From the IMG/VR virus record IMGVR_UViG_3300050513_000092: a DNA stretch of 64,000 nt; one strand, 5' to 3'. The notes below the pieces were generated by a model that saw only the letters and a program-made list of their open reading frames with translations, made no database searches and was not told the origin of the DNA. Positions 1 to 64,000 of this stretch are shown in pieces (the stretch's first letter is position 1; each line of letters opens with the position of its first letter). This stretch comes from an uncultured virus (IMG/VR IMGVR_UViG_3300050513_000092). Its lineage: Duplodnaviria > Heunggongvirae > Uroviricota > Caudoviricetes. The translations under genes and the position numbers were made by a program.

Positions 1-468
1 GACCCTTCCCTTGTCGTCGGTGAGGTCGATGCTGCCCGAGTAGAGCATGCCATCGATCTCGAACTGGATCGGTGCCTCAACGAGCACCGGCATTATCCCA
101 GGAGCAACTTCTCTGTGCTGCTTCTGGATAAGTCTAACACCCTGATCCTTCGCCTCGCCGGGGTCTTCCGCAGGGTCCGTCACCTCCCGCACCAGGCGGT
201 CGTACGAGTCGCTGAAGACGCTCACCACAGCCTCTTCGGGGAGGTCGATCTTGGCGACCAGCTTGCCGAGCATGTTCTCCTCGAACGCCTCGTGAGCGGC
301 GATGCCGAGGGACTGCTTGATGGTGGGCGGCGCCTTCAGGTTCTTGACGTAGGCGTACTCCCATTGAACGCCACACCGCAGGAAGGTCGTGATCGACGAG
401 GCTGACAGGATGAGGCGGCCATCCGCATATTCGAGCTCGTCGAAGCCGTCGTCATCGTCCAGGCTCAC
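1..468 (-). CDS. RecB-family PD-(D/E)XK exonuclease (Cas4-like), runs off the left edge
   Basis: Not in the ORF track. Manual translation from GTG at 468 gives MSLDDDDGF...LSASSITTFLRCGVQWEYAY...GIAAHEAFE...VEAPIQFEIDGMLYSGSIDL, the PDDEXK_1 pattern. Confidence 0.8.
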   Translation of the reverse strand, partial: MSLDDDDGFDELEYADGRLILSASSITTFLRCGVQWEYAYVKNLKAPPTIKQSLGIAAHEAFEENMLGKLVAKIDLPEEAVVSVFSDSYDRLVREVTDPAEDPGEAKDQGVRLIQKQHREVAPGIMPVLVEAPIQFEIDGMLYSGSIDLTDDKGRV

Positions 469-1706
469 GGGTACTTCCACCCTGATCCATCTGGATCTGG
501 AACCAATCGCGTCGTCGATCTCGTGAGCACAACCCGCGGCCCGGCAGTGCCCTCGGTGCCACCGCACCAGCACGAGATGGTGTAAGGGACCTCACCGTCG
601 CCCAGGACCGTGATGTCCGCGCTGCACCAGCCTCCGTAGTAGGCCGAGTGGTAAGAGACCGGGTGGGGGCACCACGCGCAGGCTAGGTCTTCTTGTCGGG
701 TGCTGCCGTCCCTGTCATCCATCGCGGGTCAGTGGATCGGTTCGCCGGAAGCTTCCCGGTCCGCCTTGTCTGGCTCTTGCTTGGCCGCTCCGGCAGCGGG
801 CTCTGCTTCTTCTTCTCCATCGGGTTTCTCCTCGAAGCACTTGGCGGGGTGGAGGTTGTTGAAGCCTGCCACGAGCGGCGCGACCTTGTCGACCGTGACG
901 GTGGCGTTGACGAATGCCTCGCAGGTATCGCAGAGGAGCTGGAGCTGGACCTTGGCGGTCATGGCAGCGGCTCCGGGCAAGGGATCTTCCACGTCCCTTC
1001 GATGCCCTCGGGATCTGGCATGAGGTGGGCAGGCTGGAAGCGGTGCGCCACGATGGCGTCATGGTCGAAGGTGACCGTGCCCTTGTTGCCCGGCAGGGGC
1101 ATGACCTCGAGGTACTCCGTCTCGACCCACCTCGGGCGTCCGCACTCTCCGCAGACCAGCGGCAGGTCGTGGTGGTCGCAGGTCACAGCTTCTTCCAGTA
1201 CTGGACGATGCGACCATTGTCACGGCTGGTTTCGCGGTCATAGGGCCACATCGTTGGGAGCCAGGGCTTGCCGTCGGTGGGCTCGCCATCGGGTCCGGGC
1301 TGCGCTGAGGAGTAGTAGACCTGGACCCATGTCTCCGGCAGTCGCCTCGTGAGGCTGGCAATCACCCGATTTCCCCACCAGACAGCAGCGACTAGGGCGA
1401 GTCCGAACGCGACCACGATGAAGAGCGCAACGTCTTCGCTCACATCTGCTCCAGGATGTCGCGGCCGAATGGTGGCAGCGTCGCGGCGAGCTGGCGCAGC
1501 CAGGCGCGGCGGCGCTGGCCGAGGTTGTGCAGGACGTGCGGCCGCAGCACCGAGACCTGGTTCTGCCTGACGAGCTCGAGGATCTCGATCTTGGCCCGCT
1601 GGTAGGCGGCCGAGTCGTCGAGGGCGAAGCGCGCGACGTCGGTCCAGCGCTTCAGCTCGTAGGTGAGCTGCTCCTGGGAAATCGCCCCGAGGCTGGGTCG
1701 CGGCAA
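465..1706 (-). CDS. Five small coupled hypothetical genes (465-722, 729-962, 959-1186, 1183-1443, 1440-1706); several carry CxxC motifs, one has an N-terminal TM helix
   Basis: Overlapping stop/start junctions; AGGAGG upstream of 1706. Confidence 0.6.
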
Positions 1707-1723
1707 GGTGCCCTCCTGCTTAC

Positions 1724-1775
1724 TGCGGCCGTCCCCCGGGGGGAGGAGGGGACGGCCGCATTGCTGCGGATTCTA
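1724..1775 (-). promoter_or_regulatory. Putative promoter -10 (TAGAAT, 1770-1775) followed by a 13-bp 5' hairpin
   Basis: TGCGGCCGTCCCC (1724-1736) and GGGGACGGCCGCA (1748-1760) form a perfect inverted repeat just downstream of a terminator. Confidence 0.5.
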
Positions 1776-1825
1776 CCGGATTGCTATGAGGTCTGGCTCG
1801 CGTTTCAGGCATCCCGCCGAAGGCA

Positions 1826-1870
1826 CAAAAAAGGCGCGCCCGGGGCTCGCAGATGGAGCCCCAGGCGCCC
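1826..1870 (-). terminator. Rho-independent terminator
   Basis: Minus strand reads GGCGCCTGGGGCTC...GAGCCCCGGGCGC-GCC-TTTTTT after the stop of gene 1907-2329. Confidence 0.8.
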
Positions 1871-1906
1871 CTCCGCCCTGACGTGGAGGTCTGGCTGGTC
1901 CGGATT

Positions 1907-3199
1907 CTACCGCAGGCCCGCCCATCTGCCCACCCTCGAGTTGCGGAGCTCGAACGGTGCGCTCGCCAGGAGCGACCGCACCCTGGCCCTGTCTGCGGCA
2001 GCAAGGCTGGCAGGCAGGCGAATGCCGAGATCGTGCAGCGCGGTGCGGTAGGCGAAGACGTGCTCGTAGAAGATCCTCAGAGCTGTTCGTTCGCGGTCCG
2101 GATGTCGTCCCCAGACCACCGCATCGGACACCTTGGGCCACGATGGTCTGGAGTCGAACACGAGCTTCAGGAAGCGCCGCAGCCCTGAGCGGGTCATCCT
2201 GCGGTCAGACCAGTGGATCGTGCCCTGACGGTCGATAGCGCCGCGTCCATGATCCCTGCGGAAGCAGCCATCGAAGCAGACCTCGACCTCGTAGCGCAGG
2301 GCCAGGTCGCGGTAGGTGTGGCCCTTCATGGCCGCTCCAGGTAGAGGATCTCGAGCCTGACGTGGTAAGCCCGCTGGCACCCATCGCAATCGGTCGGCTC
2401 GCCGTCCTCGTAGTGATCCTGTAGGAGTCGCTCGCGCTCTTCAGCGAGCAGTCCCAAGGCAATCGGGGTGGCGTTCTGGGGTAAGCCGGCCACCTGGCCG
2501 ACCGGATCTGCACTGTCGTTCATCTCGTACCTCCGATGGTGGGATGCGGACCCGCGATGCTCGCCTCCGAACGCTCGAGGGCGATGGCGGCGCGGACCCT
2601 GGCCTCGAGCAGGAGGAACGCCGGGCGGTCGACCTCCTCGGGATTTGTGGCATGCCGACGCGAGCGGAATGGGCCGTGGGCCAGACGACCGGCCAGGCTG
2701 GCGACCAGCTCGGCCTCGACCTCGGACAGCAGGGCGACCCACTGGCTGCGGTTGCCGCGGCTCTCGGGAGCCGTGAACTTGCGCTCCAGCAGCTCGAACA
2801 CCGGGTCGCTGCGGATGCGGGACCAGCAGCGCACCGGGATGCGGACCTCGATCATCGGTGCGCGAGCACCTTCGCCTTGGGCCAGCGCCGACAGCGCTCG
2901 GCCAGCCACTCCAGGACATCGAGCGCCCCCTCCAGGTCGCCCCAGCCGTTCTCCGGCTCCCATTGCCGGAAGTAGGCTGGATCGGCCTCGATGGCGGCGA
3001 TCCCGCGCTCCAGGAATGGCAGCAGGTCGGAGGCAAGCGGGTGCTCGTCGATGATCTCGCCGAAGGTGTGCTCACCGTCTGGCTCGACCGCATCTGCCCA
3101 GATCCGCCCGACGTTGCTGGTGTAGTTGCGGTCCCCATCCTCGAGGTCGGCGAGCGCCTCACCGCCGACGTCGGCGACGAAGTGGAAGTCGTAGCTCAT
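1907..3199 (-). CDS. Four hypothetical genes (1907-2329, 2326-2523, 2520-2855, 2852-3199)
   Basis: ATGA-type overlaps; starts trimmed to Met codons with an RBS. Confidence 0.6.
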
Positions 3200-3633
3200 G
3201 TCTCCTCCAGTGGCCGCTGGCGCCCACCGATGCCCGTGCCCCGGGGGTCGTTGGCATCCATGACCGAGCGCCCATCGTTGTAGCCGAACGGGAATCTCTC
3301 TCCTGCGGGTAGAGCCCACAGGTGGAACTGGTTGGCTCCATCCACCAATCGAGACTCAGCGGGGAACAGCTCGCACGCCTCCCGCTCGGGGCCGAGGATC
3401 TCGTTCTTGATCCGCTGGAAGTGTCGCCAGTCACGCGGGTAGTCACGGTCCTGGCGGCGGATGGACAGCTCGGTCACGCCGTTCTCGCGCTCGAACACGA
3501 GCACGAGGTAGCGATCGTTCTGCCATGCTGCCGCTGGCCGGTCACGCGAGTCCATGTACCTCGCCTGGGCGGGGTTCAGGGCCGTAGGCTGGAGGGGAGT
3601 CCAAGGTCGGCCAGCCCTGACCTTCCTGCTCAC
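3196..3633 (-). CDS. Conserved phage hypothetical protein (DUF7694-like)
   Basis: LSIRRQD...DWRHFQRIKNEILGPEREACELFPAESRLVDGANQFHLW motif. Confidence 0.65.
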   Translation of the reverse strand: MSRKVRAGRPWTPLQPTALNPAQARYMDSRDRPAAAWQNDRYLVLVFERENGVTELSIRRQDRDYPRDWRHFQRIKNEILGPEREACELFPAESRLVDGANQFHLWALPAGERFPFGYNDGRSVMDANDPRGTGIGGRQRPLEET

Positions 3634-4760
3634 GACTTCCTCACCCCGACCTTCTGCCCGGGATGAGCTCGCTTCCAGGCTGCCGAGCGGGCGGCCTTCT
3701 CCGCGCGAGCTCGCTCACGATCACGCTTGGCCCTGGCCCGGGCACGCGACTCGGGCGTGCTGCGATCCACCAGCGCGTCTCGCTGGCGGTAGATGGCGCG
3801 TGCCACCTTGTCGGGCAGCACCAGGCGGGTCAGCCCGCCTGAGCCGTCCGTAACCTGGAGGAAGATCAGGAAGCCGTCCTCCTCGCTGCGAAGCGTCTGC
3901 ACCACGGCGGTCGTGACGCTGTTGACGATGGGGACGACCTGCATGATGGTCGTCGCCTTGGTGGCCCGCACGTCGGGCAATCCGTCGAGGGTGCCCAGCA
4001 CCCGGTCGAATCGGTCAGACATTGGCCGCTCGTCGTTCATTCCCATACCACTCCAGTCCGCTGTGAGGTACGAGCCAACGCCTCCGGCCAGCGGGCCAGC
4101 GAGGCGCGGATCTCCGGGGTGATCGCGAATCGGCTGTCGATCCGGAACCACCGCACCTGCCGCGTGCTGACGGCGCGTGAGAGCGCCGCTGTCAGCGCGT
4201 ACAGGTCATGGATGCCCCCGTACGGGCATTTCACGAACGCCAGCTCCCGACGAGGCCGTGGCCCCTCCGAGACATACGTCACCCGGAAGAGGCGGGGTGG
4301 CGGCGTCAGTCGCGGGTGTACGTCGACCACGGCCCTTCCTCATCTGCGGGGACCACTTCGTCTGCGGGGTAGAGCGTGATCGTCGTCTCGGTGTCCTCCG
4401 GCGTGGCGGGGGTGTACTCGAACTGCTCCTCAATCTCCTGGTCGGCGATGTAGCCGTAGGCGGCGTCGCGCGCCTCGAACTCATCTCTCGCCCCGCGCAC
4501 CTCGATCAGCCAATCGAGGCGGGCCACGATGCGGTAGGTGCTCACCCTTCGATCTCCGCTAGCAGGTCGTCGACCTCGTCGGTGGCGGTGTGGCCGTTGC
4601 CGCACTCCCAATCCGTCGCGTCCATCCGGTCGGTGTTGATGTCCTCCTCTTCGATCAGGGGAAGCTCCTGATCGGTCTCCACCCACTCTTCGGCGGAGTA
4701 GTTGCCGGACACAACGCGCTTCCAGCCCGTGTCGCCGCAGGTCGGGCAGGGGATGCTCAT
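3630..4760 (-). CDS. Four hypothetical genes (3630-4040, 4037-4330, 4306-4545, 4542-4760; the last is zinc-ribbon-like, CPTC...CGNGH)
   Basis: Coupled ORFs. Confidence 0.55.
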
Positions 4761-5290
4761 GCCGCTGTACCTCTGATCGAGCACCACACGATCGCCTGGA
4801 AGTCGCGCGGCGTCTCGCCGACGATCCGCGCTGCCTCCGTGAAGGCGGCCGTGATCCATCGCTGTCGGTGCCGAGTGACCTTGGCGGTCGGCGCCAGGCC
4901 CACGGCCCGCAGGATCCACGAGTCGATCACCACGGCGTCGGTGTCACCCGCGATCGCCGCAGCGAATGCCTTCGTCTTCTGCCCGCTCAGGGCATCCTCT
5001 CCGTCGAGCTCGGCCCACGCCTTGCGGCGGTTGGCCGTGGTCGACACGCTGGGAACCATGTGCCCGGAGAAGCGAGCGGCCACGACCTGCTCGGTCCAGG
5101 CCACGTTGGTTGCCCAGTAGACCCGGGGTGACAGCGCCGCCATCACCCGCGCCACCGTCTCGACCGGGATGCGACCCCGGCCGATCTGGCGGCACAGCTC
5201 CCGCGCCTGGTCGTACCAGCCCCGCCCCTCGTCTCGCTGCTCGGTCGAGGTGGCCTCGTACAGGCGCACCAGCCCATCGACCGGGCTCAT
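4757..5290 (-). CDS. Conserved phage protein (DUF7178-like, helical fold)
   Basis: GRGWY, AALSPRVYWATN, GQKTKAF, VVIDSW and PRDFQAIVW motifs. Confidence 0.6.
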   Translation of the reverse strand: MSPVDGLVRLYEATSTEQRDEGRGWYDQARELCRQIGRGRIPVETVARVMAALSPRVYWATNVAWTEQVVAARFSGHMVPSVSTTANRRKAWAELDGEDALSGQKTKAFAAAIAGDTDAVVIDSWILRAVGLAPTAKVTRHRQRWITAAFTEAARIVGETPRDFQAIVWCSIRGTAA

Positions 5291-5754
5291 TCTCCGTCCT
5301 GGGCTGCGATCATCCCGGTGATCCGAGGATGCGGCGTGATCTGCCCGTGCTGGGCCATCGAGTAGATCTTGTCTGGCGGGCCGATGATGAGGTGGTCCTC
5401 CAGGAAGTGCTCGCTCAGATTGGCGACCACCATGATCTGCCTCGTCAGGTCGAGGTCGATCTTGGTCGGCTTCACGTTGCCGTCCGGGTGGTTGTGCATC
5501 AGCCAGAAGCGATCCGCGCCTGACGCTGCCAGCGCAGACAGGATCACCGGGATGGGTGCCGGGACGGAGTGGTAGTCACCCCGTCCGATCTCGACCACGC
5601 TGCGGAGCTGCGTCTCACCGTCGAAGCAGATGATGTGGAACACCTCCTGCGCCGATGTGAACAGGCCCTCCTTGACGCACATCGACACGATGTCGTCGGT
5701 CGTCTTGATCGGGCCTCTGCGCCGCAGCTCGACGGTCGCGAACTGGTATCTCAT
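5287..5754 (-). CDS. radC: RadC-like JAB/MPN domain protein
   Basis: QEVF...HNHPDGNVKPTKID...DHLIIG JAB metal-binding motif. Confidence 0.85.
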   Translation of the reverse strand: MRYQFATVELRRRGPIKTTDDIVSMCVKEGLFTSAQEVFHIICFDGETQLRSVVEIGRGDYHSVPAPIPVILSALAASGADRFWLMHNHPDGNVKPTKIDLDLTRQIMVVANLSEHFLEDHLIIGPPDKIYSMAQHGQITPHPRITGMIAAQDGE

Positions 5755-6114
5755 GGCTCTCCCACGTGTGCCCAGCCGGTCGGGTAGATCTCATCCTCGT
5801 CCTCGTCGAGGACGGCTACCACCTCACGCCCGCACCAGCAGCGAAGGCCGGTGTCGGCCTCCGCTGCCTGGTCGCGGTTCGGCGCCCCCTCGAAGTAGAA
5901 GGCGTCGTGGTCGTCAGCCGCGCTGGAGATCGCTGTAGGCTGCATGCCGCACGTTCTCCAGTGCCTCGGCGATCTCCGCGCAGACACGGAGCTTCACCAC
6001 TGGGTCGGCGGGCAGGAAGATGCCGAGGATCTCGGTGTCCTCCTGCTCGAAGATCAGGGTGTTGCTCGTGCCGCGCACGCTATCGCCGGGGTCCAGGAAG
6101 ATCTGGTTCCGCAT
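5751..6114 (-). CDS. Two small hypothetical genes (5751-5945, 5914-6114)
   Basis: Coupled ORFs with RBS. Confidence 0.5.
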
Positions 6115-6123
6115 GGGGACCTC

Positions 6124-7131
6124 CTAGTTGCTCAGGGCGACGAGCAGATCCGCCGCCTTCTGCTTCTTGCTGGCGGCGTCGCCACCCAGCAGGATGCTCG
6201 ACGCGCGGTTCTCCGCGGCCGAGACCTCACGCTTGCGGTACTGCGTGCCGTAGTCGATGTACTCGACGATCCCGTTCCACAGCCCGTAGGCCGTGCCCCG
6301 GATGTTGTCGAGGTTGGCGCTGCTCTCGTACATGGCGAGCGCCTTGGCGGCGGGTGCCTTGTCGGGGTGAGCAACGATCACGCGCCGCAGCTCGTCGGCG
6401 CTGAGCTTCAGCGGGTTCACGTCCTTGATCGGGAAGACCTGGACCAGTGTGCGGAGCACGTCCTGGTTGCTGATCTTGGTCAGCAGCATGCGTGCCGCGA
6501 TCTTCTCGAACTCCTCGAGGTACTCGAAGGTCAGGCCCAGCGTGCGCTGCGCCTCCTTGACCCGTGCCTCGACCCCGCTCGTGTGCCGCAGCTTGATCTC
6601 GCTGAGGTGGGATCCCAGCGCTGCGGTGAGCGTGTTCTTGCAGACGACCCGGACCAGGGTGACGAGCGCCCGCAGCGCCATCCGGCCGTCGTGGCCGTTC
6701 ACCACAAGCAGGTACGGCAGCATGGTGCCGTCATCGCCCGCCACCTTGACGTGCTTGGGCAGCTCCATGCTGAGGAAGACGACGCGGCCCTCGCGCAGCG
6801 CGCCCGCCGTCTCGTACTTGGCCTCGCCCGACTCCACGATCGCATCGGCGAAGGCGAAGGCGTCGAGGTTCTGGACGACGTGGAAGCCGGGGCTCACCAC
6901 GCCGAGCGGCTTGCCATCACTCGATCGCACGTTGGCGACCCGGCCGGGGATCTTGATGACCGACCGCTTGGGGTCGATGATGTTGCGGACGAAGATCGGC
7001 TTCTGCACGACCGTCCAGTCCAGCCCAGCGGCGACGATCGCCTGCTCGGCGGTCTGCAACCCGTCGACCTTGGTTCCGAATCCGTGCCAGGGCACATCCC
7101 TGGCGTACATCAGGGTCTCGACTTCAGGCAA
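6124..7131 (-). CDS. DUF932 (TIGR03299-like) phage/plasmid protein
   Basis: TTG start after AGGAGG; VETLMYARDVPWHG, AGLDWTV, YETAGAL, NGHDG, VRVVCKNTL, RHT and GTAYGLWNGIVEYID motifs. Confidence 0.9.
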   Translation of the reverse strand: MPEVETLMYARDVPWHGFGTKVDGLQTAEQAIVAAGLDWTVVQKPIFVRNIIDPKRSVIKIPGRVANVRSSDGKPLGVVSPGFHVVQNLDAFAFADAIVESGEAKYETAGALREGRVVFLSMELPKHVKVAGDDGTMLPYLLVVNGHDGRMALRALVTLVRVVCKNTLTAALGSHLSEIKLRHTSGVEARVKEAQRTLGLTFEYLEEFEKIAARMLLTKISNQDVLRTLVQVFPIKDVNPLKLSADELRRVIVAHPDKAPAAKALAMYESSANLDNIRGTAYGLWNGIVEYIDYGTQYRKREVSAAENRASSILLGGDAASKKQKAADLLVALSN

Positions 7132-8980
7132 CGAGGGCCTCCTTCGTGAGGTATTCGTCGATGCGGGCGAGCAGGGCGTCCAGATCGCCGCCATCAGGTC
7201 TGTGCAGCCCGTGGCTGGCCTTCTCCAGCTCGACGGGCCTGCTCTTGAAGGTGAAGAACTCGCCGGTATGCGACCACTCGAAGGTCAGGATCGGGGTGAG
7301 CGAGTCCTGCGACTCGATATAGCCCACGCCGACGTTGGGCCACTGGTAGTCCACCCTCACGTCGAGGTCGTGTGCTCCAGCGATGGCTACGAGCCGGTCG
7401 AAGAACTTCCCCTGCGTCGTCCTCATGTCTGTGCGTCGTCTAGGCTCACGTCCCAGTCCTCGTACGGGTCTCCGGCGAACCAGCCGGTATCCTCGAGGCC
7501 GAGCTCCAGCTTGTCGGCCACCTTGTCCTCGCTCCAATATGTCTCAGCCAATCCACTCGCCGTCTCTGCGTCCGGTGCGGAGACGCTGATGTAGATGGGC
7601 ACATCGACCGTGACGATGAAGCGGCGGTGCTCATCCACGCGCTGCCTCCTTGATTGCTTCCCGGATCATCCGCGGCACGGCCGCCTCGATGAATACCTGG
7701 AGCTTGAACGGGTACTCGCCGCGCTGGATCGAGCGGACGCTCATCGCGCCGATCTCGACCTCGACGCTCTCATGCGTGATGGGCTGGCTCGGACTGTCGG
7801 GGGCGACAGTCACGTCGACGCCGATCTTCATCGGTCCTCCATGAGGATCCAGTCGGCCCGGTCGCGGGCCGCCTCATCGACCTGGATATCGGCTCCGTTG
7901 GGGCGCCGCTCCCAGGTCTCTCCGTCGCCGTCGATGTAGCGCGCATCCTCCTCGGCGTCGAGCCGAGCCTTGTCGCTGCGGTACAGCCCGCGGTGGTAGG
8001 CGACTTCCTCGTTGAAGATGCGCGCGCACTCGGCGCAGTCGTCGAGGTGCCAGCTCTCGTGGCTCTCGTGGTTGGCGGTCACGGCCGCATCGAACTCAGT
8101 CAAAGGGCACCAGCACGACGATCGGTCCCACGTCTCGGTAGACCTCCAGCAGTGGGCGGTGGTTGTTCTCCTCGGCGTCGCTCGCCAGGATCACTTGCGC
8201 GTCACCGGGCAGTCTGAGCAGCAGCTCGCGCAGCACGGCGACGGTCATCGGGGCAACCGGGTCCATCCGGGCTCGGTGCGTCTTGAACATCACGCGTCCT
8301 CGTCGTCGAACTCGGGCACTCCGGCCCACTGGAGCAGAACGACATCGCTCGGGTCGATGTGCTCTGCGAGGCTTTGCAGCTCGGCGAGCTCGCTGTAGCT
8401 GATGCGCTCCTCCTCGATCTCTCCGCGCAGGTATTCGAGTCTCTCCTCGATGGTCATGCCTCTACCTCGAAGCTGAACGGGTCCATGCGGCGTTCGATGT
8501 CGAACAGGTTCACCCGCTCGACCACCGACCTCGGCAGCATGATGTCCTGGCTGTGATCCCAGCCCCTCCTGCGGAAGTGCAGCTTCATGTGCTTCTTCTC
8601 GCCTTCTGGGCTCGGATCAGTGGTAATGACGCTCATCGGGGTTCCGAACGCTCGCCTCGCTGCCACGGCGACCGGGCAGCAGATCGCGATCGAGTAGTCC
8701 CCGTCGATCAGGTCCATAGACCTGTCGATGTCCTCTTGCGTGACCTCAATCAGGACTGACATTCGACGCACCTTCCTCCGCTATCCACCACATCGCCCCT
8801 CGGGTCGAGCGGCACCAGCAGCCCGCACGAGGAGCAGGTCTCGTAGTCGGCTCGACGGGCGTATGCCTCTTCGAGCTTCTCCCACATAGCCTTCAGGTCC
8901 GTGCCGTCGCGCGGCCTGATCGGCGTTGCGAGGATCTCGCCCTCGTCCGAGGGCATGCTGTAAATCGGTAGGTCAGTCAT
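7124..8980 (-). CDS. Run of eight small, mostly acidic hypothetical genes (7124-7426, 7423-7638, 7631-7831, 7828-8103, 8096-8293, 8290-8457, 8454-8762, 8750-8980)
   Basis: Coupled ORFs; 8290-8457 was translated manually (MTIEERLEYLRGEIEEERISYSELAELQ...WAGVPEF). Confidence 0.6.
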
Positions 8981-9091
8981 GGGGTCTCCCCTGTGGCTGT
9001 ACGCGTTTGCCAGGTGGCCGCGAGGCCACCCGGCAAGGGCATAGTGCGCCCTCATCTCACTCGGGGAATAGCCGCGATCCTCCACGTCTGG

Positions 9092-9121
9092 AGTGTACGC
9101 CTGCTTGTCTACGTTGACAAG
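9092..9121 (-). promoter_or_regulatory. Sigma70-type promoter with an overlapping palindromic operator
   Basis: TTGTCA-N17-TACACT on the minus strand; near-perfect palindrome CTTGTCTACGTTGACAAG (9104-9121) covers the -35 element; about 100 nt of hairpin leader precedes gene 8750-8980. Confidence 0.7.
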
Positions 9122-10492
9122 GGCTGTTCGACAAACAGCGACCCAACCCGGTGCATGTGGGCCAGCGGTCCGATGCCATCGACCGCTTCGATCTGACCGG
9201 CGAGCAAGACCCAGGTGTCGGTCTCGTGATCGTCGGTCGCCCCCCACTCTGGAAGGGGCGGGATGTCGTCGACGTCCTTGTACGAGCCATCGGGCTGCTC
9301 GTCATCGGCGTAGGTCTTGCGAAACTCAGTGGCGTCATCGAGCGAGTCGAAGGTGTAGCCCACGATCTCGGTGCCGCCGCTGATGTGCAGCCAGGCGTGC
9401 GTCATCGTCAGTCCTCGAACAGCTCTGTCGGAACGAACTCACTCAGCAGGTCGGCCATCGCATCGACCGCTGGCCCCATGTGCGAGGCCCACCAGTGATC
9501 CCCGATTCGGTACTCCAACTCCTCATGCTTGCTCTGGTCGAGGGCGGCGAGCGCGTCGACCATTACCTGCGCGGTCAGGTCATAGTGAGCGGCTACCAGG
9601 TCGATCACCGCATCCGTCACCGGCCCGAACCCGTACGGGCTGACGTAGTTGTCGCTCATCAGTCGCCCGTGTCGGTTCCGGGTGGCTGGGCGGCGTACCA
9701 ATCACCGGGCGTCAACTCTCGGGGTGCCTCACGACTGGCCTCCGGGGCGATCGTCGTCACCCCGTACAGGGAGATGATCTCGCCGCTCTGGATTTCGGCG
9801 AAAGCGTCAAGCTCCTGGGCGGAACTCTCGATCAACGCATCGAGCGCGTCATCGTCGTTAGCCGTAATGGCGAACGTCACCAGCTTGGTGCTACTCACGT
9901 CCGACCTGTGGGTGCTGGCCCTCGCTGACGGTGCAGGCCACGGAACCGATCGGACCGCCACGCAGGCCCACGAGTGCGGCGGCGGGGTTCTTGGGCAGCC
10001 CGCCTTGCACGGCGACATGCCACCGCTTCCCGTCCGGATCACGGCTGATCCGGATCGGCGTGAAGCTGGCGGCGAGGTCGAAGGCGTACCTCTGTGCGTC
10101 CTTCTTGTCGAGCACCGCCACGCAGGTCCAGGTGTCGGGGAAGATCCCGAGCTCCTCGTACTGCTGTTCGACCGTCTTGGTTGCGGTCATGCGTTCCTCC
10201 TCTGGATGCTGGCGCGACGAACCTGCGGATAGGTCGCATCGGCCTCGTCGATCGTGGGTCGCTGCTCCGGCTTTATCGTCCGGAGCTCAGCGAAGATCTC
10301 TCGGATGTCGTCGAGCTCGGCCTGCTCGACGGGTATCTCCTCGCCCGCCTCTGACGCCGCAACCTGGGCGTCAGTCGGGTCGATGATGAGGCTCATGTCG
10401 CCGTAGTCGACGAACATCTCGCCGTCGAGGATCACGCCATCCCCCGTGTCGCTGGTGATGCGGGCGAGCACGCCCTTGTAGATGGCCTTCAT
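9109..10492 (-). CDS. Five small hypothetical genes (9109-9405, 9408-9659, 9659-9898, 9891-10190, 10187-10492)
   Basis: Coupled ORFs. Confidence 0.6.
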
Positions 10493-11322
10493 TCGACCTC
10501 CGATGTGTCGTGGATCATGGCGAGGATCGAGCGCAGGCTCTCCTCGGTCTCGGCTCGCATCTCGACCAGCTCGCGGATGCGGTTGATCTTCTTGGCGAGC
10601 GGCTCGAACCGCTTCTCCTCGTCCGTCGCGGGCGGTGGTTCGAGGCTGAGCGGCTCCAGCGTGCGTGGGTCGACCCCGCCGCGCCCGTGGTAGAGCGGGC
10701 TCTCGTACAGGTTGCCGCCATTGGGCTGGAACAACTCGCCATCGAGGATCTGCCTGACGTGGTAGCTGCGGTAGACCGACCCATCAGCTCGTCGCTGTGG
10801 AAGGTCGTAGTCGCGCCAGTTGCCGACCAGCGCGATCGGCTTGAGGGCGACTCCACCGATGGCATCCAGCTTGTGCCACTTCTGCGAGGATGCGGCGACG
10901 ACCTCGCAGCGCACGAACTGGCCGAAGCCGTTGTCGTAGTGGACGACCCGCCCTGGCTTGAGCGTCAGGTAGACCGCATTGCTCTCGTCGATCGACTCCC
11001 GCCAACTCCGATCCCAGTCGACCATGCCCTGCACGTCCTGAAGTGTCAGGCCGCGCAGCAGCGATGCCTCGACCATATAGCCGTCGCCCAGGTCCAGGTG
11101 CATGAGCCGCAGCGGTCGCTCGCTGACGACCATGTACGAGGCGTAGCCATCGGCTCGTTGCCAGCGCACGACCTCGCCCACGATCTTGCCCGGTGTGACC
11201 TTGCGTGCCCATGCGGCGAGGTCCGCGATGTACGCCTCTTCGATTGCCCGCCAGTCGTCGCCACGCGAGAGGTTGACCTCTGGCGCCTCGATCGGTGGGC
11301 GGACTAGGGTTGCTCCCATCAC
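10489..11322 (-). CDS. Hypothetical protein, 277 aa
   Basis: Long ORF with phage-like motifs (ADGYASYMV; VHYDNGFGQFVRCEV). Confidence 0.7.
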   Translation of the reverse strand: MMGATLVRPPIEAPEVNLSRGDDWRAIEEAYIADLAAWARKVTPGKIVGEVVRWQRADGYASYMVVSERPLRLMHLDLGDGYMVEASLLRGLTLQDVQGMVDWDRSWRESIDESNAVYLTLKPGRVVHYDNGFGQFVRCEVVAASSQKWHKLDAIGGVALKPIALVGNWRDYDLPQRRADGSVYRSYHVRQILDGELFQPNGGNLYESPLYHGRGGVDPRTLEPLSLEPPPATDEEKRFEPLAKKINRIRELVEMRAETEESLRSILAMIHDTSEVE

Positions 11323-11993
11323 TTGCCCTTCGCCCGGTTCCGGGCCTCAGTCCGCTTGGCGCGTGAGCGCCCCTTGCGAGGATGCTTCGGCTTGCCCTGC
11401 TCGTTGGGCTTCTTCTTCGGCTTCTCGTCGCTGGTCATGGCTCTCCCTTGTGTGTGTACGCGATTGCCAACTCGACCCGACGCTGCCCGCCACGGGGCAG
11501 ACTTACCCCTGTTCTGAGAACTCGGCGTAGTTGCGGTCGAAGTCGAGCAGCACCTCGCCGCAGTCCTCACACTCGATGGCGACGTTGGCATCCACGCCGT
11601 AGGTCACGACCTCGACGTGGTGGCCGACGTGCTCTTCGAGCTCCTCGAACGAGTTGACGCTCATCCCTCCTACCACGGGTACTCGTCGTTCAGCTCCCAC
11701 GCATCAGCGAGCACCGGCCCGTACAGATCCGAGCCACGCCAACTGTTGTCGCCGAAGGCGATCACGCCATCCGCGGCTAGCTTGAGGTCGAGCACGCCCG
11801 TCCGGTCGATGAACTCGTGGCGCGTGTTGCCGAAGCTCATGGCGAGGAAGTGGCTGATGCCTTCATCGTCTGCCACGTCGAACAGGCTGACGACGAATGG
11901 CTCGCCGCCCACTCCGTTGCGGTGGTGCGCCTGCGACAGCACGCGCACTGTCTGAGGATCACCACGCGCGTCGATGTCACGCTCGAGGATCAT
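11319..11993 (-). CDS. Three small genes: 11319-11438 (39-aa Lys/Arg-rich), 11503-11664 (CEDC), 11670-11993
   Basis: ORFs with RBS. Confidence 0.55.
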
Positions 11994-12583
11994 GTGACCA
12001 CCTCGTAGTTGCTGTTGCGCCACCAGGGGATGCGATGCGCTGGTCCCCAGGTGATCGTCTCGCCCGCCTCGCTCACGGGGAAGAAGCGGTTGCGTCGCAG
12101 GTCGGTGATCTCCCAGACCTTGTAGACGCTGTTGATGTAGGGGATGCGGATGCGAGTGCCCTTCCGCACCTGCCCTCGCTTGGCGAGCTCGGCACGGCAC
12201 TCGGCCCGCCACTTGTCTGCCCAAGCACGGGCACCAGTCGGTGAGCCCGCTGGCCCTTCCCAGCCTTCGGCCTCGGTGTAGCGCACCGGCCCGTAGAGCT
12301 GGTCGGTCGGGCTGAGCAGGTCGAGGATGCGAGCGGGGCAGCGGTATTCACCTGGCCCCATGCTCTCGTCCATGTCCTTGTAGCCGAAGTTGTACTCGTC
12401 CCTCGGCACCCACTTGGTCAGGATCACGGCCGCGGACACGAGCCCATCAGGCTGGCGGACGGCAGCGTAGAACGTGCTGCTCACCGTGGCGCCATCGAGG
12501 ATCGTGTAGCCGTTGCCGAAGGTGTGCTGGAAGAACTCGACGTTCGACTCGCCCTTATCGCGGTGTGAGAAGGTCCAGCCCAT
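11990..12583 (-). CDS. DUF6927-like protein
   Basis: MGW start; FYAAV, NFGYKDMDESMGP, CPARILDLLSPT and WRAECR motifs. Confidence 0.75.
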   Translation of the reverse strand: MGWTFSHRDKGESNVEFFQHTFGNGYTILDGATVSSTFYAAVRQPDGLVSAAVILTKWVPRDEYNFGYKDMDESMGPGEYRCPARILDLLSPTDQLYGPVRYTEAEGWEGPAGSPTGARAWADKWRAECRAELAKRGQVRKGTRIRIPYINSVYKVWEITDLRRNRFFPVSEAGETITWGPAHRIPWWRNSNYEVVT

Positions 12584-13664
12584 CAGTCCTCCATCAGACG
12601 ACTGATCTCCGCTGGCGTGTAGCCAGCCTCGATCAGGTCCGACTCGTCGGCGACCTCGAGGAACAGCCGCTCCCCGACGTGCTCGATGAACGCTTCCTCG
12701 CTGGCCGTGCGGACAGCGGGGTCCTTCGCCAGGATCTCGTCGTAGAGGCTCACGACCTCCGCGTCGACGAGCGTGGTGACGTGGATCATCCGGGGCCGTA
12801 CTCGACCGGCTCAATCCTGAGCCGGACATCGAGCAGTCGATCGAGATCCTGCCGCTGCTCTTCGGTGAGGCTGGACATGGACTCGATGGCGAAGCTGAGT
12901 GCGGCTGCTCGTGAGTAGCCGAGTTTCAGCTCAGCCTTGTTGCCCACCATCAGCCCATGAGCCAAGACGGCAATGCTCATCAGCCGCCGCCCCTTGTTGG
13001 CGATCAGGATGTCGTCGATGATGCTCATCGACCCCACCTCCATGTGAACGGAGCACCGAGCCCGTAGCGCGGGCACTCGTGCGGGCCAGCGTGGCCCGCC
13101 TCGCGGTCGCAGCGGCGACCCGGCCGGATCACGAGGACGCCTCGTCCTCGGAAGTACGCTCGGCAGCGCATCAGCGGACCGAGCCCGCCAGCATGCCGAG
13201 GATCTGGTCGCCGACCTCGTCGATGGCTCGCGGGTAGCCGAACAGCGACCCGGGAGGGTATGACCAGACGACATGGCCCGCGGGGTTCATGCCGGTCCTC
13301 TGGTCCGCGAGGTTCCACCAGTCCTGCGGGAGCGCGGTGTCGAAGGTCGTGCCTTCGAGCCCGCGTGCCGCGATCTTGTCCTCGAACCGAACGGTGAGCC
13401 TCATGCCTACCAGCTCCTTCCTGCTGGCCGCGCGGCCAGCGATGCCAGACCGAACAGCGCATCCGCCTGGTCGCGGCCGAGGTGCATGAGCACCTTCTTG
13501 CCGTTGACCGCGACTGCGATCACGCCCGAGCCCTTCGACGGCTGCTCGAAGCCGACGAGCGCGAAGTTGCGCTCGCTGAGTGCGACCTCAGCCGCGATCC
13601 TCGCCCGCTCGATGCGGCTCAACGAGGACGGACTGGGGGCGCGGTTGCCGATGAATGTCCGCAT
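12583..13664 (-). CDS. Five small hypothetical genes (12583-12789, 12786-13028, 13025-13171, 13171-13404, 13407-13664)
   Basis: Coupled ORFs with GGAGG RBS. Confidence 0.55.
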
Positions 13665-13823
13665 GGGACAGACCTCCACTGACGGCAGACGAATGAGCGT
13701 GAGCATGGGTCTGCCGTAGCCCATGATCCCGCCTGATGCCCCATCACGGGGCGCGACGATTGCCAATCCCACACGACGCTGCACGCATGAGGCGTGGGTA
13801 GCCCTCACGCGCTGGTGATGCGG

Positions 13824-15262
13824 TCAGCGTGGTCCGCCGACCGCGAGTGCCAGGAGCACGACGAGCGCCACGACCGCGAGCCAGCCGAGCGCGTGCTTCG
13901 AGCGCTCGCTCCACCAGATCACCAATGGTCCGACGTGCGAGTGCTCACGGTAGGCGGCGCACCATTCCTCGCCGCGCTTGCCGTGCTTCGAGCGCCGGAT
14001 CACCGATCCCTGCCCGTGCCATAGATCGGCACGCCCGACCGCATGGTTGGGTGGATCGTCAGCGAGCGGCTGAGGCGCGTGTGGTTGGGGAACCCGAAGC
14101 CTTCGGGATCGAGGTCGGCGGGCACGGTTGGGGCGATGCGCGCCTCGACCACCCGGCCGTGAAACGCGGCCGGATCGGCGCCGAACACGGCCGCCTCGCG
14201 CAGGTCGACATCGACCGTCTCACGCGAGCCGTCTTCGTAGGTGACGAGCAACTTGGTCATGGGGTGACTGTGACCTCCACGGTCTAGGTGACTGTGCGAG
14301 CAGACAGCAGCGCCCGCGCCTGGCGGAGCAGATAGCCGCGAGGACTCATCCTTGCGACCCGCACGCGGACCGCACCGCGTACGATCAGGGGTGGAGCGTG
14401 GGCTCGTCCGCCTTGCGGAGGACGAATGACACGCAGTAGCCGCCCTCATCGCTCCACTGGGCATACGAGCGATGCTCGACGACCGTGTGGGGCGCGGCGA
14501 GGGCGCAGAGGGCCGCATACCCCTCGTTGGTGGACGCTGCCACGGGGAGCCAAGCGCGCCCAACGAGGCAACCCATCCACACGAGGGAGGGCGAGGGGCC
14601 TTCGATGAAGCGACCGACGATGGCCGCATCCTGGCTGGCCTTCACAGTGACTCACCTCCCGAGATAGGAGCATCAGCGCTGAACGGGGATCGCCCGTCAC
14701 GAGCTGCACGGGCGAGCGACCGCTCGCGCCATGCGGGCATGCCAACGCGGGTGACCGTGCGGGTGTGCGGAGCGGAGTCGCCCACCACGAGCACGTAGCG
14801 AGGGACAGGTACCGCCGCACGCGCCCGACCGGCCGCACGGATACGCTCACTGAGGGACACGGGAACCTCCTGCGCGACGGTCGCGCGGACATGGCAAAGC
14901 GCCTGCCCAGTGGGCACAGTGGCCCACCAGACAGGCGCATGGACGCGAGGGTACTAGCGCGCGGCGCGCATGGCGGCGAGGCCGCGCTTGCACGTCGAGT
15001 GCTGCTTGCTGCCCACGCCCTTGGGCGCGAAGAAGCCGCACTTGGCGACCCCGTACGCGCACGGGACACGGCTGGCAATGACCGCCGAGTAGAACGAGTT
15101 CTTCCCCTTCGGGGAAGCCTTCTTGGCGGTAGGCGGCTTCGCCGCCTTCACGGGCGCGGATGCCTGGGCGGGCGCGGACTCGGCCACGCTCGCGAGGATC
15201 TCCTCGCGGGAGAATCCGAGATCAGCCAGGCGCAGAATCTCCTCGATGCTGGGGATGGACAC
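13824..15262 (-). CDS. First genes of the leftward arm (13824-14003 with C-terminal TM, 14000-14260, 14385-14645, 14642-14860, 14954-15262 basic Cys/His protein)
   Basis: GTG/ATG starts after GGAGG or by overlap; separated by hairpin-rich spacers. Confidence 0.55.
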
Positions 15263-15402
15263 GGGTAGACCTCCAGTCAGGCGCAGGCGCGCCCCGCGTG
15301 TGCGGGGTAGGCGCAACCTCGCCTATATCCATCATGCACCCTGCCCCGGGGTGTCCCTTTCCCGGTGAGCACGTATGGAGCTCGAGCGTCATCGCGCAAA
15401 TC

Positions 15403-15559
15403 TGCCGACACACTCGGCAACGCTCGCGTCAGGGTGGCGAATCTGTCGACACTCTCGCCCCGATGTGCTGACACATCGCGTGAAATGTGCTGACACTGTC
15501 GACACATTCCGCTAGGATGTGCTGACACACCGGCCAGGATGACCGGCGAGTGTCGACAC
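15403..15559. repeat. Array of seven TGYYGACAC direct repeats in the divergent intergenic region
   Basis: Copies start at 15403, 15444, 15466, 15488, 15497, 15520 and 15551. Confidence 0.85.
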
Positions 15560-15587
15560 AACGAGGCCGAATGTGGCGCGACTCCGA

Positions 15588-15746
15588 TTGGACCTCACGA
15601 CCACGCTGCGTGGCTGGACCTTCGCGCGCAACGGGCACTGGCGCGGCAAGACCTGCCACGACCGCGCGTTCTGGGATCGGCACTGGCACCTGGGCGCCTG
15701 GGTGCTGTGGGCGCCGTCTCACGAGGAGGGTGGCCGGGACCGATGA
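15588..15746 (+). CDS. Small Trp-rich hypothetical protein
   Basis: Manual translation MDLTTTLRGWTFARNGHWRGK...; ATGA overlap with the next gene. Confidence 0.4.
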   Translation: MDLTTTLRGWTFARNGHWRGKTCHDRAFWDRHWHLGAWVLWAPSHEEGGRDR

Positions 15747-16039
15747 AAATCAGCGTCCGCAACTTCACCCGCGAGCCGAGCACCTACATCGACCGCGTGG
15801 CGCAGGGCGAGAGCTTCGAGCTGACCCGCTACGGGAAGCCGGTCGCCATCATCAGCTCCACCAGCGAGACGGCGGTCAGCGCGACCATCAGCACCCAGGT
15901 CGAGCACACCTCAACGGCCCCCACTCACCGACCGGCGCCCGAGCCGCTCGAGGTGAAAGGTGGATCATGGGCCGACCGCAACCCCAAGGCGGCGGCCACC
16001 GATGCGATCCTGGGCGCGTCCCGGGCTCGGAAGCGATAG
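15743..16039 (+). CDS. Phd/YefM-type antitoxin-like DNA-binding protein
   Basis: MKISVRNFTREPSTYIDRVAQGESFELTRYGKPVAII matches the Phd N-terminal domain. Confidence 0.75.
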   Translation: MKISVRNFTREPSTYIDRVAQGESFELTRYGKPVAIISSTSETAVSATISTQVEHTSTAPTHRPAPEPLEVKGGSWADRNPKAAATDAILGASRARKR

Positions 16040-16052
16040 ACGTGGAGGCATC

Positions 16053-16223
16053 ATGCCCAAGTGTTATGACGGCCGACGCCACCGCTGGGTGACCCGGCTG
16101 CGCTGGCCCAGGCAGGTCGAAGAGCTGTGGTGCCGCCGCTGCGGCGAGTGGAAGCTCGACGTCCTGGCGGGATCCCCGCGCCGCGGGGCCGACGAGGAGC
16201 TCCTGATGGTGGTGGACATCTGA
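16053..16223 (+). CDS. Small Cys/His (zinc-finger-like) protein
   Basis: C...H...CRRC; GGAGG RBS. Confidence 0.55.
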   Translation: MPKCYDGRRHRWVTRLRWPRQVEELWCRRCGEWKLDVLAGSPRRGADEELLMVVDI

Positions 16224-16597
16224 TGTACGAATACGCTGCAACGATCCTGCGCGTGGTCGATGGGGACACGGTGGAGGCTGAGGTCGATCTCGGCTTCGAC
16301 GTCCGCCACCGCATGAAGCTGCGCCTGTTCGGGATCAACGCCCCGGAGATGAAGACGCCCGAGGGGCTGCCCGCCAAGCAGCACCTCATCGCGCTCCTGC
16401 ACCCGGGGGCTCCCGCCGAGGCGCTGGCCTTCCTCGCGACCCAGTCGGTCGAGGTCACGATTCGCACCCAGAAGGATCGCCAGGAGAAGTACGGTCGCTA
16501 CCTGGCCGACATCTTCGTCGGGCTCAACACGCCGGGCCAGATCTGGGTCAACCGGCGCATGGTGGACGACGGCTTCGCGGTCGTGTACGAGCCATGA
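16223..16597 (+). CDS. Thermonuclease (SNase) family protein
   Basis: RVVDGDT, RLFGINAPE and KYGRYLA motifs. Confidence 0.9.
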   Translation: MYEYAATILRVVDGDTVEAEVDLGFDVRHRMKLRLFGINAPEMKTPEGLPAKQHLIALLHPGAPAEALAFLATQSVEVTIRTQKDRQEKYGRYLADIFVGLNTPGQIWVNRRMVDDGFAVVYEP

Positions 16598-17478
16598 CCC
16601 CGCCCACTCCGGCGACGGCGGCGAGCCGTCACGTTTTATCGAGGATGCACCCGCTGACTGCTCGTGGCATGAAGTGGGTCGGCATCGAGTTTCAGACCGA
16701 GCAGGACTGGAAGGAGGCGCTGGTCGCCATCGAAGCCGAGGCGCGGGCCGAGGCGGAGGGGCTGCTGCGGACGCTGGTGGAGGCACAGAACCCCGGCTCG
16801 ACTTACTACCGCGATGAGTGGCAGGAGGCCACAACAGCAGCCGAAACATTCTTGAAGGAGAAGGCATGACCCGCCGCAGTCCGTTTTACGCCTCCACCGA
16901 TCAGCCCGTGAAGCGCGTGAAGTTCATCCCGGTCAAGGATGGCGATTTGGTGGAGCTGGGAGCCACCAGCATCCCCGGCGCCACAGTCGGCTCCTCCGGG
17001 TATGCCGAGCAGATGGCAAAGCGATACCCGCACACCTTCATCGGCTTCAAGCCGTCAACCGGCCCGAAGGCCGCCGGATGGATCGTGGTGCTGGTGGATG
17101 AGGCCCACGTTTCCAGCCAGCCGGTGAAGAAGCTGCAGCGTCCACGACGCCGATTGAAGGCAGTCGGATGAGCCTCGCCGCCCACGCCACGCCAGCAGAG
17201 GAGACGTGATGCTGCCAGAGGAACGGGAGCGGGCGGACTTTATCGCAGAGGCGTCACGGCGTTCTATGCACCGCCTGATGGCAACGGCGCGATCCGGGCG
17301 ACAGCCGATGGATCATGGCGAGGCGTTCGAGATTGTCGTGAAGGGTCAGCATGGTGAGGCGTCCGTGTCCATGCAGTTGTCAGATACCGAGGCCGTGCTG
17401 CTAGAGATGCAGGAGGGAGCCCCCTGCTCCTTGTGCGGCACTGATCCCTGCTCGTGGTCGCGGGAGCCGCAGCCATGA
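16594..17478 (+). CDS. Hypothetical genes 16594-16869, 16866-17171, 13-aa mini-ORF 17168-17209 and 17209-17478
   Basis: Chain of ATGA/TGATG overlaps. Confidence 0.6.
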
Positions 17479-18242
17479 CCCCGCCGCCCGACGCGCTGGC
17501 GGCGACATCGGAGCGATCTCGCTCTGAAATCGCGCTGGCGGAGGCGCTGGAAGTGCTTGCCGCGATTGAGCATGAGCAGTGGGAGAAGTGGTCCCGCGAG
17601 GTTGCCGAGCAAGGGTTGACGCCTGAGCGGATCGAGCGATGGCATCGCTACTGGGTGCCCTACGCCGATCTCGATGACGCGACGCAGGAGCATGACCGCA
17701 AGTGGGCGCGTCGCTCGCTCGCCGCCCTCTCCGCCGCAGGCTGGGCGGTGGTGCGGACGGAGCCGGTTCGGGTCGCTGTTCACGAAGCCGAGCACCGGCC
17801 CGCGGACCATGAGCCCGCCGCAGCGGAAGGGGGGCTGCGAGAGGCGACGCCACAACTCCGTGACTGGGAGGACCTGCCCCACGGCGTCTACGACGGCGCG
17901 AACCGCTACGACGACGACAACGAGGCCGTACTGCACCTATGGGCGCATGGGCAGTCGTGGGACCTGCGGACCTCCTTGGAGGTCATCGGCCCGGTGTGGA
18001 GCGAGGTCACCGCGGAGGAGATGTGGGCCAACTATCGCGGCAAGTGGGTCGCCATCGACAACGACGAGATCATCGCCAGCGGTGACACTGCCACGGAAGC
18101 CTATGAGGGCGCACAGGCCGCTGGTGTAGAGGTCCCGCTGCTCCATCGCGTTCCCGAGAACGGAACCCTGCACTTCTACGGCATGCGGGTGCTCGCCCGC
18201 CTCCCCGCCGCCCACGCCGCGCCAGCAGAGGAGGAAGGGTGA
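17475..18242 (+). CDS. Modular cassette protein 1 (RyR-like domain + DUF5678-like domain between constant linkers)
   Basis: LAAIEHEQW...VPYADLDDATQEHDR is RyR-like; YRGKWVAIDNDEIIASGD is DUF5678-like; carries repeats A-E. Confidence 0.75.
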   Translation: MTPPPDALAATSERSRSEIALAEALEVLAAIEHEQWEKWSREVAEQGLTPERIERWHRYWVPYADLDDATQEHDRKWARRSLAALSAAGWAVVRTEPVRVAVHEAEHRPADHEPAAAEGGLREATPQLRDWEDLPHGVYDGANRYDDDNEAVLHLWAHGQSWDLRTSLEVIGPVWSEVTAEEMWANYRGKWVAIDNDEIIASGDTATEAYEGAQAAGVEVPLLHRVPENGTLHFYGMRVLARLPAAHAAPAEEEG

Positions 18243-18376
18243 TGTGGCGCTACTACCCGCTGACTGTCGGAGCGATTGTGCTGATCCTGCTCACTCAGGG
18301 CTGGGGCTGGGCAGTTGTCCTACCCGGCCTGTGGATGCTAGAGCGGTGGGGGCTATGGCACGACGAGATGAAGTGA
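18242..18376 (+). CDS. 44-aa hydrophobic membrane peptide
   Basis: Manual translation MWRYYPLTVGAIVLILLTQGWGWAVVLPGLWMLERWGLWHDEMK; overlaps both neighbours. Confidence 0.6.
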   Translation: MWRYYPLTVGAIVLILLTQGWGWAVVLPGLWMLERWGLWHDEMK

Positions 18377-19122
18377 CCCCGCCGCCCGACCCGCTGGCGG
18401 CGCTGGCGGAGGCGCTGGAACGGATGCGCCGATTGGTGTCCTCGTCCTATGACGGCGGCGTGAACGGCACTTGCTATGAGTGCCCGTATGCCTCTCCGCC
18501 GCTTGAGAAGGACGGCAGCGTTGCCGACTGGCGGGACATATCGAACGACCCGACCGAAGCGTACTTCCGCTGCTCGCTGCCGGGGCGCGACAACGCTGCG
18601 GTGGTGTGGGGTGAGTACGCGCCCTGCACTGAAGCGGAGTGGTTCGAGGCGCACCGGAGCGCCGCCCTCGCCGCCGCAGGCTGGGCGGTGGTGCGCAAGG
18701 GCAACTTCGAGGTCAAGGTCGCGGGGCATAGCGTCACGGATGCGATTTGGCCGCACAAGGCCGCGCAGGCGGGGGAGGGGCTGCCTGTGTCTGGTACTCG
18801 CGTCCTAGACGATGACGGCAACGAGGTCCGCTTTACGAGGGAGCCACAAGCGCGATGGCCCGCGCAGGCGGGGGAGGGGCTGCGAGAGGCGGTACAAGCC
18901 CTCTTTGACGAGGAAGATGCCGCTGACTATTCGGCCATTCGCTGGAACGTAGCATTCGATGCGCTCCGCGCTGCCCTTGCCCGCCTCCCCGCCGCCCCTG
19001 CCGCGCTGGAGGACCACGAGCACGACTGGCAGACCTTCACCGGGCCACATATTCAGGGCAGCGCGACCATCTGCTCGATCTGCGGCCTAATCGCCACGCC
19101 AGCAGAGGAGGAGGCAGGGTGA
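18373..19122 (+). CDS. Modular cassette protein 2 (Cys-rich and HxH...CxxC modules)
   Basis: GTG start MTPPPDPLAALAEALE; carries repeats A, B, C twice, D and E. Confidence 0.75.
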   Translation: MTPPPDPLAALAEALERMRRLVSSSYDGGVNGTCYECPYASPPLEKDGSVADWRDISNDPTEAYFRCSLPGRDNAAVVWGEYAPCTEAEWFEAHRSAALAAAGWAVVRKGNFEVKVAGHSVTDAIWPHKAAQAGEGLPVSGTRVLDDDGNEVRFTREPQARWPAQAGEGLREAVQALFDEEDAADYSAIRWNVAFDALRAALARLPAAPAALEDHEHDWQTFTGPHIQGSATICSICGLIATPAEEEAG

Positions 19123-19283
19123 ATCTCTTGCAACGTCGCCTCGTCGTTGGCATCGTCGGTCTGGCGTGGATCACCGCTGCGTGTCTCGGTTGGGTGACCA
19201 CATGGGTCAATCGGAGCGACACCTATTTATTCGGTGGACTGCTCGTGCTATTCGCCGTATTCATCTGGAGGCCCCAGCCATGA
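19119..19283 (+). CDS. 54-aa two-TM membrane protein
   Basis: Manual translation MNLLQRRLVVGIVGLAWITAACLGW...LFGGLLVLFAVFIWRPQP. Confidence 0.6.
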   Translation: MNLLQRRLVVGIVGLAWITAACLGWVTTWVNRSDTYLFGGLLVLFAVFIWRPQP

Positions 19284-19287
19284 CCCC

Positions 19288-19653
19288 GTGTTGACGCCCG
19301 ACGAGATCGTCGCGGACATCGAGTCCATGAAGCCTCGCAAGGGCAAGGTCACGATCTACCAGTCGTGGCCGCGCATGATCCTAGAGCGCGAACGGGAGGC
19401 TGTCGCCCTCGCCGCCGCAGGCTGGGCGGTGATGCCCGCGCAGGCGGGGGAGGGGCTGCGAGAGGCGCTGGAAGAAGCGATGGACTTGGGCATCTATCCG
19501 AAGAACGGTGGACCCAAAGGTGGCCCGCGCACGCGCTATCAGGACGGCTGGAACGCGGCCTGCATCCAGATTGCCGAGGCGTTTGAGAAGGCGTGGGAGG
19601 ATGCCCTTGCCCGCCTCCCCGCCTCCCCTGCCGCGGGGGAGGATGGGACGTGA
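19288..19653 (+). CDS. Modular cassette protein 3
   Basis: Carries repeats B, C and D; YQDGWNAAC module; start codon uncertain. Confidence 0.65.
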   Translation: MLTPDEIVADIESMKPRKGKVTIYQSWPRMILEREREAVALAAAGWAVMPAQAGEGLREALEEAMDLGIYPKNGGPKGGPRTRYQDGWNAACIQIAEAFEKAWEDALARLPASPAAGEDGT

Positions 19654-20098
19654 CGGAGCGACTGATTCCTGAGCTGCCAGCGCCGTGGGTCTTCGATGGC
19701 TATCGTCGCATGTGGGATGGCGGCAGACCGAACGAGCTCTGGCAGGCGCGCGCGGTGAACCCGCTCTCCGCCGAGGAAGATGATCGCGGTCTGAGAGTCG
19801 ACTACATGAGCGGCCTGGGGGCAACGCTCGAAGAAGCTCGCGATGCGCTGCTCGATGCGATGAAAGGACCGAGTGCGGACCAATGAGAGGGCTGACCTTC
19901 GAGTGGTGGGACGAATCTGGATCCAGCGGATCGATCACCGTCCCGCAGCCGAGCCGATGGTATCTTCGCTGGCCGCTGCGACTCGCGGCTTTCATCTGGA
20001 GCATGGTCGCTGACATCGAGACCCGGGAGCGTGAATGCGACATTTGCGGGGTCAAGGGCGGTCACACCCCCTATTGCGTACGACAGGCTCACCGATGA
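19650..20098 (+). CDS. Two hypothetical genes (19650-19886, 19883-20098)
   Basis: Coupled ORFs. Confidence 0.55.
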
Positions 20099-20589
20099 GG
20101 GAGAGCCTGCTGTGGGTGACCGCCAAGCTCGTGACCATCTTCATCGGGCTCGTGTTCGGCATGCTGCTCCTGGTCGCGATCATGGTGACGATCGCCAGCC
20201 GAGTGACCGCCTACGATGGTTGCAAGCCCTATCCTGTCGGCCCATACAGCCCAACTGGGATCGTCGGCTGCCAGGTCTACGGCGAGGGCATCGCGAGCTG
20301 GTATCACGGCACAGGGGTTGCTCGCAACGACTGCGTCTATCCCTGGATCGCCTGCCAGCCGATCCGCATCACTAGCCTCGATACGGGCCGCAGCGTCGTC
20401 GTCACGCCGACGATGTTCTGCGATTGCTACACCGGGACGCCAGACGAGCGTCTGGTCGACCTCGATCCAGAGACCGTGCAACGTCTCGGCCTCAACCCTA
20501 GTCGAGGACTGTTTCCGGTGAGGGTGGAGCCGTGGGTGGTGGGATCGGAGCCGCCCACGACTCTGCCCGATACAGCGATGGCGCGGTGA
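20095..20589 (+). CDS. Membrane-anchored RlpA-like (DPBB) lytic transglycosylase-like protein
   Basis: N-terminal TM helix; GIASWYHG and RLVDLDPETVQRLGL motifs. Confidence 0.65.
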   Translation: MRESLLWVTAKLVTIFIGLVFGMLLLVAIMVTIASRVTAYDGCKPYPVGPYSPTGIVGCQVYGEGIASWYHGTGVARNDCVYPWIACQPIRITSLDTGRSVVVTPTMFCDCYTGTPDERLVDLDPETVQRLGLNPSRGLFPVRVEPWVVGSEPPTTLPDTAMAR

Positions 20590-21043
20590 CAGAGCCACAG
20601 CCGGTGAACATCACCTGCCAGGATCCCCGCTGCGATGCTTACGCAGACATGAAGATCCGCGAGTACAACGCGGAGACGGGTGAGACGTACCGCTGGTGGT
20701 ATCTATGCGTCGTGCATGTTCAGGAGGAGTTTGAGCCATGGCTGGGCGCGAAGAAGAAGAGCTAGGGCTCCACGTGCTTGGCCCGGAGGACACCGAGCTG
20801 CTGAGGCGACGGCTGGACGCCGCGATACAGTCAGTCCGGGCTGATGCGGGCGGGACGGTGCAGCGAAGCGGCTGGCCTGATGCCTGGGCATGGATCATGC
20901 TGGTCGCGCTGGTTGCCTCCGGGGCGAGCTTGGCGTTCGCCTTGTTCGATCAGACACCAGGAATGGGAGCTGGAACGCCCTTGGCGCTAATCTCGCTGGT
21001 CCTAGCCATCATTGCGGTGGGTCTGAAGTCGCTGAAACGCTGA
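20586..21043 (+). CDS. Small Cys protein (20586-20765) and a two-TM protein (20738-21043)
   Basis: ORFs; hydrophobic segments. Confidence 0.5.
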
Positions 21044-21116
21044 GAAATGGCCTGAAACGGCCGAAAACGGGGGCAGAACCAGCCAGAATGTCGGAATAAA
21101 CAAGAAAGGACAAGAA

Positions 21117-21938
21117 ATGGCCCTCCTGACGCCTCCGGGCATCATTACTCAGCGTTTCGGCATCGCAGTCCCCGCTGTGGCTCTGCGCGAGCCCGCCATG
21201 TGGTACGAAGGCACCAAGCGGGCCTACTGGCTGAGGTTTCCTGGTTCGGCGTACAGCGCCCACTACCACGGTGGGGTCGACTACTCGGCGCCGCTCGGCA
21301 CTCCGCTACCTGCCCTGGAGGCGGCGACCGTTATCGAGGCGGGGTACGCCAACAGCATCAGCGGCTACCACGTCGTCTGCGAGATTCGCCCGGGCGTGCG
21401 CTTTGGATTCAACCACGGCCAGAAGGTTCTGGTCCGGCCCGGCCAGAAGGTGGGGCGCGGGCAGACCGTGATGACGATGGGCCAGTCGGGCTCGGCCACG
21501 GGGCCAAACACCCACGCCTACCTCTCCATCAAGGAGAAGCTGAGCGACGGCGTGACCCGCACCATGATCTACAACCTCGCCCTGTTCCTGGCTGGAGGAT
21601 CCATGGCAAATGACCCGCGGATCAAGCCGATCGTCGGCGGCATCACCCCGACTCCGCCACCGACAGCCAAGCACGTCGTGCTGAACGGGGGAGGCATCAA
21701 CATCCGGACCAGCGCGGATCTCGACGTGGGGACGACCAACATCTATGCCACCAGCCGAGATGCGGATGGAACGATCAACGACGGCATCTACGCGCGCTCG
21801 AACGGCGGGCGGCTGGGAGCCCTGACGTACCAGTTCCTCTATCTCCGTGACGTTGTCACCGACGATGGGGCCTGGGTTCAGGTCATGGGCTTCAGCAAGA
21901 CTCTCTACATCTTCAAGTCGCTGGTCCACTTCGTATGA
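21117..21938 (+). CDS. M23 family peptidase (endolysin candidate) with Pro/Thr linker and C-terminal SH3-like domain
   Basis: HGGVDY (HxxxD), V..GQKV.RGQ and GQSGSATGPNTH motifs. Confidence 0.8.
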   Translation: MALLTPPGIITQRFGIAVPAVALREPAMWYEGTKRAYWLRFPGSAYSAHYHGGVDYSAPLGTPLPALEAATVIEAGYANSISGYHVVCEIRPGVRFGFNHGQKVLVRPGQKVGRGQTVMTMGQSGSATGPNTHAYLSIKEKLSDGVTRTMIYNLALFLAGGSMANDPRIKPIVGGITPTPPPTAKHVVLNGGGINIRTSADLDVGTTNIYATSRDADGTINDGIYARSNGGRLGALTYQFLYLRDVVTDDGAWVQVMGFSKTLYIFKSLVHFV

Positions 21939-22168
21939 TCGGCCAGCTCGAGGCGGCGGACCACAAGACGCTGGGGCCGGTCCTGATCGCCAGCTTCTTC
22001 CCAGATCCGACCAACAGGCAGGTGTTGGCGGTCGTCTACACGTCGAAGGGCCTGGTCAAATCAGTGCCGATCAGCGAGCTCTCGGTGCTGTGGCACTACG
22101 ACTCAGGCAAGGCGGACTGGGCCTCGGACTTCCCGGCCAAGCCGGAGGCGAACGAGGAAGAGATCTAG
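21935..22168 (+). CDS. Hypothetical protein
   Basis: Coupled ORF. Confidence 0.55.
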   Translation: MIGQLEAADHKTLGPVLIASFFPDPTNRQVLAVVYTSKGLVKSVPISELSVLWHYDSGKADWASDFPAKPEANEEEI

Positions 22169-22193
22169 CGGTCGGGTTGGCGCGGGTGGTACT

Positions 22194-22266
22194 CTCCGCG
22201 CTGGTGAAGCGCGCGGAGCCCCGTATGGCGGGGAGGCATCTTCTGACTCCAAGATGCCTCCCCGTC
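22194..22266 (+). promoter_or_regulatory. Two strong hairpins upstream of queD
   Basis: 8-bp stem 22194-22218; 16-bp stem with 8-nt loop 22227-22266. Confidence 0.55.
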
Positions 22267-22281
22267 TCCATGTGAGGACCT

Positions 22282-22650
22282 ATGACCGACTACACGCCGT
22301 CAGTCGAGCGCGAGTTCGACGCGGGCCATGACCGCATCGAACTATTCGATTCCTGCCGTCACGACGGCCACGGCCACCACTGGCGGATCCGGGTCAGCGT
22401 CCAGGGCATCTTCGACCCGCGCTCCGGACGCTCATACCGAGTGGCAGAGCTCGACCGCGACCTCGACACCCTGGTCCTGGAGATCGAGGGCAAGAATCTC
22501 ACCAAGATGCTCCCCGGGGGGATCCCCACGCCCGAGGGAGTAGGGTTGTGGGTGATCGAGCGACTCGTGGTGGATCACCCCAAGATCACTGAGGTGGTGG
22601 TGTGGCTGGACCAGCGGCACAGGTTCTCGCTGAAGCGGGAGCCTCGCTAA
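22282..22650 (+). CDS. queD: 6-carboxytetrahydropterin synthase / PTPS family
   Basis: EFDAGH, C...HGHHWRIRV and PTPE motifs. Confidence 0.8.
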   Translation: MTDYTPSVEREFDAGHDRIELFDSCRHDGHGHHWRIRVSVQGIFDPRSGRSYRVAELDRDLDTLVLEIEGKNLTKMLPGGIPTPEGVGLWVIERLVVDHPKITEVVVWLDQRHRFSLKREPR

Positions 22651-23264
22651 AGCCCGAGATCTTCGGCAGGGCGCTCGTTGTCAGCATCGACAAGCTGCGC
22701 CCGAACTCCTGGAACCCCAATGTCCAGGATGAGATCACCTTCCGGCGTGAGCTGGCCTCGATCCGGCGCTTCGGGTTCGTCGACCCGATCATCTGCCGTC
22801 TCGATGGTGCTCTGTACGAGATCATTGACGGCGAGCATCGCTGGAAGGCCGCCAAGGAGCTCGGCTTCACCGAGGTCCCGATCTACGACATCAGTCCCAT
22901 CGGTCTCCACGAGGCCAAGCAGCTCACCGTGGTCCTCAACGAGCTGCGCGGCAAGCCACAGGAGAAGAAGCTCGGCGAGCTTCTGCGGGACCTGCTGGCC
23001 TCGTCCACGCTGGACGAGCTGACCGAGGTCATGCCCTACTCGAAAGACGAGTTCGCGCAGATCGCCCAGCTCCCAGGATTCGACTGGGAGGCTGCCCGCG
23101 AGAAGATGGAGAAGCAGAACGGCCAGCGTTGGGTGGAGCGCATCTTCCGACTCCCAGCCGACGCGGCGCAGGTTCTCGATGAGGCGCTCGCCAAGGCCAA
23201 GACCGATCCGCGCATGAACGACGCCGCTGCCCTTGAGGCGATCGCCGCGAGGTTCCTGGCCTGA
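22602..23264 (+). CDS. ParB/Srx N-terminal domain protein
   Basis: IDKLRPNSWNPN, SIRRFGFVDPI and YEIIDGEHRWKAA motifs. Confidence 0.85.
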   Translation: MAGPAAQVLAEAGASLKPEIFGRALVVSIDKLRPNSWNPNVQDEITFRRELASIRRFGFVDPIICRLDGALYEIIDGEHRWKAAKELGFTEVPIYDISPIGLHEAKQLTVVLNELRGKPQEKKLGELLRDLLASSTLDELTEVMPYSKDEFAQIAQLPGFDWEAAREKMEKQNGQRWVERIFRLPADAAQVLDEALAKAKTDPRMNDAAALEAIAARFLA

Positions 23265-23797
23265 TGGCCGCGGCGAAGCTCGACTGGGCGTCCCTAGAGC
23301 GTGAGTACGTCACAACCCAGATCACCGGACGCGAGATGGCGAAGCGCGAGCACGTCAGCAACTCGACCATCAGCACCCACGCCAAGCGCGAAGGCTGGGA
23401 AGAGAAGCGGCAGGCGTATCTTGTCGACGTCGACAAGCGCTACCTGAAGATTTCGGCCGAATCACGGGCGCGCCAACTCTCGCGCCTGGCCGACCAGAGT
23501 GTCACCGTCCTGGAGATGGCATTGACCCGGCTGGCGATCCAGCTTGCGGGCGATGAGCAGACTGGCGTCGCCCCGATGGAAGTCCCCATCAAGGAGGGCC
23601 TCGAGGTCATCCGCCAGATCCAGACCTTGCGCGGGCTGCCGAGCAACATCACCGAGGAGCGACAGGTAGTTGGACATCTCGCAGATCCCCGATTCCTTGA
23701 AGCCATTGGAGAGCTTGCTCGGGCAAACCTCAGACCCGAGCCAGTTGACGTCACACCTCCGCGAGCTCTCCCCGACCCAGTGGAGAGATCTGCTTGA
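23264..23797 (+). CDS. Terminase small subunit (putative)
   Basis: N-terminal HTH (DWASLEREYV...HAKREGW); immediately upstream of TerL. Confidence 0.7.
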   Translation: MAAAKLDWASLEREYVTTQITGREMAKREHVSNSTISTHAKREGWEEKRQAYLVDVDKRYLKISAESRARQLSRLADQSVTVLEMALTRLAIQLAGDEQTGVAPMEVPIKEGLEVIRQIQTLRGLPSNITEERQVVGHLADPRFLEAIGELARANLRPEPVDVTPPRALPDPVERSA

Positions 23798-25214
23798 CCT
23801 GAGCCGCCGCGCGAATGCCAAGAACAGCACGCGTGACTTCATCGAGTACGTCTGGGCGGAGCATCTCCGCGAAAACAACGGCGGCTTCCTGCCAGAGCAC
23901 CTGCTCGAGGCGATCGGCTTTATCGAGGAACTCATCGCCGCGGGGGACAGCGGCGAAGTCCTCATGCCGCGCGGGGCCAGCAAGACGACCGGCATCACCC
24001 AGGGCTGGCTGAGCAAGAAGATCGCCGACAACCCCAACATCCGGGTCGGCCTGTTCAGCAACACCGACCGCCAGGCGTGGGCCTTCTCGGGAGCGATACG
24101 ATCGTGCCTCGAGTCGAATGATCGATTCATCGAGCTGTACGGCGACTGCGTCAGCCGCAAGAAGTGGACGGATGCCGAGTGGCTGCACAAGGACTCGATC
24201 CACCAGCGATCGAAGGATCGGACCGTCTACGCCGGAGGCGTGGGCACTCCGATCGTGTCGAAGCGGTTCGACATCATCCTGCTCGACGACATCCTCGACA
24301 AGGAGAACACCAGCAGCCCGGAGCAGATGCAGAAGGTCAAGGACTGGTTCAACTTGGTCCTACGACCGTGTCTGGTGCCTGGTGGAGTCATCATCTACAT
24401 CGGCACCCGCTGGGCCGAGGGCGACCTCGCCGAGGAGCTCATCAAGCCGGTCGAGGAGGGCGGGCGCGGCTGGAAGAACTTCGTCATTCCGGCCTGGAAG
24501 GAAGTCGACGGCGAACTGGTGAGCTATTGGCCCGACCGCTGGCCGATCTCGGTGCTCCAGCATGAGCTCGAGGAGATGGGCTCCGCCTTCTTCGGGGTTG
24601 CCTACCTCAACGACGTAAGCGGGCTGACCAAGGGCAACGTCTTTCCTCGGATGCCGATGCCGGACGCCTACTACTTCACCACCCTGCCCGACGGCGAATA
24701 CACCTTCCGGATGGGGATCGACCTCGCCAGCAGCGAGCGAGAGAGCGCCGACTACACCGCCCGGGTCGTGACCGCGGTCGACCAGGAGGGCGGCTTCTGG
24801 GTGCTACATGCGTACCGAGATCGACGCGAGGACAAGCACGCGGAGTTCATCGTCGACGGCTTCATGGCGTATTCTCAGGTCGCACTGGTCATCGTGGAGA
24901 ACAACCAGTTCCAGTCCACCCTGGTCAAGGAAGTGATGCGGGACTACCCCGCCATCCCGATCGAAGGCCGGAAGACCGACACCGACAAGGTCACGCGCGC
25001 CAGGGCTGTCGCGGCCAAGTACGAATCGCACAAGGTCCATCACCACATCTCGCTGAAGGGCTCGGATCTCGAGATCGAGCTGCGACGCTTCCGCGGGGAT
25101 GGTAAGGGCCATGACGACCTCGTCGACGCTCTCGGATTCAGCATGGATCTGACGGGCGGCGGCTTCTTCTTTGGCAAGCTCGGCGGGCGCGGCTCGCAGT
25201 TGGTTCGGAGGTAG
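23670..25214 (+). CDS. terL: Terminase large subunit
   Basis: PRGASKTT Walker A, IILLDD Walker B, GTRW, GIDLA and HDDLVDA nuclease motifs; start uncertain. Confidence 0.95.
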   Translation: MDISQIPDSLKPLESLLGQTSDPSQLTSHLRELSPTQWRDLLDLSRRANAKNSTRDFIEYVWAEHLRENNGGFLPEHLLEAIGFIEELIAAGDSGEVLMPRGASKTTGITQGWLSKKIADNPNIRVGLFSNTDRQAWAFSGAIRSCLESNDRFIELYGDCVSRKKWTDAEWLHKDSIHQRSKDRTVYAGGVGTPIVSKRFDIILLDDILDKENTSSPEQMQKVKDWFNLVLRPCLVPGGVIIYIGTRWAEGDLAEELIKPVEEGGRGWKNFVIPAWKEVDGELVSYWPDRWPISVLQHELEEMGSAFFGVAYLNDVSGLTKGNVFPRMPMPDAYYFTTLPDGEYTFRMGIDLASSERESADYTARVVTAVDQEGGFWVLHAYRDRREDKHAEFIVDGFMAYSQVALVIVENNQFQSTLVKEVMRDYPAIPIEGRKTDTDKVTRARAVAAKYESHKVHHHISLKGSDLEIELRRFRGDGKGHDDLVDALGFSMDLTGGGFFFGKLGGRGSQLVRR

Positions 25215-25218
25215 GCCG

Positions 25219-25419
25219 GTGGACGATATGGTCGAAGTCGAGTTCCGCGATGGGAAGCGTCTGGTGCCGGAGTACCTGGCGAGCGCCATGGACGGTCTCG
25301 AGACGTACCGCATGACCTACCGCGAGGCGATCCTGGAGGGAAATCGCCAGATGCAGCGCAACGCGTTCACCCGCCAGCTCGACAAGCACATCATCGGGCA
25401 CTTCCGAGGTCAGCGCTGA
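25219..25419 (+). CDS. Hypothetical protein
   Basis: GTG start after GGAGG. Confidence 0.55.
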   Translation: MDDMVEVEFRDGKRLVPEYLASAMDGLETYRMTYREAILEGNRQMQRNAFTRQLDKHIIGHFRGQR

Positions 25420-26834
25420 TGGGAGCCCTGACAGACCTGGTGAAGGGCTTGCGGGCGTCACCGAAGAAGACCCCCACCGCTGGATATTCCATGGCCTCCT
25501 CGGATGGCAAGCAGGTCGGCAAGCCCGGCGTGCCCCTCTTCCGCCAGTGGTCGAAAGAATCGACCTGGGTGCGAGCCGCGATCGACATCCGCAAGGGCCA
25601 GGTTTCCGCGGCCGACTGGGACATCGTCCCATTCGATCCGGCACGGCCATCCTCGAAGCGTCTCCAGCAGCGGATCCGCGACCTATTCGACACGCCCAAC
25701 CCACGCGACGAGTCGTTCCAGACCGCGATCGAGATGGTGGTCGAAGACATCCTGGTCCTGGACGCGGGGGCAATCGAGAAGGTTCGCGACCTCCGACGCG
25801 AGATCCGGGAGCTGTGGCCGGTCGACGGCGGCGAGATCAAGGTCAGCAAGATCTGGGACGGCGATCCAGAGGAGGATCGCTATTTCTGGTGGCCCTACCC
25901 GGGGACCAAGCAGGTGGAGTCCTACACCAACGACGAGCTGATCTACATGATGCAGCGCGCCTCGACTGCTCGGGTGGTTGGCCTGTCGAATCTCGAGGTG
26001 CTCAAGCTCGTCATCGATGCCGAGCTGCTCGGCCACGACTACAACGCGCGCCAGGTCTCGACCGCAGGCGGCGAGGGCATCTTCGATCTCGGCGAGAACG
26101 CTCGGCCCGAGCAGGTCGAGAAGTTCAGCCGCTACTGGCTGGCGGAGATCGCTGGCAAGGGCGCGACCGCCTTCTGGGGCGGCACGCGTGGTGCGAAGTG
26201 GATCCCGTTCCGCGGCAACAACCGCGACATGCAGTTCCTCGAGTGGCAGGAGTACCTGGTCAAGAAGGTCGCTGCGGTGTTCGAGATGCACCCGCAGGAT
26301 CTCGGACTCACTGCCGAGGTCAACAAGGCGACGGCCGAAGTCCTCGACCAGCAGACTGATGAGCGAGGCGCCAAGCGCCTGCTGAAGCTGGTCCAGAACC
26401 ACCTCACCAGGGAGGTCGTGTGGGATGAGAGCTTCGGAGGCAAGGCGAACAACCTGGCATTCCGCTTCACCAAGCTCAACATGCGCGAGTCCCTGGCGGG
26501 AGCCAAGATCGAGCAGATCGAGCTCGGGCAGGTTGCCAGCGAGAGCGTCAACGCCATTCGCAAGCGGAAGGGCCTGGAGCCATTCACGGAGGACCACTTC
26601 AACTATCCGATGGCACAGACCGCGGTGGGCTTCGTCTCTCTGAAGGATGTTCCTACCGCCCGCGAGATGATGGAATCGAAGGAGGCCAAGCCTCCGGCCG
26701 GAGCGCCGTCTACCGACGGTCAGCCAGCCGCCACCGAGAACGTCGTGCGGTTCGAGGTGCCAGAGTCGGTCGGAGCCATGGTGGCGGGGGCCGTGGGAGA
26801 CATCGCGCAGGCGATCAAAGCCTCGAAGGAGTAA
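25419..26834 (+). CDS. Portal protein (HK97-like)
   Basis: Follows TerL; LWPVDG, GLS.LE, DMQFLE and AVFEMHPQDLG motifs. Confidence 0.9.
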   Translation: MGALTDLVKGLRASPKKTPTAGYSMASSDGKQVGKPGVPLFRQWSKESTWVRAAIDIRKGQVSAADWDIVPFDPARPSSKRLQQRIRDLFDTPNPRDESFQTAIEMVVEDILVLDAGAIEKVRDLRREIRELWPVDGGEIKVSKIWDGDPEEDRYFWWPYPGTKQVESYTNDELIYMMQRASTARVVGLSNLEVLKLVIDAELLGHDYNARQVSTAGGEGIFDLGENARPEQVEKFSRYWLAEIAGKGATAFWGGTRGAKWIPFRGNNRDMQFLEWQEYLVKKVAAVFEMHPQDLGLTAEVNKATAEVLDQQTDERGAKRLLKLVQNHLTREVVWDESFGGKANNLAFRFTKLNMRESLAGAKIEQIELGQVASESVNAIRKRKGLEPFTEDHFNYPMAQTAVGFVSLKDVPTAREMMESKEAKPPAGAPSTDGQPAATENVVRFEVPESVGAMVAGAVGDIAQAIKASKE

Positions 26835-26836
26835 TC

Positions 26837-27616
26837 GTGATCTCAGAGATGGCGATCATCGAGCTCGATACCGACATCCGGAGCGGAGCCATCATCGACG
26901 AGTTCGCCATCGTGCGGCGCGGAGCGACCGTGGGTCGCAGGACACACCTCTATCCCGGCGTCGTGGTGGAGGAGGGTGTCTGGATCGGGGACGATGTGAC
27001 GATCTTCCCGGGTGCCTACCTGGGCAAGCAGCCGAAGGTGGCGGGCGTCATCGCCAGGATGCCGCACGTGCAGAACGGGCAGACCCGGATCGAGGACGGA
27101 TCCGTGATCGGGACGCACGTTGTCATCTACGCAGGCGTCGTGATCGAGCCCAAGGTGCTGATCGGCGAAGGGGTCACGATCCGAGAGGACACCGAGATCG
27201 GGTCGGAGACCGTGGTCGGCAACAACAGCACGATCCAGAATGGAGCCAGGATCGGGCGCCGCTGCAAGATCGTCGACCTCTCGCACATCTGCAACGACGC
27301 GGTGATCGGCGACGAGTGCTTCATCTCGGTCGGCGTCTACATGATGAACGACAACTCCATGCAGCGCGGAGGCGAGGTCGTCGGGCCGAAGATCGGCCAG
27401 CGAGTACGGATAGGCGGTGGGGCGCTGCTGCTGCCGGGGATCCGGATCGGCAACGACGCCATCATCGCGGCAGGGGCCGTGGTGACGAAGGACGTTCTGC
27501 CAGGGTCGACGGTGATGGGGATCCCCGCTCGGGTGCCCGCGAATCGTCCGGTAGCTCCCGACCTGTTCGGCGAGTTCTTTGAGATGCCTCGGGCGGAGCC
27601 CTGGCCGCAGGAATGA
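26837..27616 (+). CDS. Hexapeptide-repeat N-acetyltransferase (WbpD/WlbB-like)
   Basis: Left-handed beta-helix repeats; IAAGAVVTKDV...MGIPAR. Confidence 0.9.
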   Translation: MISEMAIIELDTDIRSGAIIDEFAIVRRGATVGRRTHLYPGVVVEEGVWIGDDVTIFPGAYLGKQPKVAGVIARMPHVQNGQTRIEDGSVIGTHVVIYAGVVIEPKVLIGEGVTIREDTEIGSETVVGNNSTIQNGARIGRRCKIVDLSHICNDAVIGDECFISVGVYMMNDNSMQRGGEVVGPKIGQRVRIGGGALLLPGIRIGNDAIIAAGAVVTKDVLPGSTVMGIPARVPANRPVAPDLFGEFFEMPRAEPWPQE

Positions 27617-28410
27617 TCCGGGTCGAGGAACCAATCGAGGAGATCGCGGCCAAGACCGGCACCAGCCTTCCGAACCGGGGTCCATACACCGACTGCACCG
27701 GAGTCATGGTCGCCTGGAATGAGGAGGCGCGGATGCCCGCACTCCTCAAGCTGATGAAGCGCTGGTTCTCGAATCTTGTCGTCGGTGTGCAGGAATCGAC
27801 CGATTCGACGCTCAAGATTGCCGAATCTTTGGCGAACCGCCCCGGAGACCAGGTGCTCCGCGAGCCGCACCTGGGCTATGGCGACGCGTCGATGGATCGG
27901 ATCGTGTCTGCGGTGCGGACTCCGTGGCTATTCGACATCGCCTTGGATGAGATGCCGAGCAAGGAGCTGCTCGAGTCGATGTGGACCGCGACAGCCTACG
28001 CGGAATCGGTCGGTGCAGAGGGAGTCTGGATCCCGTTTCACACGCTGGTTGACGGAGTCGAATCGGTCAGCGAGCAGCAGGATCCGATGTCATCTGGGCA
28101 CCTACGGCTCTTTCGCAGGAGCCTCGGCTGGCCGAAGACCCTGCATTCCCGGCCGAGCGCCAGGATCGAGCTGTGGTGGCCGTACGGCCGCATCGACCAT
28201 GTACGCAGCCTCGACGAGATGATGCAGGACTACCTGCGATACTTCCAGATCGGAAAGGGCAATCGCGGCTGGGAGGCTCACAACATCCTGATGATGCATG
28301 ACGCCTGTGTTGGTGTTGCCGCAGAGAAGGGCTGGCCTTACGTGCAATCATTTGCATGGTGGTCAGCCGTGAGAGACCTCGCATTCGAGGGAAAGGAGCC
28401 AGATGGCTAG
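27613..28410 (+). CDS. GT-A fold (GT2-like) glycosyltransferase
   Basis: MVAWNEEARM, ESTDSTLKIA, WLFDIALDE (degenerate DxD), HLRLFR and LHSRP motifs. Confidence 0.7.
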   Translation: MIRVEEPIEEIAAKTGTSLPNRGPYTDCTGVMVAWNEEARMPALLKLMKRWFSNLVVGVQESTDSTLKIAESLANRPGDQVLREPHLGYGDASMDRIVSAVRTPWLFDIALDEMPSKELLESMWTATAYAESVGAEGVWIPFHTLVDGVESVSEQQDPMSSGHLRLFRRSLGWPKTLHSRPSARIELWWPYGRIDHVRSLDEMMQDYLRYFQIGKGNRGWEAHNILMMHDACVGVAAEKGWPYVQSFAWWSAVRDLAFEGKEPDG

Positions 28411-29055
28411 CAAGACGGCCCTCGCGAAGAAGCCAGCAGCGAAGAAGGCACCCGCCAAGGCAGCTCCCGCCGCCAGCGGCGGAGCCATCGACATCGGACC
28501 GAAGCCGCTGGTCATCCACCAGGGGATCACGGTGACAGGAAGCAAGTTCCCGCCCTCGGAGCCTGCGGTCATTACTATCTGGCCCGACCCGCGCGGAGCG
28601 CTGGAGCTGATGACCGATCCCTTCGGTGAGGTCCAGGTATCGTTCATGCCCGTCGTGGACGGGAATCATCACGTCGCAATCTCATGCGGCGGCGTCAAGG
28701 CCGAGCGCGACTTCGAGGTCGCGGCGGAGTAGAGGAGAAGCTCATGGTGGCGATCGCAGTCGACCCAGCGGCTCCCCGCGCGACCATCGACATCTGCAAG
28801 GTGTCGGTCAGCGGAGCCGATTACGCTCGTGGCCCCCACAAGACGGGGGGCGAGTTCCGCTACTACATCGAGGCAGAGCGGCCCTCCGGGTCGGACATCG
28901 CCAAGAACCTGAAGAGCCACGTCTTCGACGTCTCGCACGGCGGACTTCACGACTGGCTCAGCGTCATCTTCGACGAGCCAGGGAGCTGGAACCTCGTCCT
29001 GCGTGATGCGAGCAACGATTCCCAGGTTGCGGCGCAGGCGCTCACCGTGAGCTAG
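28403..29055 (+). CDS. Two small beta-rich proteins (28403-28732, 28744-29055), possibly Ig-like virion proteins
   Basis: ORFs with RBS; Lys/Ala-rich N-terminus; beta-strand pattern. Confidence 0.55.
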
Positions 29056-29056
29056 A

Positions 29057-29089
29057 CCCTGTTCAAGTCGACAGGGCATCTGTTATCGT
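29057..29089 (+). promoter_or_regulatory. Putative extended -10 promoter with a CTGT-N8-ACAG inverted repeat
   Basis: CCCTGT-TCAAGTCG-ACAGGG followed by TGtTATCGT. Confidence 0.5.
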
Positions 29090-29099
29090 GCGCCTCACG

Positions 29100-29275
29100 A
29101 ATCTCCTCTCCGTGCCGAATGGACGGCTAGCGGTCAAACGCTAGCCGTGCCATCCCCGGAATAGGAGAGGCGGACCCCCGAGCTGCCATTCAGCCCTGAC
29201 CCAGGGTCCGCCCGCACAAGCGTAGCACGCTTGTTCGCCTTTCACCATCAGCCCGCAGCGTTTCGCTGCCTGGCG
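29100..29275 (+). ncRNA. Candidate structured leader or ncRNA upstream of the glycosyltransferase-capsid operon
   Basis: Four perfect stems plus an enclosing stem within about 175 nt. Confidence 0.45.
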
Positions 29276-29285
29276 TGGAGGAACG

Positions 29286-30578
29286 ATGCGCGTCCTATGG
29301 ATCGGTGACGGTGGCAGCGCCACCGGCTTCGCTCGAGTTGCTCATGCCCTGGGAGATCGCCTGGTCGAGCAGTACGGACACGAGGTCCATCTCCTAGCGA
29401 CCAACTACAAAGGCGACCCCTACCCGACCAAGGTCCAGATGTACGTCCCCACCATCCATGATGCAGGGGACACCTACGGGATGAGCCGGTTCATCGAGCT
29501 GGCCGCCAACGTCATGCCTGACGTGATCGTCACGCTCAACGACCCGCAGGTGCTCTACGCCTGGTTGCTGAACAACCGCTTCGATCCCGAGCGGCTCATC
29601 ATCAAGCGGTTTCCGGTCTTGGCCTACATCCCGATCGATGGGTACAACAACCCAAAGATGTACGACCCGTTGGGTCAGGTCACGAACCGAGTCGCGATGA
29701 GCAAGTTCGGCCTGGAGGCCATGCCGGAGGCGAAGCTCGTCTACCACGGCGTCGACACGGATCTCTTCTGGCCGGTCTCCGGGGAGCGGCCGATCACCAT
29801 CAGCCGCGGCGATGTGCTTCGGACCAAGAGGGACTGCAAGCGGGCCTTCGGTTTCGATCCGGACTCGTTCTTGATCGGCAGGGTCGATCGCAACACCGGC
29901 CGCAAGGACTTCGCATCCACCTGGAAAGCCGTGCTGCCGGTGATGCGTCGCCATTCAGACGTCGTCACCTACTTCCACTGCAAGCCCAAGGACGAGCGAT
30001 CGGGTGTCAACCTCCCGGCGCTCTTCAGCCGCGAGCTCGACCTGCTGGATCGGTTCCGCGTGCCGAGCCGGTTCATCACCAACCAGGGGTACAGCCAGCA
30101 GGATCTCAACGCCATCTACAACGCCTTCGACTTGTTCGTGTCGACAAGCCGAGGTGAGGGCTTCGGGCTCACGCTGGCCGAATCGTTGGCCTGCGCCGTT
30201 CCAGTCATCGCCCAGAACGTATCTGCGATCCCCGAGGTCGTGGGTCCTGGTGGCGAGCTGATCGAACCCGGGCGAGAGATCACGGTCCCCTTCGGACAGG
30301 ACCATTGGCTCGCCGACATCGGCGCCTTCTCCGAAGCCATCGAACGTGCCTACGCATCGCGGCGCTGGCGTCGGGATGCCGGGCAGGCAGGTCTGGAGCA
30401 CGTCACCCGCTCGTTCGTCTGGGACGAGGCAGCGGCAAGGTTCAACGAGTACATCGAGGTGCTAGCGCATGACGCTCACGAAGCCCAAGCCGCAGTCGAC
30501 CCAGGAGTTGCTCGAGTCCCTCGAGCCAATGGTGGGAACCGTGCTGCTCGGCGACGAAGGGGAGCACGAGCGACCTGA
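29286..30578 (+). CDS. GT4 (GT-B) glycosyltransferase
   Basis: TGFARV, YHGVD, RNTGRKD, YNAFDLFVSTSRGEGFGLTLAESLAC motifs. Confidence 0.95.
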   Translation: MRVLWIGDGGSATGFARVAHALGDRLVEQYGHEVHLLATNYKGDPYPTKVQMYVPTIHDAGDTYGMSRFIELAANVMPDVIVTLNDPQVLYAWLLNNRFDPERLIIKRFPVLAYIPIDGYNNPKMYDPLGQVTNRVAMSKFGLEAMPEAKLVYHGVDTDLFWPVSGERPITISRGDVLRTKRDCKRAFGFDPDSFLIGRVDRNTGRKDFASTWKAVLPVMRRHSDVVTYFHCKPKDERSGVNLPALFSRELDLLDRFRVPSRFITNQGYSQQDLNAIYNAFDLFVSTSRGEGFGLTLAESLACAVPVIAQNVSAIPEVVGPGGELIEPGREITVPFGQDHWLADIGAFSEAIERAYASRRWRRDAGQAGLEHVTRSFVWDEAAARFNEYIEVLAHDAHEAQAAVDPGVARVPRANGGNRAARRRRGARAT

Positions 30579-32022
30579 CTTCAAGATCTTCACGGGGGAG
30601 CTGAAGGTCGTCAAGTCGTCCGCCTCTTCGGATGGCCGCAAGCGGGTCAGAGGCATTGCCTCCTCGTCGGTCAAGGACCTGCATGGCGACCGGATGACGG
30701 ACGCCTGCGTTCGATCGATGACGAAGCAGATCGTCGGCAAGACGATCTTCCTGAACCACAACTACAAGCTGCCCGAGGATGTCTTCGGCGTGGCCGAGAA
30801 GGCCCGCACGCGGACCATGTCCGCCGCGGAGGCCAAGGCCCAGGGCTACATCGACAAGAGCGCCCCCAACGACCCGATCACCTTGATGGACATCACCGTC
30901 CTCGAGGACTCCTCGAACCCGCGTGCCGAGGCCACCTTCGCCTCGATGGAGAACGGCGTCACGGTTGGAATCTCGATCGGGGCGCTAATCACCGACTTCG
31001 AGGAGGACCCCGACTACGAGGGCGACTACTGGGCGCCGCTCATCATCAACGAAGTCATCCTTCTCGAAGCGAGCATGGTCGGGATCCCCGCGAACCCGCT
31101 GAGCTGGGTCGAGAACGCCACCAAGGGCCTCATCCAGAAGGGCGCCGTGCGTGGCGCCAGCGAGGACCAGTTCAACCGGATGCGGCAGAAGTGGCTGTCG
31201 TTCAGCAAGAAGGAGGCGTCCGTGGATCCCGAGGAGGATCTCGACCTCGCCAACACAGAGGTCGACGACGAGACCGAAGAGCCACCCACCGTGGTGGCAG
31301 AGGTTCCCGAGCCGGGCGAGCCGCCTGAGCCCGACGACGACGAGGACGGGGTCTTCCAGGCCGATGGCCCGGACCAGATCATCGCCCACTACCAGATTCA
31401 GGTCGAGGCTGGCAAGGCCAGTCGGACCGATCTCGATGCAATGGAGGAGGCCGTCCAGGCTTCGATCGACTATGCGCTTGAGCATGGCGTCGCAGCTAGC
31501 GAGTTCGAGGGTCGAACTGCGAAGGACATGGCCTCCGAGATCCTGAACTCCGAGCCCGCCCCGGACCCCCCGGATTCGGCGAGCGAGGAAGCTGACCCCA
31601 CCGACGATCAGGAAGCTCCACCCGCGAGCGACCCTGAAGGCGACGCAGGGGTTGACGGGGAAGCCGAAAAGGAGGCCGAGGCTCAGATCCGAGCTCTCCA
31701 GGCCGAGGGAGTGCTGAACGGTCTCACCGAGACCGTGAGGGTGCTGGGGGAGACCCTAGCGACACTCATCGCCGAGAGAGCGAAGACCGCTGAGCTGACA
31801 GCCAAGAACGAGGCTCTCACCACAAAGCTCGCCGAGGCCGACAAGAATGTCGCGACCGCGGTCGAGATCGTCAACAGGCTGATGAGCATGCCGGTTGGAC
31901 GGAAGTCCGTGGTGCGACGTGAGGCCGCTGGCCTCGCGGAGCGCCTGAAGGGCGGTCCGTACAGCGGCGAGCTCCTTGCCTACATCGCCAAGCACAACCA
32001 AGGAGCTTCCGATGCACCCTGA
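30469..32022 (+). CDS. Prohead protease (HK97-type) fused to an acidic/coiled-coil scaffold
   Basis: GIASS..KDLHGD, FLNHNY, GISIG and LLEASMVGIPANP motifs. Confidence 0.85.
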   Translation: MTLTKPKPQSTQELLESLEPMVGTVLLGDEGEHERPDFKIFTGELKVVKSSASSDGRKRVRGIASSSVKDLHGDRMTDACVRSMTKQIVGKTIFLNHNYKLPEDVFGVAEKARTRTMSAAEAKAQGYIDKSAPNDPITLMDITVLEDSSNPRAEATFASMENGVTVGISIGALITDFEEDPDYEGDYWAPLIINEVILLEASMVGIPANPLSWVENATKGLIQKGAVRGASEDQFNRMRQKWLSFSKKEASVDPEEDLDLANTEVDDETEEPPTVVAEVPEPGEPPEPDDDEDGVFQADGPDQIIAHYQIQVEAGKASRTDLDAMEEAVQASIDYALEHGVAASEFEGRTAKDMASEILNSEPAPDPPDSASEEADPTDDQEAPPASDPEGDAGVDGEAEKEAEAQIRALQAEGVLNGLTETVRVLGETLATLIAERAKTAELTAKNEALTTKLAEADKNVATAVEIVNRLMSMPVGRKSVVRREAAGLAERLKGGPYSGELLAYIAKHNQGASDAP

Positions 32023-33313
32023 TCTCGCAGAAGGGCTCGCGCTCGTCGACGAGTTTCGACAGAAGCTCGAAGCCCTCAACGCGACTCCCCACTCCACGCC
32101 GATCGTGGAAGGGCCGGGAGACGAGACACCCGCACGCAAGCTGCTCTCCGGAGATGACATCTTCGAGATGCAGATGGAGCTGCGGAAGCTCGCGACCCCG
32201 CACGTCTACCACGCGCTCAGCAAGCAGCTTCGCGTCCGGGGGACCGGCGTTCCTCTCGAGGTCTGGCTGGCAGCCGGTGGGCAGCAGCTCATCGACGCAG
32301 TCGGAGCCAGCCCGGATCTGAAGAAGGCGCTCGACACGACCTCCGGCTCTGCCCTGGTGCGGCAGGACCTCGAGCCGTTCATGTACGAGCTCTTCGTGCG
32401 AGCCTTCCCAGCGTGGGATCGCTTCACCAAGGAGCCCGCGAACGGCCTGGTCCACACCTTCACCCAGCAGACCAGCCCGGGTGGCGCTGAGTTCATCTCC
32501 GAGCTGGGAACCGTCGTTGACGATCGTGGGACGTACGGCCGGAAGACCACGAACGTCGCGATCATCGGCACCCGGCGCGGAGTCACCCTGAAGCAGCAGT
32601 TCGCCGCGCTCCAGTCCGGCTCGGGTTTCAACCCCGAGCAGCTCGAGATGCGGTCGGCGCTCGTGGCGATCGCCGCGAAGATGCAGAAGACCATCTTCGG
32701 TGGCAACGCCAACGACACCGAGTCGGGCGGAACCGCCTCCACCGAGGCGGGCGAGTTCGATCCGGACGGCTTCACCGGGCTTCGCCAGCTTCTCAACACG
32801 GACACCAACGGCAGCCGCGTCGTGAACATGGATCCCTTCGCAGGGACCCCTGACCAGTTCATCGACAAGCTCGACTTGGCATGCGTGCCGATCATGGACG
32901 ATGGCGGATCTGCCTCGGCGATCTACCTGTCGGCCTTCAACAAGCACCTCCTGGACAAGCAGCAGGAAGCCAACGTGCGTTGGACGTCTGAGCTCGTCGA
33001 CATCGCGGTCGGCGTTCGGACTCAGGCATTCAACAGCCCGTTTGGGGCACTGCCGCTGATCCCGGTGCCTGGGCCGTCGATCGGGACCTACACGGGGACC
33101 GGAGGCGCCAACGGGGAGACCGTGGGCGACATCTACGTCCTCGACGAGGCCACCATCTCGCTGCCGTACCTGGGCTCCGCAGCCCCAACGGTCATCGAGA
33201 TCCCCGTCGGCGTTGGCGGACAGCTCACCCGCATGTTCATCGTCTTCGGCATGTGGGGCTTGGCTGAGAAGGCTCTGCCCTTCAGCAACAAGGTCCGCGT
33301 CTTCCAGACCTGA
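32012..33313 (+). CDS. Major capsid protein
   Basis: Follows protease; ATG after AGGAG; ALVRQDLEP and FTGLRQL motifs; 433 aa. Confidence 0.85.
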   Translation: MHPDLAEGLALVDEFRQKLEALNATPHSTPIVEGPGDETPARKLLSGDDIFEMQMELRKLATPHVYHALSKQLRVRGTGVPLEVWLAAGGQQLIDAVGASPDLKKALDTTSGSALVRQDLEPFMYELFVRAFPAWDRFTKEPANGLVHTFTQQTSPGGAEFISELGTVVDDRGTYGRKTTNVAIIGTRRGVTLKQQFAALQSGSGFNPEQLEMRSALVAIAAKMQKTIFGGNANDTESGGTASTEAGEFDPDGFTGLRQLLNTDTNGSRVVNMDPFAGTPDQFIDKLDLACVPIMDDGGSASAIYLSAFNKHLLDKQQEANVRWTSELVDIAVGVRTQAFNSPFGALPLIPVPGPSIGTYTGTGGANGETVGDIYVLDEATISLPYLGSAAPTVIEIPVGVGGQLTRMFIVFGMWGLAEKALPFSNKVRVFQT

Positions 33314-33335
33314 TCGCAGATCTGGCACTGAACGA

Positions 33336-33367
33336 GGGGCCGAGGGTCCTTGGTGGCCCCCGGCCCC
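33336..33367 (+). terminator. GC-rich hairpin after the capsid gene
   Basis: GGGGCCG...CGGCCCC; no U-tract. Confidence 0.45.
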
Positions 33368-33389
33368 CCGCATCTCTACGAGGATCGCC

Positions 33390-34035
33390 ATGACCGCCAT
33401 CGTCCAGCCTGTCGCTGGTGGCAGCAGCGGTGGGGCTCCGAACGCGCAGAACGTCCGGGGAGCCATCGCTGGTCTGGCGCCGAGTGGTGTGCAGACCATC
33501 GTTAGCACGGTGGCTGGCACCCGGAAGCTGCGTGGCTTCAAGGTGCATGGAACCACTGACGGCGAGATGTGGGTCGAAGTGGACAACGCTCCCCTGGAGG
33601 GGATCAAGGCTCGTTTCAGCCGCGTGAACGAGGGCTACTTGGTCATGCCGAACCCAGAGGTCATCGCGGCGGGTTCAGTCATCGCTCTCCGGGTCGAGAA
33701 CACGGGTCCCGTGTCCGGCGACTACGAAGGCACCATCTTCGCTGAGTGAGGTTCAGATGGCTGACGCGGGTCCCAACTACACGATCGAACGACGTCGCCT
33801 CGAGCTCGCAACGCTCGAGCATCGACAGACGATAAAGCAGGGGCAGGCTCGCCTATCCCAGATTGACGGTCAGAAGCAGGTCAACCTCGCGCGAGCCGAG
33901 CTCGCGAACGAGGAACTGGATGAAGAGGCTCGGAAGATTCTCGCCAATGAGGCAGCTCTCACGGCCAAGATCGCCGAGAACGACACCAACCTGAAACTGA
34001 TGGTCAAGGCACCGAAGGAGCCTGTCGATGGCTGA
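33390..34035 (+). CDS. Two small proteins (33390-33749 beta-rich; 33757-34035 coiled-coil)
   Basis: ORFs with RBS. Confidence 0.65.
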
Positions 34036-35500
34036 CAACTCAACTGGCCTCGCGGTCAAGACACTTACTACCGAGTTCGTCCGGGGGAAGCTCATTGATA
34101 CGGGCGGGACGAACGAGGCCGCGGTTTCGGCCGCGGGTCGCCTCTCGGTCGATGCCTCGGGCGTCGCCGTGCCGGTGACGGACAACTCAGGCTCCCTGAC
34201 GGCTGACCTGCTGGGCCAGTACGTCGGTGATGCTGCGGCGACGGCGACTCCGAACACGCTGATGATCTCGGGCCTTGCCAACGCGGCAGCGCCGTCCGAT
34301 GTCAGCGCCAACAACGACGCGGTCGCGATGTGGATGCTGCGGAACGGTTCACCTGTCGTGAACCTTGCTTCGGCGGGCACCCTCATCACCATCGGCCAGA
34401 AGGCCATGGCTTCGAGCTTGCCCGTGGTCATCGCTTCGGACCAGAGCGCGCTTGCGCTGGCCGCGCAGTACGTTGGGGATGCGGCGGCGACAGCCACTCC
34501 GACTGGCCTGATGGCCGTCGGCCTGGCGAATGCGGCGGCACCGACCGACGTCTCTGCCAACAACGACGCGGTTGCGATGTGGATGCTTCGCAACGGGTCG
34601 CCGGTCGTGAACATCGCCGCCAACGGCACGCTGCTCACGAACATCGGGCAGACCATCGCCACGGCCCAGCATGTCCGCATCTCGGATGGCACGACCCTGG
34701 CGACAGTCCGTGACCTGGCGGCGAACGATGCGCTGAACGTCGCCATCGTGGATGGCTCGGGCAACCAGATCACGTCGTTCGGCAGCGGCACGCAGTACGT
34801 CGGAGACGCCGCAGCGACGTCGACGCCGACCGGCACGATGAGCATGGGCCTCGCCAATGCGGCGGCACCTTCAGACGTGTCGGCCAACAACGACGCGGTC
34901 GCCATGTGGATGCTGCGGAATGGTTCGCCCGTGGTGAACCTGGCCTCGGCAGGAACGCTCATCACGATCGGGTCGAAGACCTCGGCGAACAGCCTCCCGG
35001 TGGTCATTGCCTCGGACCAGGGGTCCGTCGCGGTCACTCCGGCAGCGAACAGCTCGATCAACGTCAACCAGATCGTCGGCTCGGCGCCAGGTGCGACGAA
35101 CCCGCTCCCGGTCCGCTTGACCGACGGTGCGGCGTTCTACACGCTCAAGCCGACCTCGGCGTTCTTCAGCACGCAGACTTCAGCCGCCCTGGGCGCTGGG
35201 GCGAACGTCACCCTGACGCACTACGTCACCTCCGGCAAGACGGGTCAGCTCTGGGGTGCGGACGTCACTTCGACCGTCCCGATCAAGATCGAAATCGGTA
35301 CGATCCTGACCGGCTCATTCACGGCTCGGGTCGTGGCCTTCGCCCTGGCCGGGCAGCTCCTCCAGTGGCGTGCGCCAGATGACACCTTCATCACCCGGGC
35401 CAGCTCCGACGCGACGACGGGCTTCGGGGTGAGGATCACCAACAAGGACGCATCGGTCGCGGCCGACGTCTACAGCACCGGGTACTGGGACGAGGTCTGA
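34028..35500 (+). CDS. Virion decoration/fibre protein with three internal repeats
   Basis: QYVGDAAAT..P...GLANAAAP.DVSANNDAVAMWMLRNGSPVVN occurs three times (34217, 34466, 34793). Confidence 0.75.
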   Translation: MADNSTGLAVKTLTTEFVRGKLIDTGGTNEAAVSAAGRLSVDASGVAVPVTDNSGSLTADLLGQYVGDAAATATPNTLMISGLANAAAPSDVSANNDAVAMWMLRNGSPVVNLASAGTLITIGQKAMASSLPVVIASDQSALALAAQYVGDAAATATPTGLMAVGLANAAAPTDVSANNDAVAMWMLRNGSPVVNIAANGTLLTNIGQTIATAQHVRISDGTTLATVRDLAANDALNVAIVDGSGNQITSFGSGTQYVGDAAATSTPTGTMSMGLANAAAPSDVSANNDAVAMWMLRNGSPVVNLASAGTLITIGSKTSANSLPVVIASDQGSVAVTPAANSSINVNQIVGSAPGATNPLPVRLTDGAAFYTLKPTSAFFSTQTSAALGAGANVTLTHYVTSGKTGQLWGADVTSTVPIKIEIGTILTGSFTARVVAFALAGQLLQWRAPDDTFITRASSDATTGFGVRITNKDASVAADVYSTGYWDEV

Positions 35501-35506
35501 TGACCA

Positions 35507-36817
35507 ATGGCTGATGCCCAGTTTGGGGAACAGCGCCAGCTCGACTACGACACTGGAGGCGGTACTGACCTGATCGAGGTCAGCGGGATCGTATTCCCGG
35601 CCTCGGGCGGCGGAGTCGCGGCTGGCGGTGTCCTCGAGACAGGCGTCAGCGCGGTCGGAGCACTCGCTGTCGGCGGAGCCACGCCGCATGACTCCGTCGA
35701 CAGCGGGAACCCGATGAAGGTCGGTGGCAAGGTCACCGCCGTCAATCCGACCGGCGTGTCGGCAGGGGATCGGGTCGACGCCCACTTCGACTCCAAGGGT
35801 CGACTCGGCGTGTTCATCGCATCCGGCTACGACGGTACCGGCGCGGCCACCGCCAACACGCCGACCGATGCGTTCACCGCCACGGCGGGATTGAATACCC
35901 AGTCGTGGTCTTCGGTGTTCAACGGCACGACCTGGGATCGCTCCCGGTCGATCACCGCGCTCGATGCAGCGCCGAACGTCGATACCGGGATTCCAGCGGC
36001 AGGCATCGGGCCGGGCTGGGATCGCAAGACGAACCCGGCCGGAGTGGCCGCTACGAACACCGCCAACGCCGTGACGGTGGTCACCGATGGCGCGGCCTCG
36101 ATGATCTTCCACGTCACGACCATCGGTACGACGCCGGGCTCCATGATCTTTGAGGTGACCGGGGACGACACCAACTGGGTGACGGCGTCCGGAGTCATCA
36201 AGATGGGCCTGCCGCCATCGTTCATCAGCGGGTCGTTCGTCCCGGCCGTGAACGACATGTACATGGTGCCGTGCCAGGGTATCCGCCAGGTCCGCTACCG
36301 GGTCAACGCGGTCTACGCCTCCGGCACCGCCACCGTCAAGGTCTCTGGATCGCAGGCACCCTGGTACGTCCGCGCAGGCGTGCAGGGGCTCGCGGATCAC
36401 GATGCGGTCGGCACCGGCAGCAACCCGCTGCTGATCGGTGGCTACGCGAGCGCCGCTGCACCGTCCGCGGTCAGCGCCGACGGCGATGCCGTTCAGTCCT
36501 GGTATCTGCGCTCAGGCGCGCAGGTCGGCTACGAGGTCGGAGCTGGGACCAATGCCGCCAGCCAGGTGGCGATCAGCAACACGTCGACGACGGTCATCTC
36601 TGCCAGATCGCAGCGGAAGGGCGTGCTGATTACGAATAAGCAGACCGTCGGGGTGGCGCTCGACATCAGCGGCGGCACCGCGGTCTATGCCACGCACTAC
36701 GTGCTCGATCCGGGAGCCTCGATCTTCCTGCCGGTGACGAATGCAATCACGGGCATCACATCGGCTGCCTACACGGCGACGGGCGACGCGAAGCTCCATC
36801 TGCTCGAGATCTACTAA
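35507..36817 (+). CDS. Virion decoration/fibre protein
   Basis: Ala/Gly/Thr-rich; carries a diverged copy of the same repeat (ASAAAPSAVSADGDAVQSWYLRSG). Confidence 0.7.
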   Translation: MADAQFGEQRQLDYDTGGGTDLIEVSGIVFPASGGGVAAGGVLETGVSAVGALAVGGATPHDSVDSGNPMKVGGKVTAVNPTGVSAGDRVDAHFDSKGRLGVFIASGYDGTGAATANTPTDAFTATAGLNTQSWSSVFNGTTWDRSRSITALDAAPNVDTGIPAAGIGPGWDRKTNPAGVAATNTANAVTVVTDGAASMIFHVTTIGTTPGSMIFEVTGDDTNWVTASGVIKMGLPPSFISGSFVPAVNDMYMVPCQGIRQVRYRVNAVYASGTATVKVSGSQAPWYVRAGVQGLADHDAVGTGSNPLLIGGYASAAAPSAVSADGDAVQSWYLRSGAQVGYEVGAGTNAASQVAISNTSTTVISARSQRKGVLITNKQTVGVALDISGGTAVYATHYVLDPGASIFLPVTNAITGITSAAYTATGDAKLHLLEIY

Positions 36818-37368
36818 TGCTGTTCGCCCCGGAGCTCGCCAGACCCGGCGAAGTCATCATCACGCCGACAACCGAGCAATCTCTCGGGGTCGCCGCCTAC
36901 CGCGCCTCCATGACGGGATGGGCGGCAGCGGCGTGGCCTGCCGCCAACCTCGTGATCTTCGTGCCGTTCTACGTGCCCGAGCCGGTGACCGTGACCAAGC
37001 TGTTCGCAGCGATCGGCGTCGCCTCGGGCAACATCGATCTGGGGATCTACGCTGAGGACGGAACCCGGCTGGTGTCCAAGGGAACCACCGCAGCAGCGGG
37101 GGCGACGGATCTCCAGGTTCTCGACGTCACCGATACCGTGCTCGCGCGAGGCACGTACTACATGGCGATGGTGTGTGACACCGTGACGACGCTAACAGTC
37201 CTAAGCGTCGCGCCTGCGGCTGGCATCCTCCAGGCGTTCGGTCTGCTCGAGCAGGCCGGGATCACGATGCCGCTGTCGACCGGGGCCAGCCCGGCCACGT
37301 TCGCCAAGTACACGCGAGCGTACCTGCCAATGATGGGCGTCCAGGGCTACCGGACCTTCGGTCCATGA
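36817..37368 (+). CDS. Structural protein, paralog of the next gene
   Basis: WPAANL...P.Y..E...V.K...D.G.Y motif shared with 37365-38573. Confidence 0.65.
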   Translation: MLFAPELARPGEVIITPTTEQSLGVAAYRASMTGWAAAAWPAANLVIFVPFYVPEPVTVTKLFAAIGVASGNIDLGIYAEDGTRLVSKGTTAAAGATDLQVLDVTDTVLARGTYYMAMVCDTVTTLTVLSVAPAAGILQAFGLLEQAGITMPLSTGASPATFAKYTRAYLPMMGVQGYRTFGP

Positions 37369-38573
37369 CCATTCCGATCTGGACACCGCCGCCCAGGCAC
37401 CGGGTCGCGCCGCCAATCATCACACCGTGGCATCCCGAGTTCGCGGGAACGATGGCGTCGGGAGGGGCTGCCGCCCCAGCCTCGGGAACGTGGCCTGCGG
37501 CGAACCTCGCGCTGCTCTTCCCGATGTACCTGATCGAAGCGTTCGTGGTGGCGAAGGCAGGCTGGACCAACGGAGCCACGGTCGGCACTGACTCGCTCGA
37601 CATTGGCGCCTATGAGATGACCGATTACACCACCGGACGCATGGACCTGATCCGCTCGACTGGTGGGATTGTGTCGGCCAATGCCAACGTCGTGCAGGCG
37701 AGCGGCACGTGGAAAACGGCACACGCCAACATCACGAGTGGCAACGATTCGACTGACGCGACGAGCTACACGACCGCCAGCGTGACGCTCAAGGCGGGCC
37801 GCCTGTACCTGATGAGCGTCGAGAACTCGCACGGATCGAGCGCGACTGCGGTCAGCTCGATCACGGGTGGTGGCACGTGGGCCAGCCGCTCCACCACGCA
37901 ATACAACACGAACCTGAACCGGGTAAGCATCTGGTCGTGCGTCCCGACGGCCGACTACACCGGCACGATCAGCATCTCGTTCGGCGCGACCACCCAGACG
38001 GGCGCCTGCTGGGCGCTCGAGGAGTTCTCAGGGGTCGATACGACGACCAACGACGGAATCGTGCAGCAGGCTGTCGGTACCGGGAGCAGCGGTACGGCGC
38101 TGGCAACGCTGGCCGCCTTCGGCTCCGCCAACAACGCGACGTTCGGTGCCCACGGCCACGCCGCGGCGACAGCCACGGCCCCCGGCACTGGCTTCACCGA
38201 GACCGCGGACCAGACCGCCGCCACTCCGGCGCAGGCGCTCGAGACCGAGTGGAATGTCGGCAACGATACGACCGTCGACGCCACGTTCACGTCAGCCGCG
38301 TGGGGAAGTTGCGCAGTCGAGATCAAGGCCAGCACCGCCTCGTTCGTGCTGCCTCCCTCGAGGCCCGGTAACCCGAGCCTGTGGCTGGCGCTGGTCTGCT
38401 CGGGTACGACGGCGACGGTGTTCCGCAGCTCACCGGCCCTGTGGGGCAGCCGCATGCTGGGGCTCGAGAAGGCGTCGGCCTATCCGCTGCCGTCGAACAT
38501 CATTCCGACCGCACTCACGACGAACCGCATCATTCCGCTGGCAGGTTTCTCGCGCAGAACGCTCTGGGAATAA
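37365..38573 (+). CDS. Structural protein with a Thr/Ser-rich beta insert
   Basis: WPAANL motif; TSYTTASVT and WALEEFSGVD segments. Confidence 0.65.
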   Translation: MTIPIWTPPPRHRVAPPIITPWHPEFAGTMASGGAAAPASGTWPAANLALLFPMYLIEAFVVAKAGWTNGATVGTDSLDIGAYEMTDYTTGRMDLIRSTGGIVSANANVVQASGTWKTAHANITSGNDSTDATSYTTASVTLKAGRLYLMSVENSHGSSATAVSSITGGGTWASRSTTQYNTNLNRVSIWSCVPTADYTGTISISFGATTQTGACWALEEFSGVDTTTNDGIVQQAVGTGSSGTALATLAAFGSANNATFGAHGHAAATATAPGTGFTETADQTAATPAQALETEWNVGNDTTVDATFTSAAWGSCAVEIKASTASFVLPPSRPGNPSLWLALVCSGTTATVFRSSPALWGSRMLGLEKASAYPLPSNIIPTALTTNRIIPLAGFSRRTLWE

Positions 38574-38585
38574 GGGGGTGTCGTC

Positions 38586-39473
38586 ATGCCGCGTAGTGTT
38601 CGGCTGTTCGCCGCTGCGCTGATATTCGCGATGGTGCTGGTCGGATCAACAGAGGCGAAGCGCCCGATCCGGACCCCGAGGCCGCACCCAACGGCGACTG
38701 CTTCTCCGACGGTTGCCCCAACGCCGACCCCGACCCCGATCCCCACTCCGACCCAGACACCAACCCCGACCCCTGCTCCGACAGCGAGCCAGAGTCCAAC
38801 CGGGTTGCCGGTGATACCGCCTCAGTACGGAACCCTGCTACGCAAGGTGTTCAGCGATGGGAGCCTGGCGCCCTTCAAGGTGCTGACCTACCCCGACGCT
38901 CACCCGTCGGACCTGATGGAGGCTTACAACCGCTTCGCCAACGGCGCGCAGCGGGCCAGCTTCCACGATGGCTACCTAGATCTCACCACGGCAAAGCGCA
39001 GCGACGGCCTCTGGGACGCGGTCCTGCTGGGCACGTCGCAGAGCGGAAACGGCCCGACTTTTGGCTACGGCACCTATCGCACCTGGCTGAGCTTCAATCC
39101 AGATCCCGGCTGCTGGCAGGCGGGGTGGCTGTACGACACGACCACCTGGTCCTCGACCGAGATTGACTGGCCGGAAATGCTGGAGCGGCAGCAGTTGGCG
39201 GCCCACGTCATTGGACAGGGCGCGGGCAGCAAATACGGCCTCCCGATCCCATCTGACATCCGGACTACCTTCCACGAGTTCCGCACCGAGCGGCGCAGCG
39301 GCTTTGTCGCCTTCCTGATCGACGGCACCGAGGTATTCAGGGTGACTGCGGCGGAGCCATCCACGCCACTGGCGGTGCTGTTCGATGACAAGATCGGCTT
39401 CCCGTGGGGCTATCCGCCGCCTTCGGATGCGTCCTGCGAGCTGCGGATGGCGGCAGTGACGGTGGACCCATGA
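38586..39473 (+). CDS. Secreted GH16 glycoside hydrolase with Pro/Thr linker
   Basis: Signal peptide; (PT)n linker; FGYGTY, GCWQAGWL, EIDWPE (ExDxxE) and FHEF motifs. Confidence 0.75.
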   Translation: MPRSVRLFAAALIFAMVLVGSTEAKRPIRTPRPHPTATASPTVAPTPTPTPIPTPTQTPTPTPAPTASQSPTGLPVIPPQYGTLLRKVFSDGSLAPFKVLTYPDAHPSDLMEAYNRFANGAQRASFHDGYLDLTTAKRSDGLWDAVLLGTSQSGNGPTFGYGTYRTWLSFNPDPGCWQAGWLYDTTTWSSTEIDWPEMLERQQLAAHVIGQGAGSKYGLPIPSDIRTTFHEFRTERRSGFVAFLIDGTEVFRVTAAEPSTPLAVLFDDKIGFPWGYPPPSDASCELRMAAVTVDP

Positions 39474-39538
39474 GCCTTCTGGCTCTGCACCAAACTGCGT
39501 AGACTGTGGCGAGCTCTAACAACCTGCACGAGGATGCC

Positions 39539-39988
39539 ATGACCGACCTCCCGAATCGATCCCAACGACGTCGGATGCGAGCTCCCAGGGAACCACGCAT
39601 GGTCGAGCGCCAGGTGGGTACCGTGCTCCAGCGACTCCCTGAACCGGAGTACGCGGCAGATCTGACCGTGCTCGAGGTCAACGAGATCAAGGCCCGCAAC
39701 GACGAGATCGTCTTCGTCAGCGAGAAGCTGAAGGAGCTGGCGGCGCTCCAGCAGCACTACTCGCGGATCATGTCGATGCTTGGCAACGAGAAGACCGCTT
39801 TCATTCGCAACATCTGCAAGCAGCATGGCCTCTCGGACAACGAGGAGTTCAACTGCGATCTGGATCGGGGACAGATCATGCGGATGGCAATCCAGGTGCC
39901 ACCGTCGGTCCCGGAGCTGAAGGCGGTTGAGCCAGAAGCCCCAGTCGAGAATGGCGAGCAGCCCGCCGTGGAGAAGCTGCCCGAATAA
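39539..39988 (+). CDS. Hypothetical coiled-coil protein
   Basis: ORF with GAGGA RBS. Confidence 0.65.
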   Translation: MTDLPNRSQRRRMRAPREPRMVERQVGTVLQRLPEPEYAADLTVLEVNEIKARNDEIVFVSEKLKELAALQQHYSRIMSMLGNEKTAFIRNICKQHGLSDNEEFNCDLDRGQIMRMAIQVPPSVPELKAVEPEAPVENGEQPAVEKLPE

Positions 39989-40000
39989 CGAGGGTTTCCG

Positions 40001-41242
40001 ATGGCAACCGTCGCGCGCGGTGGAGAGATCACACTCAGGGCGCTCTATCGAAATGGAGCTGGTCTCCCGGCCGACGGGGACAACGTCACGATGTCGCTCC
40101 GCAACCCGGACGGCGACATCGTGTATGGGCCGTTCGTCATCCCACCGATCGTCGACGAGCCCGGCATAGGCGCCTACAGCTACCTCTGGCAGACGCTCTC
40201 GAACGAGGAGCTCGGAACCTGGTCGGCGGAGTGGTCGGGGCAGATTGCTGGCGGCGACGTCAGTGGCTCAGAGTACGTCGATGTTGTCGTGGCGGGGACC
40301 GTCACGGGGCCAGCGGTCATCGTCGGGGGTCGGAGCCCCGGCTACATGACCCCGCAGCGCTTCAAGAAGGCTGGCTTCGGCATCGGGCTCAACGGGGTTC
40401 CGGACCACGAGATCAGGGCGAACCTGCTCCGCTCGTCTGCTGCGGTCGACGCGTTCTGCAATGTGCCTCTGACGCCACAGCGCTACTCGTTCAAGGGTGG
40501 GGAAATCATCGGCGAAGAGCACGAGTGGGGCCGGAATAACCAGGCGGCACGGGTCTACCCGTTCCACACGCCGCTGAAGGCGATGTCCGCGATGCGGGTC
40601 CTGGCGACGGAGTCGACGTTCATCGATTTCCAGCCAGAAGACGTCTTCGTCAACAAGCACGGCGGCTACATCGAGATCATCAACTTCGCGCTGAGCCAGA
40701 TCGGCATCTGGGGCGCGGGCAACGTCCCACAGCTCGGGCTGTTCAACCCGGTCGCGCGGATCGACTACTCCTACGGCCACCAGTTCCCGGTGACGGACGA
40801 GCCGCTCATGGCGACCGATACGACCTCTGGCGACGAGGCGACGGAGTACATCGCCTCGGTGGGCTGGTGGGACACCGACCAGGACATCGTGCTCAAGCTC
40901 GACGACGTGGTCGTCTCGGGCGGCTACACCATCGACCCAGACAGCGGGATCGTGAAGCTCGATGATCCGATCTCGACCGCCTCGCTTCTCTCCGCATCGT
41001 TCGTCTACAAGGTGCCATGGGAGGTGCAGGAAGCAACGGGGATCGCCGCGAATGCCTTCCTGGGCGAGCGCAGCCTCGCTGCAAAGGGCCTGACGGGTCT
41101 GGAGTCACTGGAGATCGAAGAGGTCCGTGTGAGGCGTGTGGGCTCGCGTAGCGGGGCCGAGCGAGGGATTGAGCTGCCCGCTGCGGCGCAAGCCCTCCTG
41201 GGCGGCATGAACTTTATGACGATCCGGGGTGGATCCCGGTGA
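40001..41242 (+). CDS. Head-tail adaptor with N-terminal Ig-like domain
   Basis: Position; VDAFCN, YSYG, VPWEVQEA and LPAAAQALL adaptor-like motifs. Confidence 0.65.
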   Translation: MATVARGGEITLRALYRNGAGLPADGDNVTMSLRNPDGDIVYGPFVIPPIVDEPGIGAYSYLWQTLSNEELGTWSAEWSGQIAGGDVSGSEYVDVVVAGTVTGPAVIVGGRSPGYMTPQRFKKAGFGIGLNGVPDHEIRANLLRSSAAVDAFCNVPLTPQRYSFKGGEIIGEEHEWGRNNQAARVYPFHTPLKAMSAMRVLATESTFIDFQPEDVFVNKHGGYIEIINFALSQIGIWGAGNVPQLGLFNPVARIDYSYGHQFPVTDEPLMATDTTSGDEATEYIASVGWWDTDQDIVLKLDDVVVSGGYTIDPDSGIVKLDDPISTASLLSASFVYKVPWEVQEATGIAANAFLGERSLAAKGLTGLESLEIEEVRVRRVGSRSGAERGIELPAAAQALLGGMNFMTIRGGSR

Positions 41243-41613
41243 GCGGGCCGCTGGTCTCCCAGTCCGAGATCGAGAGCCTGCGGGAATATGCCCTGACCGG
41301 CATGCAGACCGAGATCCAGATCTTCCGCAAGGTCTCGGTGGCGGGTGACTACGGCGACGACGAAGAGTCGTTCTCGAGCACGCCCGACGCGGTCGTGATG
41401 GGCTGGTTCCGCAACGCCCCGAACCTCAACCTGACCGACGAGATGGGGGCACTGCAACAGATCGATGATGGACGCCTCTTCGTGCCTGTCGGCACAGACA
41501 TCTCTCGCGGCGACAAGGTGGTCATCGAGGGCAACGCCTGGTCGGTGATCGACACCAGCGAGGAGAGCACCTACAAGGTCCTGCTGCGGGCTTCTCTGCG
41601 TCGGGAGAGCTAA
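41239..41613 (+). CDS. Head closure/stopper protein
   Basis: Position; LFVPVGTDISRGDKVVIEG motif. Confidence 0.7.
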   Translation: MSGPLVSQSEIESLREYALTGMQTEIQIFRKVSVAGDYGDDEESFSSTPDAVVMGWFRNAPNLNLTDEMGALQQIDDGRLFVPVGTDISRGDKVVIEGNAWSVIDTSEESTYKVLLRASLRRES

Positions 41614-41616
41614 CCG

Positions 41617-42375
41617 ATGGTCCGGGTGGTTCTCGAGGTCACGGCCAGTGCCGAATCGATGAGGAGCATCGAGAACGGCATCTACGATGCGCTTGATGAG
41701 GCTGTCAGCAACACGCTGGCCTACGGTGAGACGTTCGCCAAGCGCAAGGCTCCTGTGCGGAAGGTCACACGGCGCGGCGTGCCCGCACGGACACGGGAGC
41801 TCACCCAGGGAGAGATCGCCGAGCTGCCGGACTTCGCCCGGAAGGGTCTCAATCCGGTCACTGGCAGATCGATACGGACCGGGGAGCTACCGAGGACGAC
41901 GACCCGCATTGCCGGAGCAGCGAGGCTGGTTCCAACCGCTCGCATCAGGGGCAAAACCTACAAGCTGGGCGGCGAGACAGGGCGAGATGTCAGGTACACC
42001 GAGAGCGGTGAGCCGAAGATGCGGAACGAGCGGTTCGCTCAGCTTCTCAGCTCGAGGGGCAACTACGAGCTCAGGAGCGGCCGCGGGGTCTACACCCGGC
42101 AGCTCACGGCCATGGTGGGAACCACCCTCCGACATGCCGAGCGATCGACCCTGGGGGGTCGACTGCGGGGAGAGATCAACTCGAAGATCACATCGTTCGC
42201 GACGAGGGGTGGGATCGCGGAGGGGATCCTGGAGAGCCCCACCGAATACGCCCAGTACGTCGAGTTCCCCACCTCGCGAACTGCGGCGCAGCCATACATT
42301 CGACCAGCTCGAGAGGCGATGAGGCCGAGGCTGATTCGCAACATCGAGCTGGAAATGAGAAGGGTCGGAGGGTAG
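41617..42375 (+). CDS. HK97 gp10-like neck protein
   Basis: AKRKAPV, GRLRGEI and EYAQYVEFPTSRTAAQPYIRPA motifs. Confidence 0.8.
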   Translation: MVRVVLEVTASAESMRSIENGIYDALDEAVSNTLAYGETFAKRKAPVRKVTRRGVPARTRELTQGEIAELPDFARKGLNPVTGRSIRTGELPRTTTRIAGAARLVPTARIRGKTYKLGGETGRDVRYTESGEPKMRNERFAQLLSSRGNYELRSGRGVYTRQLTAMVGTTLRHAERSTLGGRLRGEINSKITSFATRGGIAEGILESPTEYAQYVEFPTSRTAAQPYIRPAREAMRPRLIRNIELEMRRVGG

Positions 42376-42378
42376 GCG

Positions 42379-42831
42379 ATGCCACCGAGGAACATCGCTC
42401 CAACCTCCGGTCCGGTCGAGAAAGCCCTCGTGGCGAAACTTCGCGCCAACACCGCGATCAGTGACGCAGCCGTCGGCGGCATCCACGAGGGAGTCAACGC
42501 GCGCAAGACGATCGTCTATCCCTACATCGTGTACTCCCCGGCCTTTCTCCCGATCGAGAGGGCCTGGGGCTCGGCGATGTTGGTCGGGGGATGGGACATC
42601 ATCGCCTACGCCATGGTTCCGGACGAGGCTAGAACCCTCGACCAGCTCATTACCGACGAGCTCGATGACGGTGAGCTCTCGGTCCCTGGGCTTACCACCC
42701 TAATCGTCAGCCGCTCGGAGGAGCTCGCGCTCCCGTCTGATCGGAATGCCGAGGGGAAGAAGGTTGCTCGCAAGGGGGCGACCTATTCCATCTGGGTAGA
42801 CCAGAACAACCTGGAAGCGGAATACGAGTAG
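42379..42831 (+). CDS. Tail terminator (DUF3168-like)
   Basis: Position; YPYIVY motif. Confidence 0.65.
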   Translation: MPPRNIAPTSGPVEKALVAKLRANTAISDAAVGGIHEGVNARKTIVYPYIVYSPAFLPIERAWGSAMLVGGWDIIAYAMVPDEARTLDQLITDELDDGELSVPGLTTLIVSRSEELALPSDRNAEGKKVARKGATYSIWVDQNNLEAEYE

Positions 42832-42840
42832 GGAGATACC

Positions 42841-43266
42841 ATGGCTGCCAACGAAGGCAAGAAGATCCACGGCAAGAACGGGGCGATCTATCTGAACAAC
42901 CCCAAGGGTGGACCGGGAGCGGTCAAGGTGGCAGCCAAGGCGGGCTACACCCTGAACCTGGGCCGCGACTACGTCGAGGCCACCACCTTTGGCGACACGA
43001 ACAAGACCTACCTCACGGGCCTGAAGGACGTCTCCGGGACCTGGGAAGGGCTCATGGATGTGTCGGGCGACCTCCTGGTCAACCTGACCGACGAGGACGA
43101 GACGCCGGTCTACCTGTACGCCGACGATCGGGACGGCTTCGAGATCCTGCTCGCGCATGGGCCGGGTCTCTTCGACAGCTCGATCAACGCGTCCAACGCG
43201 GACGCGATTCGGTGCAGCGGCAACTTCCGGGCTGCGGCGGCCTGGACCGTGCTGAGCGGCCTGTAA
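42841..43266 (+). CDS. Major tail tube protein
   Basis: HGKNGAIY and EATTFGDTNKTYLTGLKDVSGTWEG motifs. Confidence 0.8.
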   Translation: MAANEGKKIHGKNGAIYLNNPKGGPGAVKVAAKAGYTLNLGRDYVEATTFGDTNKTYLTGLKDVSGTWEGLMDVSGDLLVNLTDEDETPVYLYADDRDGFEILLAHGPGLFDSSINASNADAIRCSGNFRAAAAWTVLSGL

Positions 43267-43280
43267 GAGCCGCTGCCAAC

Positions 43281-43314
43281 GGGGGCGGAGGGGAAGCAGG
43301 ACGTCTCCGCCCCC
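43281..43314 (+). terminator. 10-bp hairpin after the tail tube gene
   Basis: GGGGGCGGAG / CTCCGCCCCC. Confidence 0.5.
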
Positions 43315-43342
43315 AACCTCAACTCCGACAGGAGAAGGACCA

Positions 43343-43678
43343 ATGCCCTTCGGGCAGATTCGTGGGAAACACGGAGACGTGTCGATCCCATCCATGGGCG
43401 CCGTCGTCGGACGTTTCGATGGCAAGGACGGATATTGGGTACTGAAACGGCATGAGAGTGGTCAGCAGCAGGGCAAGCCTGTGGTCTACCACTTTCATGC
43501 CGTTTTGTCGTACCTGCATCGCGGCCTGTACGACGACCCGCGCTTCACCAAGCGGCTCACCATCAAGGTGGGCTCAGAGCTGTTCCGGGTAGAACCGATC
43601 GAAGGCCAGCGAATGGTGCTGACAGGTCGGACCCTACAGTCAGAAGGAGTGAACCTGTGGCCGGTAGAACCAACCTGA
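43343..43678 (+). CDS. Hypothetical tail-region protein
   Basis: ORF with AAGGA RBS. Confidence 0.6.
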   Translation: MPFGQIRGKHGDVSIPSMGAVVGRFDGKDGYWVLKRHESGQQQGKPVVYHFHAVLSYLHRGLYDDPRFTKRLTIKVGSELFRVEPIEGQRMVLTGRTLQSEGVNLWPVEPT

Positions 43679-44073
43679 AAGAAGTCTCCACGCTCGCAGA
43701 GGTCGAGCAGCCAGGCACCATCAGCTACCACATCCGCGGCAAGCTGTATGAGATCAACGAGGTCGAGGCGGGCGACTACGAAGACGCCGCGCGCCTGGCG
43801 ACCAACGAGGAAGAGGGCACCACGGACATGGCCCTGCTCACCAAGTTCCTGACGCTCAAGGCGGTCAGGGTCGACGGTGAGGAGCTGAATCCCGATGCCT
43901 GGGGCAAGGAGAAGTTCCCCGTCGTGAACCGGGTCCAGAACGACGTGCGTCGCCTGCACTACGTCGAGATGGAGACCGACGAGGAGAAGGCCGATCGCAA
44001 GAAGGCCGAGGCCAAGGCCGCGGCTGCTGACGCGAAGAAGAAGCCGGAGGGACCAGACCTCCCAAACTCCTGA
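43657..44073 (+). CDS. Tail assembly chaperone (gpG-like)
   Basis: Position before the tape measure; slippery C CCA AAC at 44061-44067. Confidence 0.75.
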   Translation: MAGRTNLKEVSTLAEVEQPGTISYHIRGKLYEINEVEAGDYEDAARLATNEEEGTTDMALLTKFLTLKAVRVDGEELNPDAWGKEKFPVVNRVQNDVRRLHYVEMETDEEKADRKKAEAKAAAADAKKKPEGPDLPNS

Positions 44074-44324
44074 CCTGGGGCCAGATCTTCTTCATGGAGA
44101 TCGCCCGGGCATTCCCGCAGGTGGGCAGCGCGGCCGATGTGTCGCACTGGCCCACCCGGAAGTACAAGAAATATCGCGCCTACCTTCTTTGGATCCGCAA
44201 GGTGGAGTCGTATGGCGGCTCTCGGGACGAAGAAGAGGCAGACGACGGCACACCGCGCTGGTGGGTCGAGGGCTCCGAGGACACCCCGTCCTGGGAGACT
44301 GAATCGTTCGAGCGGGTGAGGTAA
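44061..44324 (+). CDS. gpT-like -1 frameshift extension of the chaperone
   Basis: The -1 frame is open from the heptamer (PKLLTWGQIFFMEIARAF...) to 44324. Confidence 0.75.
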   Translation, partial: PKLLTWGQIFFMEIARAFPQVGSAADVSHWPTRKYKKYRAYLLWIRKVESYGGSRDEEEADDGTPRWWVEGSEDTPSWETESFERVR

Positions 44325-44329
44325 AGCCC

Positions 44330-47300
44330 ATGGCGGGCGAACAGATCAAGGGCATCGGCGTCAAGGTCACGGCCGACGCCTCCGAGATCAAGAACGCGTT
44401 CAACACGGCAGTGAAGGGTCTTGAGAACAAGACCCTTCAGATGAAGCTGTCCGTCGTCAAGGACGCTTCGGTCGATCGGGTCTTGAAGGAGATCCGGCAG
44501 ACCAGGGTCTCGGTCGACGTTGCCCTGCATCCCACCCGCGACACGATCCGCACCATCCGGCGCGACTTCAAGGACGCCATGGCCCGCGAGGGTGGCCTGC
44601 CGGTCCCAATCTCCATCAAGGCCATTACCCAGGCCGAGGGGAAGCGGATCAGGCAGGCCATCGTCGACTCGATCGGCACGCCGGAGATCACGGTCATCCT
44701 CAACCCGCAATGGGCAGGTGGTGGCTCCGCAGCGGGGATTTTCGGCGGACACGGCGGCACCCCCGGTGGAAGCGTCGCAGGAGGCCCTGCGCGGGCCGCT
44801 GCGCCCCCTTCGGCACCCAGGACGGCTGCGGGGGTGCGGAGCGGCGTCAGCACCCGGCTGGCGAGCTTCCAGCGCCAAGCTGACGAGGCACAGACCGAGT
44901 GGGAGAACCGGCTACTGAACAGCCGCGTTGTCCTGCTTCAGCGTGCAAACACTGCGAACAAGCAGCAGACGCGGACCAAGGCCGCCAAGGCACTCGCGGA
45001 GATCGACAAGCAGCTTGGCGCGATGCCGTTCGTCAGCGTCATTGGTGCGCCCCGCACTGCGGGAGGCACGGCTACGTCGACTGCCGAGGCTCCCACTCGA
45101 CCCAACCGCGGTGGGCTCATCTCGCCGAACGTCGGGCTGCCAACAGGTCCGACTGACTGGGAGAAGGTCGCTCGGATCTTCTACCAGAACGTCTCGCGGC
45201 GACAGCTCAGCACTCCTGCCTTTGTTGGTGGTGAGTTCCCGCAGGAGGGGCTCGATCAAGGTACGGGCCGGTTCCGGGGCCTGAACGGACGGTTTATCAG
45301 TCGGACCGCCTACCAGGAGAACCGCCGCGGACGCGATCGCGGCCAGCGGACTCAGATGTCCTTCCTCCAGCCGGGCCTCGATCTCACTCCGGAAGAGATC
45401 GAAGGACGCCGTGCAGCGCGTGTCGAACGCGTGGCAGCCGGTCGCACGGCATCGCCCATGGACGAGCTGGTCCGCACCATCAAGGGCCTGCCATTCACGT
45501 TCGGGGATGCCTTCGAGCAGGGGCTTGCTGCGCTCAAGAAGGGCGACGTCGCGGGTGCGCTCGGCAGGCATGTAGGGCCAGGCGAGGCGGGATCCGGGAT
45601 CCGCGGTGCGCTCGACCAGCTTCTCGCACGCGGTAGGGCAGGTCTGATCCCCGGCGTTGGGCCGCGGACCGTCTCCAACGCGCTCGATCCGACCAAGGAG
45701 ATTCGACCCGGTCCGCACGCCGAGGCGCAGGCCGCCTTCGTCCTCGAGGCGCAGGTGCTCCAGAGCCTCCAAGGCGCGATCATGGAGGGCCAGACCCAGG
45801 CGACAGCGGCCGCACGCCCGAGGCGCCCCCGCCGCGGCCAGAGGCAGCGTGTGGCTCGCGATGTCGCGCGCGCGGCTGCCCTAGGACCCGCCGAACCGAT
45901 GCCATGGGCCGCCGGAGCCCCAGAGGCACCCGCGGAGGTGGCTGCCGCTCCTGCTGGTCAGGTGTTCGAGTTCCCGCATCTGGCAGTGGCCGGAGCCGTG
46001 GAGGGCGGCGGTGGCGGCGGCGGTATCCCATTCTTCGGCGGACATGGCGGTGGGCCGGTGCCGGTCGAGGTGATGAACTGGCCCGGTGGATTCGAGCAGG
46101 GCGGCTCGGTGGCCGCCGCAGGGGTACAGCCGACCTCGAAGGACTTCGAGCGCATGTTCCAGCAGGCGCGCGAGGATGTTCAGGAGGCGGCGCAGAAACT
46201 CGGCGTCACACCGCCAGGCGGCGGCAAGAAGCAACCGGCTACCCCGAAGGCCAGACTTGCCGGTACGCCGCGCACAGAGGCACTGCGAGCTATCCAGGCG
46301 GGGACCCTGACACCCGAGCAGGCCGAGGGCATTCTCAACCCGCCGTTGGCGGCCGAGCCCACGGGTCTTGATCGAGCTCGCCAGGCGGTCGAGGAGCAGC
46401 TTGCTCAGGCACGGCAGGGCCTCCCGATCCGCGGATTCGCAACGTCGGTCGCGCAGTTGGCGGCTGGCGGTGGCCGGGGCAAGATCACCGCTCGCTTCCA
46501 GCGGGCTGGAGAGCTGTTGACGCAGGCAGGCGGATTCGCCACCGACACCGAGCGGCTCAACAAGCTCCAGTCGATCAACGCCGCCCAGCTCGACAACATC
46601 AACGCGAAGAAGGAGAAGGGCGGCAAGCTCACTAAGGTCGAGAAGGGCTTGCTCACGTCCCTGGTCGAGGACCAGAAGGAGATCGGCAAGCGTATTGCCT
46701 CCAACGAGGAGGCTCAGCAGGGCCTCGTCAACCAGGCCAGCCAGCTCGCTCGCCTGACTGGCGGCGAGAAGCTTGCCAACCTCGGCAAGAGCCTCGTCGG
46801 ATCCATCGGAGGCACGCTTGCCTTCGGCACGGCGCTGGGCGCCGTGGCTGGTGCATCGGCCCTCGCTTTCAAGGCGCTGTCGCCGCTCGTGGAGCGGTCG
46901 CTGGGCTACCAGAACGTCAGCGCCGCCATCACCAACAACCTGGCCGAGCAGCAGAAGCAGCAGGGCGGCAACGTCAAGATGCTGGTCGAGCAGGAGCTCG
47001 CCACCAAGAATCTGACCAGGGCCAATGCGGCGCTGCTCGCCCCAGCCCTCCAGCGTCGAGCTGAGACGCAGGCCGGAGCACTCGCGATCCAGGGGCGGAC
47101 GGAAGAAACGGCCGCTGCCGTCAACATCCAGAACGCGGAGTCGGGCAACCTCGGTCCGCGAGGCGGGGGGCGGACGCGGTTCAGTACCAACCCAGACATT
47201 TACACCTCCTCCGGTGGCCTCTTCAACACGTCGTTGTTCGCTCCGGTGCAGAGCACCCAAGAAGCGATCGCACGACAGCTCGATCTTGCGGGGCAGGGGC

Positions 47301-49228
47301 TCGGGACAGCGCCCCCAGGACCGGGGGAAACGGCGCTTAGGTCTCCTATCGAGACCCAGATACGTGCGCTTCTGGAGCCCATCTTTGGACCCGAGAAGGG
47401 ACCCGCTGGCACGCCGGGATTCAAGCCGAATGTGACCGCGTTCCAGACCTTCCAGAATGATGTGAAGGCGGCCGGTCTTGGACTCCGGGCGGTAAAAGAC
47501 CGAGGCGCCGATCTCGACAAGACCTTTGCTGCGCTCCAGGCGGCTGATCTTCAGGAGTTTGCCAATGCCGCCAAGAACAGCGGCATCGCGCTCCAGGGCC
47601 TCACTGGCGACGTCAAGAAGGATGCCGTCGCGGTCACGGTGCTCACCGAACAGCTCGGCAAGGCTGCCGCGCGCCGGACACCGGAGCAGATCATCGCGGG
47701 CCAGCAGGACCAGCTCCGCGGCATCCGGGCCGGGATCAACGCCGATCTTGGCCTCCAGCTCCGAACCTTCCTGCCCGCCCAGCGTGCGCTGAGCAGCCTG
47801 GCGCAGCCGCAGGCGGCCTTTGGTCGTGGCGTGGTGCCGCTCAACAACCTCGCGGATCGGCTGCCATTCGGCGGCCTGCCTCAGACAATCCGCGGCGAGC
47901 TCAACGTGCCGGGGCAGGTCACGGGGATCGGCGGCCAGTTCAAGGGCGTGCCGCCAGAGGCGATCGCTTCGTTCAGCCGCTACCGGAGCGAAGCCCAGGC
48001 CGCCATCGATGCGGTCAATGCCAAGGCCGCCGAGGGTGAGAAGGTCCTGCGCGACACGCTTCATGTACCGCAGGGCACGATCAACGAGCTGCGCGGCTTC
48101 GGGCAGCGCATCGACCAGATCAGCCAGAAGCAGGCGAACCTCCAGCTCGACCTCCAGTACAGCCAGTACAACCACCAGCTCTTCATCGCCAAGCGCACGC
48201 TGGGCGACATCGCGGGGCTGATCGGTCGCAGCGGTGGGACGGAGATCGGCGTGCTCCAGCGCGTCGACCTGCTGCTGGGCCGCCAGAACCAGAAGCTCGC
48301 CTTCAAGAGCCAGCTCATCGGGCAGCAGGCGCAGTCGCTCCAGTTCGAGCTCCAGCAGCGCCAGATCAACTTCCAGCGCTCGGTGGCGGGCTTCACCGCG
48401 CCTGGAGTCACGCCGGAGGAGAGGGCGGCCCGCATCGAAGAGGCCAAGATCGAGGCGGACTACTCCCAGAAGCAGCTCGACTTCCAGAAGCAGCAGTTCG
48501 ACCTCGCCAAGCAGCAGTACGAGCTGTCGAAGAAGCAGTTTGAGAACCAGGTCGCGCTTCAGGATGCGCTGAATACTCGGGCCTTCACGGACCAGGCTGC
48601 GGCGATCGCCGAGATGGTGAAGGCGTTCCAGACCCAGGTCGAGGTGGCCGCGCTCGAGGAGCTCAAGTCTGCCATCGCGGCCCAGCGCGACCAGCTCGTG
48701 GCGGACATCTCAGCCCAGGCGTCCGCCGAAGAGCAGTACCTCAAGGCCGAGGCACAGTTCGCGACCGACCTGATGACGCAGACGGGACAGTTCACGGTCG
48801 GCATCGTCAACCAGGTGAAGAAGGTCTTCGATGAGATCCGTGCCTCGGTGCCGTGGTTCTTCGGAGGTGGTGGTGGCGGCGGAGGCGGCGGCAGCGGCAT
48901 TCCCGGTGATACATCTGCCAAGCAGCGAGAGGGCGGCCATGCGGCTGGCATGCTGGGTGAGGTCACGCAGCCGACCTCGCTCGGTTACGCTGGCGAGGCT
49001 GGCAAGGAGCTGGTGGCGGTCATCCGCAATCCGCGGCCCTACCCGGTGGGTATGGGCACTAGCGGAGGCGGAGCGAGTGGAAGCTTCTCGCCGATCTACA
49101 TCACGATCAGTGGCAACTCGGTCCGCGATGATCGCGATCTCGACGAGCTCGCCACGCGCGTCGGGCGTATTGTCGAAACCAACATGGGACGCCGAGCCTC
49201 GCAGTTCGGCTTCAGAACGACGAGGTAG
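44330..49228 (+). CDS. Tape measure protein
   Basis: 1632 aa, Ala/Gln/Gly-rich, coiled-coil; C-terminal AGEAGKELV motif. Confidence 0.9.
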   Translation: MAGEQIKGIGVKVTADASEIKNAFNTAVKGLENKTLQMKLSVVKDASVDRVLKEIRQTRVSVDVALHPTRDTIRTIRRDFKDAMAREGGLPVPISIKAITQAEGKRIRQAIVDSIGTPEITVILNPQWAGGGSAAGIFGGHGGTPGGSVAGGPARAAAPPSAPRTAAGVRSGVSTRLASFQRQADEAQTEWENRLLNSRVVLLQRANTANKQQTRTKAAKALAEIDKQLGAMPFVSVIGAPRTAGGTATSTAEAPTRPNRGGLISPNVGLPTGPTDWEKVARIFYQNVSRRQLSTPAFVGGEFPQEGLDQGTGRFRGLNGRFISRTAYQENRRGRDRGQRTQMSFLQPGLDLTPEEIEGRRAARVERVAAGRTASPMDELVRTIKGLPFTFGDAFEQGLAALKKGDVAGALGRHVGPGEAGSGIRGALDQLLARGRAGLIPGVGPRTVSNALDPTKEIRPGPHAEAQAAFVLEAQVLQSLQGAIMEGQTQATAAARPRRPRRGQRQRVARDVARAAALGPAEPMPWAAGAPEAPAEVAAAPAGQVFEFPHLAVAGAVEGGGGGGGIPFFGGHGGGPVPVEVMNWPGGFEQGGSVAAAGVQPTSKDFERMFQQAREDVQEAAQKLGVTPPGGGKKQPATPKARLAGTPRTEALRAIQAGTLTPEQAEGILNPPLAAEPTGLDRARQAVEEQLAQARQGLPIRGFATSVAQLAAGGGRGKITARFQRAGELLTQAGGFATDTERLNKLQSINAAQLDNINAKKEKGGKLTKVEKGLLTSLVEDQKEIGKRIASNEEAQQGLVNQASQLARLTGGEKLANLGKSLVGSIGGTLAFGTALGAVAGASALAFKALSPLVERSLGYQNVSAAITNNLAEQQKQQGGNVKMLVEQELATKNLTRANAALLAPALQRRAETQAGALAIQGRTEETAAAVNIQNAESGNLGPRGGGRTRFSTNPDIYTSSGGLFNTSLFAPVQSTQEAIARQLDLAGQGLGTAPPGPGETALRSPIETQIRALLEPIFGPEKGPAGTPGFKPNVTAFQTFQNDVKAAGLGLRAVKDRGADLDKTFAALQAADLQEFANAAKNSGIALQGLTGDVKKDAVAVTVLTEQLGKAAARRTPEQIIAGQQDQLRGIRAGINADLGLQLRTFLPAQRALSSLAQPQAAFGRGVVPLNNLADRLPFGGLPQTIRGELNVPGQVTGIGGQFKGVPPEAIASFSRYRSEAQAAIDAVNAKAAEGEKVLRDTLHVPQGTINELRGFGQRIDQISQKQANLQLDLQYSQYNHQLFIAKRTLGDIAGLIGRSGGTEIGVLQRVDLLLGRQNQKLAFKSQLIGQQAQSLQFELQQRQINFQRSVAGFTAPGVTPEERAARIEEAKIEADYSQKQLDFQKQQFDLAKQQYELSKKQFENQVALQDALNTRAFTDQAAAIAEMVKAFQTQVEVAALEELKSAIAAQRDQLVADISAQASAEEQYLKAEAQFATDLMTQTGQFTVGIVNQVKKVFDEIRASVPWFFGGGGGGGGGGSGIPGDTSAKQREGGHAAGMLGEVTQPTSLGYAGEAGKELVAVIRNPRPYPVGMGTSGGGASGSFSPIYITISGNSVRDDRDLDELATRVGRIVETNMGRRASQFGFRTTR

Positions 49229-49230
49229 GC

Positions 49231-49740
49231 ATGGACGCAGTCGAAGTCGCGAAGCACCGCACCGCCTGGCGGGTCGAGAAGTACCGAGAGGACATCGGCC
49301 TCTGGGCTGGCCGCGAAGATCAGTTCTTCAGCCAGTTCCGGCCCTACGAGGTGGTAGAAGGCGAGGGGAACATCCTCGTCAACGCGGGCATCGCACTCAT
49401 GCTGGATCTGCTCATCGGTGCGGGCGGAACCGTCTTCAGCAACGCGAACGCCTACCTCGGGGTGGGTGACAGCACGACCGCGGCCTCGGCGGGTCAGACC
49501 GATCTCCAGGCATCGACCAACAAGCTCCGCAAGGCGATGGATGCGACCTACCCTTCTCGGAGCGGACAGACTCTCACCTTCAAGTCATCGTTTGGCAGCG
49601 GTGACGCCAACTTTCACTGGAACGAGTGGGCGATCTTCAACGCCAGCTCGAGCGGCACCATGCTCAACCGCAAGGTGCAAGACTTCGGGACGAAGTCAGC
49701 GGGGACCTGGGTCCTGACCGCGACGGTGACCATCTCCTGA
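49231..49740 (+). CDS. Tail protein
   Basis: NILVNAG, LGVGDSTTAA..GQTDL and ANFHWNEWAIFN motifs. Confidence 0.7.
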   Translation: MDAVEVAKHRTAWRVEKYREDIGLWAGREDQFFSQFRPYEVVEGEGNILVNAGIALMLDLLIGAGGTVFSNANAYLGVGDSTTAASAGQTDLQASTNKLRKAMDATYPSRSGQTLTFKSSFGSGDANFHWNEWAIFNASSSGTMLNRKVQDFGTKSAGTWVLTATVTIS

Positions 49741-50564
49741 TGACGGAGAACACCGCCAACACCTACGCGACCACGCTGAACAACGGCGGCACGCTGAACT
49801 CAGGCGATACATCGATGGTGGTCACGAGCGCCACCGGATCGCCAGCGGCCAACTTCCGGGTGAAGATCGAGAACGAGCTGATCCTCGTCACCGCCAAGAG
49901 TGGGACCACCTTTACCATCACGCGTGGGATCGAAGGCACAACGGCGGCCTCACACGCGGATGGAAGCGCGGTCACGCACGTTCTGACCTCTGCCTCGTTG
50001 GCCCAGTTGATCGCAGAAGGGGCCAGCGGCGCGACCTGGGTACAAGACATCAACGAGAGCGGCGCGAGCTTCTCGAACTGGACGGCGCTCGGTGGGTCAT
50101 GGGACAGCGACGGCACGGTCATCCGGCACACCTCGGTCGCGAATGCGTGGCAGGAGTCTAAGTACAACACCCTGATCCCTCTTGGCTTTCCAGTTATCGC
50201 GGAAGCGGAGATACGGCTTCCGAGTGCAGGGCAAGGGACCGGGTCCTTCGTGCAGAGCGGCATCAAGATTGGCCGCACGGGCATCCTCTTCAGATATTCC
50301 GGGACGCAGGCCATCCTCCATCAGGACTTTGCGATCACGGACTACCGCGACTTTGCTTTCACGATCGCTCTGGACACCTGGTACAAGCTTCGTGCCGTCA
50401 CCTCCGGCCCTCTGGTGAGCATCTATGTCGACGGCGTGCTCAAGGCCACGTCGTTGGTTGGCGGGACGGGTGCTGCTGACTACTTTGGCCTAGGTGGCTA
50501 CAACTCGCTCATGCACTACCGCAACATCAAACTCTGGACGTTGAGGGGCGGAGCGCCAGCCTAG
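49740..50564 (+). CDS. Tail fibre/receptor-binding protein with C-terminal lectin-like (ConA) domain
   Basis: TGATG overlap; TRGIEGTTAASHADG domain; DTWYKLRAV...IYVDG...YRNIKLW. Confidence 0.65.
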   Translation: MTENTANTYATTLNNGGTLNSGDTSMVVTSATGSPAANFRVKIENELILVTAKSGTTFTITRGIEGTTAASHADGSAVTHVLTSASLAQLIAEGASGATWVQDINESGASFSNWTALGGSWDSDGTVIRHTSVANAWQESKYNTLIPLGFPVIAEAEIRLPSAGQGTGSFVQSGIKIGRTGILFRYSGTQAILHQDFAITDYRDFAFTIALDTWYKLRAVTSGPLVSIYVDGVLKATSLVGGTGAADYFGLGGYNSLMHYRNIKLWTLRGGAPA

Positions 50565-50576
50565 GGAGGCTAGAAC

Positions 50577-53330
50577 ATGGCCTTCACGGGGCAGCTCGGC
50601 ACTGACGACAGCCAGCTCGGCGACATCGAGCTGGGGCTCGTCCCATCGGGGGGCGACAGCACTCCATCGGGCTCAGACTCCGGCTCTGGTACGGATGACG
50701 CGACTCTCGCTGTCGCAGTCAGCGATTCGGACTCCGGATCCGGTGCAGATGACGCCTCGGGCGGCGTCGCGGTCAGCGATTCCGACTCCGGTACAGGGTC
50801 CGACAACTCATCGAAGGAGATCGACGGCCTCGTCACCGAGGCTGGGACGGGTGTCGACAGCGCCATAGGCGGGTTCCAGGGCCAGACCTCGGAATCCGGC
50901 CACGGGACAGACTACGCCGCGATCGACAGCCCTGGACCGAGTGAGTCTGCTGCTGGATCAGACAGCGCACACGTCACGAAGTTCGGCGCGGACACGATCT
51001 CGGCCTGCGGCCCCTATTCCGGGCCGGTGCAGATCCTCTACGACGGGATCGATATCACGGCCTGCGTGCTGTTTGGGCAAACCAGCTTCAAGAGCGCAGC
51101 GAATGGTGCGGTCGGCACCTGCGAGATCCGGGTCAAGGACGTGGGCCATGCGTTCGGGTTCGTCGCAGGTCGCAGTCTCGAGCTGCGGATCAACGACGTG
51201 CGCGAATGGGCCGGATTCGTTGGCCGTGTCAAGAACGGCTACTTCTTCACCGGGTCGCTGAAGGCACCTGGCGACGTCGAGCGCTACTTCCAGCTCGACG
51301 GGGTCGACTTCAACGTCCTGTTCCAGAAGCGGATCATCTTCGACAAGGTCAAGCCGGAGACCATGCAGCTCACCACGTACCCGGCTGACACCGACGACGA
51401 CGTCGTCATCAAGGCGTACCTGGAGAACCACCTCGACCTGAGCGGCGATGGCTTGAGCACCGCTGGCATCGAGCACGTGGGCACGCCGTCGCAGGATGAC
51501 GAGATCAGCGGCTCGGCTGGCTGGACCTGGGGTCAGCTCGCTCGCTTCCTGCGCTTCAACACCGGGGCGCTCGATTACATCGACCCCGACAAGGTCATTA
51601 TCCATACCGACGTCGACACGCCAGATGCACCGTTCAGCCTGGTCGATAGCCAGCCAGCCGACAGCTCCGAGGTCAGCGCGCGCGAGGTCGAGATCGAGTT
51701 CGGCGGAGACGCGCTGCGGAACGACGCCCTGGTCTGGGGACTCGGCCAGGGGTCGGTCCTACCCGTCTTCAAGCGGACAGAGGATGCGACGTCGATCGCT
51801 GACCACAACCGCTGGCAGGTCGCCAATGTGATGACCTCCGTGTGGAAGCAGGCCACAGTCGACCGCGCGTCGAGCTCCCTCGTCTACGGATCCCCGCAGA
51901 ACAAGCGCGGTGGCAAGGATGACGCCGTCGCGGTGCGCCTGGTGACCTTCCAGCAGGGCTTCAGGGTGGGGCAGAAGGCTCAGTTCACCTCTGGGGTGTG
52001 GGGCTTCAGCGATGTGCTGCCGATCCGCTCCATGGAGATCGACTTCCCCACTCAGACCGACCCCCAGTACAGGCTGGTCCTCAGCCACGAGATCGACGAT
52101 CCATGGGCCTCGATGGATCCGTTCAAGTTCAACTTCGACGTGCCCCCCGTCGACTTCAACATCGACATCCCGCCCTTCAAGCTCCCGCCATTCAACTTCT
52201 GCGCGGGGGCGTTCGTAGATACCTTCGACAACCGCGAGATCCCGAGGTCAATCCATTACAACTGGGACGAAGAGCATCTCCCCGGTGAGCTCTTCCACTT
52301 CTTTGGGCCATCCGATGTGATCCCGTGGGGGATCACGAGTGATGGGTTTCACCAGTGGCACGTCAATCAGAGCGATGAATCTGACAGGCTCGACCTGGGG
52401 GCGGAGAGCCTGCTGGGCGGCTTCGGGGTCGGCTCAGGGTTCCTCGGCAATGGCGCTGGGTTCATGTCCTTCGATAAGGACAACGTCGTTCCGAACTTTT
52501 CCTTCGCACAGATCCACTCCAATGAGATCCCCGCCATCTGGGATGGAGATTGGACCTTTGAGACGATCGTTCACCTCAATCATCACAAGACGTTTTCCGG
52601 TGAGCATGACCGCGTTACGCTGGACATCATCGCAGGCGACGCCAACGTCGCCCTGAGCCTAAGCTTCGATCCCGGCTTCTTCGCTGGCCCGTACTCACAG
52701 TTTGGAATGCAAGAGTCGAACTCCCTTACATACGAGACCAATCCCGACGGTCTCTCTCTCGGTTATGGAATCCCTTGGCACATCAAATGGGAACACTTCC
52801 CGTCGACGGGGGTTGCTCGGGCAAAGATCTGGGAAGAGGGAAGCCTGGAGCCCGATTGGCAACTGACCGACGATGTCTTTGACTACCGGCCCTACCGCCC
52901 ATCCGATGTAGGGAGTCCGGACTTTCCAGACCTCATTATCGGCCCCGACTCTAGTCTCAGAACGGGGAGCGATCCGACCGATTACGTCAGGCTCGACTTC
53001 GAGTACATCTTCATCTACAGCCCCGATCTCGCAGTCTGCATTGATCCTCTTACCGTGCCGCCATCAGACCCAGGAATCGGTCCGGTCGCGGAACCCGGAT
53101 CGCCGCGGAGCGCACCGCCAGGCTATCCGCCGACCTACAGTTACTTCAACACCTCGGCGCCGTTTTCCCCGGGATCGACGCGCGTCTGGCTGGATGGCCT
53201 TCTGCTGCGACGTGGCGTCGACTACGACGAGGGCGACCCCTACTACGGACATTTCATCATCATCCCGGACACGATCGATGTGACCGGCAAGACGGTCCTG
53301 ATCGCTTACGATGCCGTGGTGGGAGGGTAG
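50577..53330 (+). CDS. Tail tip protein 1 (Ser/Asp repeats, hub-like core, variable insert)
   Basis: Paralogous to 53334-55139. Confidence 0.75.
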   Translation: MAFTGQLGTDDSQLGDIELGLVPSGGDSTPSGSDSGSGTDDATLAVAVSDSDSGSGADDASGGVAVSDSDSGTGSDNSSKEIDGLVTEAGTGVDSAIGGFQGQTSESGHGTDYAAIDSPGPSESAAGSDSAHVTKFGADTISACGPYSGPVQILYDGIDITACVLFGQTSFKSAANGAVGTCEIRVKDVGHAFGFVAGRSLELRINDVREWAGFVGRVKNGYFFTGSLKAPGDVERYFQLDGVDFNVLFQKRIIFDKVKPETMQLTTYPADTDDDVVIKAYLENHLDLSGDGLSTAGIEHVGTPSQDDEISGSAGWTWGQLARFLRFNTGALDYIDPDKVIIHTDVDTPDAPFSLVDSQPADSSEVSAREVEIEFGGDALRNDALVWGLGQGSVLPVFKRTEDATSIADHNRWQVANVMTSVWKQATVDRASSSLVYGSPQNKRGGKDDAVAVRLVTFQQGFRVGQKAQFTSGVWGFSDVLPIRSMEIDFPTQTDPQYRLVLSHEIDDPWASMDPFKFNFDVPPVDFNIDIPPFKLPPFNFCAGAFVDTFDNREIPRSIHYNWDEEHLPGELFHFFGPSDVIPWGITSDGFHQWHVNQSDESDRLDLGAESLLGGFGVGSGFLGNGAGFMSFDKDNVVPNFSFAQIHSNEIPAIWDGDWTFETIVHLNHHKTFSGEHDRVTLDIIAGDANVALSLSFDPGFFAGPYSQFGMQESNSLTYETNPDGLSLGYGIPWHIKWEHFPSTGVARAKIWEEGSLEPDWQLTDDVFDYRPYRPSDVGSPDFPDLIIGPDSSLRTGSDPTDYVRLDFEYIFIYSPDLAVCIDPLTVPPSDPGIGPVAEPGSPRSAPPGYPPTYSYFNTSAPFSPGSTRVWLDGLLLRRGVDYDEGDPYYGHFIIIPDTIDVTGKTVLIAYDAVVGG

Positions 53331-53333
53331 ACT

Positions 53334-55139
53334 GTGGCCCGACTCCCGAGTACCGTAGTCATTCGGTACAGAGGCACCGACATCACGGCGCACGTGATGC
53401 CCGCGACGGCGCGGTTCGAGTCGCAGATGAGCGCGGCTCCGGGATCCTTCGAGATCACCGTGCGCGACAGGGACCAGAGCCTCTCCTTCGTCAGTGGCGG
53501 AGAGATCGAGCTCGACATCGATGGTGTGCCGATGTTCGGCGGCTTTGTCACCAACATTCGCCGCAAGTACGCCTTCCCTGCTGTCGACACGAGCAACCCC
53601 GCCGCGGTGAAATCTCGGCTGTGGGTGCTGACCGGAGTCGACTACAACATCCTGTTCGACAAGCGGGTCATCCGGAACCCTGCGGACTACCTGCACCAGC
53701 TCCCGAACTTCACCTCCGAGGACTTCGACGGCGATTTGATCCGCGAAGCCCTGGCTGGCAGCCGCTACATCGATGTCCCTGCTGGATTCGACACCGATTC
53801 GCAGGTCGAAAACACCGACGCCTACCGGACATACAACTCGCGGACCAATGGGGCGATCTCGTCGGGGGCAACGACCGTCACGGTCGACGACGTCGATAAC
53901 CTGCCCGCGACCTTCCCTTTCCAGGCGATCATCAAGGATGACCCAACCACGTTCGCTAACCGGGAGATAGTCTCGATCACGGGACGCACGGGTCTAGTTT
54001 TCGACATCGTGCGTGCACAAGGTGGGTCGAGTGCGATTGCCCACGGCGATAACTCGTTTCTCCTGCACAAGTCGCCGGGGGCGTGGCCGCAGCAGGGGTC
54101 GCTGTGGCGACAGCTCATGGAGGACTTCACCCAGTTCTCCGGCGCGGGGTATTACCTGGCTGCGAACAAGGTGCTGCATCACCATGCGCTCGAGAGCCTC
54201 GAGGCCAGGTGGGGCTTCAGCGATCGCCCGAACAAGGACCCGATCACAGCCAGCCCGGTGGCGTACCAAGGAGCGACCTACGGACCGCGAGAGTTGGACG
54301 CCGTCCAGGACGGCGAGGTCATCATCAACGATGCTCTGGTGTGGGGCGGCAGCGAGTGGGCCGGAGCCGCTGGCGGAACGGTCTTCGCCAGGCGCCAGAA
54401 CACTCCATCGCAGGATGACCATGGCCGCTGGCAGACCGGCGAGGTCCACATCGGCGAGGAGGGCTTCAAGACCTCGAAGGGTGTCGCTGCTCGAGCCAAG
54501 GTCATCGTCGATGGCGGCGCAACGGTCGGCGGAGGCTTCAATCCGGGGCTGGCGTTCGAGCAGTGGAACGTGTCACTGACCTGGTTTGCCCATGACGTCC
54601 CATTCCTGTCGGGAGTGCGCGATCACCTTCGTGCGGGCCAGCTCGTCCACATCGAGCTCCAGACCTTCGCGGTCGATGACATCCCGCTCGAGCACATCCT
54701 GCCGATGCGGAGCCTGAGCGTGACCTTCCCGGCCACCAAGGGTCCAAACGAGGCCGACGACAAGGAATCCTACGTCCAGTTCGACGGCACTTTCGGCCTT
54801 CAGCTCAGCGACCCGTTCACGCTCTGGCGCTACCTGTTGCGGGCGACCAAGCTGGGCAAGGCCAATCAGGTCGTTTCAGCGGTCGACGGGACAAACCCTG
54901 CGCCGTATGGATCGGTGCTGGCGGTCGAGCCTGAGCCGCCCACCGACAGCACGACAACCACCTTCCACTTGCCAGACGGCCGCGGCTACATCGGTGGCAC
55001 GACCGAGGTCTACCTGACCGGCTCGCGCCTACGGCGCGGAGTCGACTACACCGAGAGCGATCCGATCAACGGCGTGATCGAGATGACCAATCCGCCTGAC
55101 GGCGCGGACTGGCTCTGGATCGTCTGCCGCACGACTTAG
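53334..55139 (+). CDS. Tail tip protein 2
   Basis: Shares GVD.N.LF.KR.I, NDALVWG and LRRGVDY.E.DP with the preceding gene. Confidence 0.75.
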   Translation: MARLPSTVVIRYRGTDITAHVMPATARFESQMSAAPGSFEITVRDRDQSLSFVSGGEIELDIDGVPMFGGFVTNIRRKYAFPAVDTSNPAAVKSRLWVLTGVDYNILFDKRVIRNPADYLHQLPNFTSEDFDGDLIREALAGSRYIDVPAGFDTDSQVENTDAYRTYNSRTNGAISSGATTVTVDDVDNLPATFPFQAIIKDDPTTFANREIVSITGRTGLVFDIVRAQGGSSAIAHGDNSFLLHKSPGAWPQQGSLWRQLMEDFTQFSGAGYYLAANKVLHHHALESLEARWGFSDRPNKDPITASPVAYQGATYGPRELDAVQDGEVIINDALVWGGSEWAGAAGGTVFARRQNTPSQDDHGRWQTGEVHIGEEGFKTSKGVAARAKVIVDGGATVGGGFNPGLAFEQWNVSLTWFAHDVPFLSGVRDHLRAGQLVHIELQTFAVDDIPLEHILPMRSLSVTFPATKGPNEADDKESYVQFDGTFGLQLSDPFTLWRYLLRATKLGKANQVVSAVDGTNPAPYGSVLAVEPEPPTDSTTTTFHLPDGRGYIGGTTEVYLTGSRLRRGVDYTESDPINGVIEMTNPPDGADWLWIVCRTT

Positions 55140-55211
55140 CCACCCCACCCTTACCTCAGCACGCGGGGATCCCGTGGTCGACGTGCTGCCCATTTCCGGA
55201 GGGAGTCGCCC

Positions 55212-55828
55212 ATGAAAACCGACCTGGTGGCCGCCATCAAGGTCTTCTTCACGTACAGCATCGCCACCTTCCTCATCGTCGGCACCTACTACGCGCTGGT
55301 GATCTATCCGTTCGAGCTGAGCGACAGCGTGAAGCTCTGGCTCACCGCCACCTCTGGCGGAGCGATCGCGTGGGTGTTCGGCGACCAGATCGCGAGCCGG
55401 GTGCAGCATCAGCAGCAGACGGCCTTCGACAAAGGACTCAGCGCAACGCCCAACGAGAAGCAGTAGGAGAAACCATGTTTGCAGACCTCCAGGCGCACAT
55501 CGCTGCGCTCCCCCTTGCCATCCAGCTCATCGGGCTGATGGCGGTCCTCTCGGTCTTCGACTTCGCCGCCGCTTGCGTCGCGGCCGCCCGCAAGGGCAGC
55601 TTCGAGGGTACGCGGCTCGGTCAGTGGGTCGCCACCAAGGGCCTACCGATCATCACCGTGGCCTTGCTCTACGCGCTGGATACGAGCGTGAAGCTGGTCC
55701 AGATCGATCTGGGTGGAACCCAGCTCGGCGCGTTCGGCGCCCTGGCCTATGGGCAGGCGATCACCTTTATCGCAGGTGAGGCGCTCAGCATCAAGGGTCA
55801 CCTGGCTCCAGATTCCCCAGCGGGCTGA
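55212..55828 (+). CDS. Two holin-like membrane proteins (55212-55466, 55475-55828)
   Basis: 2-3 TM helices; located after the tail genes. Confidence 0.6.
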
Positions 55829-55830
55829 GG

Positions 55831-56896
55831 TTGGCAGGGCAGAGTTACGGCCTGCCCCTGCGGTGCCTGAGTTGCGCGACACGATGGCTGGTCCCGGGCC
55901 TCAAGCCGGGGACTTGGTTTGCTGTGTTCGAGCAGAGTCGTTTCTGCCTGCTCAAGATCCCAGGGGTCAAGGCCGTACCCTGTCCGCATTGCGGTAGTCG
56001 ACTGACCGCCACGAGGAGGTAGGATGGATCCGTCACTCGTCCAGGCGGTCACGGTTCTGGGTGCCGCGGGAGTGGCACTCTGGGTCATCCGCCTCCTCGT
56101 CAGTAATCCTCCCAGCCTTCATACGCACAGCGAGGTTGAAGGTCTCCGCGCAGACAAGGCCATCCTGTCGGATGCCAACCTCGCCCTGCGGAAAGCCCTC
56201 ACCGACGTCAATAAGGACCTTGGGGAGATCTTGAAGCTCCTCCAGAATGGAAGCGGGGGCGCGAAGAGGGATGGCGGATGAGCCTGCTTGAGCGTATCCT
56301 TCGTGGGATGTTCGGACGGAAGCCGCCCGACCCCGAAGCCCGCATCGACCCGGCTGTGGCCCAGGCTGCCTCTGAGTCGCATGCCAAGATCCAGACTACC
56401 CAACAGCTCCTCTCTGAGCTGAGGTCTCGCACTGATGAAGCCCGTCTTGGTCGGGCGAGACTGATCTATGAGGAGGGGTTGTATGGCCGCAGAGGTTCCC
56501 CAGGCTGATTGGGTGCAGACCGCCAACGCGATTTTCTTCGTCGCCTTCACGGTCGCCGTCGCCTTCGGCGCCTTCACGACCACCCGGCGCCTGATCCGCT
56601 ACTGGCGGCGCGGAGAACGAGCTCCGCTCCTCCTTCTCCGTGACGTCGTCGCGCGCAACACGCTCGCCATCCCTCTCGGAGCCATCCTGCTCGCCAGGGT
56701 GTTGGTCGCTTTCGGCGTCAATCTATCCTCGCTCGGTCGCAATCCGGTATGGGTCTTCAGCACGGGCGGGATCGCGGTGCTCGGCGTGATCGTCTACGAC
56801 GTGTTCGAGGTCCTCATCGAACGGGACGACCGGGTCCGCCAGCTCGAGTGGGAGGCCGAGCAGCTCCGCAAGGGTGAGCGGATCAGCCGCCGCTAG
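55831..56896 (+). CDS. Small genes: 55831-56022 zinc ribbon, 56024-56281 TM + coiled coil, 56278-56508, 56483-56896 three-TM
   Basis: Coupled ORFs; membrane topology suggests lysis accessories. Confidence 0.55.
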
Positions 56897-57111
56897 GAGC
56901 GGAGCATCCAGCCAGCGCCCGGACGGGGCAGGTAGACCATCCCACGGTCACGCAGGATCGTCAGATGATCGAATGTACCCGTCGTCGACAGCCCCACCTT
57001 CGCCGCGATCTCGCGGACGGTGGGGCTGTATCCGTTTGCCCGGGTCAGCTCGGCGATGGCGTGGAGCACGCGCTCGCGCTGGACGTCGCCGCGGTCAGCC
57101 ATCAGTACCAC
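56893..57111 (-). CDS. LexA DNA-binding-domain-like winged HTH regulator
   Basis: NGYSPTVREIAAKVGLS...HLTILRDRGMV. Confidence 0.85.
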   Translation of the reverse strand: MVLMADRGDVQRERVLHAIAELTRANGYSPTVREIAAKVGLSTTGTFDHLTILRDRGMVYLPRPGAGWMLRS

Positions 57112-57668
57112 TTCGCGAGCTTATCGACCGCCGATACCGCCAAGACGAGGACGGCGCCCTCCGAGTAGCGCTCCGGCTTGTTGATGCGGATGGCGCGCTC
57201 CGTGAGAGCCGCGGCGACCTCGTGGAAGTGCATGCCGCGGGCGCAGAGCAGGTACATGACGTCGAACTCGCGCGGCGCGGCGCGGCGCAGCCTGCGGAAT
57301 GCGCGTTGGGTGCGGTGCCGTGGGTCGGTGATGCGGTCGACGCCGTGCGAGCACTTCATGTCGTGGCAGCGATGCTTACCCTCGATCGGGCAGGTGGGTT
57401 TGCTGCACCAGGCGCGACCATTGCAGGGCCGCTCGATGTAGTTGACGAAGTCGGAATGCAGCTCCGGGGCGCCGCCTGCGTCGATCTCAGAGCTGTGCAG
57501 TCGCTCGGGGACCTCTGAGTGCCAGGACAGCGCGAGCTGCTGGATCCACTGGGCAGTCGATTGCAGCACTTCGGGCGGGAATGAAGGAGCGGGCGCTGCT
57601 CCGTGCCCCCTGGGGAGAGCGCCCGCTACGGCTCCGGCTGACATCGCCGGGAGTATACGCGCTGTCAT
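57102..57668 (-). CDS. Putative transcription regulator (Cys-rich region + sigma region-4-like HTH)
   Basis: AFRRL...REFDVMYL...GMHFHEVAAAL. Confidence 0.5.
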   Translation of the reverse strand: MTARILPAMSAGAVAGALPRGHGAAPAPSFPPEVLQSTAQWIQQLALSWHSEVPERLHSSEIDAGGAPELHSDFVNYIERPCNGRAWCSKPTCPIEGKHRCHDMKCSHGVDRITDPRHRTQRAFRRLRRAAPREFDVMYLLCARGMHFHEVAAALTERAIRINKPERYSEGAVLVLAVSAVDKLAKWY

Positions 57669-58081
57669 GTCCTCGTCGACCAGTCTTCCGAGCCAATAAG
57701 CCTAAGCTGCCCATCGCTCACGGCGTAGGCATGCACCGGACGGTGCTGATCGAGCGCCTTCTCGACGACGTGCGCGGTGCCGCCTGTCATCTCATCTCCA
57801 TCGGGGAAGAAGGCGATGACCTGGTCTGCCGCGGCGACCATTTCGACGTCGCGCAGGAACACCTCAGAACGCCCCCCAGGCTCAGGAGCGCACTCCACCA
57901 CCTCGAAACCGAGCGCTGTGGCAAGAGAGGCCACCAGCGCCTCGAATGGCCGTAGTGGCCGTCTCAGAGGCTTGCGGACCAGAATCGAGCCCCCAGGAAT
58001 GCCCTGGAGCTGCTCGAGGACGTGCAAAGCGACCATACCGTCGAGCTCGAGGCTGCGGCTGCCGACGAATACGGTCTTCAC
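57665..58081 (-). CDS. SLOG (YspA/DUF2493-like) protein
   Basis: VFVGSR, FLRDVEMV, DQVIAFF and GGTAHVVEKA motifs. Confidence 0.7.
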   Translation of the reverse strand: MKTVFVGSRSLELDGMVALHVLEQLQGIPGGSILVRKPLRRPLRPFEALVASLATALGFEVVECAPEPGGRSEVFLRDVEMVAAADQVIAFFPDGDEMTGGTAHVVEKALDQHRPVHAYAVSDGQLRLIGSEDWSTRT

Positions 58082-58524
58082 GTCACACCGCCGACGCCAG
58101 TCCAGCCGGTCAGGATTGCCACTTCGACCCGAGGATCGTCGCGATGGCCTGTCTCGAGCCACCATGCCTGGCCCAGGAAGCGCTCGTCGTCATAGCGCGG
58201 CACGACCCGGACTCCGCGCTTGCCGTAGAGCTCGCGGGTGCCGAGTCCGATCTTGATGCCGTCGTTGATGACCTTCATGGCGTTGTCCGCATCGACAGCG
58301 CGGTTGAGGAAGAACCAGTAGCGGACCACGATGAGTCCGTGGCCGGTCTTGGGGTCGTAATGGCCGGGATCCCAGCCGCCTGGCATGGCCCGATGAGCGG
58401 CATGGCTGACGAGAAGCTGGTAGTCCGAGATGGCGCGGTCCTTGTAGACCTGCCCACTGCGGCCCTGGCGATAGAGCAGGTTCCCCGTGGGCGGCTGACC
58501 CGGGATGACGAACTGGAAGATCAT
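58078..58524 (-). CDS. rusA: RusA-like Holliday junction resolvase
   Basis: PPTGN, DADNAMKVINDG, YDDER and PRVEV motifs. Confidence 0.8.
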   Translation of the reverse strand: MIFQFVIPGQPPTGNLLYRQGRSGQVYKDRAISDYQLLVSHAAHRAMPGGWDPGHYDPKTGHGLIVVRYWFFLNRAVDADNAMKVINDGIKIGLGTRELYGKRGVRVVPRYDDERFLGQAWWLETGHRDDPRVEVAILTGWTGVGGVT

Positions 58525-58703
58525 TCCTTGAACGACTCGGTCAACAGGTCGAAGAAGACGGCTGCCAAGAAGGTCACGAGGGTGGTGGCGATGGCCCACC
58601 AGATCGGGACGACCTTGTTCGCCAACGTGAGGACGACGGCCAGCAGGTAGCCGAACGCCCCCGCGAGGATGGCGAGGGTCGCAGAGATGATGATGCGGTT
58701 CAC
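58521..58703 (-). CDS. Small two-TM protein
   Basis: Hydrophobic ORF. Confidence 0.55.
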   Translation of the reverse strand: MNRIIISATLAILAGAFGYLLAVVLTLANKVVPIWWAIATTLVTFLAAVFFDLLTESFKE

Positions 58704-59122
58704 GCGCTGCCTCCCAGCTTCCCGGAGCATGCCCGTGAGCACGTCCGTCCCAACCCCCGCTTCCAGTCCGCCCAGCGCGGCCTGAACACCTTGCCGTCGA
58801 CCGGGCAGGTCACGCGCAGCGCTGCATACTCGGCCAGCTCCTCGGGGCTCTTCAGCCCCTTCTCGCGGTTACAGCTCAGGCACGACCGCACGATGTTGTC
58901 CTTGCGGTTGGCGCCGCCGCGTGCATACGGAACGACGTGGTCGAAGCTCCCCTCCATCGGAGGCAGCTCCGTGCCGCAATAGGAGCAGAACCCATCGCTG
59001 TCGACCATGATCTCCGCCAGCTCGAATGCGGCCACCAGGCCGGGCGCTCCGAGGCGGACGGCCTTGGTATTCATGGCCGCGGCGAGTCGTACCAAACGGC
59101 GATGCAGGGCGTCCTGCGTCAC
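58700..59122 (-). CDS. HNH endonuclease
   Basis: CSYCG...DHVVPYARGG.N...N...SCLSCNREK. Confidence 0.9.
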   Translation of the reverse strand: MTQDALHRRLVRLAAAMNTKAVRLGAPGLVAAFELAEIMVDSDGFCSYCGTELPPMEGSFDHVVPYARGGANRKDNIVRSCLSCNREKGLKSPEELAEYAALRVTCPVDGKVFRPRWADWKRGLGRTCSRACSGKLGGSA

Positions 59123-60072
59123 GGGCTGATGGCCCGCCTGAGCCCTTGGCCGGAGATCACCGACCCATATCGCGCCGCAGCGATCATGCAGCGCGACAGC
59201 AGCAGGGCGATCGTGGCGTCCTCGGGAGGCACGGGAGGGGGACCTCCGCTACGAACGGCCTCGGCGAAAGCCTCGAGTTCGATCGCCAGCGGCTCGCGCT
59301 GATCCTCGATCCCAATCCGGAGAAGGCGCCCGGTCTTCGGATAGAAGTCCAGGCGGTGATTGCCGAGATCGGCTTCGAGTGTGCCGTCTTCGCCTGTGAC
59401 CACGAGCATGTGCGGGAACTTGGTCGGAGCCAGCCAGTTGATGTTCAGCGTGCCGATGACACCGTTGGCGAACCGTAGCACGCCAGCCAGGACGTCCTCG
59501 TGCTGATCGATGACCCGGCGCTCCATCTCTGCGTAGAGACGGATCGGCTCGGACCGGGTCAGGTAGCGCATCAGGTCCAGGTCATGTGGTGCCAGGTCGA
59601 CCACGACGCCCACGTCTCGGATGCGAGCGGGGAACGGGCCACTGCGGCTGGCATGGATCTCGTAGATAGGCCCCAGCTCGGGCAACATCTGCCTGAGCTG
59701 CGTGATCGCCGGGTTGAATCGCTCGATATGGCCGACCGTGAGGATGCGACCGGCGTCACGCGCAGCAGCCATCATCTCGCGTGCTTCCCCACGATCAACC
59801 GCGATCGGCTTCTCCACGAGCACGTGGCAGCCCATCTGGAGAGCAGCGATAGTCACTTCTCGATGCAGCGAGGTCGGAACCGCCACGCTGACGAGGTCGA
59901 CCCGCATCTCGGCAAGCATCGTTCGGAAGTCACTGAAGGTGAAGAGCCCCCCCGGGATCGGAATGAGTGGATCGGCCACTGCCACGAGCTCGATACTAGG
60001 GATGGTCGGCCACACGCGGGCGTGCCTCGCGCCCATGACGCCCAGGCCGATCACGGCCGCGCGTAGGGTCAC
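59119..60072 (-). CDS. Gfo/Idh/MocA NAD-dependent oxidoreductase (WbpB/GnnA-like)
   Basis: GLGVMG, VEKP, VGHIERFNPA and DLAPHDLD motifs. Confidence 0.92.
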   Translation of the reverse strand: MTLRAAVIGLGVMGARHARVWPTIPSIELVAVADPLIPIPGGLFTFSDFRTMLAEMRVDLVSVAVPTSLHREVTIAALQMGCHVLVEKPIAVDRGEAREMMAAARDAGRILTVGHIERFNPAITQLRQMLPELGPIYEIHASRSGPFPARIRDVGVVVDLAPHDLDLMRYLTRSEPIRLYAEMERRVIDQHEDVLAGVLRFANGVIGTLNINWLAPTKFPHMLVVTGEDGTLEADLGNHRLDFYPKTGRLLRIGIEDQREPLAIELEAFAEAVRSGGPPPVPPEDATIALLLSRCMIAAARYGSVISGQGLRRAISP

Positions 60073-61136
60073 ACCAGCTCCTCTGCCACCTGGTTGACGG
60101 CCTGGACCACGGTAGACACGTCGGCGTCAGAAAGGCCGGGATGGACGGGGATCGACAGGATCTCGTCGCAGAGCTGCTCGGTCACCGGGAAATGCTCGTA
60201 ATGCTCGAACGGCGGTTGGCGATGGAGCGGGATCGGGTAGTGGATGCCCGTCTGCACGCCCAGCGCGAGCAGCCGCTTCGCGAAGCGATCCCGATGAGGG
60301 ACGCGAATCACGTACTGGTGGTAGACATGGAGGTTGTACTTCTTCACGAACGGTACGGGGACGTGGAGCTCGGCGTTGTAGATCTTCGCGATCTCGATTC
60401 GCCTGCTGGTGAAGCGGGCTAGCTTAGCGAGCTGGGCGAGGCCGATGGCGGCCTGGATGTCGGTCATGCGGGCGTTGAACCCAACCGCCTCTGATCGATA
60501 GCGCTTCCGCTCGCCGTGGGAACGGAGCAGGCGGACACGGGTGGCGAGGACCGAATCCGGCGTCGTGAGCATGCCGCCTTCACCAGTCGTCATGTTCTTG
60601 GTGGCATAGAAGCTGAACGTGCCGCCCATTCCCCAGGTGCCGCTCATCTTGAAGCCCGACATGGCACCGTGGGCCTGCGAGGCGTCCTCGAGCAGGGCGA
60701 TGCCGCGCATGTCCGCAATGCTCGCTAGGGCAGGCATATCTGCGGGCTGTCCGTACAGGCTGACGGGCAGGATGACCCGCGTCTGTTTGGTGATGGCGGC
60801 CTCGACCAGATTGGGGTCGAGGCAGAATGTCTTCTCGTCGACGTCGACGAACACCGGGGTTGCCCCGGCTAGGTCGATGGCGGACGCCGTGGCGATGAAG
60901 CTGAGCGGCGTAGTGATGACCTCATCGCCCGGGCGAAGGCCGAGCGCCAGGAGCGTCAGGTGTAACGCCGAGGTGCCGTTGCTGAGCGCGACCGCGAAGG
61001 TCGAGTCGATGTATGCCGCGAAACGACGCTCGAACTCGGCCACGACGTCCCCCTGGGCGAGGTGCCCGGAGTTGAGGACCGCGGCTACCGCGGCCTTCTC
61101 CTCCTCGCCCATAAGGGGCTTGGAGATGGGGATCAC
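60069..61136 (-). CDS. DegT/DnrJ/EryC1/StrS PLP-dependent sugar aminotransferase (WbpE/GnnB-like)
   Basis: SNGTSALH, EDASQAHG and SFYATKNMTTGEGG motifs; GTG start MIPISKP. Confidence 0.95.
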   Translation of the reverse strand: MIPISKPLMGEEEKAAVAAVLNSGHLAQGDVVAEFERRFAAYIDSTFAVALSNGTSALHLTLLALGLRPGDEVITTPLSFIATASAIDLAGATPVFVDVDEKTFCLDPNLVEAAITKQTRVILPVSLYGQPADMPALASIADMRGIALLEDASQAHGAMSGFKMSGTWGMGGTFSFYATKNMTTGEGGMLTTPDSVLATRVRLLRSHGERKRYRSEAVGFNARMTDIQAAIGLAQLAKLARFTSRRIEIAKIYNAELHVPVPFVKKYNLHVYHQYVIRVPHRDRFAKRLLALGVQTGIHYPIPLHRQPPFEHYEHFPVTEQLCDEILSIPVHPGLSDADVSTVVQAVNQVAEELV

Positions 61137-61159
61137 GGCAGCGGTATCGTCGGGCCGAT

Positions 61160-61912
61160 CTAGTGGATCACCTGGGCCAGCAGGTAGAAGGCGACGCCGA
61201 TCGCCCACCACTTCGGGCTGAAGACACCCAGGCTGATGCCGAGCCCCTCGAAGATGAAGCAGGCAGCGGCGGCCAGAATGAGAAGAAACGATGCGCTCAT
61301 GTGTTCAGCACGGCCTCCATGATCTCGTCGAATGTGGGGGTCTCGTCGGGCAGCATGACTGCCATCGAAACCAAATACGCCGCGAAGGTTAGCGCTTCGA
61401 TCTTGGACAGCACCCTCGTCGGCGGGAACAGGACGACGATCGCCCCACCCTTCACGCCGACCATGTAGCGGTTAGCTGTATCGATCTCAGGCACGGAAGC
61501 AGTTCTCGCATCGGTTGGTGTAGCCGCTCAGCGAGGTCCCCTCATCGAGCTCGATCACGTTGCCCGCCTTGCGAGCCGCGTCGATGTTGTCCTTCTCGAG
61601 CGTGAAGACACCAGAGTCATCCTCCCAGCCGCGATGCAGCTTGTCTCCGACGAGGAAGAAGACCGCGCTGGGGATGGTACGTTCGATGACCACGGAGACC
61701 TCCTAGTGGCAGATGTGGTGGTTGGTGCCGTGGCGGACCTCGCAGTCGCCACAGTATTCCGAGGCGGTGACGGCGATGCAGTCGTCCTGGCAGTGTTGAC
61801 ACAGACAGTCGCGCCCAGGGTGGTAAGCGACGCTCGTGACTCGGATGGAGTCGATGACGCGGACGCCGTCCTCATCGTGTGATCGCAGGACCTCCCCCTG
61901 GACGTGGTACAC
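61160..61912 (-). CDS. Four small genes (61160-61300 TM, 61297-61494, 61487-61693, 61703-61912 Cys-rich)
   Basis: Coupled ORFs. Confidence 0.55.
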
Positions 61913-61918
61913 CTCAGC

Positions 61919-62689
61919 CTAGCCTCCGGTCAACTGCAAGAGGCCCCCGCCATCGATGAAGTCGCCGAGCGTCTTGCCGCCCTTCATCACCAGGTACGGC
62001 ATGAACTCCCGCTCGAGCGTCGTGTCGCCACCGTCGATGAACTCCAGCTTGGCCTTGAGCAGCAGGACGTTGGCGCGCCAGACCCGCCGCGGCATACGCC
62101 CTGAGTCGTAGCTCATGTGCTGCTCCTCATGTCCCTGATGATGCTCAGGATGCGGTCCACAGTGAATGGACCACTGATCTCGTTGATCTGCTTGTCGATC
62201 TCATCCAGCACGCGAGCCCGTTCATCCTTAGCCGACTCACGGATCACGATGCGGATGGAGTTCCACAACTCACCGAGTGCGAGTCGCTCGATCTCCATCT
62301 TCATCTGACGATCCCAATGCTCGGGAGTCATAGGCTTCCGCAAAGGATCGTTTTGTTGCGTCATGCCAAGGCGTCCTTCGACCGCTTCCACAAGCAGCCC
62401 TCGCGGTGCTCACCGCTGTTCATGTCGGGCGTGTCGTCCCACCACTCAGCGACCACACTCGGATCGAGTCGGACGTAGGGCTGCGTGGCGTAGCACGAGT
62501 AGCAGACCCACGGATCGTCGTCGGTCTGCACCAACCCGTCTCCGGGTGTAGCCCGCTCCCACGGGTTGTCCGCGGCTCGGTGGCCCACGCCATCCGCATG
62601 CAGCCGTGTTTGGTCAGGATGCCGCCGATCTCTCCGCGGCTACTCTCGACCGACACCTTCGTCCCCTCGGCGAACCGGACGGCTCTCAC
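61919..62689 (-). pseudogene. Conserved phage hypothetical gene split by a 483-bp intervening segment
   Basis: N-half RFAEGTKVSVESSRGEI...KHG and C-half RRVWRANVLLLKAKLEF...EREF flank two unrelated ORFs (62113-62364, 62361-62588). Confidence 0.55.
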
Positions 62690-63540
62690 AGCTTCTCCTT
62701 GGCTGGCTGTCTGATGAAGGATGCGTATAGCAGCCTGAGCCTGTCGACTGCGCGGACCTCGCCATAGACGTTGACCTCCTCAACGACACCGCCCCACCCG
62801 ACCTCCAGGTCGACGTCCCCGACGAGCCGACCGTCTTCCAGACGCAAGTTGGAGACGGTTGCGACAGGCTGGTGGAAGTCATTCCCCATCAGGAGTGGGT
62901 ACGAGCCCTGATGAACCACTCCCGCTGGATCGACGGCATCGCGATCAGGATCAGCGAGGAGCTGCTCCGCGATGGTGGGGAAGATGATGATCTTCATCCC
63001 GCCGCCCCTGTCAGATACGTGAGCGCGCCCTCGAGAACAAAGCACTCCTTGGGATGCTCGACCCGTAGGTGCTGCCCGAACTTGAGCATGGCCTCGGCGA
63101 GGTCCCCTTCGGTATAGCCGAAGGCCCAGTGGGGCGGTTTCCGCTCCTTGTCCCATGGACGGGTTTCGCTGAATGGACACTCGACAGATCGCTGGTTCAT
63201 CGGAGCACCCTGTCGAGGAAGGCGACGATGGGGGTCAGGTGGAACAGGATGTAGATCAGCAGGAGCGTGAAGACGGCTTCGGTGGCGCAGCCTCCGACCG
63301 AATGGCTGTGGTCGCTCATCGTGGAGCCTCGTCGCAGACCACGCACTCGCTCACGACGCGAAGCGACTCGACCGAGCCATCAGGGCGCATCACGGTTCTC
63401 AGCGTCGGCAGGTAGGTGTGGATCCCGATTAGGTGCTTCAGCCGCGCGGTCAGGTTGATCGGCACTCGCCGCCAGGGCGGCACGCGTATCAGCTTCGCGG
63501 CGGCGCTCAGCGAGATAGAGCCGCTGCTCTTCTCGGTCAT
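62686..63540 (-). CDS. Four small genes (62686-62997, 62994-63200, 63197-63319, 63316-63540)
   Basis: Coupled ORFs. Confidence 0.5.
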
Positions 63541-63962
63541 TTCCTGCTGGCCCAGTAAGCGTTAGCCCTGACGCGGCCTAGCTCACTCCATCGTTCAGGG
63601 TCGGTTTGCCAAGCAGCTCGTCCCCTAGAAATCATGTCTCGCATGTTGTCCGCGATCGTCCCTTCCGTTAGATGGTCCGGCCTGACGCAGGGCGGGTTGT
63701 CACAGGAATGAAGCACCTGAGCGATGGGCCAGCGGCCCCGGGTGAGGGCAAATGCAACGTGGCTGGCCTGTATTGTCGTGCCCCGAATCCCAAGATGGCC
63801 GTAGCCGCCCTTTGTCCGAGCACCTGTCCATACCCAGCACCCGTCACTCTCCTCCACCCGGCTCCAGAAGTTCACGCTCGCGGCGTCTTTCACGGAGATA
63901 GGCTCTCTCTTCCTCGCGATGCGAAGTGTTCCAGCAGTAGCCAGCTTTGAGTCCTCGTTCAT
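63537..63962 (-). CDS. HNH homing-type endonuclease (HNH_3)
   Basis: FWSRV..SDGCWVWTG...GYG...VLHSCDNPPCVRPDHL..GT..DNMRDM..RGR. Confidence 0.92.
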   Translation of the reverse strand: MNEDSKLATAGTLRIARKREPISVKDAASVNFWSRVEESDGCWVWTGARTKGGYGHLGIRGTTIQASHVAFALTRGRWPIAQVLHSCDNPPCVRPDHLTEGTIADNMRDMISRGRAAWQTDPERWSELGRVRANAYWASRK

Positions 63963-64000
63963 CGTGGGTAGCGCAGAGGGCGATGAGGTGTTCTTCGTCA

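Follow-up and report, generated by a model that had tools for sequence, protein, structure and literature searches.

In-frame coding linkers around unrelated protein modules in a soil phage recur in a second phage and probably let phages trade protein pieces

The origin of the many short mosaic accessory proteins of phages is an open question, and it can be addressed below gene level in the DNA studied here, a 64,000-nt window (64 kb) of an uncultured soil phage genome of about 69 kb. A sequence-only reading of the window had noticed three genes that share a fixed order of short DNA repeats around unrelated sequence, and had interpreted the repeats as in-frame recombination handles. Do such repeats serve the exchange of protein domains, or are they explained by protein structure, gene duplication, a dedicated enzyme or faulty assembly?

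The repeats, here called linkers, are real, in frame and, in this phage, confined to one 2.5-kb accessory cluster upstream of the endolysin and terminase. The array (17168..19653) comprises three units with a period near 0.9–1.0 kb. On recomputation the identities given earlier proved exact (A 28/29, B 34/35, C 33/33, D 33/34, E 26/27), and a sixth repeat, A' (ALAEALE), was identical at 21/21 positions between 17532 and 18400. The main linker pairs reached E-values of 4e-11 to 1e-5 in self-BLAST; 17 short direct repeats occur in the 8.2-kb tile bearing the array, compared with 0–4 in each of the other seven tiles, and of the 17 exact repeats in the 64 kb that are 17 nt or longer, 11 lie inside the array. 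All linker copies located in peptides keep the frame of their own gene. Conservation is at the DNA level: synonymous codons were the same in 122 of 129 cases against 50 expected, which bears out the identity claimed at synonymous positions, although this count is inflated because the repeats were chosen by DNA identity. The four mismatches in the earlier pairs all change the amino acid, and the synonymous sites are fixed, rare codons included.

All parts of the cluster lie on the plus strand. The array begins with a 13-codon mini-ORF (17168..17209) that is linker E alone (17174–17203), carrying GAGGAG and a GTGA overlap with the next ORF, to which the overlap suggests that it is translationally coupled. 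Linker E does feed the next ORF with its GAGGAG, as proposed, but this ORF is a small unrelated one and not the next linker gene: a 90-aa CxxC protein (17206..17478) in the slot between E and A, with a 33-nt in-frame deletion (17399–17431) in sister assemblies. Gene 1 (17475..18242, 255 aa) contains A (17476–17504), A' (17532–17552), a slot, B (17720–17755), C' (17813–17846), a slot, and D (18192–18213) running into E (18203–18242); the extension of its B to 17779 is common to a second phage, G004. Both domains that had been named in gene 1 were matched: an RyR/R12-like module ending in linker B (17553..17753; Pfam E 2e-5, under the cut-off, with PDB sequence and RyDEP alignment in addition) and a DUF5678 module (18033..18158; Pfam E 1.1e-9). 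A 111-nt in-frame segment of gene 1, C' plus 78 nt (17815..17925), is missing from some sister assemblies. A small hydrophobic ORF of 44 aa (18242..18376) fills the following slot from E to A.

Gene 2 (18373..19122, 249 aa) starts with A and A' (18374–18420) and a Cys-rich mobile module (18421..18660), followed by B (18660–18695), a partial C (18761–18784) and a full C (18858–18891) with a 25-aa slot from C to C, D (18972–19006), an HxH..CxxC slot and an E core (19092–19122). Behind another hydrophobic E-to-A ORF of 54 aa (19119..19283), gene 3 (19288..19653, 121 aa) consists of an N-terminal module (19288–19401), B (19402–19431), C (19434–19467), a slot and D (19602–19635). Its slot between B and C is empty but for an ATG, as described before, and slot lengths range from 0 to 114 codons. 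Gene 3 starts with GTG at 19288; the remnant of A at 19280 has a start like that of A but lies in another frame and reads MTPC-stop. Upstream of the array, gene g0 (16594..16869, 91 aa) carries three further linkers, F (T.ATAA, 16606–16623), G (AIEAEA, 16724–16742) and H (RAE.E, 16744–16758), detectable solely by comparison with G004, in which a gene with other inserts matches them over 19–24 nt at 92–100% identity.

The slots are unrelated to each other, in line with the original description (the best blastp hit between slots, 5 residues long, had E 0.076, and no profile-profile probability exceeded 1.8%), and homologues of three modules end where a linker begins. The 12 homologues of the Cys-rich module share only that slot, the four of the gene 3 N-terminal module diverge where B starts, and the likeness of the three close homologues and 23 viral loci of the RyR module is limited to that slot. 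Viral scans with the Cys-rich and gene 3 modules returned nothing beyond two sister contigs, and two modules could not be usefully named from the ESM Atlas. Genes 1–3 had no tail or adhesin match. Among INPHARED phages no meaningful DNA match was found (15 records, best E 0.06); at the protein level gene 1 had two weak matches in the RyR region and gene 2 none, and the best identity of the terminase was 28.5%. Only the 27-nt B extension, and no slot, occurred with the same DNA in two different linker contexts.

The RyR-like module of gene 1 looks like a putative blocker of bacterial immune signals of the anti-Thoeris type. It scores 25–26.8 bits against Pfam RyR (PF02026; cut-off 27.4) and matches a PDB sequence at E 1.5e-7; the top fold matches of its model (pLDDT 81) are all RyR, with E-values of 0.36 and above. 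In the RyDEP study (PMC13232231), six of eight homologues bound 2'/3'cADPR and none of the eight cleaved it. H57 and D74 of gene 1 align with RyDEP H100 and D117, and H33-x-x-W36 corresponds by motif and spacing to H75-x-x-W78; the direct alignment is weak (22 columns, E 0.05), and the second His, H57, is retained in 2 of 24 rows of the module's relatives. Genes for rebuilding NAD were not seen within the 64-kb window. At least this cargo may counter Thoeris-type signals. Linker B also doubles as the completion of a natural domain end: the Pfam RyR match with B reaches profile position 89–90 of 91, compared with 81–82 in three homologues without B.

The same linkers surround other modules in a different phage, and therefore probably let phages trade protein pieces. 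G004 is a complete 16.2-kb phage with a 126-nt terminal repeat, found in the same runs as the window phage, and is the kind of relative, with the same handles and different inserts, that the sequence-only reading had named as support. Linkers and one holin-like gene (70%) are the sole DNA that it shares with the window, and all 11 same-strand exact runs of at least 17 nt between them fall in linkers, the longest measuring 49 nt. Of 69 linker codons compared between the two phages, 63 are the same, three differ synonymously and three change the amino acid. The G004 gene reads A-insert-B-D-insert-B, with inserts differing from those of the window phage; its protein model is weak (pLDDT 49), and P0020, a variant of this gene, has a 10-aa insert inside D. 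Only these two phage lineages carry the linkers, which were located on 3 of 2.9 million viral contigs and on 3 metagenome contigs, and in no GTDB genome. L020 was rejected as a carrier of E, its 21-nt stretch being a chance match. Since linker B had no match in GTDB genomes and the RyR module only two short spurious ones, no host could be assigned from there. L056, an unrelated phage, has its own ordered in-frame set of linkers with wholly different sequences. Among 23 loci there was one clear case of such an array.

Sister assemblies record one exchange of a linker variant. At the polymorphic patch in linker C of gene 3 (19439..19451), the window and two other assemblies have C as in gene 2, while two further assemblies have the C' allele, identical at 34/34 positions to the gene 1 copy; the alleles differ by three substitutions and a compensating indel. 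Against the window, the assemblies with C' show 1 SNP over 17.5 kb in one case and none over 8.9 kb in the other, and in run X5 a contig break brackets the patch. Among the five sister assemblies, which may derive from few samples, no slot had been gained, lost or swapped from linker to linker. The two in-frame sister deletions, 33 nt (17399–17431) and 111 nt (17815–17925), have junction homologies of 2 and 3 nt (3 nt for the 111-nt segment), and just one end of one deletion lies at a linker. The breaks of both coincide with the two copies of a 14-mer, a pattern picked post hoc; its reading as a restriction site was dropped, as CGAG-N6-CTGC occurs 16 times against 8 expected.

We consider it rather likely that the linkers guide homologous recombination and conversion with the help of ordinary machinery, and that domains and small whole genes are exchanged in this way. 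The array could be read as three units of the order A-slot-B-slot-C-slot-D-slot-E-[small whole gene]-A, in which the coding linkers of 20–60 nt would be targets of short-homology recombination by a phage annealase or host RecA, both inside one genome and between phages co-infecting the same host. Since every linker keeps the frame, and the terminal ones supply a stop/start overlap and a ribosome site, a crossover or the repair of a patch within a linker would swap a domain or small gene and still yield a translated protein; the same traffic between copies would keep linkers letter-identical. New modules may enter first through rare microhomology events at linker-like helix ends and then spread by the linkers. 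Exact linker runs reach the minimal pairing lengths of Red-beta (23–27 nt) and RecA (31–34 nt) (PMC3945230): a length of at least 23 nt is found in 5 of the 11 runs inside the window and in 6 of the 11 shared with G004. The crossover mechanism, its enzyme and a host common to both phages are what we infer from these observations. A PD-(D/E)XK exonuclease (4..591, minus strand, cut by the window edge; Pfam PDDEXK_1 E 2e-9) is a candidate for the start of a phage recombination module; no annealase was found in the 64 of about 69 kb read, and the ERF family had no match in the two records searched.

A rather unlikely alternative, though one that can hold together with linker-guided recombination, is that the linkers are primarily protein parts. 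They would form the ends of small helical domains (A'...B, C...D) into which inserts can be placed; chimeras would arise anywhere by illegitimate recombination, only joins at helix ends would fold and survive, and identity would reflect recent copying. The completion of the RyR domain by B fits this, as does P0037, in which A-slot-B is one diverged natural domain. A faint Y-x-x-[LW] motif before B in several slots points the same way (7 columns between the gene 3 and G004 modules, equalled in 0 of 40 shuffles), and so does the dimerisation of RyDEP by its first and last helices (PMC13232231). The mismatches speak against it, all four changing amino acids while synonymous sites and rare codons stay fixed; moreover, a search for AL[AS]AAGWAVV in any codons gave only three contigs already known, and the C/C' patch requires a DNA template.

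Plain gene triplication with very fast divergence between conserved motifs is improbable and already largely refuted: it would account for three units of similar period and the same motif order, but the slots are 55–86% identical to homologues in other phages, yet have no detectable mutual likeness, and their lengths vary widely. Still less probable is a dedicated enzyme acting on the linkers, as in integrons or shufflons. The fixed order, frame and junction signals do appear designed, and both sister deletions share the 14-mer; however, the 179 six-frame ORFs of at least 150 codons in the 64 kb include no integrase, resolvase-invertase or reverse transcriptase, the linker types have no common core, 0 of 8 linker folds clearly beat shuffles (best z -2.0), convincing complementarity between linker types is lacking (p below 0.05 in 2 of 21 pairs), lambdoid ea genes and L056 have the same design, in L056 with wholly different sequences, and the sister deletions use microhomology. 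The handle interpretation is partly supported: none of the three outcomes named as refuting it was seen, as a relative has different inserts, the slots are unrelated and conservation is at the DNA level. The special recombinase-free system proposed with it is not supported, given the exonuclease at the left edge and two deletions that are not linker-to-linker. Least credible is an assembly artefact mis-joining repeats of two co-occurring phages: short-word Logan contigs do break at linkers (joints 17203-18380, 17779-18979, 18417-18660), but the shorter arm of each such joint measures 30 letters and the joints agree with the gene of G004 itself, so that they were rejected as rearrangements of the window genome, G004's loose ends and joints are present in four sequencing runs containing the window phage, the window order recurs in four other assemblies and the G004 order in a second, and both C alleles, by reasoning, need words absent elsewhere in either genome.

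As a tentative extension of linker-guided recombination, the linkers may form a plug standard of unrelated phages on one host lineage, with a role as crossover sites keeping their letters constant. The 69-kb and 16-kb phages would then pass small genes and domains for counter-defence (for instance a RyR module that binds cADPR) to each other and recombine them into new multi-domain proteins; in other host lineages other standards would be in use (L056). Should counter-defence domains be among the cargo, linker arrays would be a way to find them, each slot being a candidate. Direct support for Botstein's linker idea has so far come mainly from whole genes (PeSLs) and tail adhesins; the present case makes it testable below gene level, with defined sequences of 20–60 nt, two unrelated phages sharing only those, and one natural conversion event.

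Diversity-generating retroelements, shufflons and integrons also tie repeats to protein variation. In the 64 of about 69 kb we found neither a reverse transcriptase or template/variable repeat pair, nor a recombinase, inverted sites or attC-like hairpins, and Rfam gave no matches. A literature search, with most subscription papers outside its scope, found no publication on in-frame linker shuffling; domain mosaicism is described, without a linker mechanism in the passages concerned, in PMC10684548 and PMC8614690. The first module of gene 1 resembles the RyR family and has His, Trp, His and Asp at the places of RyDEP H75, W78, H100 and D117 (PMC13232231); it differs in its score just under the Pfam cut-off, in being fused to other modules, and in the mostly lost second His among its relatives.

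In the T-even gp38 adhesin, constant in-frame motifs likewise alternate with variable segments, and exchanges are said to fall within or near conserved glycine-rich motifs that are also a structural core (PMC3157838). However, gp38 is one essential virion protein with loop-sized segments, whereas here the cargo of several paralogous accessory genes consists of complete, unrelated domains and entire genes, with no tail-fibre adhesin or glycine-rich-motif identity. The PeSL cassettes of T4-type phages, following Botstein's model, are short conserved repeats in a plastic region that act as homologous-recombination sites for small genes, no dedicated recombinase being identified; mini-circles have been shown for them (PMC2839356). 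PeSLs are intergenic, combine a promoter with a stem-loop and move whole genes; the present linkers are coding and also cut inside genes. Over 6 kb there was one promoter-like site against 0.8 expected, and it lies outside the array; the linkers fold no better than shuffles, with no excess hairpin and no PeSL-type stem-loop. Repeat-marked replacement of the PeSL type is seen between the two phages; the sister strains have one patch exchange and no linker-to-linker indel.

The parallel drawn by the sequence-only reading, Ea22/ead, is closer than the 'loose' precedent that it was called. The lambdoid ea/Ea22 genes (P22 eaa/ead/eae, HK97 gp37, HK022 gp35-37, HK620 hkaE-H) also encode small accessory proteins of portable domains, a mosaicism described for Ea22 in PMC10834534. 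In these four phages segments of 24–62 nt with 76–97% identity flank unrelated inserts, some of them at gene ends. Genes 1–3 have no Ead_Ea22 or DUF551 signature (Pfam, PHROG, NCBIfam), and the exo-xis prophage position is not matched, with no integrase in the 64 kb read. The four lambdoid records contain one within-genome repeat in the ea region (26 nt, P22), whereas here a single genome has five to six linker types, each two to four times, and a differently built phage has nearly identical copies. The array nevertheless works like Ea22/Ead, its portable domains meeting at short stretches of conserved DNA.

In a self-comparison of the window, the repeats of the array (17168..19653) stood well above chance and were concentrated there: short direct repeats came to 17 in its tile and to 0-4 in each of seven other tiles. 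When recomputed, the five identities that the sequence-only reading had reported for linkers A to E, the short coding repeats of the array, were all exact, and all located copies were in frame as claimed. A further repeat, A' (21/21), lies downstream of A. The shared fixed order described for gene 1 (17475..18242), gene 2 (18373..19122) and gene 3 (19288..19653) was also confirmed, but the unit had been drawn too small; in full it runs A-slot-B-slot-C-slot-D-slot-E-[small whole ORF]-A, the slots being the sequence between linkers. Linker E contributes GAGGAG, and at its end a stop codon overlaps the start of an unrelated ORF (44-90 aa); this ORF in turn overlaps, through its stop, the start codon (ATG or GTG) of A. 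The 13-codon ORF at 17168 is made of linker E alone, and the A-like start ahead of gene 3 is out of frame.

The first module of gene 1 appears to be RyR/R12-like, by individual signals that are moderate or weak and all agree. According to PMC13232231, RyR-domain proteins of phages act on Thoeris signals by binding or cleavage, via H75, W78, H100 and D117; H33, W36, H57 and D74 of gene 1 occupy matching places, and among 24 family rows only 2 keep the second His. A putative sponge or glycosidase role is tentative, a little short of an even chance. Linker B completes the C-terminal motif of the RyR profile and so probably has a structural role as well, which is the main rival, or complement, to reading the linkers as recombination handles. 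At the DNA level, same-residue codon pairs in the linkers were identical in 122/129 cases, where the codon usage of the phage would predict 50; the way repeats are found inflates the observed value. All four mismatches in the first-noted repeat pairs alter the residue. Between the window and G004, a complete 16.2-kb phage with the same linkers, 63 of 69 codons were identical, with three silent differences and three residue changes. An any-codon search of the viral collection returned no recoded copy of the B peptide. Diverged protein-level versions exist (database proteins P0037 and P0038), which makes the linkers homogenised copies, particular to a lineage, of helix-end motifs that are more widespread.

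The slots proved unrelated, as had been proposed. Among 17 slots (13 from the window, 4 from G004) blastp gave 5-6-residue matches only, and profile-profile alignment of the four A'-to-B modules without their linkers gave a probability of at most 1.8%. One pair of these modules has in common a 7-column Y-x-x-W stretch that beat 40/40 shuffles, so B may be preceded by a faint shared helix cap. Homologues in other DNA, each matching a single slot and nothing more, exist for three slots: the Cys module (12 proteins), the module of gene 3 (4 homologues, diverging where B begins) and the RyR module (3 close proteins plus a further 23 viral loci, near-duplicates among them), which occurs there alone or with other partners. 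Plain gene triplication is an unlikely origin of the array, because the slots do not resemble each other and three have these slot-only homologues.

Linker pattern scans found three viral and three metagenome contigs, with 0 matches in GTDB genomes. The same linkers around different inserts, the support expected for handles, were seen in G004, which has its own terminase, portal and capsid and whose common content with the window is a holin-like gene (70%) and the linkers. Exact runs measured 34 nt for A+A', 49 for B plus extension, 36 for B, 32 for D and 23 for E. Its linker gene is ordered A-new insert-B-D-new insert-B (in a variant from a database, D holds an insert of 10 residues), and the preceding gene, which ends in E, carries three more linkers in common with window gene 16594-16869. 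A second assembly of G004 (L028) was identical over its length. G004 sequence was present in all four runs examined; apparent joints in run contigs were therefore rejected as window rearrangements, the co-occurring sequence accounting for them. G004 (1-16360) also encodes a fused protease-capsid, a short tape measure, an M23 endolysin and an exonuclease; it is unusually small for a tailed phage and co-occurs with the window phage.

Among sister assemblies of the window phage, two were identical to the window (L029, L031), L027 differed only by in-frame deletions of 33 and 111 nt, G002 (17.5 kb) by these, one SNP and an altered patch in gene 3's C, and G003 (8.9 kb) by the patch only. The patched C equals C', gene 1's variant, over 34 nt; because several substitutions and a compensating indel copy a paralogue, the patch points to one linker copy having been converted by another, or having undergone patch recombination with it. 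Each of the two alleles requires words occurring nowhere else. Contigs of run X5 break on either side of the patch, and phasing between variant sites is unreliable in these mixed samples. Neither deletion is linker-to-linker, which counts against crossover at linkers; their junctions have 2 and 3 nt of homology, the sole end at a linker being the left end of the 111-nt deletion. Both deletions have breaks at a 14-mer present in just two copies (17388-17401 and 17921-17934; 13/14 alike, peptide EAVL); this pattern was picked post hoc, and its reading as a bipartite restriction site was rejected. The domain-swap handle interpretation is partly supported: the observation holds, while crossover at the linkers is what we infer, none having been directly observed.

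No reverse transcriptase, integrase, resolvase or annealase was found among the 179 window ORFs of at least 150 codons (64 of ~69 kb), Rfam gave 0 matches, and neither special hairpins in the linkers nor promoters within the array were found. The absence noted earlier is real for these ORFs but is no argument for a new enzyme, because a PD-(D/E)XK exonuclease gene crosses the window's left edge toward the remaining 5.2 kb of the genome, the phage also has a RusA-like gene, an exonuclease gene lies immediately 3' of the G004 array, and the exact linker runs are long enough to pair. Phage exonucleases of the PD-(D/E)XK type are commonly paired with annealases. Minimal pairing lengths in PMC3945230 are 23-27 nt for Red-beta and 31-34 nt for RecA, and the exact linker runs are of such lengths.

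The window phage is a tailed phage (terminase, portal, capsid and tail genes in 64 kb), with full contigs of 69,204-69,235 nt closing into a circle. It is present in five public runs labelled rhizosphere metagenome, four of them marked as possible sources, and has no close cultured relatives (best terminase identity, 28.5%). The array sits in a series of small rightward genes upstream of endolysin and terminase. Just 5' of it (15743-16597) are a lone Phd/YefM-like antitoxin and a staphylococcal-nuclease-like gene, and the gap between divergent gene arms (15462-15560) holds two 45-nt direct repeats with GTGCTGACAC cores, possibly an operator or origin. Elsewhere, 4760-7194 carries DUF7178, RadC-like JAB and DUF932 (TIGR03299) genes, cf. 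early regions of mobile elements. A QueD-like synthase, a hexapeptide acetyltransferase, two glycosyltransferases, a DegT aminotransferase and a Gfo/Idh oxidoreductase (22282-22650, 26837-30578, 59122-61211), partly within the head-gene block, read as a sugar or base modification set. One 490-aa structural-region gene contains three copies of a ~180-230-nt repeat (34217-35020, ~77% identity).

Among the 23 other RyR-module loci, L056 (55% GC) alone showed a clear linker array, an ordered set of six short repeats at unequal spacing across adjacent genes; the four intragenic repeats checked keep the reading frame, surround unrelated inserts and differ in sequence from the window linkers. This array (1709-3131 and 3619-3963) is independent, lies in an unrelated phage and includes a stop-plus-ribosome-site linker. 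In a 28% GC virus (L051, 2485-3270), three 21-23-nt repeats lie at gene starts or ends beside an RyR-like gene. Three things are new in the window: the density, since a single genome repeats five to six types of coding linker that act on domains as well as on genes; the near-identity of these linkers in another phage whose architecture is quite different; and an apparent linker conversion seen between sister strains. In lambdoid ea genes (HK97, HK022, P22, HK620), segments of 24-62 nt are common between phages at 76-97% identity, but only one such repeat occurs within a genome. The window array resembles in operation Botstein's linker model, the lambdoid ea mosaics, gp38 motifs and PeSL cassettes; by the features tested, it is a member of none of these kinds.
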